A stretch of DNA of 64,000 nucleotides from Somniosus microcephalus (Eukaryota). Location of the stretch: NCBI GenBank assembly GCA_052327205.1, contig CM126205.1, positions 154,070,001 to 154,134,000 of the forward strand. Direction: 5' to 3'. Under the pieces are notes generated by a model that saw only the letters and a program-made list of their open reading frames with translations, did not search any database and had not been told where the DNA came from. A program made the position numbers and the translations under genes. Positions 1 through 64,000 of this stretch are shown here, piece after piece; positions within the stretch are counted from its first letter, which is position 1, and each line of letters begins with the position of its first letter.

Positions 1-445
1 GATTTAGTCCAGTAACATAACTACTATGTTACCATACGCGACATACCAGCCATCCTGTGACCTCTGTCTTTCAGATGAGACGTTAAACCGAGGCTATGTC
101 TGCCCTCTCAGGTGGACGTCAAAGATGCCATGATACTATTCAAAGAAGAGCAGGGCAGTTCTCCCCAGGGTGGTGGAAATCTGGAGCTCTCCCCAAAAAG
201 CTGTTAAGGCATTGGGTAGGGGTGCAGGGGCGGGGGGGGGGGGGCGGCGAGTGGTGGTGGAGGGAAAGAGAGGGTCAATTGAAAATTTCAAACTGAGATT
301 GATAGATTTTATATTAGGCAAGGGCATTAGGGTTACAGAACCAAGGTGATAGTTGGAGTTAAGATACATATCAGCCATGATGATCTAATTGAATGGCGGA
401 ACAGGCTCGAGGGACTGAATGGCCCCCCCCCTGTTCCTACATCCC

Positions 446-722
446 GTCTGCGCTCTCAGGTGGATGTAAAAGATCCCATGGCACTATTTCGAAGAAGAGC
501 AGGGGAGTTCTCCCCGGTGTCCTGGCCAATATTTATCTCTCAATCAACATAACAAAAACAGATTATCTGGTCATTATCACATTGCTGTTTGTGGGATCTT
601 GCTGTGCGCAAATTGGCTGCCATGTTTCCCTACATTACAACAGTGACTACACTTCAAAAGTACTTTATAGGCTGTAAAGCGGTTTGGGATGTCCGGTGGT
701 CATGAAAGGCGCTGTATAAATT
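446..722 (+). mobile_element. Deu-domain SINE (SacSINE1/AmnSINE1-like), 3' part
   Basis: CTCTCAGGTGGATGTAAAAGATCCCATGGCACTATTTCGAAGAAGAGCAGGGGAGTTCTCCCCGGTGTCCTGGCC core and L2-like tail ending GGCGCTGTATAAAT. A partial copy lies at about 60-170. Confidence 0.8.
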
Positions 723-858
723 TTCTTTTCCTTTTTCTTTCTCCTTTTTCTCTTTCTCTTTCTCTCTCCTCTACTTTTCTCTCTTTTTCTTCGCTTGTCT
801 TTTTCTTTTCGATCTCCTTTCTTTCTTGCTCTTTCTTTTGTTTCTTTGTCTTTCTTCC
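722..858 (+). repeat. CT-rich simple repeat (SINE tail expansion)
   Basis: Degenerate (TTTC)n pyrimidine run directly after the SINE. Confidence 0.85.
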
Positions 859-1104
859 AGTTCAGAATGGATTTTGTGCTGTAGGCCCACGCCTGCTTGG
901 AACTGAATTGAGATTTCTAAATCATGTCATGCTGCACTCTCACAGCCAAAAGACAGAGAGGATTTTCATTTCATCAATCTGGGCTGAACCCAATGGAGGT
1001 GAAAGAACAATGGTTTAAGCTACTACACCACTTGCTTGTTTAGTAGGAAATCTGCGGTAGACCCATTGCAAAGTAACATTGCGTGTATTTTGTTTTGACT
1101 TTAG

Positions 1105-1158
1105 GTAGTCATGAGGCAGCGAGAAAAGTTGAAACTCATCCTATTACATCCTGGAGCA
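1105..1158 (+). CDS. MCM3AP: Probable MCM3AP/GANP small internal exon (xSHEAARKVETHPITSWS), phase 1-1
   Basis: ttttgactttAG acceptor and GTAAGT donor; 54 nt, open, phase matches the next exon at 7771. The peptide is not recognisably conserved. Confidence 0.6.
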
Positions 1159-1647
1159 GTAAGTAAAGAGTTTCTCTTGATTCATTCTGTGTGGTAATAA
1201 TGCAAAGGTATATACATGCTCTCGTAATATTTTGGTATGAAATATTTGTGTTCATCAAGGTGAGGAATGCAATACTTTGTGCCCATCCCAGGTCAGGAAC
1301 GGCATGATTAGGTGCAGAGTAACGCCCTTTCAATACAGCCCAAATGATGTACCCTCAGCTCCAACCTCAGATGGATGTTCCCCACCATCCTTGTGTGGCA
1401 TTTTCCATACCAGCTACCTTGTGGTCTTTCTTTTATCCAGCAGACACTTCATCTGTCCGGCCTGGATCCGAACCCAGGACCCCCAGGTGAAAGGCCAGTG
1501 TAATCCACTGCACCATCTAGCCCCTGAAACATTATTATTTTGATCTGATAGATTAAGGCACGAGTGATTTGGTGCTGCTATGTTCCCAGCTGGCCTCCGC
1601 TAGGTTGTAAGAATCTTATCACTGTTAGCTGTGTTACCCAGAAATAA

Positions 1648-3313
1648 TTAATTTAACCCAGAAATGCTAGGGAACCAAGGGTCTAGTGAGAAGGAGGAAT
1701 TAAAGGAAATTAGTACTAGTAAAAAAAATAGTGCTGGAGAAATTAATGGGACTGAAAGCCAATAAATCCCCAGGGCCTGATAATCTGCATCCCAGAGTAC
1801 TAAAAGAGGTAGCCATGGAAATAGTGGATGCATTGGTTGTCATCTTCCAAAATTCTATAGATTATGGAACAGTTCCTGCAGGGTGGCAAATGTAACCCCA
1901 CTACTTAAAGTAGGGAGAGAGAAAACAGGGAACTACAGACCGGTTAGCCTAACATCAGTAGTAGGGAAAATGCTAGAGTCTATTATAAAAGATGTGATAA
2001 CAGGACACTTAGAAAATATCAACAGAATTAGACAAAGTCAGCATGGATTTATGAAAGGGAAATCATGTTTGACAAACCGACTGGAGTTTTTTGAGGATGT
2101 AACTGGTAGAATAGTTAAGGGAGAACCAGTGGATGTGGTGTATTTGGATTTTCAGAAGGCCTTTGATAAAGTCCCACATAAGAAGTTAGTGTGCAAAATT
2201 AAAGCACATGGGATTGGGGGTAATATACTGTCATGGATTGAAAATTGGTTAACAGACAGGAAACAGAGAGTAGGAATAAATGGGTCCTTTTCGAGGTGGC
2301 AGGCGGTGACTAGTGGGGTACCGTAGGGATCAGTGCTTGGGCCCCAGCTATTCACAATATTTATCAATGATTTGGATGAGGGAACCAAATGTAATATTTC
2401 CAAGTTTGCTGCCGACACGAAACTTGGTGGGACTGTGAGTTGTGAGGAGGAGGCAAAGAGGCTTCAAGGCGATTTAGGCACGTTGAGTGAGTGGGCAAAT
2501 ACATGGCAGTTGCAGTATAACGTGGATAAATGTGAAGTTATCCACTTTGGTAGGAAAAACAGAAAGGCAGAGTATTATTTAAATGGTGATAGATTGGGAA
2601 ATGCTGATGTACAAAGGGACCTGGGTGTCCTTGTACACCAGTCACTGAAAGCAAACATGCAGGTGCAGCAAGCAGTTAGGAAGGCAAATGGCATGTAGGC
2701 CTTCATTGCAAGAGGATTTGAGTACAGGAGCAAGGATGTTTTACTAGTTATACAGGGCCTTGGTGAGACCACACCTGGAGTACAGTGTGCAGTTTTGGTC
2801 TCCTTACCTAAGAAAGGATATACTTGCTATAGAGGGAGTGCAGCGAAGGTTCACCAGACTGATTCCTGGGATGGCAGGACTGTCGTATGAGGAGAGATTG
2901 GGTCGACTAGGCCTGTATTCACTAGCGTTTAGGAGAATGAGAGGGGATCTCATTGAAACGTATAAAATTCTGACGGCTAGACAGACTGGATGTAGGGAGG
3001 ATGTTTCCCCTGGCTGGGGGGTCTAGAACGAGGGGTCACAGTCGCAGGATACGGGGTAGGACATTTAGGACTGAGATGAGGAGAAATTTCTTCACTCAGA
3101 GGGTGGTGAACCTGTGGAATTCTCTACCACAGAAGGCTGTGGAGGCTAAGTCACTGAATATATTTAAGAAGGAGATAGATTTCTAGACACAAAAGGCATC
3201 AAGGGGTATGGGGAGAGAGCGGGAATATGGTATTGAGATAGAGGATCAGCCATGATCATACGGAATGGCGGAGCAGGCTCGAATGGCCGACTCCTGCTCC
3301 TAATTTTCTATGT
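1648..3313 (+). mobile_element. 5'-truncated CR1 LINE, decayed RT
   Basis: NYRPVSLTS, YLDFQKAFDKVPH, KFAADTK, LVRPHLEY, FFTQRVVNLWNSLP; stops and frameshifts; TTCTATGT tail. Confidence 0.92.
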
Positions 3314-4286
3314 ACTGTATGTGGAGGTTTGAACAAATAAGGAGGAGTATAAAATTGCCTTCCCATCAGTGTGGTTGTCCTCTTTCTTTGGATGTAGGTT
3401 AAATTCCACATACAGAGCACTCTCCTTATAGCCGCCTTTGTTTTATTGTCTCTCTGACCTGGTGTGATTTTAGCTTATCCTTTTGTCTGTGTATCATCTG
3501 GCACAAGATGATCCATCTGGCCTGCATATCCGCTTAGCCCCTTTTCTCTATAACATTCATAAAATGTAATAACCATGAGTCCTTTCAGATGCCAGGGACT
3601 TGTTTATTTCTCTTTTGAAACCCCAGAACATTCCTTCAAACTTGGCCTTGCCTGCTAGCCTTCTTTGTCAAAGCACTGAGGTCTGATTCAGAATGAAACC
3701 TCACGAGCAGTTGGGGCTCAGACATGCCCCATGGCTTGTATGGATACTGTGATGAAGGGAATGTGCCCTTTTGTTACTCCATCTGGATAATGACCTGTTC
3801 AATTGTACACAGAGGATCAACTTTGTGTTGCCAATAGCTTTATGCAGTATGTTGGAACCAATGGGCTAATTGTGAGTTTCTGATAAGTTTCAATATTATA
3901 TCAATATGCTTCCTGTGTGACACTCTGAATTCTTCATCTTAAATTGCTGCCACTACTACAACCCAGGTTTGGAAAGACCTGAACATTTCACATGTGCTTT
4001 ACTGAATTTCTGATGGAACAACACCGACAGTTTAAGCTGCAATCTCAGTGACAATACTGGAACTCCATTCAAAGAATGAGGGATGATAGTGCTGAATGAA
4101 TGAAAGAAAGACTTACATTTATATAACGCCGTTCACGACCACTGGACGTCTCAAAGCGCTTTACAGTCAATGAAGCACTTTTGAAGTGGAGTCACTGCTG
4201 TAATGTGGGACTCGCGGCAGCCAATTTGCACTTGCAAGGTCCCACGAACAGCAATGTTATAATGACCAAATAATCTGTTCAGTGAT

Positions 4287-7201
4287 AGAATCATAGAAAG
4301 TTAAAGCACGGAAGGAGGTCATTTCAGCCCATCGTGTCCGTGCCGGCCAACAAAGAGCTATCCAGCCTAATCCCACTTTCCTGCTCTTGGTCCGTAGCCC
4401 TGCAGGTTACAGCATCCCAAGTGCACATCCAAGTACTTTTTAAATGTGGTTAGGGTTCCTGCCTCTACCACCCTTTCAGGCAGTGAGTTCCAGACCCCCA
4501 CAATCCTCTGGGTGAAGAAATTTCCCCTCAATTCCCCTCTGATTCTTCCATCAATTACTTTAAATCTATGCCCCCTGGTTTTTGACCCTTCTGCTAAGGG
4601 AAAATAGGTCCTTTCTATCCACTTTATCTAGGCCCCTCATAATTTTATACACCTCCATAAGGTCTCCCCTCAGCCGCCTCTGTTCCAAGGAAAACAGACC
4701 CAGCCTATCCAGTTTTTCCTCATAGCTAAGATTCTCTACTCCCGGCAACATCCTTGTAAATCTCTTTTGTACCCTCTTTAGTGCAATCACATCTTTCCTG
4801 TAATGTGGTGACCAGAACGGCACACAGTACTCTAGCTGAGGCCTAACTAGTGTTTTATACAGTTGAAGCATAACCCCCCCTGCTCTTGCCACGGCTAATA
4901 AAGGCAAGAATTCTGTATGCCTTCTTAACCACCTTATCTACCTGGCCTGCTACCTTCAGGGATCTGTGGACATGCACTCCAAGGTCCCTTTGTTCCTCTA
5001 TGCTACTCGGTGTCCTATCATTTAATGTGTATTCCCTTTCCCTGTTAGCCCCCCCCCCCCCCCCCCCCAATGCATTACCTCACACTTCTCCGGATTGAAT
5101 TCCATTTGCCACTGTTCTGCCCACCTGACCAATTTATTGATATCTTCCTGCAGTCTACAGTTTCCTTCTTCAATATCAACCACACAGCCGATTTTAGTAT
5201 CATCTGCAAACTTCTTAATCATACCCCCTGGATCATTGATATATACCACAATAAGCAAGGGACCTTTTACTGAGCCCAGTGGAACCCCACTGGAAACAGC
5301 CTTCCAGTCACAAAAACACACATCAACCATTATCCTCTGCTTCCTGTCTCCGAGCCAGTTTTGAATCCAACTTGACACTTTGCCCTGGATCCCATGGGCT
5401 TTTAACTTCGTGACTAGTCTGCCATGTGGAACCTTATCAAAAGCCTTGCTAAAGTCCATATAAACTACATCAAATGCACTACCCTCATCTACCCTCCTTG
5501 TTACCTCCTCAAAAAATTCAATCCAGTTTGTCAGACACGACCTTCCCTTAACAAATCTGTGCTGACTATCCTTGATTAATCCGTGTCTTTCAAAATGAAG
5601 ATTTATCCTGTCCTTCAGAATTCTTTCCAATAATTTTCCCACCACCGCGGTTAGGCTGACTGGTCTGTAATTACTCGGTCTATTCTTTTCTCCCTTTTTA
5701 AATAAGGGTATCACATTAGCAGTAATCCGGCACCACACCTGAAGCCACAGAGGATTAGAAAATGACGGTCAGGGCCTCTGCTATTTCCTCTTTTGCTTCG
5801 CTTAACAGCCTGGGATACATTTCATCCGGGCCTGGGAATTTATCCACTTTTAAAGCTGCTAAACCCCTTAATACTCCCTCTCTCACTATGTTTATTTCAT
5901 CTAATATTTCACACTCCTCCCCCGATAGCAATGTCTGCTTCGCCCCTCTCCTTTGTGAAAACAGACGCAAAGTATTCATTAACAACCCTACCGACGTCTC
6001 CCGCCTCCACACACACATTACCCTCATGATCTCTCATAGGCCCTACCCTTTAGTTATCCTCTTACTCTTAATATATTTATAAAACATCTTTGGGTTATCC
6101 TTGATTTTACTTGCGAAGAATTTTTCATGCTCTCTCTTTGCCTTCTTAACCTTTTTAATTGCACCCCTGCACTTTCTGTACTCCTCTAAAGATTCTGGAG
6201 TATTTAGCTCTCGGTATCTCATACGCCTCCCTTTTTTTCTTTATCCTACCCTGTATGTCCCTAGACATCCAGGGGGCTCTAGATTTGTTAGTCCCACCTT
6301 TTTTCTTTAAGGGCACATATTTGGTCTGAACCCTCTGGATCTCCTCCTTGAATGCCTCCCACTGCTCTGTCACTGATTTACCTTCAAGTAGCTGTTTCCA
6401 GTCCATTATGGCTAAATCCCCTCTGAGCTTAGCAAAATTTGCTTTTCCCCAATTTAGAATTTTTATTCCTGGTCTATCCTTGTCCTTTTCCATAATTACC
6501 TTAAATCTAACTGAATTATGGTCACTAGCACCAAAATGCTCCCCCGCTGATTCTACCTGCCCAGCTTCATTCCCTAAAACTAAGTCTAGAACCGCCCCCT
6601 CCCTTGTTGGGTTTGCTACATACTGGCTAAAAATGTTCTGGATGCATTTTAGGAATCCGCAACCCCTATACCCTTCACACTAATTTTATCCCAGTTAATA
6701 TCGGGGTAGTTGAAATCCCCTACTATTACTGCCCAATAGTTTTTGCACTTCTCAGAAATTTGTCTACATATTTGCTCTTCTATCTCCCTCTCACTGTTTG
6801 GGGGTCTATAGTACATTCCCAGCAGTGTGATCGCCCCTTTTTTGTTTTTCAATTCGACCCATGATGGGCCTTCAATAACCACAAAACTAGAAGTTATAGA
6901 CTTAAACAAGTTGGCTTTTAATCACTAAGATCAGAGCTAACATCTCAACACGCCGACTGGTTCACAGGAATGAGTCATACAGATCCTGGGATCTTTATGT
7001 AAGAGAAGTCAGGGGCGGAGCCAAGAGCCAAGACCTGGAACCTCCCAGGTTAGTCGGGAAAGAGGAAGTGAAACTATACACAGTGGGGGAGGGTAATATA
7101 CATGAGTGCAAAACGAATACAGGATCAAGACAAACAGATTTCATTACAACCCATATGGCCTCGTTTGATGATCCCTCCAACATATCATCCCTCCTCACAG
7201 C
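4287..7201 (-). mobile_element. CR1 LINE (part of endonuclease + RT), decayed
   Basis: Minus-strand ORFs with YYRPPNS, VGDFNYPDINW, NYRPVSLT, KFADDTK, LVRPQLEY; tail AGAATCATAG at 4287. Confidence 0.9.
6862..7148 (-). mobile_element. Solo LTR (Gypsy-like), 287 bp
   Basis: TG...CA termini; 5-bp TSD ACCCA at 6857-6861 and 7149-7153; interrupts CR1 coding sequence; ATTAAA on the minus strand. Confidence 0.8.
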
Positions 7202-7587
7202 TGATGTTGGTTGAGGGATAAATGTTGGCCAGGACACCGGGGATAGCTCCCCTACTCTTCTTTGAAATAGTGCCATGAGATCTTTTCCGTCCACCTGAGA
7301 GCGCAGACGGGGCCTCGGTTTAACGTCTCATCCGAAAGACGGCACCTCCAACTGTGCAGCACTCCCTCAGCACTGCACTGGAGAGTCAACCTAGCTTCAT
7401 GTGCTCAAGTCCCAGGAGTGAGTCTTCAACCCATAACCTCCTGACTCGGATGCGAGTGTACTACCAACTGAGCCATAGCTGAATGTATCTTCTCTGAGTG
7501 GACATTGCCAGCTGATTCAAATATAAATCTCGGTTGATTGTAATCTTGGCTCACTGTGCTGATGGAAATGGCCAATTGTAGTTTTTG

Positions 7588-7712
7588 TTTGATGAAAGGT
7601 CATCAGCCTGAACCGTTAATTCTCTCTCTCCACAGATGCTGCCTGACCTGCTGAGTATTTCCAGCATTTTTTGATTTTATTTCAGATTTCCAGTATCCGC
7701 AGTATTTTGTGT
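7588..7712 (+). mobile_element. Penelope-derived short repeat with degenerate hammerhead core
   Basis: TGATGAAAGGTCATCAGCCTGAACCGTT...CCACAGATGCTGCCTGACCTGCTGAGTATTTCCAGC; homologous to 31958-32090 and 49538-49735. Confidence 0.6.
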
Positions 7713-7770
7713 TTGTAGTTTTTGTCACTTGTGTTTTGTTTGTTTACTGTTTTATCCTGTGTATTTGTAG

Positions 7771-7940
7771 CTGTGCTGCTGGAGGACCAAACATCAGCTC
7801 AAGAAATGCCTCCTGCTGAACAGCCCTCTCTGCCACTGCCATTGCTTCAGCTTCCTGCTCCTCCGACAGTTCCACTGCCCGTCGCTCCTCAGGTGCCCAG
7901 TGCACCACCTCCAAAGCCTCAGCCAGTCTACTCTGAAAAG
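7771..7940 (+). CDS. MCM3AP: MCM3AP/GANP exon, proline-rich region (VLLEDQ...PPPKPQPVYSEK)
   Basis: gtatttgtAG/GTacaa boundaries; ends PVYSEK, like vertebrate GANP VYSDE; phase 0 joins the exon at 11083. Confidence 0.85.
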
Positions 7941-8145
7941 GTACAACCTGGACACATCAGAAGTGCGATTGCTAATGCTATTTTCCGGAGTTTACTTCAC
8001 CTTCACTGCTCCAGTGTGACTTGTCTAATTTTCTAATGGACACCAGATTTCCCCCTTACTAAATTTCAGGAAAATAATCTAGTTTAGGGGTTCAGTTGAC
8101 ATCCAAAATAGCAAAGTTTCAGTGGTTTTGTTTCATCGAAGAAAG

Positions 8146-8510
8146 ACAGACTTGCATTTCTGTAGTGCCTTTGATGGCTGCAAAACATCCCAAAGCGCTT
8201 TACAGCCAATGAAGTACGTTTGAAGTGTAGTCACTGTTGTAATGTAGGAAACACGGCAGCCAAATTGCACACAGTAAGCTCCCACAAACTACGCTTCTTC
8301 AATATAGTGCCATGAGATCTTTTACGTCCACCTGAGAGAGCAGACGGGACCTTGGTTTAACGTCTCATCCGAAAGACGGCACCCCCGACAGTGCAGCACT
8401 CCCTCAGCACTGTACTGGAGTGTCAGCCTAAATTTTGTGCTCAAGTCTCTAGTGAGACTTGAACCCACAACCTTCTGACTCAGGCAAGAGTGCTACCAAC
8501 TGAGCCACTA
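8146..8510 (-). mobile_element. Deu-domain tRNA SINE
   Basis: Reverse complement of the 446-722 family plus tRNA head (GTGGCTCAGTTGGTAGC...GGTTCAAGTC). Confidence 0.8.
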
Positions 8511-8515
8511 GAGAT

Positions 8516-9984
8516 AGATTCATAGAATGGTTACAGCACAGAAGGAGGCCATTCGGCCCGTCGAGCCCATGCCGTCTCTGCAAGAGCACTTCAGCTAGTC
8601 TGGTTCTTGCCCCTTCCGCCAATGGGAACAGGTTCTCTCTATCTACTCTGTCTAGACCCCTCATGATTTTGAACACCTCACATCCTTCCTAAAGCGCAGT
8701 GCCCAGAATTGGACACAATACTCCAGTTGAAGCCGAGCCAGTGTTTTATAAAGGTTCATCATAACTTCCTTGCTTTTGTACTCTATGCCTCTATTTATGA
8801 AGCCCAGTATGATTTTTTTTTAACCACTTTCTCAGCCTGCCCTGCCACCTTCAACAATTTGTGCACATATACCCCCAGGTCTCTCTGTTTATGCACCCCC
8901 TTTAGAATTGTACCTTTTAGTTTATATTGCCTCTCCTCGTTCTTCCTACCAAAATGTATCACTTGGCACTTTTCTGCGTTAAATTTCATCTGCCACGTGT
9001 CCGCCCATTCCACCAGCCTGTTTATGTCCTCTTGAAGTCTTATCACTATCCTTCTCACTGTTCACTATACTTCCAAGTTTTGTGTCCTCTGCAAATTTTG
9101 AAATTGTGCCCTATTAAGTCCAAGTCATTAATATATATCAAGAAAAGCAGTGGTCCTAGTACCAACCCCTGGGGAACACCACTGTATTCCTCCAGTCTGA
9201 AAAACAACCGTTCACCACTACTCTCTGTTTCCTGTCACTTAGCCAATTTCGTATCCATGCTCCCACTGTCCCTTTTATTCCATGGGCTTCAACTTTGCTA
9301 GCAAGCCTATTATGTGGCACTTTATCAAATGCCTTTTAGAAGTCCATGTACACCACATCAACCGCATTGCCCTCATCAACACTCTCTGTTACCTCATCAA
9401 AAAACGTGATCAAGTTGGTTAAGCACGAGTTGCCTTTAACAAATCTGTGCTGGCTTTCCTTAATTAATCCACACTTGTCCAAGTGACTGTTAACTTTGTC
9501 CCTGATTATCGTTTCTAAAAGCTTCCCCACTACCAAGGTCAAACTGACTGGCCTGTAGTTGCTGGGTTTATCCTTACTGCCTTTTTTGAACAAAGGTGTA
9601 ACATTTGCAATTCTCCAGTTCTCTGGCACCACCCCCGTATCTAAGGAGGATTGGAAGATTATGGCCAGTACCGCCGTGATTTCCTCTTTAATTTCCCTCA
9701 GCATCCTGGGATGCATCCCATCTGGTCCTGGTGACTTATCAACTTTAAGTACAGACTGTCTTTCTAGTACCTCTTTATCAATTTTTATCTCATCCAGTAT
9801 CTCCACTACCCCCTCTTTCCCTATGACTGACAGCATCATCTTCCTTGGTGAAGACAGATGCAAAGTACTCATTTAGTACCTCAGCCATGCCCTCTGCCTC
9901 CGTGCGTTGGTTTCCTTTTTGGTCCCAAATTGGCCCTACCACTCGTCTTACTACCCATTTACTATTTATATGCCTATAGAAGAT
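8516..9984 (-). mobile_element. CR1 LINE RT fragment
   Basis: KSPGPDGMHPR, NYRPVSLT, VYMDF; ATTCATAGAAT tail at about 8518. Confidence 0.9.
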
Positions 9985-10189
9985 CACTGTTATAACTCAC
10001 TAAGAGATGTCTGGTATTAATGACTAATATGTGTGTGCTTATGACTGAAATTTTATATTATGTATGTGCACAGGACAGTGAATTTATTTTTTGTCAATTG
10101 TTTCTTACCTTTTGCAGTGTGCTTCTCCATTGCTATTGAGTGTGCAACAGAAATTACTGTAATATTCGGTAATCAGTCCCTTTCCTACA

Positions 10190-10602
10190 GGAAGTTGTAT
10201 TGCATCCTTGGGATATCACAAAGTGATTCATGGTCGATGAATATGTAGCTACTGTTGTTATATAGGTAAACATAACAGTCAACTTGCACACAGCAAGGTC
10301 TCAAACAACATGAATGAGTACTTCACCTGTTTTGTTGCTGTTAGTTGAAGGTTAGTTGGCCGGGATACTGGGAGAGCCACCCGCTCCTCAAATAGTGCCG
10401 TGGTATCTTTTAAATCACTTGAGCAGGCAGACATGGCCTCCGTTTACTTTCCTCTGGTTAGAGGCACATCCAACAATGCAGCTTTCCCTCCCGACTGCAC
10501 AAAAATTTTAGCCTAGAGGATCTCCTCAAATCCTCGGGTGGGGTTTGAGCCACGACCATCTGACTCTGAGGTGCGAGTGCCTCCACTGGGCCAATCTGAC
10601 AC
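10190..10602 (-). mobile_element. Old diverged Deu-SINE
   Basis: Degenerate match to 8146-8510 (aatagtgccgtgg, gcagacatggcctccgttta, tgactctgaggtgcgagtgc). Confidence 0.6.
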
Positions 10603-11082
10603 TACAATTTGTACATACAAAACGTTCGTGAAGTGTGATTTATGTACCAGGTTTTAGCCCCTGTACTTTGAGCGATCTTGCCAATAATTATTGGGCATGT
10701 GGCTGTGTATCTCCTGTAATGAGTGTCTGTGTTTGGTCGTGTGGGTTTGTTTTAGGATTGTAAATTATAACGTGGAAAGAGGGAGAAAAAAATAAAAGCA
10801 ATCCAGTGCTACAAAACTCTGCAGTGGAACAGTTCACTATCATAATTGGGTGGAGTGGTGGATAAGATGCTCTTTTTATATTGCTGTTCCCTAGGTGTAA
10901 GGAGTAAGAAAATGAGAGACAAAAAAGTTGTAGAAAGTAGAGAGGAGATGTCAATTTTAAAAAGAGAGGAGCAATGGATGAAGAGTACTAAATCCTGCTG
11001 CCCTTGTGTATTTTGGATGTTAGATGTTTGGATGACTGTCTCTGTCCCCTGTTTCAGTATTGCTTTCTTTCTTTTCTTTCAG

Positions 11083-11195
11083 ATGATAGTTGAAGTGGTC
11101 AAAGACCTGGTTAAAGATATGGTAAAGGACGTTCTCCGTGTGGAGTGTAAAGAACTGGCGAAAGCAGGGGTGGCTTATGCTGCTGAAGCCATCAG
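11083..11195 (+). CDS. MCM3AP: MCM3AP/GANP exon (MIVEVVKDLVK...ECKELAKAGVAYAAEAI)
   Basis: Polypyrimidine tract + AG, GT donor; resembles human DCEEVGSAGAAYAAAAL; phase 0-2. Confidence 0.9.
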
Positions 11196-11634
11196 GTACA
11201 AGGCTGCTTTAGGCCAAGGAGTTGTCACTGGGGGGGATTTGAGGTAGTAAGATTCTCTGGTCTTCCAAAAATAATGGGAACTGGTGAGTAGTGCTTGAGA
11301 ATTTCAACATTAGAATAATATTTTTAGATTGATGTGCAAATATCATGAACTAAGATGTTTTAAATGTTTGGTCAGCTTTGTGGCATAGAACATTTGGTCA
11401 GCAGTATGTAGTGCCTTGAAGTGGAAAGAAATGAGTTGGCAGTTCCCCCACTTTGAACATGCTGTTGTAGATAAACACCAGACAGTGGGAAGAAGGTCAC
11501 ATTGGAGAGAGACTTTGCATGTATGCTGCACAGACATTGACACCTGGCATTGGAAGATGTTGAGGGTAAGTTCGCGATATCGCAGATTGAGACATCACAT
11601 CCATCTAGACTGGGACGAGGAAGGAAAATGGAGG

Positions 11635-13432
11635 CGAAGCCAGCATTTATTGCCCATCCCTAATTGCCTTTGAGAAGGTGATGGTCGCCAATCTCACCGA
11701 CACTCTTTAATATTTACATAAATGGATTGGCAAAACTACTTGAACAATCTACAGCACCCGGCCTCACCCTATATGAATCCAAGGTTAAATTCCTCCTCTA
11801 TGCAGACGACCTGGTTCTGCTGTCACCTACTAAAGAGGGGCTACAGCAAAACCTGGACCTGCTGGAGTCGTACTGCCAGACTTGGGCCCTGACAATAAAT
11901 CCCCAAAAAACCAAAGTCCTTGTGTTCCAGCAAAGATCCAAACATCAGGGACCCAAAATAAATTTCACAGTAGGAACAACCAAAATTGAACAAACCACTA
12001 ACTACACATACTTGGGCTTAAAAATCAGTTCTACGGGAAACTTCAAACTGGCTGTGAATGAACTGAAAGAGAAAGCAAGAAGGGCTTTCTATGCCATCAA
12101 AAAATCAATCCAAATAGAAATCCCAATTAGCATTTGGCTCAAAATTTTCAAATCAGTAATTGAACCAATTGCACTCTATGGCAGTGAGGTATGGGGACCG
12201 CTAACTCAACAAGAATTTGCAAAATGGGACAAACACCCAATTGAGATCCTACATGCAGAATTCTGTAAAAGTATCCTCCGGACTCAAAGGAAAACAGTAA
12301 ACAATGCATGCAGGGCGGAACTAGGCCAATATCCATTAATAATCACTATCCAAAAAAGAGCCACCAAATTTTGGAATCACCTACAAATGAGCAATCCCCA
12401 ATGCTATCACTACGACGCCCTGAAATGCCAAGAGCTGACCATAAAGAAGAATACCCTCAGTCAACTAGTCCTGGGACTCAGTGAAGTAACTACTAACAAT
12501 ACTAACAATAACCAGCCCCAGGACAGTGACAGGGTAACACAAAGAATTCGACCCAACACAATCGTCGCTAAGCAAAAGGAAAAATATCTGACATATTGGG
12601 CAGAAACAACAAAAACCCAAAGCAAACTCAATTGCTACTTGGCCCTAAACAGACAATACAACATAGCTGATTACCTGACCATGATAAAGGATAACAAACT
12701 GAGAAGAACCTTGACAAGGTACAGACTTAGCGAACATAGCCTAGCGATCGAAAAAGGTAGACACAGGCAGACCAGGCTGCCAAGAGAGGACAGGATATGC
12801 TCTCACTGCAGTCAGGGAGTGGTGGAGACAGAGATGCACTTCCTCACAGCTTGTGGAAAATATCAGGGCATCAGGGAGAATTTCTACCAAAAATTCTCAC
12901 AAATATGCCCTGATTTCAGAAATCTGAATGACAACCAAAAACTCCCATTCCTACTGGGAGAGGAGAGAAGCTGCATAACACTGGCGGCACACTATGTTAC
13001 AGCTTGCCATGAACAGAGGGACAACCAGTAAACTAAGAAAAGAATATATATAAACAATGCAAATGTATATTTATACACTCAGGGATATACCTGTTTATAC
13101 ACTGTATGAATAGAACTGCGTTTATGTGCTAAACCATAAATGTATTTTGATGCTTTGGCAACATAAGATGTAACTTATCATGCCAATAAAGCGATTTGAA
13201 TTTGAATTTGAATTTGAGTGGCAGAGTCAACCACATTGCTGTGGGTCTGGAGTCACATATGGCCAGACTTGATAAGGATGGCAGATTTCCATCCCGAAAG
13301 GACATTAGTGAACCAGATGGGTTTTTATGACAGTTACATGGTCACCATTACTCATAATAGCTTTTTATTCCAGATTTATTTAACTTGTATCTCCAGATCA
13401 TTAGTCGAGTAACATAACCACTATGCTACCCT
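11635..13432 (-). mobile_element. tRNA-headed SINE (short form of the 37683 element), split by RTE-X into about 11635-11689 and 13217-13432
   Basis: Tail CCAGCATTTATTGCCCATCCCTAATTGCC and head GAGTCAACCACATTGCTGTGGGTCTGGAGTCAC...ACCACTATGCTACC match the two ends of 37683-46037. Confidence 0.7.
11690..13216 (+). mobile_element. 5'-truncated RTE-X-like non-LTR retrotransposon with an open 434-aa RT C-terminal ORF
   Basis: LLYADDLVLL, YTYLG, RYRLSEHSLAIEKGRH, C-terminal CSHC..H...C motif; AATAAA followed by a (TTTGAA)n tail. Confidence 0.8.
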
Positions 13433-13789
13433 GGCTTTAAAGGTCCTGCATGAAATAGTTTGTGCGGTCTTGCATGCAGCTGTTAGTGCAGAACTTCCTC
13501 TAATTGGCACTCTCACTCAGAGAGGCTACAGGGTGGCAGTGTGGGAGAAATGGAAAATTGTCGGGGTCCTCATCTAAGACAGTAGAGGGAGCTTTACTCT
13601 GCACTGAATCATTTTATAGCTGACCTCGGAATGCTTGATGCTGGCATAGCTGTGTGTAACAGAGATTGTTCCATTCTCCAGCATTGTCATCACTTGCTTT
13701 GAGTAGCACAAAAAAAGTCGTTGAAACAAGATTGGCTTTTAAATGCCCACTGAACTTTCCCACATTGATAACCTCTTGTATTTTGCTAG

Positions 13790-13984
13790 TTTGTCAAACA
13801 TGTTTACTGAGGAACTGATTGCAGAAGTCACCACAGAGATACTGAAGCAAATTTCATCTGAGGAATTTCAGGCAGAGAGACAGAGGATTGAAGACGAAAA
13901 GCGTAGGATTGAAGACGAAAAGCGTAGGATTGAAGACGAAAAGCGTAGGATTGAAGACGAAAAGCGTAGGATTGAACAGGCCAG
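13790..13984 (+). CDS. MCM3AP: MCM3AP/GANP exon (LSNMFTEELIAEVTTEILKQISSEE...RIEQAR)
   Basis: ttttgctAG/GTaggt; resembles human [25 protein letters not shown]; phase 2-2. Confidence 0.92.
13884..13976 (+). repeat. Exonic 21-bp tandem repeat x4.4 encoding (RIEDEKR)n
   Basis: AGGATTGAAGACGAAAAGCGT perfect x4 plus AGGATTGAA. Confidence 0.97.
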
Positions 13985-13999
13985 GTAGGTACTGACACT

Positions 14000-14455
14000 C
14001 TCCCTCTCTCTGACCTCCAGCCCCGCAACCCTCCCTATCTCTGTGACCTCCTGCAACCCTCTCTCTCTCTCTGACCTCCAGCCCTGCAACCCTCCCTATC
14101 TCTGTGACCTCATCCAGCCCTGCAATCCTTGGAGATATCTGTGACCCCCCCTATCTTTGTAACCTCCTCCAGTCCTACAACCCTCCGAGATATCTGCGCT
14201 ACTCCAATTCTGGCCTCTCACACATCCCCGATTTTCTTCGCTCCACCATTGGTGGCCGTGCCTTCAACTGCCTAGGCCCTAAGCTCTGGAATTCCCTCCC
14301 TAAACCTCTGCACCTCTCTACCTCTCTCTCCTCCTTAAAACCTACCTGCACCTGTCCTAATATCTCCTTATGTGGCTCGGTGTCAAATTTTGTTTGATGA
14401 AACTCCTTGAAATGTTTTACTACGTTAAAGGTGCTATATAAATACAAGTTGTTGC
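14000..14455 (+). mobile_element. L2 LINE 3' fragment with local tandem duplications at its 5' end
   Basis: PPYLCNLLQSYNPPRYLR...GGRAF...PKLWNSLP; tail GGTGCTATATAAATACAAGTTGTTG. Confidence 0.8.
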
Positions 14456-14609
14456 CTGCGATTCGTGTTCAGGTGTGAAAGGAGTTGACATCAGTACCTG
14501 TGATCTGGATTTTCAGAATGTTCAGTTTTACAGTCTGGGAAGGGAAAAACCCAGACACGTGTAAAGCGTATGAAAGTGATCTCTGATGAATGTTTTCTGT
14601 GTGTTGCAG

Positions 14610-14723
14610 ACTGAAGCAGGAACGGGAGTTGTGGAAGACCCGCTACAGTCAGGCACTATGTGATGAACTTACAGACCAAGTTGTGGATTACTCTGTCAGA
14701 AAATGTGCCACTCAGGCACTAAG
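14610..14723 (+). CDS. MCM3AP: MCM3AP/GANP exon (LKQERELWKTRYSQALCDEL...)
   Basis: gtgttgcAG/GTgatt; LKQEREL motif shared with human GANP; phase 2-2. Confidence 0.92.
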
Positions 14724-14932
14724 GTGATTAACACATCAACTTTTTGGAGACCAGGGAAGGATGGAATGCATAGGACCCTAGTAGAGGTGGGGTGGTGGGG
14801 GGGCGTTGGTGCGGCCGCTCGTAGAGTTAGGCGGACTGGCACAAGCACATTGCCAGTTCTAGAATGATTCTGACAGAGTCTTGGAAGCAGGTCACCGGCC
14901 TGCCTTCTTGGCTGCTGCTTAGTGCAGGGGGA

Positions 14933-15546
14933 CTTGGAAACCAGTTGAGAAGGCTGTTAAAAAAGCATACTTGGTTTTACTAATAGAGTACCTTTATAAA
15001 TCCCTGGTTAGACCCCAACTGGAGTATTGTGTCCAGTTCTGGGCACCGCACTTCAGGAAGGATGTCACGGTCTTGGATAGGGTGCAGAGGAGATTTACTA
15101 GAATGGTACTAGGGATGAGGGACTTCAGTTATGGGGAGAGGCTAGAGCAGCTGGGGTTGTTCTCCTTGGAGCAGAGAAGGGTAAGGGAAAATTTGATAGA
15201 GGCGCTCAAAATTATGAGTGGTTTTGACAGAGTAGATGGGGAGAAATTGCTTCCACTGGCAGGAGGGTCGGTAACCAGAGGACACAGATTTAAGATTTTT
15301 TTTAAAAAGCCACGGAGAAGATGAGAATTTTTTTTACTCAGCGAGTTATGATCTGGAATGAGCTGCCAGAAAGGGTGGTGGAAGCAGATTCAATAGTAAC
15401 TTTCAAAAAAGAATTGGATAAATACTTGAAAAGGAGAAATTTGCAGGGTGATGGTGAAAGAGCAAGGGAGTGGGACTAATTGGAAAGCTCTTTCAAAGAG
15501 CTGGCACAGGCACGATGGGCCTCCTTCTGTGCTATATGTTTCTATG
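14933..15546 (+). mobile_element. CR1 LINE 3' fragment
   Basis: LYKSLVRPQLEYCVQFWAP; TRGHRFK; TTTCTATG tail. Confidence 0.88.
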
Positions 15547-15581
15547 AAACTTGGGGAAAAATTAAGTAAACAAAAGTAATA

Positions 15582-15870
15582 CAAGAAACTTTTTGATCCG
15601 GCTCCGACGGGACCGGTGTGGTGCTGGTTGATCAAAAAGTCCGGATTACAGAGAGGTATACTTACCACGGTACGAGAGCCCTGTACACGGCCACAGGTGC
15701 AGGAGCCCCGGTTACACGGCACTTGTGCACGAGTCCCGGTTACACGGCACTTGTGCAGGAGTCCCTTTTGCACGGCCACAGGTGCAGGAACTCCGGTTAC
15801 ACGGCCACTAATATATAGTAAAACTTACCTGAACCTACTCCTGCATTTTACCGGTTAAGAGAGTTTCCTG
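15582..15870. mobile_element. MITE (Tc1/mariner, pogo/Tigger-like), copy A
   Basis: TA|CAAGAAACTTT...AGAGTTTCCTG|TA; internal short tandem repeats; homologous in reverse to 21874-22209. Confidence 0.75.
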
Positions 15871-15974
15871 TACTTGACGATTGGAAAACACAGCTGCTCC
15901 ATGACCACTGCAAACAACTGTATATGTAACCACCTTCTAAACAGATGTTTTCTCAACAAGATCACTGATAACCT

Positions 15975-17377
15975 TTGCCACTTACGAACATATGAACAAT
16001 GATTGACAGGTCCATCCTGCCTGTCCCACACAATTGTGATACCTTGAGTATCACAATATATACACTCCCCACCCCACCCAAAGCAAAGTGATCTCCTGGG
16101 GAGAGGCGGAAAACCAGATTTTAAAAAAACACAGGCCAATTTGGGGGAAAAAAATCTGGGAAATTCCTCTCCGACATCTAGGCGATTGAAACTAGTCCAG
16201 AAGATCACTCTGGCCCTGAATTCCCTGCAGCACCCACCTTTTTGTATGAGGTGATCTCCGCCCCAGCCAGAAATGGGTCCAGCTCTTGCTTGAAGGAATT
16301 CAGCGACTCGGGACCATTGCGCAAACTGGCAGCCTGTTCCAGAGGTCCTCTATTCTCTTGGGAAAAGAACCATCTCCTGACATTTAATCTAGATCAGGCC
16401 TTATACGAGTTAAAATTGTGACCCCTGGTCCTCCCTAATCTATTTAAAGAAAGAAAGACTTGCATTTATATAGCACCTTTCACGACCACCAGAATTCCCA
16501 AAGTGCTCCACAGCCAATGAAGTATTTTTTGAAGTGCAGGAACTGCAGCAGCCAATTTGCGCACAGCAAGCTCCCACAAACAGCAATGTGATAACGACAG
16601 ATAATCTGTTTTAGTGATGTTGATTGAGGGATAAATATTGGCCAGGACATCAGGGATAACTCCCCTGCTCTTCTTCGAAATACTGCCATGGGATCTTTTA
16701 CGTCCACCTGAGACAGCAGACGGGACCTCGGTTTAACGTCTCATCCGAAAGATGGCACCTCCGACAGTGCAGCACTCTGTCAGCACTGCACTGGAGTGTC
16801 AGCTTAGATTTTTGTGCTCAAATCTCTGGAGTCCCAACTCTTTTAGCCTGTCTTGATAACTAAGATGCTTTAAACTGGGAACTACTCTTGTGGCCCTCCT
16901 GCACCCTTTCCAAAACCTCAATATCACCCACCATGTGAGGAGACCAAAACTGGACACAGTATTCCAACTGAAGTCTGACCAAGGTCTTGTACAAGGACAA
17001 AATAGCATTCCTTGTCTTATACTCAATTGTCTTATGGATACACCCCAACAACATCCTATTTGCTCTTAGCTATCGCTTCACAGCATTGCTCATGTACCTT
17101 TAGAGATGTTTGCACTAGAATACCCAGATCTTTCTTTCTCCACCTTCTTTAATGCTTTTCCCTGAAGGGTATATATATATATGTTGAGCAACCACCCTGC
17201 CTACATGCACAACACTGCACTTATCCAAGTTACACATCATTTGCCAGTCATGAGCCCAATCTCCCATCACATTAAGATCCGCCTGAAGCAGACGAACATC
17301 GTCTACAGTGCTGACCCTTGCACAGATCTTTGATTGTGCCCCCAACACCTACATCTAAATCATTCATAAAAATAGTA
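15975..17377 (-). mobile_element. Old CR1 3' part, interrupted by a SINE; its upstream part continues at 22212-22780
   Basis: LYKTLVRLQLEYCVQFWSP, WQMMCNLDKCSVVH; 3'-end and UTR-like sequence at 15975-16445. Confidence 0.75.
16450..16832 (-). mobile_element. Deu-domain SINE
   Basis: GACTTGCATTTATATAGCACCTTTCACGACC...GCCATGGGATCTTTTACGTCCACCTGAGA. Confidence 0.82.
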
Positions 17378-20300
17378 ACATAGACATAGAAGATAGGAGC
17401 AGGAGTAGGCCATTCAGCCCCTCGAGCCTGCTCCGCCATTCAATGCGATCATGGCTGATCATCCAAATTCAGTACCCGGTCCCTGCTTTCTCCCCATAAC
17501 CCTTGATCCATTTAGTCTTAAGAAATATATCCAACTCCTTCTTGAATATATTTAATGAACTGGCCTCCACCGCCTTCTGTGGTACAGAGTTCCACAGGTT
17601 CACCACTCTCTGGGTGAAGAAATTCCTCCTCATTTCTGTCCTAAATGGCCTACCCTTTATCCTTAGACTGCGTCCCCTGGTTCTGGACTCCCCAACTATC
17701 GGGAACATCCTTCCTGCATCTAGTCTGTCCAGTCCTGTCAGAATTTTAAAAGTTTCAATGAGATCACCTCTCATCTAAACTCCAGCGAGTACAAGCCCAA
17801 TCAACCCAATCTCTCCTCATACGTCATTCCTGCCATCCCAGGTATCAGCCTGGTGAATCTTCGCCAAACTGCTTCCATGGCAAGAACATCCTTCCTCAGA
17901 TAAGGTGACCAAAACTGCACACAATACTCCAGATGTGGTCTCACCAAGGCCCTGTACAACTGCAGCAAGACATCCTTGTTCCTGTACTCAAACCCTCTCG
18001 CTACAAAGGCCAACATACCATTTGCCGCCTTAACCGCCTGCTGCACCTGCATGCTTACCTTCAGCGACTGGTGCACAAGAACACCCAGGTCTCATTGCAC
18101 TTCCCCTTCTCCCAATCTATTGCCATTTAGATAATCTGCCTTCCTGTTTTTGCCACCAAAGTGGACAACCTCACATTTATCCACGTTATATTGCATCTGC
18201 CATGTTTCTGCCCAATCACCCAACATGCCCAAATCATCCTGAAGTTTCTCGACATCCTCCTCACAGCACACACGCCCACCCAGCTTTGTGTCGTCTGCAA
18301 ATTTGGAGATATTACATCTAGTTCCCTTGTCTAGATCATTAATATATATTGTGAATAGCTGGGGTCCAAGGACCGATCCCTGCGGTACCCCACTAGTCAC
18401 TGCCTGCCACTCGGAAAAAGACCCATTTATTCCAACTCTTTGCTTTCTGTCTGCCAACCAGTTCTCTATCCAAGTCAATACCTTGCCCCCAATCCCATGT
18501 GCCTTAACTTTACACGCTAATCTCTTATGCGGGACCTTATCGAAGGCCTTCTGAAAGTCCAGATACACCACCTCCACTGGTTCTCCCTTATCTATTTTAC
18601 CAGTTACATCCTCAAAAAATTCCAGTAGAGTAGTCAAGCACGATTTATCTTTTGTGAATCCATGTTGACTTTGTCCGATCCTGTCACTGTTTTCCAAGTG
18701 CTCTGCTATTACATCTTTTATAATGGACTCTAGTATTTTCCCCACTACCGATGTCAGGCTTACCGGTCTGTAATTCCCCATTTTCTCTCTACCACCTTTT
18801 TTGAATAGTGGGGTAACATTAGCTACCCTCCAATCCATGGGTACTGTTCCAGATTCCATCGAATGTTGGAAGATGATCAGCAATGCATCTAGTATTTCTA
18901 GGGCCACTTCCTTAAGTACCCTAGGATGTAGATTATCAGGCCCTGGGGATTTATTTGACTTCAATCCCATCAATTTCCCTAACACCATTTCCCTACAAAT
19001 ACTGATTTCTTTCAGTTCCTCCCTTTCATCAGGCCCTATGTTCCCCGGCATCTCTGGGAGGTTATTTGTGTCCTCCTTTGTGAAGACAGAACCAAAATAT
19101 GTATTTAGTTGGTCTGCCATTTCTTTGTTCCCCATTATAAATTCCCCTGATTGTGACTGCAAGGGACCTACGCTTGACTTCACCAATCTTTTTCTCTTCA
19201 CGTATCTATAAAAGCTTTTACAGTCAGTTTTTATGTTCCCTGCAAGCTTACTCTCATTCTATTTTCCCTTTCTTAATTAATCCCTTTGTCCTCCTTTGTT
19301 GAATCCTAAATTGCTCCCAATCCTCAGGATTATTGCTTTTTCTGGCCAATTTATCTGTCCTCTCCTTGGATCTTATGCTATCCCTAATTTCCCTTGTTAG
19401 CCACGGTTGAGTCACCTTTTTTGTTTTATTTTTATGCCAAACTGGGATGAACAAATCCTGTCGTTCATCCATGCGGTCTTTGAATGTTTGCCATTGCCTA
19501 TCCACCGTCAACCCTTTGAGTGACAGTCCCCAATCAATCCTACCCAACTCGCGTCTCAGACCATCGTAGTTTCCTTTATTTAAATTTAGGACCCTAGTCT
19601 CTGAGTCAACGACTTCATTCTCCATCTTAATGAAGAATTCGATCATATTATGATCGCTCCAACCCAAGGGGCCTCGTACAATAAAATTGCTAATTAACCC
19701 TTTCTCGTTACGTAATACCCAGTGTAAGATGGCCTGATCTCTGGTTGGTTCCTTGACATATTGGTCCAGGAAACCATCCCGTAAACACTCCAGGAATTCC
19801 TCCTCCACAGTATTGTTAGTAATTTGGTTACTAATATGTGTAGATTAAAGTCACCCATGATGACTGCTGTGCCCTTATTGCACGCTTCTCTAATTTCCCT
19901 TTTAATGCCATCCCCAACCTCCGCATTACTGTTTGGAGGTCTATATACCACTCCCACTAACGTTTTCTGCCCCTTGGTATTTCTCAATTCTACCCATACA
20001 GATTCCACATCATCAGAGCTAATATCCTTCCTTACAATTGTGTTTATCCCTTCTTTAACCAGTAATGCTACCCCACCTCCCTTTCCTTTTTGCCTATCTT
20101 TCTGCCTATCTTTCCTGAATATAGAATACCCCTGGATGTTGAGTTCCCAGCCTTGGCCATCCTTGAGCCACGTTTCCGTAATCCCAACCAAATCATATTC
20201 ATTTACCTCTTTGCGCAGCCAATTCATCCACCTTATTACGAATGCTCCTCGCATTAAGACACAAAGCCTTCAGGCTTATTTTTTTAACGCTCTTAGACCT

Positions 20301-21870
20301 ATTAGAATTATTATTTACTGTGGCCATGTTTGATTTAAACCGTTGATTTCTCTGACTGCTACTTTTGTTTTACTCCTTCCTTTCTTTTGCTTTTATCCTT
20401 GTTTCCCTTTCCTCTGTCCCCCTGCTCAGGTTCCCAACCCCCCTGCCATCTTGGTTTAAACCCTCCCCCAGAGCACGAGCAAACACTCCCCCTAGGACAT
20501 CGGTTCCAGCCCTGCCCAGGTGCAAACCGTCCGATTTGAGCTGGTCCCACCTCCCCCAGAACTGGTTCCAATGTCCCAGGAACTTGAATCCCTCCCCGTT
20601 GCACCATTCCTCTAGCCACGTATTCATCTGAAATATCCTTCTATTTCTACTCTGACTAGCACGTGGCACTGGGAGCAATCCTGAGATTACTACCTTTGAG
20701 GTCCTATTTTTTAATTTACCTCCTAACTCCCTATATTCAGCTTTTAGGACCTCATCCCGGTTTTTACCTATATGCACCATGACAACTGGCTGTTCACCCT
20801 CCCCTTCCAAAATGTTCTGCAGCCGCTCTGAGACATCCTTGACTCTTGCACCAGGGAGGCAACACACCATCCTGGAGTCTCGTTTGCAGCCGCAGAAACG
20901 CCTATCTATTCCCCTTACAATAGAGTCCCCTATTACTATAGCTCTACCCCTCTTTTTCCTCCCGTCCTGTGCAGCAGAGCCACCCCTGGTGCCAGGAAGT
21001 TGGCTGCTGCTGCCTTCCTCTGATAAGCCACCCCCCCCAACAGTACTCAAAGTGGTGTATCTGTTTGAGAGGGGGATGTCCACAGGGGACCCCTGCACTA
21101 CCTGCCTGCCCCTCGTACTCTGCCTGTTGGTCAGCCCTTCCCTTTCTGCCTGTCCAACCTGTACCTGCGGTGTGTCCAACTCCCTAAACGTGCTATTCAC
21201 GACGTCCTCAGCATCGTGAATGCTCCAGTATGCATCAAATCGCAGCTCCAGCGCCGCAATGCGGTCTGTCAGTAGCTGCAGCTGGATACACTTCCTGCAC
21301 ACGTAGTTGTCACGGACACAGGAAGTGTCCCTGAGTTCCCACATAGCGCAGGAGGAGCATACCACGTGGCCGGGCTGTCCTGCCATGACTTACCCTTTAA
21401 TTAATTGAAATTAAATTAAATCAAATTAATCCCACCAATTACACTACAGTTAAATGGTTTACCAACAGTCCCTGCTACACCAGAGAGACTTTAGTAACTA
21501 TAAACCACAGAGTTAAAGTTTAAAAAGGGGGGAATACTCACCAACCAATCACTTACCTGCTTTCTGGTGACGTCACACTTCGATTACTTTTTACTTCTTT
21601 CCCTCCCTCTGAGCTCGGAGACTGCAGATTAGTACGCCTACCTGGTCTCGGAGCCGCTTTTTACACTGCCGCTGCTCAGCCGCCTCGTTCCCTCGCTGGT
21701 CTGCCTGCCGCCACTGCTCTGAGGCCTACCTGGTCTCGGAGACGCTTTTTAAACTGCCGCCGCTCAGCCGCCTTGTTGCCTCGCAGGTCCGCCTGCCTGC
21801 TGCCGCTGCTCTGAGTAACGGTCCCAACATCGATCCCTGATGACCGGTCTCCGAACAGATCCAAATCCAT
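17378..21870 (-). mobile_element. Near full-length CR1 LINE (5'UTR, ORF1, disrupted ORF2)
   Basis: ORF1 at 20370-21386; APE motifs (GITETW, YRPPN, GDFN, SDH); RT with FADD; (CTATG)-type tail; tandem duplication in the 5'UTR at about 21637-21815. Confidence 0.93.
20370..21386 (-). CDS. CR1 ORF1: zinc finger, leucine zipper and SGNH esterase
   Basis: CSSC...CRKC, LQLLTDRIAALEL, IGDSIVRG, DGLH motifs. Confidence 0.88.
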   Translation of the reverse strand: MAGQPGHVVCSSCAMWELRDTSCVRDNYVCRKCIQLQLLTDRIAALELRFDAYWSIHDAEDVVNSTFRELDTPQVQVGQAEREGLTNRQSTRGRQVVQGSPVDIPLSNRYTTLSTVGGGGLSEEGSSSQLPGTRGGSAAQDGRKKRGRAIVIGDSIVRGIDRRFCGCKRDSRMVCCLPGARVKDVSERLQNILEGEGEQPVVMVHIGKNRDEVLKAEYRELGGKLKNRTSKVVISGLLPVPRASQSRNRRIFQMNTWLEEWCNGEGFKFLGHWNQFWGRWDQLKSDGLHLGRAGTDVLGGVFARALGEGLNQDGRGVGNLSRGTEERETRIKAKERKE

Positions 21871-21873
21871 GTA

Positions 21874-22209
21874 CAGGAAACTCTCGATTTACCGGCACCT
21901 AAATAACCGGAAATCTCTGTTAACCGGCAAAATTCAGGAGTAGGTTCAGGTAAGTTTTACTTCATATTAGTGGCTGTTTCTGGATCTGTGGCTGTGTAAC
22001 CGGGGTTCCTGCACCTGTTGCTAAGCAACAGGGACGCCTGGATCTTGTGGCCGGGGTTCCTGCACCTGTTGCTAAGCAACAGGGAAGCCTGGATCTGTTG
22101 CTGTGTACGGGGCTCTCGTACCTTTTACTATACCTCTCTGTAATCCGGACTTTTTGATAAACCGGCACCACGCCGGTCCCGTCGGTGCCGGATAAAAAAG
22201 AGTTTCCTG
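21874..22209. mobile_element. MITE (Tc1/mariner, pogo/Tigger-like), copy B, inverted relative to copy A
   Basis: TA|CAGGAAACTCT...AGAGTTTCCTG|TA: 11-bp TIR and TA TSD. Confidence 0.82.
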
Positions 22210-22211
22210 TA

Positions 22212-22780
22212 TAACTACTTTTTGCCTACTAGCGAGTTCCCAGTCCAGCTCAATATATTACCACTAATACGAGTGACTTCGCTCTTGTAGAGAAGCCTCT
22301 TGTGTGGTACCTTGTCAAAAGCTTTTTGGAAGTCTGAGTAGACAATGCCTACTGGGCTTCTCTCATCCACCATCTTTGTGACTTCTTCAAAAAATACAAT
22401 TAGATTTGTAAGGCATGACCTTTTTATGAAACCATGTTGGGTATCCCTAATATCTCTATCCAATCAATCATATATTGCATCCCTAATGATTCCCTCAAGC
22501 AGCTTTCCTAACACTGATGTCAAACTAATGGGCCTATAGTTACCCGGGTCCGTCTTGTCACCTTTTTTAAATTTGGGGACTATATTAACCTCCTTCCAGT
22601 CTATAGGAACCATTCCAGAGTACAGTGAACTATTAAAAATATGGGCAAGGGGCTCGCACAGCACGTGTTCAATCCCCCTATGGACCCTCGGGTGGCTATC
22701 ATCCGGCCCGACTGCTCTATCTATTTTCAAGTTCTTGATTCTATCTAAAACAATATATTCATCTATTCAATTCTAATGGT
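22212..22780 (-). mobile_element. Old CR1 RT fragment
   Basis: GPDDSHPR, NYRPISLTS, QHGF, DFQKAFDKVPH. Confidence 0.85.
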
Positions 22781-23348
22781 CGAGCATCATCTTCAGTGGG
22801 TCCACTCTACATTTCTGACGACTCCCTTTGCTTCAAGTCATTTCATTGTGTGAACAGGATCCCCGGTGCTCTGAATTGCCCTAATGTTTCTGCTCCACAT
22901 ACTGGGGGTGGCGGGGGAGGGATCAGTGAACCCTCCAGCAGGGCTGTACAAGACTAGGCCTGTGGTCCAAATCCAGCCTGCAAACACCTGGCTTGTGAGG
23001 CCACTGCTAGTTTCTCTCATCTTTGTACGCTTGTCTGTTTCAGCTTTTAAGCTTACAGTGCCTGGAAAACTGTAAAAAGCTATTCGGTAATTAGTAGATT
23101 TAGACCAGTCAAGGAGTAGCTTTTATGCTTCGATCAGCAACCCGCCTTTACAAGTCTCCAAGCCCACAATGTTTTAAAGACTCGGGCTGCAGGTTTCAAG
23201 CTTCAGGGGTTTGGTTCCTGCAGAACTACCTTCAATCTCTGATTGGAAAAGGACAAGATATTGCTGATAACTGTGTCTTCCTAAATTCTCTAAGTTTAAT
23301 GCCAGCAAGGAGATACTTGTACTCAGCCCTTCACTTTGTCCCTTATAG

Positions 23349-23501
23349 GCTTGCGGTGGAGGAGGACAAGCGAGCACGGATCAGTCGCTGCTCCACAGAG
23401 CTCTGCAGCTACCTCATCAAAGAAACGCTGGAAAGTGAGATCTTCCAGGCAGTGAAGGAGTCACTGCAGGAAGTTCACTGTTTCTGCAAATACTTAAAGA
23501 A
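23349..23501 (+). CDS. MCM3AP: MCM3AP/GANP exon, CID region (LAVEEDKRARISRC...EIFQAVKESLQEVHCFCKYLK)
   Basis: ccttatAG/GTAAGT; matches human [22 protein letters not shown]; phase 2-2. Confidence 0.95.
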
Positions 23502-23789
23502 GTAAGTGAAAAGAAACTGTCCTACCCATAGAATTGTTAACTGCAGTGGAATGAAGTGGAGCTTCACTTCAGGTCCCAGTAAATGCAAGTGTTTAAACAT
23601 AAAGTTTCTTTCAAATTTTTTTTTATAAGACCCAGCAAAAGGCAGAGACAATTAAAAGTAGGGAGCATCACCATGAGTCAGTAAACAATGCTCTGCTTAG
23701 TGGCGTGATGCAGCGCCAGGAGATTGTCGTGGGAGTCCAGCTTGTGTGACCTCTGACTGGTGCTGAAACTGAGTACTAAGCAAACAAAA

Positions 23790-26500
23790 GAACTTGCATT
23801 TATTTAGCAAGTTGACAATGTCCCACAGAGGTATAATCGGACAAAAGTCGACCCTGAGGCAAAGAAGGAGATATTAGTAGATGTGACCAACAGCTTGATC
23901 AAAGAGCTGGGTTTTAGGGAGTGCCGTAAAGGAAGAGAGGGAGGTGGAGAGGGTTTAGGGTGGGAATTCCAGAGCTTAGCGCCTAGGCAGCTGAATGGTG
24001 GAGCGATGAAAATTGGGGATGCGCAAGAGGTCAGAATTGGAGGAGCACAGAGATCTCGGAGGGTTATAGGGCTGAAGGAGATTACAGAGATAGGGAGGGG
24101 CAAGGCCATGGAAGGATTTGAAAACGAGGATGAAAATTTTTAAATCGCGATGTTGCCGATGTCGCTGGACCGGAAGCCAATGTAGGTCAGCGAGCACAGG
24201 GATGATGGGGGAACGGGGCTTGGTGCGAGTTAGGATATGAGCAGCAGAGTTTTGGATGACAAGTTTACGGAGGGTGCAAGGTGGGAGGCCGATCAGGAGT
24301 GCGTTGGAATAGTCAAGTCTGAAGGTAACAAAAGGCATGGATATGGGTTTCAGCAGCAGATGAGCTGAGGCAGGGGCGGAGACGGGCGATGTTACGGAGC
24401 TGGAGTTAGGTGGTCTTTGTGATGGAGAGAATATGGGATAGGAAGCTCCACTCAAGGTCAGATATGACACCAAGGTTGTGAAAGGGCCTGGTTTGTCCTC
24501 ACAGTTGCCAGGGAGAGGGATGGAGTTGGTGGCTAGGGAACGAGTTTGTGGTCTCAAACCGAAGACAAAGGCTTTGGTCTTCCGAATATTTAATTGGAGG
24601 AAATTTTTGGATGTTGAATAAGCAACGTGACAAATCAGAAACAGTGAAGAGGTCGAGAGAGATGGTGGTGAGGTAGAGCTGGGTGTCATCAGCGTACATC
24701 TGGAACCTGATGTGTTTTCAGATGACCTCGCCGAGGGTCAACATTTAGATGAAGAAGAGGATAGAGCCAAGGATAGATCCTTGGGTGATTCCAGGGGTAA
24801 CTGTGTAGGGCCGGGAAGAGAAGCCATTGCTTGAAATGCTCTGGCTACAATTGGATTGGTAAGATTGGAACTAAGTGAGGGAGTGGAGGAGAGCCGTTGG
24901 AGGAAGATGGAAGTGATGGAAGGTGTCATCGACAGTGCTATCAAGTGGCACTTACTCACCAATAACCTGCTCACTGAGGCGCTTTGGGTTCCGCCAAGAC
25001 CACTCTGCTCCTGACCTCATTACAGCCTTGGTCCAAACATCTACAAAGGAGCTGAATTCCAGAGGTGAGGTGAGAGTGACTGCCCTTGACATCAGGCAGC
25101 ATTCGACCGAGTGTGGCATCGAGGAGCCCTAGTAAAACTGAAGTCAATGGGAATCGGGGGGAAAACGCTCCACTGGCTGGAGTCATACCTAGCACAAAGT
25201 AAGATGGTTGGGGTGGTTGAAGGTCAATCATCATAGCCCCAGGACATCGCTGCAGGAGTTCCACAGGGCAGTGTCCAAGGCCCAACCCTCTTCAGCTGCT
25301 TTATCAATGACCTTCCCTCCAACATAAGGTCAGAAATGGGGATGTTCTCTGATGACTGCACAGTGTTCAGTTCCATTCACAACTCCTCAGATAATGAAGC
25401 AGTCCATGCCCACATCAGCAAGACCTGGACGACATTCAGGCTTGGGCTGATAAGTGGCAGGTAACATTTGTGCCACAGAAGTGCCAGGCAATGACTATTG
25501 CCAACAAGCGAGAGTCTAACCACCTCCCCTTGACATTAAACAGCATTACCATCGCTGAATCCCCCACCATCAATATCCTGGGGGTCACCATTGACCAGAA
25601 ACTAAGCTGGACCAGCCACATAAATACTGTGGCAACAAGAGCAGGTCAGAGGCTGGGTACTCTGCAGTGAGTGTCTCAGCTCCTGACTCCCCAAAGCCTT
25701 TCCACCATCTACAAGGCACAAGTAAGGAGTGTGATGGAATACTCTCCACTTGCCTGGATGAGTGCAGCTCCAACAACACTCAAGAAGCTCGACACCATCC
25801 AGGACAAATCAGCTTGCTTGATTGGCACCCCATCCACCACCTTAAACATTCACTCCCTCCACCACCGGTGCACCGTGGCTGCAGTGTGTACCATCTACAA
25901 GATGCACTGCAGCAACTCGCCAAGGCTTCTTCGGCAGCACCTCCCAAACCCGCAACCTCTTCCACCTAGAAGGGACAAGGGCAGCAGGCGCATGGGAACA
26001 CCACCACCTCCAAGTTCCCCTCCAAGTCACGCACCATCCTGACTTAGAAATACATCGCCGATCCTCCATCGTCGCTGGGTCAAAATCCTGGAACTCCCTC
26101 CCTAACAGCACTGTGGGAGTACCTTCACCACATGGACTGCAGCGGTTCAAGAAGGCGGCTCACCACCACCTTCTGAAAGGCAATTAGGGATGGGCAATAA
26201 ATGCTGGCCTTGCCAGCGGTGCCCACATCCCATAAGCGAATTTTTTTTAAAAAGGATGGTATGGTCAATTGTGTCAAAAGTTGCATAGGGGACTAGGACA
26301 GATCGTGCACCACGATCGCAGGATGTCATTTGTGACTATTTCAAGCCTTTTCAGTGCTGTAGCAGGGATGGAAGCCTGATTGGAGAGATTCGGACATGGA
26401 GTTCTGGAAAGATAGGCACAGGTTTGGGAGGCGACAACACGTTCAAGGACTTTGGCGGGGAAAAAAGAGATTGGAGAATGGGTGTTAGTTTCAAGGGTGG
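23790..26500 (-). mobile_element. L2 LINE fragment interrupted at about 24911-26250
   Basis: MYADDTQLY, RLDYSNALL, QNSAAHIL, LHWLPV; FDTIDH motif resumes after 26250. Confidence 0.82.
24911..26250 (+). mobile_element. 3' part of the tRNA-headed LINE family
   Basis: IYKAQVRSVMEYSPLAW, SLHHRCTVAAVCTIYKMHC; tail GGCAATAAATGCTGGCCTTGCCAGC. Confidence 0.85.
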
Positions 26501-26843
26501 GCTTTTCAAGGAGCTCTCTGCTCTTCTTTGAATAATGCCATGGAACCTTTAACCAGAGTATCTATTGACACCACTGTCAGTCAATGAATTGGAAACTGGG
26601 TGGGACTTACGACAGGACTCAAATCAAGTGTTTAAACCGCGCACTACAGCAAACAGTCTACAGAGTCTATTTAGGAAGAGTCTCTACGAAATACAACAAC
26701 TTCTCCCGGTAAAAGCAGGGTGATTACTCTAACAAACTGCAGTGAGTGGAGATAGTTACATAATACAAAGTATCTGCATGAATTCAATCCCAGTCACTTA
26801 GAGCAATGCTTGATTAACTCTAAATTTCCAAATGTTCTGCTAG

Positions 26844-26999
26844 ATGGCGAGCTACTGCAGAGGCTCGGAAGCGCCTGAGGAAACAAATGTGGACATTCCC
26901 AGCAGCTCCAGGCAGGGCAGGCCCTGGCTGCAAACTGAGTCCCCAAGTGTTGAGCCCAGAATTGCCCACGGACGACAACCTCAGCCTCTCGTGTATACG
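26844..26999 (+). CDS. MCM3AP: MCM3AP/GANP exon (WRATAEARKRLRKQMWTFPAAP...LSCIR)
   Basis: ttctgctAG/GTacag; matches human [22 protein letters not shown]; phase 2-2. Confidence 0.93.
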
Positions 27000-27027
27000 G
27001 TACAGATATTACACAGTTACATCTCGA

Positions 27028-27320
27028 GTCTACAGCACAGAAATAGGCCCTCCGGCCCAACAGGTCTGTGCCGGTGTTTATGTTCCACACAAGCCTCCTC
27101 CCACACCTCCTCATCTAAGCCCATCAACATATTCCTTTCGTCCTCATGTGTTTATCTAGCTCCCCTTAAATACATCTATCCTATTTGCCTCAACCACTCA
27201 TTGTGGTAGTGAGTTCCACATTCTCACCACTCTCTGGGTAAAGAAGTTTGCCCTGAATTCCCTATTGGGTTTATTAGTAACTACTCCCCTATTTATGGCC
27301 CCTAGTTCTGGACTCCCGCA
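27028..27320 (-). mobile_element. CR1 3' fragment
   Basis: NFFTQRVVRMWNSLPQ on the minus strand plus 3'UTR. Confidence 0.75.
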
Positions 27321-27419
27321 CATGTTAAAGTATTTTACCAATTTGTTTCGTATTCTTGGAAGGAAGAATTGCAGCTCACGCATTTCATTCCTCATTGCTC
27401 TCTCTTCTAACAACCTACG

Positions 27420-30400
27420 CTCTCCCTCTAGCTCTCCCCCACCCCACCTCTTCTCCTCTTCTCCCCCCACCTCTTCTCTTCTCCCCCACCTCTTCTCTTC
27501 TCCCCCCACCTCTTCTCTTCTCCCCCCACCTCTTCTCTTCTCCCCCACCCTTCTCTTCTCCCCCCACCTCTTCTCTTCTCCCCCCACCTCTTCTCTTCTC
27601 CCCCACCTCTTCTCTTCTCCCCCCACCTCTTCTCCTCTCTCCCCCACCTCTTCTCCTCTTCTCCCCCCCCGCCTCTTCTCTCCCCCCCGCCTCTTCTCTC
27701 CCCCCGCCTCTTCTCTCCCCCCCGCCTCTTCTCTCCCCCCCGCCTCTCTCTCTCTCTCCCCCCCGCCTCTTCTCTCCCCCCCCCCGCCTCTTCTCTCCCC
27801 CCCGCCTCTTCTCTCCCCCCCGCCTCTTCTCTCCCCCCCGCCTCTTCTCTCCCCCCCGCCTCTTCTCTCCCCCCCGCCTCTTCTCTCCCCCCCGCCTCTT
27901 CTCTCCCCCCCGCCTCTTCTCTCCCCCCCGCCTCTTCTCTCCCCCCCGCCTCTTCTCTCCCCCCCGCCTCTTCTCTCCCCCCCGCCTCTTCTCTCCCCCC
28001 CGCCTCTTCTCTCCCCCCCGCCTCTTCTCTCCCCCCCGCCTCTTCTCTCCCCCCCGCCTCTTCTCTCCCCCCCGCCTCTTCTCTCCCCCCCGCCTCTTCT
28101 CTCCCCCCCCGCCTCTTCTCTCCCCCCCGCCTCTTCTCTCCCCCCCGCCTCTTCTCTCCCCCCCGCCTCTTCTCTCCCCCCCGCCTCTTCTCTCCCCCCC
28201 GCCTCTTCTCTCCCCCCCCGCCTCTTCTCTCCCCCCCCGCCTCTTCTCTCCCCCCCCGCCTCTTCTCTCCCCCCCCGCCTCTTCTCTCCCCCCCCGCCTC
28301 TTCTCTCCCCCCCGCCTCTTCTCTCCCCCCCGCCTCTTCTCTCCCCCCCGCCTCTTCTCTCCCCCCCGCCTCTTCTCTCCCCCCCGCCTCTTCTCTCCCC
28401 CCCGCCTCTTCTCTCCCCCCCCGCCTCTTCTCTCCCCCCCCGCCTCTTCTCTCCCCCCCCGCCTCTTCTCTCCCCCCCCGCCTCTTCTCTCCCCCCCCGC
28501 CTCTTCTCTCCCCCCCCGCCTCTTCTCTCCCCCCCCGCCTCTTCTCTCCCCCCCCGCCTCTTCTCTCCCCCCCCGCCTCTTCTCTCCCCCCCCGCCTCTT
28601 CTCTCCCCCCCCGCCTCTTCTCTCCCCCCCCGCCTCTTCTCTCCCCCCCCGCCTCTTCTCTCCCCCCCCGCCTCTTCTCTCCCCCCCCGCCTCTTCTCTC
28701 CCCCCCCGCCTCTTCTCTCCCCCCCCGCCTCTTCTCTCCCCCCCCGCCTCTTCTCTCCCCCCCCGCCTCTTCTCTCCCCCCCCGCCTCTTCTCTCCCCCC
28801 CCGCCTCTTCTCTCCCCCCCCGCCTCTTCTCTCCCCCCCCGCCTCTTCTCTCCCCCCCCGCCTCTTCTCTCCCCCCCCGCCTCTTCTCTCCCCCCCCGCC
28901 TCTTCTCTCCCCCCCCGCCTCTTCTCTCCCCCCCGCCTCTTCTCTCCCCCCCGCCTCTTCTCTCCCCCCCGCCTCTTCTCTCCCCCCCGCCTCTTCTCTC
29001 CCCCCCGCCTCTTCTCTCCCCCCCCGCCTCTTCTCTCCCCCCCCGCCTCTTCTCTCCCCCCCCGCCTCTTCTCTCCCCCCCCGCCTCTTCTCTCCCCCCC
29101 CCGCCTCTTCTCTCCCCCCCCGCCTCTTCTCTCCCCCCCCGCCTCTTCTCTCCCCCCCCCGCCTCTTCTCTCCCCCCCCGCCTCTTCTCTCCCCCCCCGC
29201 CTCTTCTCTCCCCCCCCGCCTCTTCTCTCCCCCCCCGCCTCTTCTCTCCCCCCCCCGCCTCTTCTCTCCCCCCCCCGCCTCTTCTCTCCCCCCCCGCCTC
29301 TTCTCTCCCCCCCCCGCCTCTTCTCTCCCCCCCCGCCTCTTCTCTCCCCCCCCGCCTCTTCTCTCCCCCCCCCGCCTCTTCTCTCCCCCCCCCGCCTCTT
29401 CTCTCCCCCCCCGCCTCTTCTCTCCCCCCCCGCCTCTTCTCTCCCCCCCCGCCTCTTCTCTCCCCCCCCGCCTCTTCTCTCCCCCCCCGCCTCTTCTCTC
29501 CCCCCCCGCCTCTTCTCTCCCCCCCCGCCTCTTCTCTCCCCCCCCGCCTCTTCTCTCCCCCCCCGCCTCTTCTCTCCCCCCCCCGCCTCTTCTCTCCCCC
29601 CCCGCCTCTTCTCTCCCCCCCCCGCCTCTTCTCTCCCCCCCCGCCTCTTCTCTCCCCCCCCCGCCTCTTCTCTCCCCCCCCCGCCTCTTCTCTCCCCCCC
29701 CCGCCTCTTCTCTCCCCCCCCGCCTCTTCTCTCCCCCCCCCGCCTCTTCTCTCCCCCCCCGCCTCTTCTCTCCCCCCCCGCCTCTTCTCTCCCCCCCCGC
29801 CTCTTCTCTCCCCCCCCGCCTCTTCTCTCCCCCCCCGCCTCTTCTCTCCCCCCCCGCCTCTTCTCTCCCCCCCCGCCTCTTCTCTCCCCCCCCCGCCTCT
29901 TCTCTCCCCCCCCGCCTCTTCTCTCCCCCCCGCCTCTTCTCTCCCCCCCCGCCTCTTCTCTCCCCCCCCGCCTCTTCTCTCCCCCCCGCCTCTTCTCTCC
30001 CCCCCCGCCTCTTCTCTCCCCCCCCGCCTCTTCTCTCCCCCCCCGCCTCTTCTCTCCCCCCCCGCCTCTTCTCTCCCCCCCCCGCCTCTTCTCTCCCCCC
30101 CCTCTCCCCCCCCGCCTCTTCTCTCCCCCCCGCCTCTTCTCTCCCCCCCGCCTCTTCTCTCCCCCCCGCCTCTTCTCTCCCCCCCGCCTCTTCTCTCCCC
30201 CCCGCCTCTTCTCTCCCCCCCGCCTCTTCTCTCCCCCCCCGCCTCTTCTCTCCCCCCCCGCCTCTTCTCTCCCCCCCCGCCTCTTCTCTCCCCCCCCGCC
30301 TCTTCTCTCCCCCCCCGCCTCTTCTCTCCCCCCCCGCCTCTTCTCTCCCCCCCCGCCTCTTCTCTCCCCCCCCGCCTCTTCTCTCCCCCCCCGCCTCTTC

Positions 30401-31662
30401 TCTCCCCCCCCGCCTCTTCTCTCCCCCCCCGCCTCTTCTCTCCCCCCCCGCCTCTTCTCTCCCCCCCCGCCTCTTCTCTCCCCCCCCGCCTCTTCTCTCC
30501 CCCCCCGCCTCTTCTCTCCCCCCCCGCCTCTTCTCTCCCCCCCCGCCTCTTCTCTCCCCCCCCGCCTCTTCTCTCCCCCCCCGCCTCTTCTCTCCCCCCC
30601 CGCCTCTTCTCTCCCCCCCCGCCTCTTCTCTCCCCCCCCGCCTCTTCTCTCCCCCCCCGCCTCTTCTCTCCCCCCCCGCCTCTTCTCTCCCCCCCCGCCT
30701 CTTCTCTCCCCCCCCGCCTCTTCTCTCCCCCCCCGCCTCTTCTCTCCCCCCCCGCCTCTTCTCTCCCCCCCCGCCTCTTCTCTCCCCCCCCGCCTCTTCT
30801 CTCCCCCCCCGCCTCTTCTCTCCCCCCCCGCCTCTTCTCTCCCCCCCCGCCTCTTCTCTCCCCCCCCCGCCTCTTCTCTCCCCCCCCGCCTCTTCTCTCC
30901 CCCCCCGCCTCTTCTCTCCCCCCCCGCCTCTTCTCTCCCCCCCCGCCTCTTCTCTCCCCCCCCGCCTCTTCTCTCCCCCCCGCCTCTTCTCTCCCCCCCG
31001 CCTCTTCTCTCCCCCCCGCCTCTTCTCTCCCCCCCGCCTCTTCTCTCCCCCCCGCCTCTTCTCTCCCCCCCCGCCTCTTCTCTCCCCCCCCGCCTCTTCT
31101 CTCCCCCCCCGCCTCTTCTCTCCCCCCCCGCCTCTTCTCTCCCCCCCCGCCTCTTCTCTCCCCCCCCGCCTCTTCTCTCCCCCCCCGCCTCTTCTCTCCC
31201 CCCCCGCCTCTTCTCTCCCCCCCCCGCCTCTTCTCTCCCCCCCCGCCTCTTCTCTCCCCCCCCGCCTCTTCTCTCCCCCCCCCGCCTCTTCTCTCCCCCC
31301 CCGCCTCTTCTCTCCCCCCCCGCCTCTTCTCTCCCCCCCCCGCCTCTTCTCTCCCCCCCCGCCTCTTCTCTCCCCCCCCCGCCTCTTCTCTCCCCCCCCG
31401 CCTCTTCTCTCCCCCCCCGCCTCTTCTCTCCCCCCCCGCCTCTTCTCTCCCCCCCCGCCTCTTCTCTCCCCCCCCGCCTCTTCTCTCCCCCCCCGCCTCT
31501 TCTCTCCCCCCCCGCCTCTTCTCTCCCCCCCCCGCCTCTTCTCTCCCCCCCCCGCCTCTTCTCTCCCCCCCCGCCTCTTCTCTCCCCCCCCGCCTCTTCT
31601 CTCCCCCCCGCCTCTTCTCTCCCCCCCCCCGCCTCTTCTCTCCCGCCCCCCCCCCCCCCCCG
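27420..31662. repeat. Polypyrimidine minisatellite, unit GCCTCTTCTCT(C)7-9, about 4.2 kb
   Basis: Direct reading; 18-20-nt units that differ in C-run length. Confidence 0.98.
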
Positions 31663-31852
31663 TACCCTCTCACTCCCCGCCCCCTCTACGCTGGGAATTG
31701 TGCTATGACCCTCAATCACATCATCTGACATGTTGTTTTTATTTCTGGTTTTTATTTTCCCCTTCTTGCTTTGCTCCATTGTGGCATCCTTTTTTTTGTT
31801 TATCCTGATGGAGTCTCATTCTAAACATTAACCAATCTTTCTCTTTCTGGTA

Positions 31853-32090
31853 TAACAACAGAAAACGCTGGAAAAACTCAGCATCCCTTTTGTTCTTTCA
31901 TCTCCTCCCCCTTTTCCCAGCCCCTAAACTTGCTTTCCATTTTCTGCTTTTTTCCAGTTTCGACGAAGGGTCATCGACCTGAAACGTTAACCCTGTTTCT
32001 CTCTCCACGGATGCTGCCTGGCCTGCTGAGTGTTTCCAGCGTTTTCTGTTGTTATTTCGGATTTCCAGCATCTGCAGTATTTTGCTATTG
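31853..32090 (+). mobile_element. Penelope-derived short repeat with a short inverted 5' piece
   Basis: CGACGAAGGGTCATCGACCTGAAACGTT hammerhead-like core; 31853-31883 is complementary to about 32024-32054. Confidence 0.62.
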
Positions 32091-32823
32091 TATTTCTCTT
32101 TCTGGTGCTGAGTCACCTGTTTGATGTTGTTTATTTCCCTTTGGGTTCTCTTGTTCCATCTATTCTTTACAGAAGCTAACATTATTTCTTGCTGTTTGAG
32201 TTTAAATGCTCTCTGTCCCATGATCCCCTAATGGATTCACTGCCTGTAAGGGCGTGTCAGTTTCTCGATAATGGAACAGGATTTTACCCATACTCCTTTG
32301 CCAGAGTTGACATCATTCTATAATCACTGCGAATTACACTGTGACAGAGCAGCCTGGGGGCAACTTTAAGGTCGGGGTGAACTGTCAAGGTCAATTTTAT
32401 AGAGCTTTATTGCAGCAAATAATTGCAAGACATATTTTGAAATTGTATTTTACTTTGGTACACTGAGCAGCATCCCAACCACTGGAGTACTGTGCTCAGA
32501 GGACTTCAGTTGGAATCCTACCCCAGATGCACACTTGCAGCCTGCTACTTTGTAGGTTGATATAGTTAAATCTTGAGGAGGCTAAAGAGGACAGCATTGC
32601 GATGCAAATGTTAGAGGCATAAGTATTAACAATTTGACCTCCTGACACCATCTTCTAGATGTGTTGAAAACTTCCATTGTGTGGTGTTTCCTGAAATGTG
32701 TCCACAGCTGCTAATGACCAGGCTATAATGTTGGCCCTGATGCAGAGTGCAGCTTGGTATGATGTGATGAGAAAATGCATGAACGAGCTGTGACAGATGG
32801 TTTTTTTTTCTGCTGTGTTGCAG

Positions 32824-32892
32824 GTTGCTGCAGAGGAGGAAGGAGACAGCTCATCAAATGAGAGTTCAGAATTTCTACCAGCAGCTCCTCTG
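32824..32892 (+). CDS. MCM3AP: MCM3AP/GANP exon (LLQRRKETAHQMRVQNFYQQLL)
   Basis: gtgttgcAG/GTacag; matches human TAHQMKVQHFYQQLL; phase 2-2. Confidence 0.95.
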
Positions 32893-33232
32893 GTACAGGA
32901 ACTCGTTTGTGAAATTTTGTGGCGTAGATTCAGTTGCAGACACCATTGACATTCTCACCTTTCACAAAGGATAGTCATTGCTCTGTTTATTTAGGCTGTT
33001 GAGTTACAGTCCCCACCACCTATACCGTCGCCGTTTATCCAGGACAGCCATCTATATAACTGGCAAATGTTGCTGACCACTTGCTATTAGAATAGGCATC
33101 AATTATAAAGGTGTCGCTTAAACTGCATTAAGACGACCAACTATTTCAGGCAGGTCAAACAGCTCTTCGGGGTCCTCTTCTATCCGCCCCTGTTCACTGG
33201 TGTACACCTCGCAGCACTAGTTTTAATGGTTC

Positions 33233-33971
33233 TTTTACTTGTTCATGGGATGTGGACGTCGCTGGCAAGGCCAGCATTTATTGCCAATCCCTAATTGCCC
33301 TTGAGAAGGTGGTGGTGAGCCACCTTCTTGAACTGCTGCAGTCCTTGCGGTGAAGGTACTCCCACAGTGCTGTTAGGGAGGGAGTTCCAGGATTTGGACC
33401 CAGTGACGATGAAGGATCGGCGATATATTTCCAAGTCAGGATGGTGTGTGACTTGGAGGGGACCTTGGAAGTGATGGTGTTCCCATGCGCCTGCTGCCCT
33501 TGTCCTTCTAGGTGGAAGAGGTCGTGGGTTTGGGAGGTGCTACCGAAGAAGCCTTGGCGAGTTGCTGCAGTGCATCTTGGAGATGGTACACACTGCAACC
33601 ATGGTATGCCGGTGGTGGAGGGAGTGAATGTTTAAGGTGGTAGATGGGGTGCCAATCAAGCGGGCTGCTTTGTCCTGGATGGTGTGAATACCCAGCCTCT
33701 GAGCTGCTCTTGTAGCCACAGTATTTGTATGGCTGGTCCAGTTAAGTTTTTGGTCAGTGGTGACCCCCAGGATGTTGATGGTGGGGGATCCAGCGATGGT
33801 AACGCCATGAAATGTCATGGGGAGGTGGTTAGACTCTCTCTTTGGAGATAGTCATTGCCTGGCACTTGTGTGGCGTGAATGTTACCTGCAACTTATCAGC
33901 CCAAGCCTGAATGTCGTCCAGGTCTTGCTGCATGTGGGCATGAACTGCTTCATTATCTGAGGAGTTGCAAA
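33233..33971 (-). mobile_element. 3' fragment of the tRNA-headed LINE family
   Basis: Reverse complement of 25380-26240, with internal deletion. Confidence 0.85.
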
Positions 33972-34188
33972 TGGGAATAATATAATGTATTTGAATCAGT
34001 CCCTTATTAAGTGTTAATTTCTGAAACGCATTCACAAATGAGGTGGCAATGTTTCCGGAACTTTGAAATTGACCAGGGCAGTTTGTAGGTAGCAACCTCT
34101 ACAGTCTAACTGTTACTTTCGGAGGAGCTGATGATTATACGAACAAAGAAATATATAAATTTAGCCGTTTGCACTGTTGTAATGTATT

Positions 34189-35654
34189 TGTAAGAAGTCA
34201 CACAACACCAGGTTATAGTCCAACAGCTTTATTTGAAATCACAAGCTTTCAGAGCGCTGCTCCTTCGTCAGGTGAAGTGGAGAAATGCATAAAGACACAG
34301 CTTATATAGTCAGAGAATCATGTCAGATGTTTACAGGTAATGTTTCCAACTGCCATTTATCACACCTCGGCAGAGAGATAATCACAGCAATCAAAGGGGT
34401 GAATGGTGTCCAAACAGGTCAGTCAGGAAAACATTACATCAAAGAACAATGAGGTTGGGTCACAAGGGGTCAAATATTGCAGATGCTGGGGTCTGTATGA
34501 AAAACAAAAAAACAGACAAAAAACATTTTTTTTTGTTGCTGGAAATCACAGCAGGTCCGGCCGCATCTGTGTAGAGAGAACAAGCCAATGTCGACTCGAG
34601 TCATCCAGTACTTTCCCGGAGCGGAGAAACTACGCCATGTTCTTCGCAGCCTTCAACATGTCATTGATGACGACGAACACCTCGCTAAGCCATCCCCACG
34701 CCTCCACTACTCGCTTTCAAACAGCCGCCTAACCTCAAACAGACCATCGTTCGCAGCAAATTACCCAGCTTTCAGGAGAACAGCGACCACGACACCACAC
34801 AACCCTGCCACAGCAACCTCTGCAAGACATGCCAGATCATCAACACAGATACCATCATCACACGTGAGGACACCACCCACCAGGTACATGGTACATACTC
34901 ATGTGACTCGGCCAACGTTGTCTACCTCATACGTTGCAGGAAAGGATGCCCCGGAGCATGGTACATCGGCGAGACCATGCAGACACTGCGACAACGGATG
35001 AACGGACACCGTGCAACAATCACCAGGCAGGAGTGTTCCCTCCCAGTCGGGGAACACTTCAGCAGTCAAGGACATTCAGCCTCCGATCTTCAGGTAAGCA
35101 TTCTCCAAGGTGGCCTTCGAGACACACGACAACGCAAAATCGTCGAGCAGAAACTGATAGCCAAGTTCCGCACCCATGAGGACGGCCTCAACCGAGATCT
35201 TGGGTTCATGTCACGCTACATGTAACCCCACCTGACGCAGGGTCATCCAGACTCGAGTCGACATTGGCTTGTTCTCTCTACACAGATGCGGCCGGACCTG
35301 CTGTGATTTCCAGACCCCAGCATCTGCAATATTTGACCCCTTGTGACCCAACCTCATTGTTCTTTGATGTAATGTTTTCCTGACTGACCTGTTTGGACAC
35401 CATTCACACCTTTGATTGCTGTGATTATCTCTCTGCCGAGGTGTGATAAATGGCAGTTGGAAACATTACCTGTAAACATCTGACATGATTCTCTGACTAT
35501 ATAAGCTGTGTCTTTATGCATTTCTCCACTTCACCTGACGAAGGAGCAGCGCTCTGAAAGCTTGTGATTTCAAATAAAGCTGTTGGACTATAACCTGGTT
35601 TTGTGTGACTTCTTACATTTGTCCACCCCAGTCCAACTCCGGCATCTCCACACG
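34189..35654 (+). mobile_element. Penelope-like element: GIY-YIG endonuclease end flanked by ~400-bp inverted pLTR arms
   Basis: SANVVYLIRC...WYIGETMQTLRQRMNGH; 34189-34602 is the reverse complement of about 35250-35616; TSD TAATGTATT at 34180 and 35655. Confidence 0.9.
35531..35567 (+). ncRNA. Minimal type-I hammerhead ribozyme motif in the Penelope pLTR
   Basis: TCAC-CTGACGA-A-GGAGC-AGC-GCTCT-GAAA-GCT-T-GTGA: core boxes, stem II, palindromic AGCT stem III, TCAC/GTGA stem I. Confidence 0.65.
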
Positions 35655-36036
35655 TAATGTATTTGAATCACCCTGTTATTAAATATTAAGTTCTGAAAGA
35701 CATTCACAAACACAGCGGCAGCAATTCAGGAGCTTTGAAATTGACCAGGACAGGGCTTTAGAGGACATTACTTTTGAACGGTGTGATTTTAATTTTATTA
35801 ACTCTACCACGTTGTACCAGCCGTCATGTATCGTGGGCACATTGCATTTGCATGGACATGCGGTTTAAAGTGGTGGGGACTATAAATAGCTGAAAGGATC
35901 TTTTGTCCAGATGGAGTCAATGGGCAGTGCACTTTGTTGTATATGATTTAAGGGCCGCTAATGTTTGTTGTATATGATGCCCATGAGGCAAGATACAGCA
36001 GTTATTCCTAAATTTGAATTCTAATTTATCTTTTAG

Positions 36037-36171
36037 TGAAGCTGCCTGGACTCCTTTGGATTTGTTCACATTGGTTGCAGATAGCTTCCCAACTCGTCAG
36101 GAGAAAATCTTCTGGAAGGTTGTTCTACTGTTGCCAAGTGATGAAGAATATGGACTTAGTGACAGCAACAG
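36037..36171 (+). CDS. MCM3AP: MCM3AP/GANP exon (EAAWTPLDLFTLVADSFPTRQEKIFWKVVLLLP...)
   Basis: atcttttAG/GTtagc; matches human [31 protein letters not shown]; phase 2-2. Confidence 0.95.
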
Positions 36172-36785
36172 GTTAGCTTCTAAACCCAGTGACTCCCTGT
36201 CTCTCTGTTTTAAGCCGTATTTTGTTAAGTGTTTGCCATCTTACTGACTCCAGTTTGCTGTACCAGTCGATGAGTTGTAAACTGTAAATGTGCCACAACT
36301 CACCTCATTCAGCATTTGACTAGCTGCCTGGGCGAGTTGTCTAGCCAAGCTAATCCATACCAGGAGGGAGGGCAATTCTGCTCATCTTTGAATGGTTGGT
36401 TACAAAGACAGTGCAAGGGGCCTTGGAGTAGATTGTACACCCACCCTGTCACCTGAGGACTGGTGCAGGGCACAGAGGAGCCAAAAGGGAGTGTTTGTTT
36501 GGTGAGGGTGTGGCTCCCTCCTGGGTTCCTCTGTCTCTGGGAGCTAGGCACACCTGCAGCAGAGAGGGAGGGGGATGGTTGGGCAATGTCCTTTCCAGCC
36601 TCCTCTCACTGCTGCTGTCGGCCAGCATGTAGGAAATCCATACGTTGGCTGGAGACTGTCTTGTTTTTCCACCTCCTCAGAAAGATGCTTGGCTTTTGCT
36701 CAGCCTCACCAATGCACTCCCCTCCCCTCTCCCAATGGTGCAGCTGAGGCAGGAAACTCGGCAGAGTGGGAGGAACCAAACACAT

Positions 36786-36847
36786 CTCTGACCAGTGCCA
36801 CCACACCAATGCTCTGACCAGTGCCACCACACCGATGCTCTGACCAG
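36786..36847. repeat. 26-bp tandem repeat x2.4
   Basis: CTCTGACCAGTGCCACCACACC(A/G)ATG. Confidence 0.85.
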
Positions 36848-39800
36848 CAACACTATCTCAAAAGTAACTTTAAATAGATGGAGAACAATATCAGGCTCCA
36901 TCAGTGGAAGTGTCCATGTGGTAATCTGGTTTGAAAGATATTTTAGGGGAGGTTTTCCTGGGAATGTGCCCAGTTGCACTGGATCATGGTGCAGAGAATA
37001 TCGGAACATTGGACATGTGCTCCAACCTGCCCAGGTGATTCAGTGCATCCAGGCGCAGACCCAGGAGACCCTCCACCTGAACCATTATGACACTAATTAA
37101 ATTTAATTAAACCTGAGCTGAAACAAACAGCCATTAGTTACATACTGAACCATTTAACCTCTTGTCTAAACGTATAGGATTCAGGAACGGAAACCTTGGC
37201 CTGTGATTTGTGGTCAGTGGGGAAACAAAGACGTTCGCCGCTGGCCCCGAAGTAAGCTTCCCACAAAGATCTTGCGATCTTTGTGGCGAGCAGTTTGGCT
37301 TTTCCGACGTTCAGTTGAAATCAGTGTAAGTTAATGGGAATCCCTAACGTAAGCTGCTGTGACGTCAACAAGCTGTCTAAGCAGCCAATCACAATGCGGA
37401 ATTCTCACAGACTGGGAACTAGGACGCGAATAAGCTCCTTTTATTCTAACTTTTAAAAAATGTTAGAGAGAGCAAAACAAAGACTGGGGCTCTCACTCGG
37501 GGAAAAGGCAAACCTGAAATAAAGATGAACAAACTTTTTCGTTCGATGTTATTACCCAATTCTGGGCTCTTGGTTTTTTTTTAACCCCCAGCCCTGAGAA
37601 CTGAGTCCAGATGAAGTATTCTCACTGTAGCCTGCCTGAGATAAGCTAACTCAGCACAGACCTCTGATCTTCTCGTCCGCATGGCAGCTACGGTAGCGTA
37701 GTGGTAATGTCACTGGGCTAGTAATCCAGAGTTCAAATCCCACCACGGCAGCTGGGGAATTTAAATTCAGTTAATTAAATCTGGAATAAAAAGCTTGTAT
37801 CAGTAATGCTGATCATGAAACTACTGGATTGTCGTAAAAACCCATCTGGTTCACTAATGTCCTTTAGGAAAGGAAATCTGCCAGCCTTACCTGGTCTGAC
37901 CTATTTGTGACTCCAGACCCACAACAATGTGGTTGACTCTTAACTGCCCTCTGAAATGGCCTAGCAAGCCACTCAGTTGCAACAAACCGCTACGAAACAA
38001 AATAATAAGAATGAAACCAGACAGAACATCCGGCATCGACCTCGGCACCGGCTACAGACACGACAGTGGCACACCCAGCCCAGTCAACCCTGCAAAGTCC
38101 TCCTCACCAACATCTGGGGACTTGTACCAAAATTGGGAGAGCTGTCCCACAGACTAGTCAAGCAACAGCCTGACATAGTCATACTCACAGAATCATACCT
38201 TTCAGCCAATGTCCCAAACTCCTCCATCACCATCCCTGTCCCATCGGCAGGACAAACCCACCAGGGGTGGCGGCACAGTGGTATACAGTCGGGAAGGAGT
38301 GGCCTTGGGAGTCCTCAACATTAACTCCGGACCCCATGAAATCTCATTGCTTCAGGTCAAGCATGGGCAAGGAAACCTCCTGCTGATTACCACCTACCGC
38401 CCTCCCTCAGCTGATGAATCAGTACTCCTCCATGTTGAACACCACTTGGAAGAAGTACTGAGAGTAACGAGGGCACAGAATGTACTCTGGGTGGGTGACT
38501 TCAATGTCCATCACCAAGAGTGGCTTGGTAGCACCACTACTAACCGAGCTGGCTGAGTCCTGAATGACATAACTACCAGTCTGGGCCTGCGACAGGTGGT
38601 GAGTGAACCAACACAAGGGGGAAAACCTACTTGACCTCGTCCTCACCAATCTACCTGTCACAGATGCATCTGTCCATGACAGCATTGGTGGCAGTGACCA
38701 CCACACAGTCATTGTGGAGACGAAGTCCCGTCTTCACACTGAGGAACACCCTCCATCGTGTTGTGTGGCACTACCACCGTGCTAAATGGGATAGATTCAG
38801 AACAGATCTCGCAGCTGAAAACTGGACATCCATGAGGTGCTGTGGGCCATCAGCAGCAGCAGAATTGTATTCCACCACAATCTATAACCTCATGGCCTGG
38901 CATATCCCTCACTCTACCATTACCATCAAGCCAGGGGACCAACCCTGGTTCAATAAGGAGTGTAAAAGTGCATGCCAGGAGCAGCACCAGGCGTACCTAC
39001 AAATGAGGTGCCAACCTGGGGAAGCTGCAACACAGGACTACATGCATGCTAAAAAGTGTAAGCAGCATGCTATAGATAGGGCTAAGTGATCCCACAATCA
39101 ACGGATCAGATCAAAGCTCTGCAGTCCTGCCGCATCCAGTCGGGAATGGTGGTGGACCATGAAACAACTAACGGGAGGAAGAGGCGCCATGAATATCCCC
39201 ATCCTCAATGATGGTGGAGCCCAGCACGTGAGTGCAAAAGACAAGGCTGAAGCGTTTGCAACCATCTTCAGCCAAAAGTGCCTAGTGGATGATCCATATC
39301 GGCCTACTCCTGAGATCTCCACCATCACAGAAGCCAGTCTTCAGCCAATTCGATTCACTCCACGTGATATCAAGAAACGGCTGAGCGTACTGGATACAGC
39401 AAAGGCTATGGGCCCCGACAACATCCCGGCTACCATGCTGAAGACTTATACTCCAGAACTAGCAGCGCCTCTAGCCAAGCAGTTCCAGTACAGCTACAAC
39501 ACTGGCATCTATCCGACAATGTGGAAAACTGCCCAGGTATGCCCTGTCCACAAAAAGCTGGACAAATCCAACCCGATCAATTACCGCCCCATCAGCCTAC
39601 TCCCAATCATCAGCAAAGTGATGGAAGGTGTCATCGACAGTGTTATCAAGCGGCACTTACTCACCAAAAACCTGCTCACTGATGCCCAGTTTGGGTTCCG
39701 CCAAGACCACTTGGCTCCCGACCTCATTACAGTCTTGGTCCAAACATGGACAATTGAGCTGAATTCTAGAGGTGAGGTGAGAGTGACTGCCCTTGACACC

Positions 39801-41006
39801 AAGGCAGCATTTGACGGAGTATGGCATCAAGGAGCCCTAATAAAACTGAAGTCAATGATAATCGGGGGGAAAATGCTCCACTGGCTGGAGTCATACCTAG
39901 CACAAAGGAAGATGTTTGTGGTGGTTGAAGGTCAATCATCACAGCCCCAGTACATCGCTGCAGGAGTTCCTAGGCCCAACCATCTTCAGCTGCTTCATCA
40001 ATGACCTTCCCTCCAACATAAGGTCAGAAATGGGGATGTTCGTTGATGACTACACAGTGTTCAGCGCCATTCACAACTCATCAGATAATGAAGCAGTCCA
40101 TGCCCGCATGCAACAAGACCTGGACGACGTTCAGGCTTGAGCTGATAAGTGGCAAGTAACATTCACGCCACAGAAGTGCCAGGCAATGACTATCTCCAAC
40201 AAGCGAGAGTCTAACCACCTCCCCTTGACATTCAATGGCATTACCATCGCCGAATCCCCCACCATCAACATCCTGACCAGAAACTTAACTGGACTAGCCA
40301 CATAAATACTGTGGCAACAAGAGCAGGTCAGAGGCTAGGTATTCTGCGGTGAGTGTCTCCCTTCCTGACTCCCCAAATCTTTTCCACCATCGACAAGGTA
40401 CAAGTAAGGAGTGTGATGGAATTCTCTCCCGTTGCCTGGATGAGTGCAGCTCCAACAACACTTGAGAAGCTCGACACAAAGCAGCCCGCTTGATTGGCAC
40501 CCCATCCACCAGCTTAAACATTCACTCCCTCCACCACCGGCGTACCATGGCTGCAGTGTGCACTATCTACAAGATGCACTGCAGCAACTCGCCAAGGCTT
40601 CTTCGGCAGCAGCTCCCAAACCTGCGAACTCCACCACCTGGAAGGACAAGGGCAGCAGGTGCATGAGAACACCACCACCCCCAAGTTCCTCTCCAAGTCA
40701 CACACCATCCTGACTTAGAAGTATATCGCTGATCCTTCTTCATCGCTGGGTCAAAATCCTCGAACTCCCTCCCTAACAGCACTGTGGGAGTACCTTCACC
40801 ACACGGACTGCAGCGGTTCATAAATAGAGGCATAGAGTACAAAAGCAAGGAAGTTATGATGAACCTTTTGTGGTAAACCACTGTTATAGTTATCACTGTA
40901 TATTGTTCTCACTGTTCTCACTGTCACATCACTACACGAGGTCGCCTCTTGTCGCACTGTTATACCTGGGCTGACCACCTCCGACTCCGCCCATTACCTG
41001 CCCAGG

Positions 41007-41089
41007 TATAAAGGTAGCTGACTGGCTAGTATTCCTCCCTGTTGGATCGGATCACCCACGAGGGTGGGCTCTGTTATTTAGCCAATAAA
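41007..41089 (+). promoter_or_regulatory. LTR TATA box (TATAAA at 41007) and polyA signal (AATAAA at 41084)
   Basis: Motifs in the expected U3/R order, preceded by a GC box (CTCCGCCC). Confidence 0.6.
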
Positions 41090-41171
41090 AACCTTCAGTT
41101 ACGTTCTTAACTCGTCGCCTTTTATTGGACTAATTGATAGGCATATCAATTTTATTGGCTAAATTTTAAAG

Positions 41172-44100
41172 ATGTCTGATAATGAACAGCAACAGCAAGG
41201 AGCTCACCCAGCAGCACAGCAACAGCAGCCTCCAGACAACGGGCCACACCAGCCGGCTTGGCTGCAAGCCTTGAAACCACCATACCTGGATCTAAACCCA
41301 CAGGCACCAAACTCAGCCAACGACTTCAAACACTGGCTGGACTGCTTCGAATCGTACCTGGAGGAAGCCGTCGTCCCTCAGAGATCCAAACTAAGAGTCC
41401 TGAAAGCCCAAGCGAGCCCGAGAGTATATACACTCATCCAGGACATGACTACGTACGACGACGCCATCAACCTACTGAAACAGCAGTACCGGAGCCCGGT
41501 AAACTACATGTACACTAGGCATCTCTTAAGATCTCGCCAGCAACAGCCAGGAGAATCGATAGCTGAATTTTCACGAGCGCTGAGACAACTCGGCAGGAAC
41601 TGTGACTTTAAAGCGGTGACGGCTACTGCGAACATGGAAGACAATGTCCGCAACGCCTTGGTGAGAGGCCTACGTTCCGACTACACACGGCAAAGACTGC
41701 TTGAAGCTAAGGACATAGACCTGGACAAGGCCGAAGCCCTCGCCCTCACCCTAGAGGCCACCCAGCAAGACCAGGAAGCGTTTGCCAGGTACTATTCGCG
41801 ACCCTGGGACTCGGGCCCGACCCCCACCCCACCACCCTTCATAGCGCTGCCCCCGGGACCTACCTCAGCGTCTGCATCACGGATCCGACCGGGCCCGCTA
41901 GCCCCGGTACCGGCCCCGACATCAGGCAACCCCGATCGGGCCGCTGGCTGCTTCTTTTGCGGCCAGGAGAAGCATCCGAGGTCGCGCTGCCCAGCCAAAA
42001 ACTCGACCTGCAAAACCTGCCTCAAGAAAGGCCACTTCTCCAAGGCCTGCAGAAGCAAATCCTCAGAAGCCAGCAGTGCCTCATGCGAACCCTGGGGGCG
42101 GCCATCTTTGTGCGGGGCAGCCGAAGCCTGCAGAGCCTCATGGGAACAGCAGGGGCGGCCATCTTTGTGCGGGGCAAACGATTTAAACAGAGCCTCATGT
42201 GAACTACGGGGGCCGCCATCTTCGCCGCCATCTTGTCATGACAACGACGCGCTCATCTACACCCTAGCTTCCGTGACCCTGGATCAAGCCCGCCCGCACC
42301 ACCTGGCCAGCTCAATGATGGACATCAAAGTCAACGGCCACGCCACGACCTGCCTGTTCGACAGCGGAAGCACGGAGAGCTTCATCCACCCAGACACGGT
42401 GAGCCACTACTCCCTCCCCGTCCTGCCAACGCGCAGCCGCATCTCGATGGCATCGAGGTCGCACGCCACAGACATCAGCGGCTACTGTGTCGTGACATTG
42501 TCGGTTAAAGGGACAGAGTATAAAAATTTTAAACTCCTCGTACTCCCCCAGCTGTGCGCTGCCGTCATACTAGGGCTGGACTTCCAATCCCACCTCCAAA
42601 GTGTAACCCTAGCATACGGTGGACCCCTCCCCCCACTCACAGTCGACAACCAGCGAAAGTTAAACCGCCCACCGCGTAACACCTGCAGCCTATCCACCCT
42701 CAAGGTACCGCCACCTTCCCTGTTCGCTAACCTCACCCCCGACTGCAAACCTGTCGCTACTAAGAGCAGGCGGTACAGCGCTGGGGACAGAGCCTTCATT
42801 AGCTCTGAGGTGCAGCGACTCCTGAAAGAGGGCATTATTGAGGGGAGCAGCAGCCCCTGGCGTGCCCAGGTGGTGGTAGTCAAGACCGGCGACAAAAATC
42901 GCCTGGTTATCGACTACAGCCAGACCATAAACAGATACACCCAGCTGGACGCATACCCCCTCCCCCGCATATCGGACATGGTCAATGAGATTGCACAATA
43001 CCGCGTATTCTCGACCATCGACCTCAAGTCGGCCTACCACCAACTCCCCATCAGCCCGGAGGACAGCCAGTACACCGCCTTCGAGGCGAATGGCCGCCTC
43101 TACCAATTCCTTAGGGTCCCCTTTGGTGTCACCAACGGGGTCTCGGTTTTCCAACGGGAGATGGACCGGATGGTTGACCAGAACGGACTACAGGCCACTT
43201 TCCCCTATCTCGATAACGTCACCATCTGCGGCCGCAACCGGCAGGACCATGACGTGAATCTGGAGAAATTCCTCCGTACGGCCCAACGGCTGAACCTCAC
43301 CTACAATAAGGAGAAATGCGTGTTTAACACAGCGCGCCTTGCCATCCTTGGCTGTGTAGTAGAGAACGGAGTCATCGGCCCCGACCCCGAAAGAATGCGC
43401 CCCCTCATGGAGCTACCCCTCCCCCACTGTCCAAAAGCACTTAGGAGAACCCTGGGGCTTTTCGCCTACTATGCCCAATGGGTACCCAATTATGCGGACA
43501 AAGCCAGACCCCTCCTGAAAACCACATCCTTCCCCCTCACGGAAGAGGCGTGCGCGGCCTTCTCCCTCATTAAGGGAGACATAGCCAAGGCCACAATGCA
43601 CGCAGTGGATGAGTCAATCCCCTTCCAAGTGGAGAGCGATGCATCCGACTTCGCCCTAGCCGCTACCCTTAACCAGGAGGGTAGGCCGGTAGCCTTCTTC
43701 TCAAGGACCCTACAGGGCCCCGAGACCCGACACTCGTCGGTCGAGAAGGAAGCCCAGGCAATTGTGGAAGCAGTACGGCGCTGGAGGCACTACTTGGCAG
43801 GCAAACGATTTACCCTCCTCACCGACCAACGCTCGGTTGCCTTCATGTTTAATAACAAGCTGAGGGGCAAGATCAAGAACGACAAAATCTTGAGGTGGAG
43901 AATCGAGCTTTCCACCTATGATTATGAGATCTTGTACCGGCCCGGTAAACTGAACGACCCCCCTGATGCTCTTTCACGCATTACATGCGCCAGCGCGCAA
44001 AGTGATAGACTTCAGACCCTCCACAATGACCTCTGCCACCCCGGAGTCACCAGACTCTACCATTTCATTAAGGCCCGCAACCTGCCATACTCCATCGAGG

Positions 44101-45041
44101 AGGTCAGGACCATGACCAGGAACTGCCAGATCTGTGCTGAGTGCAAACCGCACTTCTATAAGCCGGACAGAGCAAGCCTGATCAAGGCCACCCGCCCCTT
44201 CGAGCGTCTGAGCATCGACTTCAAGGGGCCCCTACCGTCATCCGACCGTAATGTGTACTTCCTCAACATCGTTGATGAGTACTCCCGTTTCCCCTTTGCC
44301 TTCCCCTGCCCAGACATGACCAGTAACACGGTCATTAAATGCCTGAACAAACTCTTCGCCTTGTTCGGGTTCCCGAACTATATACATAGTGACCGGGGCG
44401 CCTCCTTCATGAGCGAGGAACTCCGTCAGTTCCTATTGGAGAGGGGTATTGCAGCAAGCAGGACCACCAGCTACAACCCCCGAGGGAACGGCCAGGTGGA
44501 AAGAGAGAACGCGACGGTATGGAAGGCCACCCTCTTAGCCTTAAAGTCTAAGGGCCTCCCAACCTCCCGCTGGCAAGAGGTCCTCCCGATTGCGCTGCAC
44601 TCCATCCGGTCACTACTTTGCACTGCCATTAACACCACCCCCCATGCCCGAATGTTTGTCTTCCCCAGGAAGTCGACTACGGGAACCACCCTACCAACCT
44701 GGCTGACCTCTCCGGGACCCGTCTTGCTGCGAAAGCACGTGAGGGCCCATAAAACGGACCCCCTGGTCGAGAAGGTGAACCTCCTGCACGCCAACCCCCA
44801 GTACGCCTATGTGGCTTACCCAGACGGACGGGAGGACACTGTCTCCTTACGAGACCTCGCACCCTCACCCCCCCCTCCCAACCCCCCGAGTCCAGCCGAG
44901 GTAGACGGCATGCCGGAACCCCACGAGCCTTTGCCGACTACGCAGACACCAGCTTTAACACCGGATAATGTAACACCGCCGCTGCGACGATCGGAGAGGC
45001 TAACGAAGCCTCCGGACAGACTGACATACCAGAGCTGGTAA
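41172..45041 (+). CDS. Gypsy Gag-Pol polyprotein, 1289 aa
   Basis: Two CCHC knuckles, protease LFDSGS, RT (IDLKSAYHQ, PFGV, YLDN), RNase H (SDAS, EKEA, TDQ), integrase (HHCC, DFKGP, SDRG, VERE); order PR-RT-RH-IN. Confidence 0.96.
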   Translation: MSDNEQQQQGAHPAAQQQQPPDNGPHQPAWLQALKPPYLDLNPQAPNSANDFKHWLDCFESYLEEAVVPQRSKLRVLKAQASPRVYTLIQDMTTYDDAINLLKQQYRSPVNYMYTRHLLRSRQQQPGESIAEFSRALRQLGRNCDFKAVTATANMEDNVRNALVRGLRSDYTRQRLLEAKDIDLDKAEALALTLEATQQDQEAFARYYSRPWDSGPTPTPPPFIALPPGPTSASASRIRPGPLAPVPAPTSGNPDRAAGCFFCGQEKHPRSRCPAKNSTCKTCLKKGHFSKACRSKSSEASSASCEPWGRPSLCGAAEACRASWEQQGRPSLCGANDLNRASCELRGPPSSPPSCHDNDALIYTLASVTLDQARPHHLASSMMDIKVNGHATTCLFDSGSTESFIHPDTVSHYSLPVLPTRSRISMASRSHATDISGYCVVTLSVKGTEYKNFKLLVLPQLCAAVILGLDFQSHLQSVTLAYGGPLPPLTVDNQRKLNRPPRNTCSLSTLKVPPPSLFANLTPDCKPVATKSRRYSAGDRAFISSEVQRLLKEGIIEGSSSPWRAQVVVVKTGDKNRLVIDYSQTINRYTQLDAYPLPRISDMVNEIAQYRVFSTIDLKSAYHQLPISPEDSQYTAFEANGRLYQFLRVPFGVTNGVSVFQREMDRMVDQNGLQATFPYLDNVTICGRNRQDHDVNLEKFLRTAQRLNLTYNKEKCVFNTARLAILGCVVENGVIGPDPERMRPLMELPLPHCPKALRRTLGLFAYYAQWVPNYADKARPLLKTTSFPLTEEACAAFSLIKGDIAKATMHAVDESIPFQVESDASDFALAATLNQEGRPVAFFSRTLQGPETRHSSVEKEAQAIVEAVRRWRHYLAGKRFTLLTDQRSVAFMFNNKLRGKIKNDKILRWRIELSTYDYEILYRPGKLNDPPDALSRITCASAQSDRLQTLHNDLCHPGVTRLYHFIKARNLPYSIEEVRTMTRNCQICAECKPHFYKPDRASLIKATRPFERLSIDFKGPLPSSDRNVYFLNIVDEYSRFPFAFPCPDMTSNTVIKCLNKLFALFGFPNYIHSDRGASFMSEELRQFLLERGIAASRTTSYNPRGNGQVERENATVWKATLLALKSKGLPTSRWQEVLPIALHSIRSLLCTAINTTPHARMFVFPRKSTTGTTLPTWLTSPGPVLLRKHVRAHKTDPLVEKVNLLHANPQYAYVAYPDGREDTVSLRDLAPSPPPPNPPSPAEVDGMPEPHEPLPTTQTPALTPDNVTPPLRRSERLTKPPDRLTYQSW

Positions 45042-46517
45042 TACACTTCACCCCGCCGGACTCTAATCTAAACAAGGGGTGAATGTGGTAAACCACTGTT
45101 ATAGTTATCACTGTATATTGTTCTCACTGTTCTCACTGTCACATCACTACACGAGGTCGCCTCTTGTCGCACTGTTATACCTGGGCTGACCACCTCCGAC
45201 TCCGCCCATTACCTGCCCAGGTATAAAGGTAGCTGACTGGCTAGTATTCCTCCCTGTTGGATCGGATCACCCACGAGGGTGGGCTCTGTTATTTAGCCAA
45301 TAAAAACCTTCAGTTACGTTCTTAACTCGTCGCCTTTTATTGGACTAATTGATAGGCATATCACCTTTATAAAACACTGGTTCGGCCTCAACTGGAGTAT
45401 TGTATCCAATTCTGGGCACTGCACTTTAGGAAGGATGTGAAGGCTTTAGAGAGGGTGCAGAAAAGATTTATAAGAATGGTTCCAGGGGTGAGGGACTTCA
45501 GTTACAGTTACGTGGATAGACTGGAGAAGCTGGGGTTGTTCTTCTTAGAGCAGAGATGATTGAGAGGAGATTTTATAGAGGTGTTCAAAATCATGACGGG
45601 TCTAGACAGAGTAGATAGAGAGAAACTGTTCCCATTGGCGAAAGGGTCGAGAACCAGAGGACACAGATTTAAGGTGATTGGCAGAATAACCAAAGGTGAT
45701 GTAAGAAAAATCTTTTATACTCAGCGAGTGGTTATGATCTGGAATGCACTGCCTGAAAGGGTGGTGGAGGCAGACTCAATCGTGGCTTTCAAAATGGAAT
45801 TGGATAAATGCTTGAAAGAAAAGAAATTGCAGGGCTACGGGGAAAAGGTGGGACTAGCTGAAGTGCTTTTGCAGAGAGCCAGCACGGGCCGAATGGCCTC
45901 CTTCTATGCTTTAACCATTCTATGATTCTATGGTTCAAGAAGGCGGCTCACCACCACCTTCTCGAGGGCAATTGGGGATGGGCAATAAATGCTGGCCTTG
46001 CCAGCGACGCCCACATCCCATAAACGAATAAAAAAAACTTCTACCAACTGAGCCACTGGAGGAGCATTGCTGCTGTAAAATTGTGAAGTACATGCAACAA
46101 AGCCCAAGTCCTGAGAATGAGCATGGTCGAGTACCGTGGAGCGCAGCATTATTGACTGTAGGACCAGTTCAACTCACTGACACTTGAATTCACACTCTAA
46201 TTTTAAATAGCGCTGGTGAGAGGAGCATATGGCAAGTGTGACCCCAGCTGGTAACTTCCTCCACGCTCAGGCAGCCAGGCGATGCCAGTGCACCAGCACT
46301 GCACACACTGCTGATTAAAATTTAAAGTGCCGCTCAGCCTGGGACACGGTTGCAACAATCAACACCGTGGTTTTAAAAAACTTATTTGGACTAATGTGTT
46401 GCAGGAAAATTGCAAACATTTTTTAGCTTGTATCACAAAATGACTTAGTCATTTTTATTTTTAAATTAATTAGAAAATAGAACTACCTTTTACAAAAACA
46501 TGTTTTCCCATTTTTAG

Positions 46518-46668
46518 ACATGTAATTGATTGGCTGAAAGCAAAATTCCAAGGAAGCGAAAGGGCGGATGATCCAGATAGTGATGCTGATGATGTTATTC
46601 AGACACACCTGTGCAAAGCAGTGAGCAGCAGTGAAGCAATCGATGTGCTTGTGCACATCTGTGTAAAG
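46518..46668 (+). CDS. MCM3AP: MCM3AP/GANP exon (HVIDWLKAKFQG...VLVHICVK)
   Basis: ccatttttAG and AAG|GTAAGG; matches human LANWLKVKFMG...VNVCIK; phase 2-0. Confidence 0.93.
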
Positions 46669-48850
46669 GTAAGGGCCCCGCGTGCTCATCTGTGTAAAAG
46701 TAAGGGCCTCGCTAACTCATCTGCAAAGGTAAGGAGTTTGTACACATCTGTGTAAGATAAGGAGCTCGCGCACACATCTTTGTAAGGTAAGGGGCTCGCG
46801 CACACACCTGTAGGGTAAGGAGCTCGCGCACACACCTGTGTAAGGTAAGGAGCTCGCGCACACACCTGTGTAAGGTAAGGAGCTCGCGCTCACATCTGTG
46901 TAAGGTAAGGGGCTCGCGCACACACCTGTAGGGTAAGGAGCGCACGCACACACCTGTGTAAGGTAAGGAGCTCGCGCACACACCTGTGTAAGGTAAGGAG
47001 CTCGCGCTCACATCTGTGTAAGGTAAGGAGCTCGCGCACACACCTGTGTAAGGTAAGGAGCTCGCGCACACACCTGTAAGGTAAGGAGCTCGCGCACACA
47101 CCTGTGTAAGGTAAGGAGCTCGCGCACACACCTGTGTAAGGTAAGGAGCTCGCGCACACACCTGTGTAAGGTAAGGGGCTCGCGCGCACACCTGTAAGGT
47201 AAGGAGCTCGCGCACACACCTGTAAGGTAAGGAGCTCGCGCTCACATCTGTAAGGTAAGGAGCTCGCGCTCACATCTGTAAGGTAAGGGGCTCGCGCGCA
47301 CACCTGTAAGGTAAGGAGCTCGCGCGCACACCTGTAAGGTAAGGAGCTCGCGCACACACCTGTAAGGTAAGGAGCTCGCGCTCACATCTGTAAGGTAAGG
47401 AGCTCGCGCGCACATCTGTGTAAGGTAAGGAGCTCGCGCGCACACCTGTAGGGTAAGGAGCTCGCGCGCACACCTGTAAGGTAAGGAGCTCGCGCTCACA
47501 TCTGTGTAAGGTAAGGAGCTCGCGCGCACATCTGTGTAAGGTAAGGAGCTCGCGTGCACATCTGTGCAAGGTAAGGGGCTCGCGCTCACATCTGTGTAAG
47601 GTAAGGAGCTCGCGCGCACACCTGTAGGGTAAGGAGCTCGCGCGCACACCTGTAAGGTAAGGAGCTCGCGCTCACATCTGTGTAAGGTAAGGAGCTCGCG
47701 CGCACATCTGTGTAAGGTAAGGAGCTCGCGTGCACATCTGTGCAAGGTAAGGGGCTCGCGCTAACATCTGTAAGGTAAGGATCTCGCGCGCACATCTGTG
47801 TAAGGTAAGGAGCTCGCGCGCACATCTGTGTAAGGTAAGGAGCTCGCGCTCACATCTGTGTAAGGTAAGGAGCTCGCGCTCACATCTGTGTACGGTAAGG
47901 AGCTCGCGCTCACATCTGTGTAAGGTAAGGAGCTCGCGCGCACATCTGTGTAAGGTAAGGAGCTCGCGCGCACATCTGTGTAAGGTAAGGGGCTCGCGCA
48001 CACATCTGTGTAAGGTAAGGGGCTCGCGCGCACACCTGTAGGGTAAGGAGCTCGCGCACACACCTGCAAGGTAAGGAGCTCGCGCGCACACCTGTGTAAG
48101 GTAAGGAGCTCGCGCGCAAACCTGTGTAAGGTAAGGGGCTCGCGCTCACATCTGTGTAAGGTAAGGAGCTCGCGCGCACATCTGTGTAAGGTAAGGAGCT
48201 CGCGTGCACATCTGTGCAAGGTAAGGGGCTCGCGCTAACATCTGTAAGGTAAGGATCTCGCGCGCACATCTGTGTAAGGTAAGGAGCTTGCGCTCACATC
48301 TGTGTAAGGTAAGGATCTCGCGCTCACATCTGTGTAAGGTAAGGATCTCGCGCGCACATCTGTGTAAGGTAAGGAGCTCGCGCACACATCTGTGTAAGGT
48401 AAGGAGCTCGCGCACACATCTGTGTAAGGTAAGGAGCTCGCGCTCACATCTGTGTAAGGTAAGGAGCTCGCGCTCACATCTGTGTAAGGTAAGGAGCTCG
48501 CGCTCACATCTGTGTAAGGTTAGGAGCTCGCGCTCACATCTGTGTAAGGTAAGGAGCTCGCGCACACATCTGTGTAAGGTAAGGAGCTCGCGCTCACATC
48601 TGTGTAAGGTAAGGAGCTCGCGCTCACATCTGTGTAAGGTAAGGAGCTCGCGCACACATCTGTGTAAGGTAAGGAGCTCGCGCACACATCTGTGTAAGGT
48701 AAGGGGCTCGCGCTCACACCTGTGTAAGGTAAGGAGCTTGCGCTCACATCTGTGTAAGGTAAGGAGCTCGCGCTCACATCTGTGTAAGGTAAGGAGCTCG
48801 CGCTCACATCTGTGTAAGGTAAGGGCCTCACAGAGCTGTATAAAGGTTAG
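46654..48850 (+). repeat. 28/30-bp minisatellite CACATCTGTGTAAG|GTAAGGAGCTCGCGCT, about 70 units
   Basis: Direct reading; the first unit overlaps the MCM3AP exon end and splice donor. Confidence 0.97.
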
Positions 48851-48947
48851 TCTTTTCAAGGTTGACTTGAAAAGGTTCTGTAACCTAAAAGTTCTTCCCA
48901 AAGTTACATTTGTGTCCCCTATTAGTGATCTGTGGTTTTCTCAACAG

Positions 48948-49206
48948 GTGACCAAAGGCCCTCTGAGTGACACAGACATGGATGCAATGGAACAGCGGAA
49001 GGAGCTGCTGGGAACAACTGCCCTGATCCTCTTGCTACCAGCTCGTGAAGAAGGCACAGACCAGGACGAGGAGAAAGTCTACTGGCTCTCTGCTATGCTT
49101 CACATCAGACAACTCTTGCAAGCTAAACCTTTAAATCCTGCAGTCCCACTGGTCATCCTTGTTCCCAGAGAGGAAAAGGCATTGAATGAGGAAGAGGTGA
49201 TAGAAG
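48948..49206 (+). CDS. MCM3AP: MCM3AP/GANP exon (VTKGPLSD...VYWLSAMLHIRQLLQAKPLNPAVPLVILVP...)
   Basis: ttttctcaacAG/GTgaga; matches human [30 protein letters not shown]; phase 0-1. Confidence 0.95.
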
Positions 49207-49537
49207 GTGAGATCTGGAGTCAACCTTTACGACTGCCGTGCAATAGTAAAGGCTGGAAACTTGGAAATGTTGTTCATTTTTAAATTGAAGTTTTTGCCTT
49301 GAGTTTTTAGATAATGCAGGTATGTCTAACAATTGTAAACATGAGAAATTCTCTCGCCAATATATTTAAAACACAATTTAACACAATGAAATGAAACTGT
49401 GTTCAGCCAGCATGTTTGGTTTACAGTAATTGATTGCTGCTATTACAGTCACTCTTGTCAGATTCAAGCTAGAACTTATTTGTAAGATCCGCTGATTGCT
49501 GTAAATGGCATGCATCTTGATAAAACCTTAGTACGAT

Positions 49538-49735
49538 AGCAAAATACTGCAGATGCTGGAAATCCGAAAATAAAAACAGAAAATGCTGGAAAAATTCAGC
49601 AGGCCAGGCAACATCCGTGGAGAGAAAATAGAGTCAACGTTTGAGTCTTGACAAAGGGTTTGACCCGAAACGTTGACTCTATTTTCTCTCCACAGATGTT
49701 GCCTGGCCTGCTGAGTTTTTCCAGCATTTTCTGTT
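49538..49735. mobile_element. Penelope-derived foldback repeat
   Basis: About 65-bp inverted arms (AACAGAAAATGCTGG...GAGTCAACGTTT / AAACGTTGACTC...CCAGCATTTTCTGTT) around a degenerate hammerhead core TGACAAAGGGTTTGACCCGAAA. Confidence 0.65.
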
Positions 49736-50074
49736 GATAAAACCTTATCTTGTCCCACCTCCCGTTCTTTGTAAATATACTGTCTGCCTTTGTACATCTA
49801 GTATTTAGAATCTAGTGTAGGGCATGCACTTTCTTCCACAAGCCTTGAGTCCTGTTGCAATTTTTGGCCAACATTTACCATTGTGACTTGCTGTCAACTC
49901 TTCCCATTCAATTTGTTACTGGTTACACTGTAGTTGCGTGCTCTGGCCACTGGAGGCTCGGTTCAAGTTTCTGAACTTCCGCGAACAGCTCGTCAACAGA
50001 CTGGGCAATTTATGAATAACTAGCTGAAGTGCCCGGCGGTGCCGAGGCTTTTTCGAGGGCATGTTGTTGTTGGA

Positions 50075-50348
50075 AGAGAGAGAGAGAGAGCGACTGGGGC
50101 GGGGGGGGGGGAGAGAAAAGAGAGAGAGAGCGCGACTGGGGGGGAAGAGAGAGCGCGACTGGGGGGTAGAGAGAGCGACTGGGTGGGAAGAGAGAGAGCA
50201 GGTGGAGGGGAGGGGCGGGGGGGGGGAGGGGCGGGAGAGGGAGGGAGGGGGAGGGGAAGGGAGGGGGGGGGAAGGGAAGGGAGGGGGGAGGGGAGGGGAG
50301 GGGGGGGAAAGGAAGGAAGGGGGGGGAAGGGAGGGGGGGGGGGGAGAG
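50075..50348. repeat. GA/G-rich low-complexity minisatellite running into the gap
   Basis: GAGAGAGCGACTGGGGGG units, then GGAGGG runs. Confidence 0.9.
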
Positions 50349-50848
50349 NNNNNNNNNNNNNNNNNNNNNNNNNNNNNNNNNNNNNNNNNNNNNNNNNNNN
50401 NNNNNNNNNNNNNNNNNNNNNNNNNNNNNNNNNNNNNNNNNNNNNNNNNNNNNNNNNNNNNNNNNNNNNNNNNNNNNNNNNNNNNNNNNNNNNNNNNNNN
50501 NNNNNNNNNNNNNNNNNNNNNNNNNNNNNNNNNNNNNNNNNNNNNNNNNNNNNNNNNNNNNNNNNNNNNNNNNNNNNNNNNNNNNNNNNNNNNNNNNNNN
50601 NNNNNNNNNNNNNNNNNNNNNNNNNNNNNNNNNNNNNNNNNNNNNNNNNNNNNNNNNNNNNNNNNNNNNNNNNNNNNNNNNNNNNNNNNNNNNNNNNNNN
50701 NNNNNNNNNNNNNNNNNNNNNNNNNNNNNNNNNNNNNNNNNNNNNNNNNNNNNNNNNNNNNNNNNNNNNNNNNNNNNNNNNNNNNNNNNNNNNNNNNNNN
50801 NNNNNNNNNNNNNNNNNNNNNNNNNNNNNNNNNNNNNNNNNNNNNNNN
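50349..50848. other. Assembly gap (500 N)
   Basis: Run of exactly 500 n. Confidence 1.
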
Positions 50849-53800
50849 CCCCCGCCTCTTCCTCTTCGCTCCCCCCGCCTCTTCTCTCCCCCCGCCTCTT
50901 CTCTCTCTCCCCCCCCGCCTCTTCTCTCCCCCCGCCTCTTCTCTCCCCCCCGCCTCTTCTCTCCCGCCTCCCCCGCCTCTTCTCTCCCCCCCGCCTCTTC
51001 TCTCCCCCCGCCTCTTCTCTCCCCCCCGCCTCTTCTCTCCCCCCCCGCCTCTTCTCTCCCCCCCGCCTCTTCTCTCCCCCCCGCCTCTTCTCTCCCCCCC
51101 GCCTCTTCTCTCCCCCCCGCCTCTTCTCTCCCCCCCCGCCTCTTCTCTCCCCCCCGCCTCTTCTCTCCCCCCCGCCTCTTCTCTCCCCCCCGCCTCTTCT
51201 CTCCCCCCCGCCTCTTCTCTCCCCCCCGCCTCTTCTCTCCCCCCCGCCTCTTCTCTCCCCCCCGCCTCTTCTCTCCCCCCCGCCTCTTCTCTCCCGCCCC
51301 CCCGCCTCTTCTCTCCCCCCCGCCTCTTCTCTCCCCCCCGCCTCTTCTCTCCCCCCCGCCTCTTCTCTCCCCCCCGCCTCTTCTCTCCCCCCCGCCTCTT
51401 CTCTCCCCCCCCGCCTCTTCTCTCCCCCCCGCCTCTTCTCTCCCCCCCGCCTCTTCTCTCCCCCCCGCCTCTTCTCTCCCCCCCGCCTCTTCTCTCCCCC
51501 CCCGCCTCTTCTCTCCCCCCCGCCTCTTCTCTCCCCCCCGCCTCTTCTCTCCCCCCCGCCTCTTCTCTCCCCCCCGCCTCTTCTCTCCCCCCCGCCTCTT
51601 CTCTCCCCCCCGCCTCTTCTCTCCCCCCCGCCTCTTCTCTCCCCCCCGCCTCTTCTCTCCCCCCCGCCTCTTCTCTCCCCCCCGCCTCTTCTCTCCCCCC
51701 CGCCTCTTCTCTCCCCCCCGCCTCTTCTCTCCCCCCCGCCTCTTCTCTCCCCCCCGCCTCTTCTCTCCCCCCCGCCTCTTCTCTCCCCCCCGCCTCTTCT
51801 CTCCCCCCCGCCTCTTCTCTCCCCCCCGCCTCTTCTCTCCCCCCGCCTCTTCTCTCCCCCCCGCCTCTTCTCTCCCCCCCGCCTCTTCTCTCCCCCCCGC
51901 CTCTTCTCTCCCCCCCGCCTCTTCTCTCCCCCCCGCCTCTTCTCTCCCCCCGCCTCTTCTCTCCCCCCCGCCTCTTCTCTCTCCCCCCCCGCCTCTTCTC
52001 TCCCCCCCGCCTCTTCTCTCCCCCCCCGCCTCTTCTCTCCCCCCCGCCTCTTCTCTCCCCCCCGCCTCTTCTCTCCCCCCCGCCTCTTCTCTCCCCCCCG
52101 CCTCTTCTCTCCCCCCCGCCTCTTCTCTCCCCCCCGCCTCTTCTCTCCCCCCCGCCTCTTCTCTCCCCCCCCGCCTCTTCTCTCCCCCCCCGCCTCTTCT
52201 CTCCCCCCCGCCTCTTCTCTCCCCCCCGCCTCTTCTCTCCCCCCCGCCTCTTCTCTCCCCCCCGCCTCTTCTCTCCCCCCCGCCTCTTCTCTCCCCCCCG
52301 CCTCTTCTCTCCCCCCCGCCTCTTCTCTCCCCCCCGCCTCTTCTCTCCCCCCCCGCCTCTTCTCTCCCCCCCGCCTCTTCTCTCCCCCCCGCCTCTTCTC
52401 TCCCCCCCGCCTCTTCTCTCCCCCCCGCCTCTTCTCTCCCCCCCGCCTCTTCTCTCCCCCCGCCTCTTCTCTCCCCCCCGCCTCTTCTCTCCCCCCCGCC
52501 TCTTCTCTCCCCCCCGCCTCTTCTCTCCCCCCCGCCTCTTCTCTCCCCCCCGCCTCTTCTCTCCCCCCCGCCTCTTCTCTCCCCCCCGCCTCTTCTCTCC
52601 CCCCCCGCCTCTTCTCTCCCCCCCGCCTCTTCTCTCCCCCCCGCCTCTTCTCTCCCCCCCCGCCTCTTCTCTCCCCCCCGCCTCTTCTCTCCCCCCCGCC
52701 TCTTCTCTCCCCCCCGCCTCTTCTCTCCCCCCCGCCTCTTCTCTCCCCCCCGCCTCTTCTCTCCCCCCCGCCTCTTCTCTCCCCCCCGCCTCTTCTCTCC
52801 CCCCCGCCTCTTCTCTCCCCCCCGCCTCTTCTCTCCCCCCCGCCTCTTCTCTCCCCCCCGCCTCTTCTCTCCCCCCCGCCTCTTCTCTCCCCCCCGCCTC
52901 TTCTCTCCCCCCCGCCTCTTCTCTCCCCCCCGCCTCTTCTCTCCCCCCCGCCTCTTCTCTCCCCCCCGCCTCTTCTCTCCCCCCCCGCCTCTTCTCTCCC
53001 CCCCGCCTCTTCTCTCCCCCCCGCCTCTTCTCTCCCCCCCGCCTCTTCTCTCCCCCCCGCCTCTTCTCTCCCCCCCGCCTCTTCTCTCCCCCCCGCCTCT
53101 TCTCTCCCCCCCCCGCCTCTTCTCCCCCGCTTTCTCTCCCCCCCGCCTCTTCTCTCCCCCCCCGCCTCTTCTCTCCCCCCCGCCTCTTCTCTCCCCCCCG
53201 CCTCTTCTCTCCCCCCCGCCTCTTCTCTCCCCCCCGCCTCTTCTCTCCCCCCCGCCTCTTCTCTCCCCCCCGCCTCTTCTCTCCCCCCCGCCTCTTCTCT
53301 CCCCCCCGCCTCTTCTCTCCCCCCGCCTCTTCTCTCCCCCCCCGCCTCTTCTCTCCCCCCCGCCTCTTCTCTCCCCCCCGCCTCTTCTCTCCCCCCGCCT
53401 CTTCTCTCCCCCCGCCTCTTCTCTCCCCCCGCCTCTTCTCTCCCCCCCGCCTCTTCTCTCCCCCCCGCCTCTTCTCTCCCCCCCGCCTCTTCTCTCCCCC
53501 CCGCCTCTTCTCTCCCCCCCGCCTCTTCTCTCCCCCCCGCCTCTTCTCTCCCCCCCGCCTCTCTTCTCTCCCCCCCGCCTCTTCTCTCCCCCCCCGCCTC
53601 TTCTCTCCCCCCCGCCTCTTCTCTCCCCCCCGCCTCTTCTCTCCCCCCCGCCTCTTCTCTCCCCCCCGCCTCTTCTCTCCCCCCCGCCTCTTCTCGCTCT
53701 CCCCCCCGCCTCTTCTCTCCCCCCCGCCTCTTCTCTCCCCCCCGCTCTTCTCTCCCCCCCGCCTCTTCTCTCCCCCCCCCGCCTCTTCTCTCCCCCCCCC

Positions 53801-55062
53801 GCCTCTTCTCTCCCCCCCCCCGCCTCTTCTCTCCCCCCCCCCCCCCGCCTCTTCTCTCCCCCCCCCCCCCCCGCCTCTTCTCTCCCGCCCCCCCCCCCCC
53901 GTACCCTCTCACTCCCCGCCCCCTCTACGCTGGGAATTGTGCTATGACCCTCAATCACATCATCTGACATGTTGTTTTTATTTCTGGTTTTTATTTTCCC
54001 CTTCTTGCTTTGCTCCATTGTGGCATCCTTTTTTTTGTTTATCCTGATGGAGTCTCATTCTAAACATTAACCAATCTTTCTCTTTCTGGTATAACAACAG
54101 AAAACGCTGGAAAAACTCAGCATCCCTTTTGTTCTTTCATCTCCTCCCCCTTTTCCCAGCCCCTAAACTTGCTTTCCATTTTGTGCTTTTTTCCAGTTCC
54201 GACGAAGGGTCATCGACCTGAAACGTTAACCCTGTTTCTCTCTCCACGGATGCTGCCTGGCCTGCTGAGTGTTTCCAGCGTTTTCTGTTGTTATTTCGGA
54301 TTTCCAGCATCTGCAGTATTTTGCTATTGTATTTCTCTTTCTGGTGCTGAGTCACCTGTTTGATGTTGTTTATTTCCCTTTGGGTTCTCTTGTTCCATCT
54401 ATTCTTTACAGAAGCTAACATTATTTCTTGCTGTTTGAGTTTAAATGCTCTCTGTCCCATGATCCCCTAATGGATTCACTGCCTGTAAGGGCGTGTCAGT
54501 TTCTCGATAATGGAACAGGATTTTACCCATACTCCTTTGCCAGAGTTGACATCATTCTATAATCACTGCGAATTACACTGTGACAGAGCAGCCTGGGGGC
54601 AACTTTAAGGTCGGGGTGAACTGTCAAGGTCAATTTTATAGAGCTTTATTGCAGCAAATAATTGCAAGACATATTTTGAAATTGTATTTTACTTTGGTAC
54701 ACTGAGCAGCATCCCAACCACTGGAGTACTGTGCTCAGAGGGCTTCAGTTGGAATCCTACCCCAGATGCACACTTGCAGCCTGCTACTTTGTAGGTTGAT
54801 ATAGTTAAATCTTGAGGAGGCTAAAGAGGACAGCATTGCGATGCAAATGTTAGAGGCATAAGTATTAACAATTTGACCTCCTGACACCATCTTCTAGATG
54901 TGTTGAAAACTTCCATTGTGTGGTGTTTCCTGAAATGTGTCCACAGCTGCTAATGACCAGGCTATAATGTTGGCCCTGATGCAGAGTGCAGCTTGGTATG
55001 ATGTGATGAGAAAATGCATGAACGAGCTGTGACAGATGGGTTTTTTTTCTGCTGTGTTGCAG

Positions 55063-55131
55063 GTTGCTGCAGAGGAGGAAGGAGACAGCTCATCAAATGA
55101 GAGTTCAGAATTTCTACCAGCAGCTCCTCTG
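55063..55131 (+). CDS. MCM3AP: Duplicate copy of MCM3AP exon 32824-32892 (probably the alternate haplotype)
   Basis: Same sequence and splice sites at offset 22239, downstream of the N gap. Confidence 0.75.
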
Positions 55132-58100
55132 GTACAGGAACTCGTTTGTGAAATTTTGTGGCGTAGATTCAGTTGCAGACACCATTGACATTCTCACCTT
55201 TCACAAAGGATAGTCATTGCTCTGTTTATTTAGGCTGTTGAGTTACAGTCCCCACCACCTATACCGTCGCCGTTTATCCAGGACAGCCATCTATATAACT
55301 GGCAAATGTTGCTGACCACTTGCTATTAGAATAGGCATCAATTATAAAGGTGTCGCTTAAACTGCATTAAGACGACCAACTATTTCAGGCAGGTCAAACA
55401 GCTCTTCGGGGTCCTCTTCTATCCGCCCCTGTTCACTGGTGTACACCTCGCAGCACTGGTTTTAATGGTTCTTTTACTTGTTCATGGGATGTGGACGTCG
55501 CTGGCAAGGCCAGCATTTATTGCCAATCCCTAATTGCCCTTGAGAAGGTGGTGGTGAGCCACCTTCTTGAACTGCTGCAGTCCTTGCGGTGAAGGTACTC
55601 CCACAGTGCTGTTAGGGAGGGAGTTCCAGGATTTGGACCCAGTGACGATGAAGGATCGGCGATATATTTCCAAGTCAGGATGGTGTGTGACTTGGAGGGG
55701 ACCTTGGAAGTGATGGTGTTCCCATGCGCCTGCTGCCCTTGTCCTTCTAGGTGGAAGAGGTCGTGGGTTTGGGAGGTGCTACCGAAGAAGCCTTGGCGAG
55801 TTGCTGCAGTGCATCTTGGAGATGGTACACACTGCAACCATGGTATGCCGGTGGTGGAGGGAGTGAATGTTTAAGGTGGTAGATGGGGTGCCAATCAAGC
55901 GGGCTGCTTTGTCCTGGATGGTGTGAATACCCAGCCTCTGAGCTGCTCTTGTAGCCACAGTATTTGTATGGCTGGTCCAGTTAAGTTTTTGGTCAGTGGT
56001 GACCCCCAGGATGTTGATGGTGGGGGATTCAGCGATGGTAACGCCATGAAATGTCATGGGGAGGTGGTTAGACTCTCTCTTTGGAGATAGTCATTGCCTG
56101 GCACTTGTGTGGCGTGAATGTTACCTGCAACTTATCAGCCCAAGCCTGAATGTCGTCCAGGTCTTGCTGCATGTGGGCATGAACTGCTTCATTATCTGAG
56201 GAGTTGCAAATGGGAATAATATAATGTATTTGAATCAGTCCCTTATTAAGTGTTAATTTCTGAAACGCATTCACAAATGAGGTGGCAATGTTTCCGGAAC
56301 TTTGAAATTGACCAGGGCAGTTTGTAGGTAGCAACCTCTACAGTCTAACTGTTACTTTCGGAGGAGCTGATGATTATACGAACAAAGAAATATATAAATT
56401 TAGCCATTTGCACTGTTGTAATGTATTTGTAAGAAGTCACACAACACCAGGTTATAGTCCAACAGCTTTATTTGAAATCACAAGCTTTCAGAGCGCTGCT
56501 CCTTCGTCAGGTGAAGTGGAGAAATGCATAAAGACACAGCTTATATAGTCAGAGAATCATGTCAGATGTTTACAGGTAATGTTTCCAACTGCCATTTATC
56601 ACACCTCGGCAGAGAGATAATCACAGCAATCAAAGGGGTGAATGGTGTCCAAACAGGTCAGTCAGGAAAACATTACATCAAAGAACAATGAGGTTGGGTC
56701 ACAAGGGGTCAAATATTGCAGATGCTGGGGTCTGTATGAAAAACAAAAAAAACAGACAAAAAACATTTTTTTTTGTTGCTGGAAATCACAGCAGGTCCGG
56801 CCGCATCTGTGTAGAGAGAACAAGCCAATGTCGACTCGAGTCATCCAGTACTTTCCCGGAGCGGAGAAACTACGCCATGTTCTTCGCAGCCTTCAACATG
56901 TCATTGATGACGACGAACACCTCGCTAAGCCATCCCCACGCCTCCACTACTCGCTTTCAAACAGCCGCCTAACCTCAAACAGACCATCGTTCGCAGCAAA
57001 TTACCCAGCTTTCAGGAGAACAGCGACCACGACACCACACAACCCTGCCACAGCAACCTCTGCAAGACATGCCAGATCATCAACACAGATACCATCATCA
57101 CACGTGAGGACACCACCCACCAGGTACATGGTACATACTCATGTGACTCGGCCAACGTTGTCTACCTCATACGTTGCAGGAAAGGATGCCCCGGAGCATG
57201 GTACATCGGCGAGACCATGCAGACACTGCGACAACGGATGAACGGACACCGTGCAACAATCACCAGGCAGGAGTGTTCCCTCCCAGTCGGGGAACACTTC
57301 AGCAGTCAAGGACATTCAGCCTCCGATCTTCAGGTAAGCATTCTCCAAGGCGGCCTTCGAGACACACGACAACGCAAAATCGTCGAGCAGAAACTGATAG
57401 CCAAGTTCCGCACCCATGAGGACGGCCTCAACCGAGATCTTGGGTTCATGTCACGCTACATGTAACCCCACCTGACGCAGGGTCATCCAGACTCGAGTCG
57501 ACATTGGCTTGTTCTCTCTACACAGATGCGGCCGGACCTGCTGTGATTTCCAGCAACAAAAAAAAATGTTTTTTGTCTGTTTTTTTTGTTTTTCATACAG
57601 ACCCCAGCATCTGCAATATTTGACCCCTTGTGACCCAACCTCATTGTTCTTTGATGTAATGTTTTCCTGACTGACCTGTTTGGACACCATTCACCCCTTT
57701 GATTGCTGTGATTATCTCTCTGCCGAGGTGTGATAAATGGCAGTTGGAAACATTACCTGTAAACATCTGACATGATTCTCTGACTATATAAGCTGTGTCT
57801 TTATGCATTTCTCCACTTCACCTGACGAAGGAGCAGCGCTCTGAAAGCTTGTGATTTCAAATAAAGCTGTTGGACTATAACCTGGTTTTGTGTGACTTCT
57901 TACATTTGTCCACCCCAGTCCAACTCCGGCATCTCCACACATAATGTATTTGAATCACCCTGTTATTAAATATTAAGTTCTGAAAGACATTCACAAACAC
58001 AGCGGCAGCAATTCAGGAGCTTTGAAATTGACCAGGACAGGGCTTTAGAGGACATTACTTTTGAACAGTGTGATTTTAATTTTATTAACTCTACCACGTT

Positions 58101-58323
58101 GTACCAGCCGTCATGTATCGTGGGCACATTGCATTTGCATGGACATGCGGTTTAAAGTGGTGGGGACTATAAATAGCTGAAAGGATCTTTTGTCCAGATG
58201 GAGTCAATGGGCAGTGCACTTTGTTGTATATGATTTAAGGGCCGCTAATGTTTGTTGTATATGATGCCCATGAGGCAAGATACAGCAGTTATTCCTAAAT
58301 TTGAATTCTAATTTATCTTTTAG

Positions 58324-58458
58324 TGAAGCTGCCTGGACTCCTTTGGATTTGTTCACATTGGTTGCAGATAGCTTCCCAACTCGTCAGGAGAAAATCTTCT
58401 GGAAGGTTGTTCTACTGTTGCCAAGTGATGAAGAATATGGACTTAGTGACAGCAACAG
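58324..58458 (+). CDS. MCM3AP: Duplicate copy of MCM3AP exon 36037-36171 (probably the alternate haplotype)
   Basis: Same sequence and splice sites at offset 22287. Confidence 0.75.
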
Positions 58459-61400
58459 GTTAGCTTCTAAACCCAGTGACTCCCTGTCTCTCTGTTTTAA
58501 GCCGTATTTTGTTAAGTGTTTGCCATCTTACTGACTCCAGTTTGCTGTACCAGTCGATGAGTTGTAAACTGTAAATGTGCCACAACTCACCTCATTCAGC
58601 ATTTGACTAGCTGCCTGGGCGAGTTGTCTAGCCAAGCTAATCCATACCAGGAGGGAGGGCAATTCTGCTCATCTTTGAATGGTTGGTTACAAAGACAGTG
58701 CAAGGGGCCTTGGAGTAGATTGTACACCCACCCTGTCACCTGAGGACTGGTGCAGGGCACAGAGGAGCCAAAAGGGAGTGTTTGTTTGGTGAGGGTGTGG
58801 CTCCCTCCTGGGTTCCTCTGTCTCTGGGAGCTAGGCACACCTGCAGCAGAGAGGGAGGGGGATGGTTGGGCAATGTCCTTTCCAGCCTCCTCTCACTGCT
58901 GCTGTCGGCCAGCATGTAGGAAATCCATACGTTGGCTGGAGACTGTCTTGTTTTTCCACCTCCTCAGAAAGATGCTTGGCTTTTGCTCAGCCTCACCAAT
59001 GCACTCCCCTCCCCTCTCCCAATGGTGCAGCTGAGGCAGGAAACTCGGCAGAGTGGGAGGAACCAAACACATCTCTGACCAGTGCCACCACACCAATGCT
59101 CTGACCAGTGCCACCACACCGATGCTCTGACCAGCAACACTATCTCAAAAGTAACTTTAAATAGATGGAGAACAATATCAGGCTCCATCAGTGGAAGTGT
59201 CCATGTGGTAATCTGGTTTGAAAGATATTTTAGGGGAGGTTTTCCTGGGAATGTGCCCAGTTGCACTGGATCATGGTGCAGAGAATATCGGAACATTGGA
59301 CATGTGCTCCAACCTGCCCAGGTGATTCAGTGCATCCAGGCGCAGACCCAGGAGACCCTCCACCTGAACCATTATGACACTAATTAAATTTAATTAAACC
59401 TGAGCTGAAACAAACAGCCATTAGTTACATACTGAACCATTTAACCTCTTGTCTAAACGTATAGGATTCAGGAACGGAAACCTTGGCCTGTGATTTGTGG
59501 TCAGTGGGGAAACAAAGACGTTCGCCGCTGGCCCCGAAGTAAGCTTCCCACAAAGATCTTGCGATCTTTGTGGCGAGCAGTTTGGCTTTTCCGACGTTCA
59601 GTTGAAATCAGTGTAAGTTAATGGGAATCCCTAACGTAAGCTGCTGTGACGTCAACAAGCTGTCTAAGCAGCCAATCACAATGCGGAATTCTCACAGACT
59701 GGGAACTAGGACGCGAATAAGCTCCTTTTATTCTAACTTTTAAAAAATGTTAGAGAGAGCAAAACAAAGACTGGGGCTCTCACTCGGGGAAAAGGCAAAC
59801 CTGAAATAAAGATGAACAAACTTTTTCGTTCGATGTTATTACCCAATTCTGGGCTCTTGGTTTTTTTTTAACCCCCAGCCCTGAGAACTGAGTCCAGATG
59901 AAGTATTCTCACTGTAGCCTGCCTGAGATAAGCTAACTCAGCACAGACCTCTGATCTTCTCGTCCGCATGGCAGCTACGGTAGCGTAGTGGTAATGTCAC
60001 TGGGCTAGTAATCCAGAGTTCAAATCCCATCACGGCAGCTGGGGAATTTAAATTCAGTTAATTAAATCTGGAATAAAAAGCTTGTATCAGTAATGCTGAC
60101 CATGAAACTACTGGATTGTCGTAAAAACCCATCTGGTTCACTAATGTCCTTTAGGAAAGGAAATCTGCCAGCCTTACCTGGTCTGACCTATTTGTGACTC
60201 CAGACCCACAACAATGTGGTTGACTCTTAACTGCCCTCTGAAATGGCCTAGCAAGCCACTCAGTTGCAACAAACCGCTACGAAACAAAATAATAAGAATG
60301 AAACCAGACAGAACATCCGGCATCGACCTCGGCACCGGCTACAGACACGACAGTGGCACACCCAGCCCAGTCAACCCTGCAAAGTCCTCCTCACCAACAT
60401 CTGGGGACTTGTACCAAAATTGGGAGAGCTGTCCCACAGACTAGTCAAGCAACAGCCTGACATAGTCATACTCACAGAATCATACCTTTCAGCCAATGTC
60501 CCAAACTCCTCCATCACCATCCCTGTCCCATCGGCAGGACAAACCCACCAGGGGTGGCGGCACAGTGGTATACAGTCGGGAAGGAGTGGCCTTGGGAGTC
60601 CTCAACATTAACTCCGGACCCCATGAAATCTCATTGCTTCAGGTCAAGCATGGGCAAGGAAACCTCCTGCTGATTACCACCTACCGCCCTCCCTCAGCTG
60701 ATGAATCAGTACTCCTCCATGTTGAACACCACTTGGAAGAAGTACTGAGAGTAACGAGGGCACAGAATGTACTCTGGGTGGGTGACTTCAATGTCCATCA
60801 CCAAGAGTGGCTTGGTAGCACCACTACTAACCGAGCTGGCTGAGTCCTGAATGACATAACTACCAGTCTGGGCCTGCGACAGGTGGTGAGTGAACCAACA
60901 CAAGGGGGAAAACCTACTTGACCTCGTCCTCACCAATCTACCTGTCACAGATGCATCTGTCCATGACAGCATTGGTGGCAGTGACCACCACACAGTCATT
61001 GTGGAGACGAAGTCCCGTCTTCACACTGAGGAACACCCTCCATCGTGTTGTGTGGCACTACCACCGTGCTAAATGGGATAGATTCAGAACAGATCTCGCA
61101 GCTGAAAACTGGACATCCATGAGGTGCTGTGGGCCATCAGCAGCAGCAGAATTGTATTCCACCACAATCTATAACCTCATGGCCTGGCATATCCCTCACT
61201 CTACCATTACCATCAAGCCAGGGGACCAACCCTGGTTCAATAAGGAGTGTAAAAGTGCATGCCAGGAGCAGCACCAGGCGTACCTACAAATGAGGTGCCA
61301 ACCTGGGGAAGCTGCAACACAGGACTACATGCATGCTAAAAAGTGTAAGCAGCATGCTATAGATAGGGCTAAGTGATCCCACAATCAACGGATCAGATCA

Positions 61401-64000
61401 AAGCTCTGCAGTCCTGCCGCATCCAGTCGGGAATGGTGGTGGACCATGAAACAACTAACGGGAGGAAGAGGCGCCATGAATATCCCCATCCTCAATGATG
61501 GTGGAGCCCAGCACGTGAGTGCAAAAGACAAGGCTGAAGCGTTTGCAACCATCTTCAGCCAAAAGTGCCTAGTGGATGATCCATATCGGCCTACTCCTGA
61601 GATCTCCACCATCACAGAAGCCAGTCTTCAGCCAATTCGATTCACTCCACGTGATATCAAGAAACGGCTGAGCGTACTGGATACAGCAAAGGCTATGGGC
61701 CCCGACAACATCCCGGCTACCATGCTGAAGACTTATACTCCAGAACTAGCAGCGCCTCTAGCCAAGCAGTTCCAGTACAGCTACAACACTGGCATCTATC
61801 CGACAATGTGGAAAACTGCCCAGGTATGCCCTGTCCACAAAAAGCTGGACAAATCCAACCCGATCAATTACCGCCCCATCAGCCTACTCCCAATCATCAG
61901 CAAAGTGATGGAAGGTGTCATCGACAGTGTTATCAAGCGGCACTTACTCACCAAAAACCTGCTCACTGATGCCCAGTTTGGGTTCCGCCAAGACCACTTG
62001 GCTCCCGACCTCATTACAGTCTTGGTCCAAACATGGACAATTGAGCTGAATTCTAGAGGTGAGGTGAGAGTGACTGCCCTTGACACCAAGGCAGCATTTG
62101 ACGGAGTATGGCATCAAGGAGCCCTAATAAAACTGAAGTCAATGATAATCGGGGGGAAAATGCTCCACTGGCTGGAGTCATACCTAGCACAAAGGAAGAT
62201 GTTTGTGGTGGTTGAAGGTCAATCATCACAGCCCCAGTACATCGCTGCAGGAGTTCCTAGGCCCAACCATCTTCAGCTGCTTCATCAATGACCTTCCCTC
62301 CAACATAAGGTCAGAAATGGGGATGTTCGTTGATGACTACACAGTGTTCAGCGCCATTCACAACTCATCAGATAATGAAGCAGTCCATGCCCGCATGCAA
62401 CAAGACCTGGACGACGTTCAGGCTTGAGCTGATAAGTGGCAAGTAACATTCACGCCACAGAAGTGCCAGGCAATGACTATCTCCAACAAGCGAGAGTCTA
62501 ACCACCTCCCCTTGACATTCAATGGCATTACCATCGCCGAATCCCCCACCATCAACATCCTGACCAGAAACTTAACTGGACTAGCCACATAAATACTGTG
62601 GCAACAAGAGCAGGTCAGAGGCTAGGTATTCTGCGGTGAGTGTCTCCCTTCCTGACTCCCCAAATCTTTTCCACCATCGACAAGGTACAAGTAAGGAGTG
62701 TGATGGAATTCTCTCCCGTTGCCTGGATGAGTGCAGCTCCAACAACACTTGAGAAGCTCGACACAAAGCAGCCCGCTTGATTGGCACCCCATCCACCAGC
62801 TTAAACATTCACTCCCTCCACCACCGGCGTACCATGGCTGCAGTGTGCACTATCTACAAGATGCACTGCAGCAACTCGCCAAGGCTTCTTCGGCAGCAGC
62901 TCCCAAACCTGCGAACTCCACCACCTGGAAGGACAAGGGCAGCAGGTGCATGAGAACACCACCACCCCCAAGTTCCTCTCCAAGTCACACACCATCCTGA
63001 CTTAGAAGTATATCGCTGATCCTTCTTCATCGCTGGGTCAAAATCCTCGAACTCCCTCCTCTAACAGCACTGTGGGAGTACCTTCACCACACGGACTGCA
63101 GCGGTTCATAAATAGAGGCATAGAGTACAAAAGCAAGGAAGTTATGATGAACCTTTTGTGGTAAACCACTGTTATAGTTATCACTGTATATTGTTCTCAC
63201 TGTTCTCACTGTCACATCACTACACGAGGTCGCCTCTTGTCGCACTGTTATACCTGGGCTGACCACCTCCGACTCCGCCCATTACCTGCCCAGGTATAAA
63301 GGTAGCTGACTGGCTAGTATTCCTCCCTGTTGGATCGGATCACCCACGAGGGTGGGCTCTGTTATTTAGCCAATAAAAACCTTCAGTTACGTTCTTAACT
63401 CGTCGCCTTTTATTGGACTAATTGATAGGCATATCAATTTTATTGGCTAAATTTTAAAGATGTCTGATAATGAACAGCAACAGCAAGGAGCTCACCCAGC
63501 AGCACAGCAACAGCAGCCTCCAGACAACGGGCCACACCAGCCGGCTTGGCTGCAAGCCTTGAAACCACCATACCTGGATCTAAACCCACAGGCACCAAAC
63601 TCAGCCAACGACTTCAAACACTGGCTGGACTGCTTCGAATCGTACCTGGAGGAAGCCGTCGTCCCTCAGAGATCCAAACTAAGAGTCCTGAAAGCCCAAG
63701 CGAGCCCGAGAGTATATACACTCATCCAGGACATGACTACGTACGACGACGCCATCAACCTACTGAAACAGCAGTACCGGAGCCCGGTAAACTACATGTA
63801 CACTAGGCATCTCTTAAGATCTCGCCAGCAACAGCCAGGAGAATCGATAGCTGAATTTTCACGAGTGCTGAGACAACTCGGCAGGAACTGTGACTTTAAA
63901 GCGGTGACGGCTACTGCGAACATGGAAGACAATGTCCGCAACGCCTTGGTGAGAGGCCTACGTTCCGACTACACACGGCAAAGACTGCTTGAAGCTAAGG

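Follow-up and report, generated by a model that had tools for sequence, protein, structure and literature searches.

The window (the whole stretch of 64,000 nucleotides analysed here) contains a complete Gypsy LTR retrotransposon at positions 40869-45363 of the forward strand, with a single open reading frame of 1289 aa (Table 1). This element displays the features of Ty3/Gypsy retrotransposons, including TG...CA LTRs, a target-site duplication (TSD), a polypurine tract (PPT), which terminates in GGGGTGAA, and a protein (P0001) in which Pfam recognises the protease, reverse transcriptase (RT), RNase H and integrase domains in Gypsy order (PR-RT-RNase H-IN). Among solved structures, the best relative of P0001 is Ty3; the RT score of 102 bits to Ty3, versus 166 for an unrelated insect Gypsy element, gives only a weak hint as to whether the RT groups with Tf1, sushi and fungal chromoviruses. 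Because the copy is intact and its LTRs are identical, the element is young and recently active, and the trait described below therefore belongs to a recently active element. The linker between gag and protease comprises 2.8 in-frame repeats of a 57-bp unit (42066-42222).

The flanks of the element are repeat-derived. LINE-type fragments lie at 5022-5768, 11682-13031, 18092-19258, 20370-21389 and 39090-40004 (four RVT_1 matches and one GDSL-like ORF1-type match), and long pyrimidine-rich satellite arrays with 18-19-bp units occupy 27433-31649 (223 copies) and 50861-53839 (164 copies). A minisatellite with 74 copies of a 30-bp unit (46654-48824) is located close downstream of the element. A second copy of the element's 5' end is found at the right end of the window, within an apparent tandem duplication of ~22.3 kb (28475-41712 and 50849-64000), which is either a true duplication or an assembly artefact and whose two copies are 99.9% identical over 6.4 kb, where six substitutions and a single gap distinguish them. 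We rejected the idea that the copy at 63157 represents an independent insertion, since it is part of the tandem duplication and has the same flank, and it thus gives no independent support for the pairing described below. A 307-bp inverted repeat whose arms are 99% identical and ~800 bp apart (34189-34602 and 35311-35617) is present in the duplicate as well and is possibly a young DNA transposon.

Table 1. Features of the Gypsy element and of its duplicated 5' end, in window coordinates.
Feature	Position	Strand	Remarks
Left target-site duplication CCTTT	40864..40868	+	identical 5-mer at 45364-45368
5' LTR, 280 bp, TG...CA	40869..41148	+	0 mismatches to 3' LTR
GC-box-like motif CCGCCC	40987..40992	+	motif scan; putative, function inferred
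TATA-like motif TATAAA	41007..41012	+	69 nt 5' of paired segment; putative promoter
Predicted self-primer segment ATTTAGCCAATAAAA	41076..41090	+	exact complement of 41150-41164; pair probabilities 0.63-1.0
Poly(A) hexamer AATAAA	41084..41089	+	sole one in LTR
Imperfect internal copy of PBS-position sequence, in U5	41120..41134	+	12/15 ungapped, first 9 nt exact
8-bp hairpin spanning LTR end	41132..41151	+	predicted probability ~0.2
Single unpaired spacer nucleotide (A41149) between LTR end and PBS position	41149..41149	+	1-nt offset in 6/6 loci
PBS position TTTTATTGGCTAAAT, complementary to LTR, not to a tRNA 3' end	41150..41164	+	
gag-PR-RT-RNase H-IN single ORF, 1289 aa	41172..45041	+	two CCHC knuckles, RT YLDN, no chromodomain
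Polypurine tract AAACAAGGGGTGAA	45070..45083	+	GAA then TG, as in relatives
3' LTR	45084..45363	+	identical to 5' LTR
Right target-site duplication CCTTT	45364..45368	+	
Duplicated 5' LTR, PBS position (63438-63452) and start of gag	63157..64000	+	within 22.3-kb tandem duplication, same flank

The 15 nucleotides at the primer-binding site (PBS) position, 41150-41164, are the exact reverse complement of the LTR segment at 41076-41090, which includes the only AATAAA hexamer of the LTR. An earlier note on this DNA had drawn attention to this match, along with a start codon 23 nt after the LTR, an imperfect internal copy near 41120 and a TATA box about 70 nt from the paired segment, and all of these are where it had placed them (ATG at 41172; other positions in Table 1). 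Its remark that the LTR is not directly followed by TGG is correct for the nucleotides at the junction, A41149 and then TTTTATTGGCTAAAT, but it left unmentioned a TGG at 41156-41158 (leader positions 8-10, 7 nt into the leader), which is kept in none of the five relatives described below.

A coincidental match in AT-rich sequence is conceivable, as the duplex itself is rich in A and T and a complement of 15 nt arose 11 times when the 23-nt leader was shuffled 20,000 times. However, 20,000 LTR shuffles that preserved dinucleotides never produced a 15-nt complement (best 12), and the comparative data presented below, with the same register in 6/6 loci and complements of only 5-8 nt in controls, refute a chance origin, whose probability we consider negligible. 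When all positions of the window were scanned, complements of at least 13 nt formed six clusters, two of which correspond to the feature and its duplicate and four to unrelated inverted repeats. The region is predicted to fold around the 15-bp helix as its core, with a z-score of -4.66 for positions 41070-41175 and of -3.0 for positions 41035-41180. The 8-bp hairpin that the earlier note had described across the LTR end does exist in the sequence, but it is predicted to be a minor conformer of the ensemble; a 6-bp version could coexist with the full 15-bp duplex. The internal copy in U5 shows pair probabilities of 0.89-1.0 in the fold of the 3' LTR and of 0 in the fold of the 5' end. The paired LTR segment also includes a CCAAT-box-like motif, AGCCAAT (41080-41086), absent in the relatives, and an Inr-like TCAATTT is located at the LTR end (41146-41152).

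Related elements were obtained from a scan of GTDB contigs, in which 42 candidate stretches yielded seven loci (L001-L007). All of them are animal-type retrotransposons in contigs of bacterial MAGs, and we infer that host DNA contaminates these assemblies. The junction between LTR and leader is present in five loci, among them two circularly permuted contigs with one LTR (L001 and L002) and three loci with two LTRs (L004, L005 and L006), of which L005 and L006 have 5-bp TSDs; L003 and L007 were excluded from the junction count because they do not include the 5' junction. As L004 and L005 represent one family, the sample, with the window element included, consists of five families, and the five-family counts do not include L004, which is the decayed member of the L005 family.

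The longest perfect complements measure 15 nt in the window element, 14 in L001, 13 in L002, 10 in the decayed L004 and 14 in both L005 and L006, values attained by 0, 0, 25, 76, 0 and 0 of 20,000 LTR shuffles, respectively. In all six loci, the pairing begins 1 nt past the CA of the LTR, leaving that nucleotide unpaired, and the LTR arm extends as far as the final A of the hexamer or a single A further, with loops of 23-58 nt and leaders of 21-28 nt. The hexamer begins 8 nt into the arm in four of the five families, and pairing ends abruptly after 13-15 bp. L001 has ATTAAA in its LTR, matched by TTTAAT at its PBS position. Each LTR segment pairs at 13 of 13 positions with its own PBS and at 6-12 of 13 with those of the other loci, and the LTRs of different families are unalignable elsewhere, except for 30 nt common to L005 and L006. 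The controls with complements of only 5-8 nt comprised four junctions between a 3' LTR and host flank as well as two Gypsy elements belonging to different clades.

In an alignment of the five families, for which the start of the window element was placed by hand to fall in register, 69 of 70 cells are paired, and none of 500 shuffles scored as high, slid registers being 29-49% paired. Two-sided changes affect 10 of the 14 pairs, a count that overstates independence, since two of these columns stem from a one-A slip (AATAAA vs AATAAAA) and L001, L005 and L006, which have the core GTTGAWTAAA in common, are not fully independent. RNAalifold, applied to the unadjusted six-locus alignment, chose the same helix unprompted. 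The earlier note would have counted a lack of conserved pairing in related families as refutation; the families compared here do conserve it, so that the interpretation withstood this test. As judged from the sequences of five families, the LTR complement at the PBS position is a trait of the clade, and its retention in four other distant families makes self-priming likely in this lineage.

Outside the paired segments, the loci show features of their own. In L002, which among the junction-bearing loci is the one closest to the window element, a stem in U5 ends beside the PBS and TTTTATT recurs as an internal copy (3304-3335), as in the window element, and U5 stems in the window element, L001 and L002 are family-specific. 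L004 and L005 carry a second AATAAA in U5, and in L006 (8365-8475) the PPT and LTR start are tandemly repeated three times (~55 bp) ahead of the 3' LTR.

Over RT/RNase H, the nearest named proteins come from Hypanus, Scyliorhinus, Narcine and Mobula (76-83%), which points to a cartilaginous fish as the host, followed by sea anemone and nematode proteins (~60-65%), and the protein clusters also include members from Pocillopora, Porites and Acropora. In an RT/RNase H tree with 39 rows (32 of 246 proteins, chosen for spread, and seven loci; the RT match of L006 was too short for inclusion), the window element, L001-L005 and L007 form one clade (support 100/99), in which the loci with pairing are distributed over three different sub-branches. 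Its long stem separates it from three unnamed gag matches and L008, the tree containing no named references. L008 (1-5332 of NZ_CP087956.1), deposited as a circular Wolbachia plasmid, resembles a one-LTR circle of an insect Gypsy element. A search with gag gave four matches, the nearest outside ones at 25-26% identity, and the RT/RNase H identity of the clade to these outside gag matches is 30-31%; we take the nearest of them to carry RT motifs of Mag type. No match to the element was found in the phage collection, one distant element only was found in the plasmid collection, and the Atlas returned generic RT clusters without a clade name.

The gag of the window element contains two CCHC knuckles. 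The RNase H residues D826, E869, D888 and D935 are invariant in 66 of 66 aligned proteins. The active-site motif of its RT is YLDN (43206-43217) rather than YxDD; among the 121 proteins examined, YxDN was found in 92, YxDD in 27 and neither in 2. YxDN is known from Bel/Pao elements. Pfam detected no chromodomain in P0001, nor was one found in its tail or in five relatives at E-values up to 1, and the chromodomain family PF00385 is absent from the precomputed domains of the 120 homologues listed. By the chromodomain criterion, the clade as represented by these proteins falls outside Tf1/sushi. The earlier note had invoked Tf1/sushi elements as the established case of self-priming; the parallel stands for the mechanism but not for membership in that group.

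Reverse transcription needs some primer, and the 3' end of this primer fixes the right end of the cDNA; when a tRNA serves as the primer, its sequence is copied into the PBS during plus-strand synthesis. For the clade described here, the sequences make it quite likely that minus-strand DNA is self-primed from the 5' R copy of the LTR segment, without a tRNA primer. In the RNA, the 13-15-nt LTR stretch ending on the hexamer would fold back onto the PBS position, and a cut immediately 3' of the hexamer, probably made by the RNase H of the element itself, as in Tf1, would release it, so that the freed stretch could prime minus-strand synthesis. The plus strand would then copy the primer back into the PBS, which would keep the arms matched and explain the sharp outer edge of the pairing, and the sequence between the hexamer and the poly(A) site, remaining after the cut, would serve as R homology when the first strand jumps. 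Of the two R copies, the 5' one is more likely to act as the primer, as its short loop of 23-58 nt would be closed during transcription. Self-priming, as already inferred in the earlier note, gains support from the conservation of the pairing in related families, the two-sided changes, the fixed register and the lack of a TGG-type tRNA site in the relatives. All six loci qualify as predicted self-primers by the definition of Neumann et al. (at least 10 bp, starting 0-5 bp after the LTR; PMC6317226).

A host tRNA could conceivably act as the primer, either with its 3' end at the TGG located 7 nt after the LTR of the window element or as a tRNA half, with the LTR complement being incidental. Half-tRNA primers occur in Copia lineages (PMC6317226), and in mosquito Mag elements the primer is tRNA-Leu, -Ser or -Arg (PMC3286476). 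However, the leaders of all five relatives lack any TGG, and the PBS sequence varies between families in step with the LTR segment. ARAGORN detected no tRNA genes in the window, and Rfam gave no matches at gathering score; at E-values up to 10, it returned nine sub-threshold, hairpin-type matches in 40860-41260, none to a tRNA family, a weak test for a 15-nt sequence. One of the Rfam matches, MIR169_2 (21.6 bits, cut-off 50), merely reflects the hairpin and was rejected. Overall, we regard priming by a tRNA as very improbable.

Alternatively, concealment of the poly(A) signal in the 5' LTR could be the sole purpose of the pairing, with reverse transcription relying on another primer. A leader is present at the 5' LTR only, the hexamer lies inside the paired segment in all six loci, and its predicted accessibility in L001, L002 and L006 is 0.02-0.06 with the leader, as opposed to 0.48-0.84 without it. 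A retroviral precedent for the occlusion of a 5' poly(A) signal is the polyA hairpin of HIV-1, which likewise holds the hexamer in a stem of the 5' LTR; in the window element, by contrast, the other strand of the stem comes from beyond the LTR, namely from the PBS position, whose register to the LTR end is fixed. We favour self-priming over masking because the constant 1-nt register to the LTR end is demanded by priming and not by masking, which by itself would also leave the clade devoid of a primer site. Moreover, the 5' hexamer of L005 is poorly hidden, as a rival structure is predicted once 45 nt of upstream sequence are included (hexamer unpaired 0.57). The selective masking of the 5' signal considered in the earlier note is weaker for the window copy, whose U5 copy is predicted to cover the hexamer of the 3' LTR too (unpaired 0.01) once the RNA extends 45 nt beyond. 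Masking as the sole function of the pairing thus appears distinctly improbable, while a side role is plausible: according to the predicted folds, coverage of the 5' hexamer is probably a secondary effect of the pairing.

A different source of the primer would be the 3' end of the RNA. In this scenario, the 3' R copy pairs with the PBS and circularises the RNA, trimming or cutting removes the poly(A) tail together with ~20 nt as far as the hexamer, and the end thus created is extended by RT. Such a route would account for the constant end of the primer on the hexamer, and it would fit a transcription start 25-40 nt upstream of the segment, which would provide R homology 5' of the primer; in addition, predictions for the processed RNA leave the 3' copy mostly unpaired (0.59-0.87). 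However, the 5' copy, only 23-58 nt away from the PBS, is predicted to occupy it first, the two copies are indistinguishable by sequence, and the portions of the literature searched offer no precedent, making 3'-end self-priming improbable in our view.

If the 5' R copy acts as the primer, its 5' end may lie at the cap, as in Tf1, or 25-40 nt inside the RNA, two geometries that are about equally likely on sequence grounds. Tf1 RNA pairs with the PBS through its first 11 bases and is cleaved by RNase H between bases 11 and 12 (PMC7175516). If the arms are kept matched through primer copying, the outer edge of the pairing would mark the 5' end of the primer, which favours transcription from 41076, where an Inr-like TTATTT has its A. 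By contrast, the GC-box and TATAAA, located 89 and 69 nt upstream, predict a start near 41032-41038, ~40 nt before the segment and thus unlike Tf1, and L005 and L006 have TATA- or Inr-like motifs 25-38 nt upstream of the segment, again unlike Tf1. The promoter motifs thus point both ways. Tf2 uses alternative transcription starts (PMC5341516).

The likeness to Tf1 and Tf2 of Schizosaccharomyces and to other Tf1/sushi elements lies in the lack of a tRNA site and in the complementarity between a stretch of the LTR and the nucleotides that follow the 5' LTR immediately, and the Gypsy domain order and presence of RNase H are likewise those of Tf1/sushi chromoviruses. Apart from lacking a chromodomain, the clade differs from Tf1 in that its duplex measures 13-15 bp instead of 11 and ends on the poly(A) hexamer, that its loop spans only 23-58 nt and that a primer at the cap is one of two candidate geometries. 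Of the three-duplex 'pretzel' of Tf1/sushi elements (bioRxiv 10.1101/2022.12.06.519325), only the central helix emerged as conserved across the six loci, next to the family-specific U5 stems of the window element, L001 and L002. In plants, Tcn1 (Gypsy) and TAR/Houba/Osr-1 (Copia) are predicted self-primers (PMC6317226). They share the computational criterion with the clade described here, which differs from them as an animal, chromodomain-less Gypsy lineage; the excerpts available from PMC6317226 make no mention of hexamer anchoring for the plant elements. Skipper of Dictyostelium, with its polypyrimidine PBS, and fungal GalEa are further LTR elements without a TGG-type PBS. They differ from the window clade in that the Skipper LTR has no complementary region (PMC5006619) and the GalEa hairpin lies within the internal domain (PMC6934838).

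The general architecture of the element is reminiscent of the Mag lineage (A/B/C clades) of Gypsy elements, whose gag has two CCHC knuckles and with which it shares this double CCHC gag, short LTRs, a 5-bp TSD and a compact size. Cigr-1, a 4.2-kb single-ORF element, is similar to the window element in size. Unlike the Mag-type gag matches, however, the clade has its RT/RNase H on a long separate stem and mostly YxDN, and it lacks the tRNA-type PBSs present in mosquito Mag elements (PMC3286476).

Among Gypsy elements, the portions of the literature searched tie self-priming to Tf1/sushi chromoviruses. They contain no report of self-priming in a chromodomain-less animal Gypsy clade and none of a primer whose end coincides with the poly(A) hexamer. 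Self-priming is mentioned in some Repbase entries on Gypsy families of animals, so that prior notice of it in such families is possible. It is tempting to speculate, albeit with considerable doubt, that a widespread animal Gypsy clade (cartilaginous fish, corals, sea anemones and trichinellid nematodes), unrelated to chromoviruses and endowed with a YxDN RT, has independently evolved self-priming along a previously undescribed route, using an internal or 3'-terminal primer that is cut or trimmed exactly at the hexamer. A single duplex would then silence the 5' poly(A) site and at the same time determine the cDNA end.

If self-priming holds true, this chromodomain-less animal clade would represent a further, independent loss of tRNA priming, and its members would evade control exerted by 3' fragments of tRNAs. 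Termination of the primer on the hexamer would define a precise, testable cut site and tie priming to 3'-end formation. LTR finders that require a tRNA PBS would miss or mis-score the clade, for which the pattern 'hexamer ... CA-N-TTT' may provide a usable signature.

Follow-up and report, generated by a model that had tools for sequence, protein, structure and literature searches.

A minisatellite seated on an exon/intron junction of MCM3AP carries about 73 donor copies in a shark genome

In a window of 64,000 nucleotides from the genome of the shark Somniosus microcephalus, by which we mean the whole stretch of DNA that was analysed, we have characterized a tandem array occupying most of an intron of MCM3AP (GANP). 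In the reading that we favor, with a probability of roughly 0.75, the array is a single-locus intronic minisatellite built on an exon/intron junction of this gene, which carries the donor about 73 times, which likely originated from a 31-bp duplication and is likely neutral, and which is probably removed in its entirety during splicing, owing to choice of the first donor. The array, its parts and the two flanking exons are located on the forward strand.

The array resides between two coding exons of MCM3AP. The upstream exon (46518–46668, 151 nt) ends in phase 0 with the residues HICVK; it covers positions 121–169 of the Pfam model MCM3AP_GANP (PF16769), matches residues 1362–1413 of shark GANP in tblastn and is contained in a spliced contig of run X9. 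Its acceptor AG, as read from the sequence, is found at 46516–46517, and the start of the exon at 46518 is a small correction to the original prediction. The next exon (48948–49206, 259 nt, with the sequence VTKGPLSD at its start) aligns with positions 171–253 of PF16769 (E 1.4e-29) and is 92% identical to Carcharodon GANP, the model positions of both exons being adjacent. GANP proteins of sharks are the best matches in the database, and no solved structure was found for this second exon. All 18 of 18 homologues, which are database representatives with one isoform each, are colinear over the junction of 46668 with 48948 and show no insertion. This junction is located near residue 1412 of about 1,960 in GANP. 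The authentic 5' splice site AAG/GTAAGG at 46666–46674 is cut after 46668, as evident from the X9 contig, and shows a predicted U1 duplex energy of –10.0 kcal/mol. The first unit of the array spans this real boundary, as established by the Pfam match, the 18 homologues, the spliced contig and a period-31 self-match, and the original prediction was correct in equating the unit with the genuine junction at 46668.

The architecture of the array was defined by TRF, which places it at 46654–48824 with a period of 30, 73.7 copies and 90% matches, and by a decomposition based on the donors, which identifies 74 unit boundaries and 73 full units in 29 sequence variants. Most full units are either 30 nt (51 units) or 28 nt (20 units) long, with single units of 31 and 29 nt. 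These numbers agree with the anticipated 70 or so tandem copies of an MCM3AP exon end with its 5' splice site, and the expected filling of nearly the entire 2.3-kb intron is reflected in the 94% of its 2,279 nt that consist of minisatellite. A junction-like 18-mer, allowing for up to two mismatches, was found 55 times, in every case within the array, compared to 0 matches in each of 100 shuffles; these 55 copies are the product of one amplified locus and not of independent events.

At its 5' end, the array contains four edge units (46669–46786), the first three of which are degenerate, with 23/31, 21/30 and 24/30 matches to the core consensus, followed by a fourth with 27/30. Their boundaries include a weak AAA/GT at 46700, an intact site at 46729 and a dead AAG/AT at 46757. 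The subsequent homogenised core (46787–48818), as defined by TRF and the decomposition, consists of 28- and 30-bp units, each closed by a donor copy, and its unit lacks one A that is present in the true exon end. Blocks of four to five units recur within this core. A last degenerate unit of 27 nt (48819–48845) is similar to the edge units at the 5' end and closes with AAG/GTTAGT; it shows 21/31 matches to unit 1, likewise to the consensus, and a predicted U1 duplex energy of –6.7. The unique intron tail (48846–48947) includes the 3' splice site, with CAG at 48945–48947. The core also displays a polarity, with units bearing CACC and units of 28 nt found toward the 5' half and 30-nt CATC units toward the 3' half, and two of its multi-unit blocks are each found twice.

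As originally noted, the array is dense in CpG, with 162 of these dinucleotides and an observed/expected ratio of 0.98, compared to 0.38 and 0.54 in two flanking stretches. Its GC content of 55.6% combined with this ratio over 2.17 kb corresponds to the composition of a CpG island (longer than 500 bp, with high GC and CpG observed/expected). CpG transitions account for three to four of the 13 variant alleles outside the donor positions of the array, which is a weak hint that it may be methylated.

The near-consensus donor AAG/GTAAG had been proposed to be present in nearly every unit, which is what we observe. The GT is kept at 73 of 74 unit boundaries, the real donor counted, and the nine bases around the cut read AAG/GTAAGG at 65 of them, AGG/GTAAGG at five, and AAA/GTAAGG, ACG/GTAAGG, AAG/GTTAGG and AAG/ATAAGG at one each. 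Besides the real donor, the frame remains open with a single alternative site at 46726–46734, where a cut between 46728 and 46729 would add 60 nt and thus 20 residues. A weak donor between 46699 and 46700, which was missing from the original prediction, shifts the frame, and each of the 70 GT donors further downstream can only be reached through an in-frame TAA at 46753–46755. Frame analysis of the 73 GT donors thus yields two that are open (the real donor and 46728), one that is frameshifting (46699) and 70 that cross the stop, in line with the earlier description of the in-frame site and of the TAA behind it. Since the junction is found near residue 1412 of the protein, stops reached from later donors would, by established rules, make the respective transcripts substrates of nonsense-mediated decay (NMD).

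As a measure of donor strength, we used the predicted energy of the duplex with U1. By this measure, the real donor and 63 downstream copies are alike at –10.0 kcal/mol, a value that is reached by only 12 of 2,129 background GT sites, which makes the copies credible as U1 sites. Each unit also contains a second GT, 5 nt upstream, for which the predicted pairing is weak, at about –5 kcal/mol. The predicted unpaired probability of the core from –1 to +4 is 0.33 for the real donor, with a median of 0.16 for the core copies and a range of 0.015–0.36 for seven other donors of the gene; these values offer no real discrimination, and we have discarded a masking of the array donors by RNA structure as an explanation. 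There is no sign of selection either to keep or to kill the donors in a comparison of low power, since the 70 core units contain four variant alleles in the nine donor columns, compared to 13 in the 21 columns elsewhere. Damage is seen in two of the first three copies, as selection against nearby competitors might bring about, but with roughly one position in four altered in the edge units, drift would be expected to have the same effect. When inspected as potential decoy exons or recursive sites, the units end in AAG instead of YAG, and the number of pyrimidines in the 20 nt upstream, with 12–13 in three units and 12–14 in two real acceptors, is a count that does not discriminate. Separately, one frame is open from 48225 to 49283, through the last 19–20 units and 129 nt of intron tail into the next exon. 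We have rejected it as coding, as no acceptor leads into it and as the 30-nt units are free of stops in one frame, and its continuation through the 129-nt tail is probably due to chance.

To see which donor is used, we relied on sequencing runs, four of which (X3, X4, X9 and X11, out of 23) were compared over the interval 46200–46760 only. None of the 23 is recorded as RNA, which carries no information on expression. A contig of 485 nt in run X9, with 0 differences over 46516–46670, joins the previous exon, which ends at 36171, to the exon 46518–46668 and the latter to the exon at 48948, where its loose letters match from 48950 onward. Although the record does not state RNA, we infer that the contig is derived from RNA, because both introns are absent. 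Run X9, which comes from the same organism as the window or a near-identical one, belongs to the same sample as a DNA run that contains every one of the 53 words sampled from the downstream exon region; it is labelled with another organism than the other full DNA match, and its contig coverage ends at 46670. The contig shows that the normal junction is made from the first donor, as a matter of presence and not of proportions, and it bears on the array if the allele of X9 carries the latter, and the junction of 46668 with 48948 that had been listed as a check in transcripts was thus found once. Contigs ending at 46699 or 46728 were not found in the runs examined over 46200–46760, with contigs being a form of data that drops rare forms. 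Run X3 contains no contig on this interval, whereas the contig of X4, of which about 55% was read, ends at 46598, and neither of them informs on the array.

The origin of the array is illuminated by a self-match of period 31 at the real junction, where the last 18 bases of the exon recur after 13 bases of intron with 16 of 18 positions identical, which defines a likely seed duplication at 46651–46699 composed of 18 exonic and 13 intronic bases. Contigs of run X11 come from another organism, a related shark, whose flank is about 95% identical (22 substitutions in an alignment of about 476 bases). One of them, which is unique, contains a 27-nt extra copy of the exon end and donor. Another contig, 61 nt in length, matches 46651–46698 except at one base and is covered at a depth of 46.7 compared to 10.8 in the unique flank. 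A perfect 31-bp tandem would give rise to 61 nt in a 31-mer graph, the word size of these assemblies, and the contig fits a collapsed tandem of a 31-bp unit, whose copy number, judged from the two depths, would be about five or higher. Judged from clipped ends, the unit of the relative would be equivalent to unit 1 of the window with a G in place of the last A and with an intact donor. Because the relative also repeats the junction, the repeat likely predates the split of the two sharks. The unit type differs between the two, and the first extra copies in the relative are found at different offsets, with the 27-nt unit being first. The expanding unit thus appears to have changed since the split, from a 31-bp form found in the relative to the derived 30- and 28-bp forms found here, with old units (21–24 matches to the core consensus) left at both edges of the array, while the recurring blocks of four to five units point to recent unequal exchange or slippage. 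The proposed derivation of the array from the exon/intron junction is thus supported, and its likely starting point can be narrowed to the 31-bp duplication described above.

The array belongs to a known class of junction-spanning donor minisatellites, exemplified by F7, IFI6 and CBS and also described as mirages. The locus termed 6-16 in this literature is IFI6. The shark array shares the features of the class, a head-to-tail repeat with a first unit across the boundary, a reiterated donor and normal mRNA derived from the donor furthest upstream, the latter in one contig from one of four runs. Minisatellites with a first unit over an exon/intron boundary are described for human F7, 6-16, CBS, LAMIN B2 and PDGF in PMC1557585. 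According to this study, the donor copies in the 37-bp VNTR of F7 intron 7 are competent, yet use is confined to the functional donor furthest upstream, also where stronger sites follow it, and minigenes with 1 to 12 units show the same splicing pattern; two proximal pseudo-donors are used in addition in 6-16 and CBS, whereas LMNB2 and PDGF are reported to use the true donor only (PMC1557585). For CBS, a review relates repeat number to enzyme activity (PMC5188458). In amphioxus, the mirages of Adh3 and the globins BflGb6 and BflGb9 are portrayed as tandem duplications of exon/intron boundaries that leave splicing normal and whose units at the boundaries have diverged (PMC3087553), and repeats at such boundaries are said to be capable of creating alternative splicing (PMC2812944).

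The best-studied analogue is F7 (Borensztajn et al., 2006), where the first unit equally spans the boundary, the donor is reiterated in the intron and the product shows only the most upstream donor. However, F7 contains 5–9 copies with four exonic bases per unit, compared to about 73 copies with 13–18 exon-derived bases filling 94% of the intron in the shark, and its polymorphism and donor competence were tested, whereas the shark array is known from sequence and one spliced contig. Junction-spanning arrays with 10 to about 26 donors are also found in IFI6 intron 2, CBS intron 13 (31 bp, a unit size similar to that of the shark), LMNB2 (100 bp) and PDGF intron 4 (81 bp), and the shark array exceeds the largest of them about threefold in copy number. 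With the amphioxus mirages it shares the tandem duplication of a boundary, the maintenance of normal splicing, a homogenised core and divergent boundary units, but mirages have units of 10–160 bp, are often on the acceptor side and show length instability, whereas the shark array is on the donor side, in a jawed vertebrate, and carries evidence of unit change between two species. A looser resemblance exists to decoy exons that promote intron retention (PMC6097662) and to a U1 enhancer of PAH exon 11 (PMC5933811), where intronic sites engage splicing factors without productive splicing; these are single elements, either conserved or defined by mutation, with tested function, unlike the fast-turnover array of the shark, whose donors are not conserved more than their surroundings and in whose units we saw no good acceptor. 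Our search of the literature found no paper on this locus among the matches listed, which were 20 of 8,644 for broader terms. Distinctive points are the copy number, which is large for a donor array of a vertebrate among the arrays compared, and the indication that one unit has replaced another between the two sharks, from a 31-bp ancestor to 30/28-bp descendants.

In the favored reading, a 31-bp duplication over the MCM3AP junction would have started the repeat, and mutation to a 30/28-bp unit would have spread by slippage or unequal exchange, with the edge units remaining old. The first donor would be chosen by exon definition or by upstream-first selection as in human F7, rare transcripts from later donors would be removed by NMD and there would be at most minor leakage to such donors. 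The combination of degenerate edges, homogeneous core and repeated blocks matches the concerted evolution with excluded boundary units seen in amphioxus mirages. Neutrality allows, but does not require, that junction repeats persist in two lineages that are about 5% apart. Of the original interpretation, the origin from the junction is supported, based on the period-31 match and the contigs, whereas its functional proposals are not supported, in light of a spliced contig that uses the first donor, donor columns that are no better conserved than others and the analogy to F7.

The main rival to neutrality is a length-dependent effect in cis, in which additional U1 binding would either leak splicing to proximal, mostly NMD-bound copies or strengthen the definition of the 151-nt exon, with array length tuning the output of MCM3AP. 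Weighing against the neutral reading in this respect are the 63 copies predicted to equal the real donor in U1 energy and not clearly hidden by structure, and the precedents of human IFI6 (6-16) and CBS, with two proximal pseudo-donors used in both and a repeat number that tracks enzyme activity in the latter. By analogy to CBS, where both are reported, low-level use of proximal donors or an effect of length is possible. Further points in its favor are the enhancement of PAH exon 11 splicing by downstream U1 binding, as reported in PMC5933811, the described abundance of splicing-associated repeats in humans (PMC10078293) and a frame that is broken by skipping of the 151-nt exon or by most later donors. 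We nevertheless consider this effect unlikely, as F7 minigenes with 1 to 12 copies are reported to leave the splicing pattern unaltered (PMC1557585) and as the array shows no donor-specific conservation. A bolder version, which we regard as distinctly improbable, would treat the donor array as a length-variable splicing dial kept across shark lineages, where U1 sites stacked behind a frame-breaking exon would set the amount of MCM3AP/GANP mRNA despite the replacement of the unit. Even less probable is a selected regulatory switch between the real donor, the in-frame donor at 46728 adding 20 residues and later donors coupled to NMD. Although the site at 46728 is intact and in frame and junction repeats are common to the relative, an insertion at the junction is found in 0 of 18 homologues, the site at +60 is not conserved in the relative as far as the X11 contigs show, where offsets differ, and chance would be expected to place one of the few sites ahead of the first stop in frame. 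The NMD-coupled choice of donors offered in the original prediction is thus not supported, with the sole spliced contig using 46668.

The same prediction had envisaged the array as a U1 decoy, and a nascent transcript with about 73 sites of strong predicted U1 pairing would at first sight suit a sponge that lowers free U1 for other genes. However, a mammalian cell is reported to hold about one million U1 (PMC10870369), whereas the few nascent transcripts that we estimate would expose hundreds of sites, well under 0.1% of this pool, and the decoy exons of erythroblasts are described as conserved cassettes that bind U2AF beside acceptors and not as donor arrays (PMC6097662). A sponge acting in trans is thus implausible, and we assign it almost no weight. 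We also find it very hard to believe that the array, although real, is inflated in length or mis-assembled. A 500-N gap and a near-identical duplicate of 28475–41712 right after it do reveal an imperfect local assembly, but the 29 unit variants in an ordered, polarised pattern are unlike a collapsed or looped assembly, and the array is located 1.5 kb before the gap with the intact next exon in between.

If the array is neutral, it provides a large vertebrate example of a known oddity, where the normal junction is made despite about 72 downstream GT sites, and it fits the upstream-first rule of F7 with a copy number roughly ten times as high. Possible uses are as a marker locus or as a ready-made substrate for experiments on donor choice, and it would matter more only if its length changed the output of MCM3AP.

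Other parts of the window contain additional repeats. After the gap of 500 N at 50349–50848, the stretch 28475–41712 is repeated at 50849–64000, which amounts to 13 kb and includes two MCM3AP exons. With an identity of 99.9% (35311–41712 compared to 57598–64000), the duplicate probably represents either a false duplication or the second haplotype; the donor array in this copy would be located about 5 kb past the end of the window and could reveal a length polymorphism. The intron before the exon 46518–46668 contains an apparently intact and young LTR retrotransposon of the Gypsy type (40869–45370), with terminal repeats of 287 bp that are 99.3% identical and an open frame of 1,292 residues (41163–45041) encompassing protease, RT, RNase H and integrase domains. 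Within the coding region of MCM3AP, an in-frame exonic repeat of 21 bp (13884–13976) encodes RIEDEKR four times, compared to once in 14 aligned non-tetrapod homologues (13 of them named as cartilaginous fishes), so that 21 residues, equivalent to three heptads, are added to a stretch that is probably helical and precedes the ENY2-binding CID region. Finally, a minisatellite composed exclusively of C and T, with a unit of 18–19 bp, is found in another MCM3AP intron (27433–31649, 223 copies) and in its duplicate (50861–53839, 164 copies), with both copies differing in length and unit mix.
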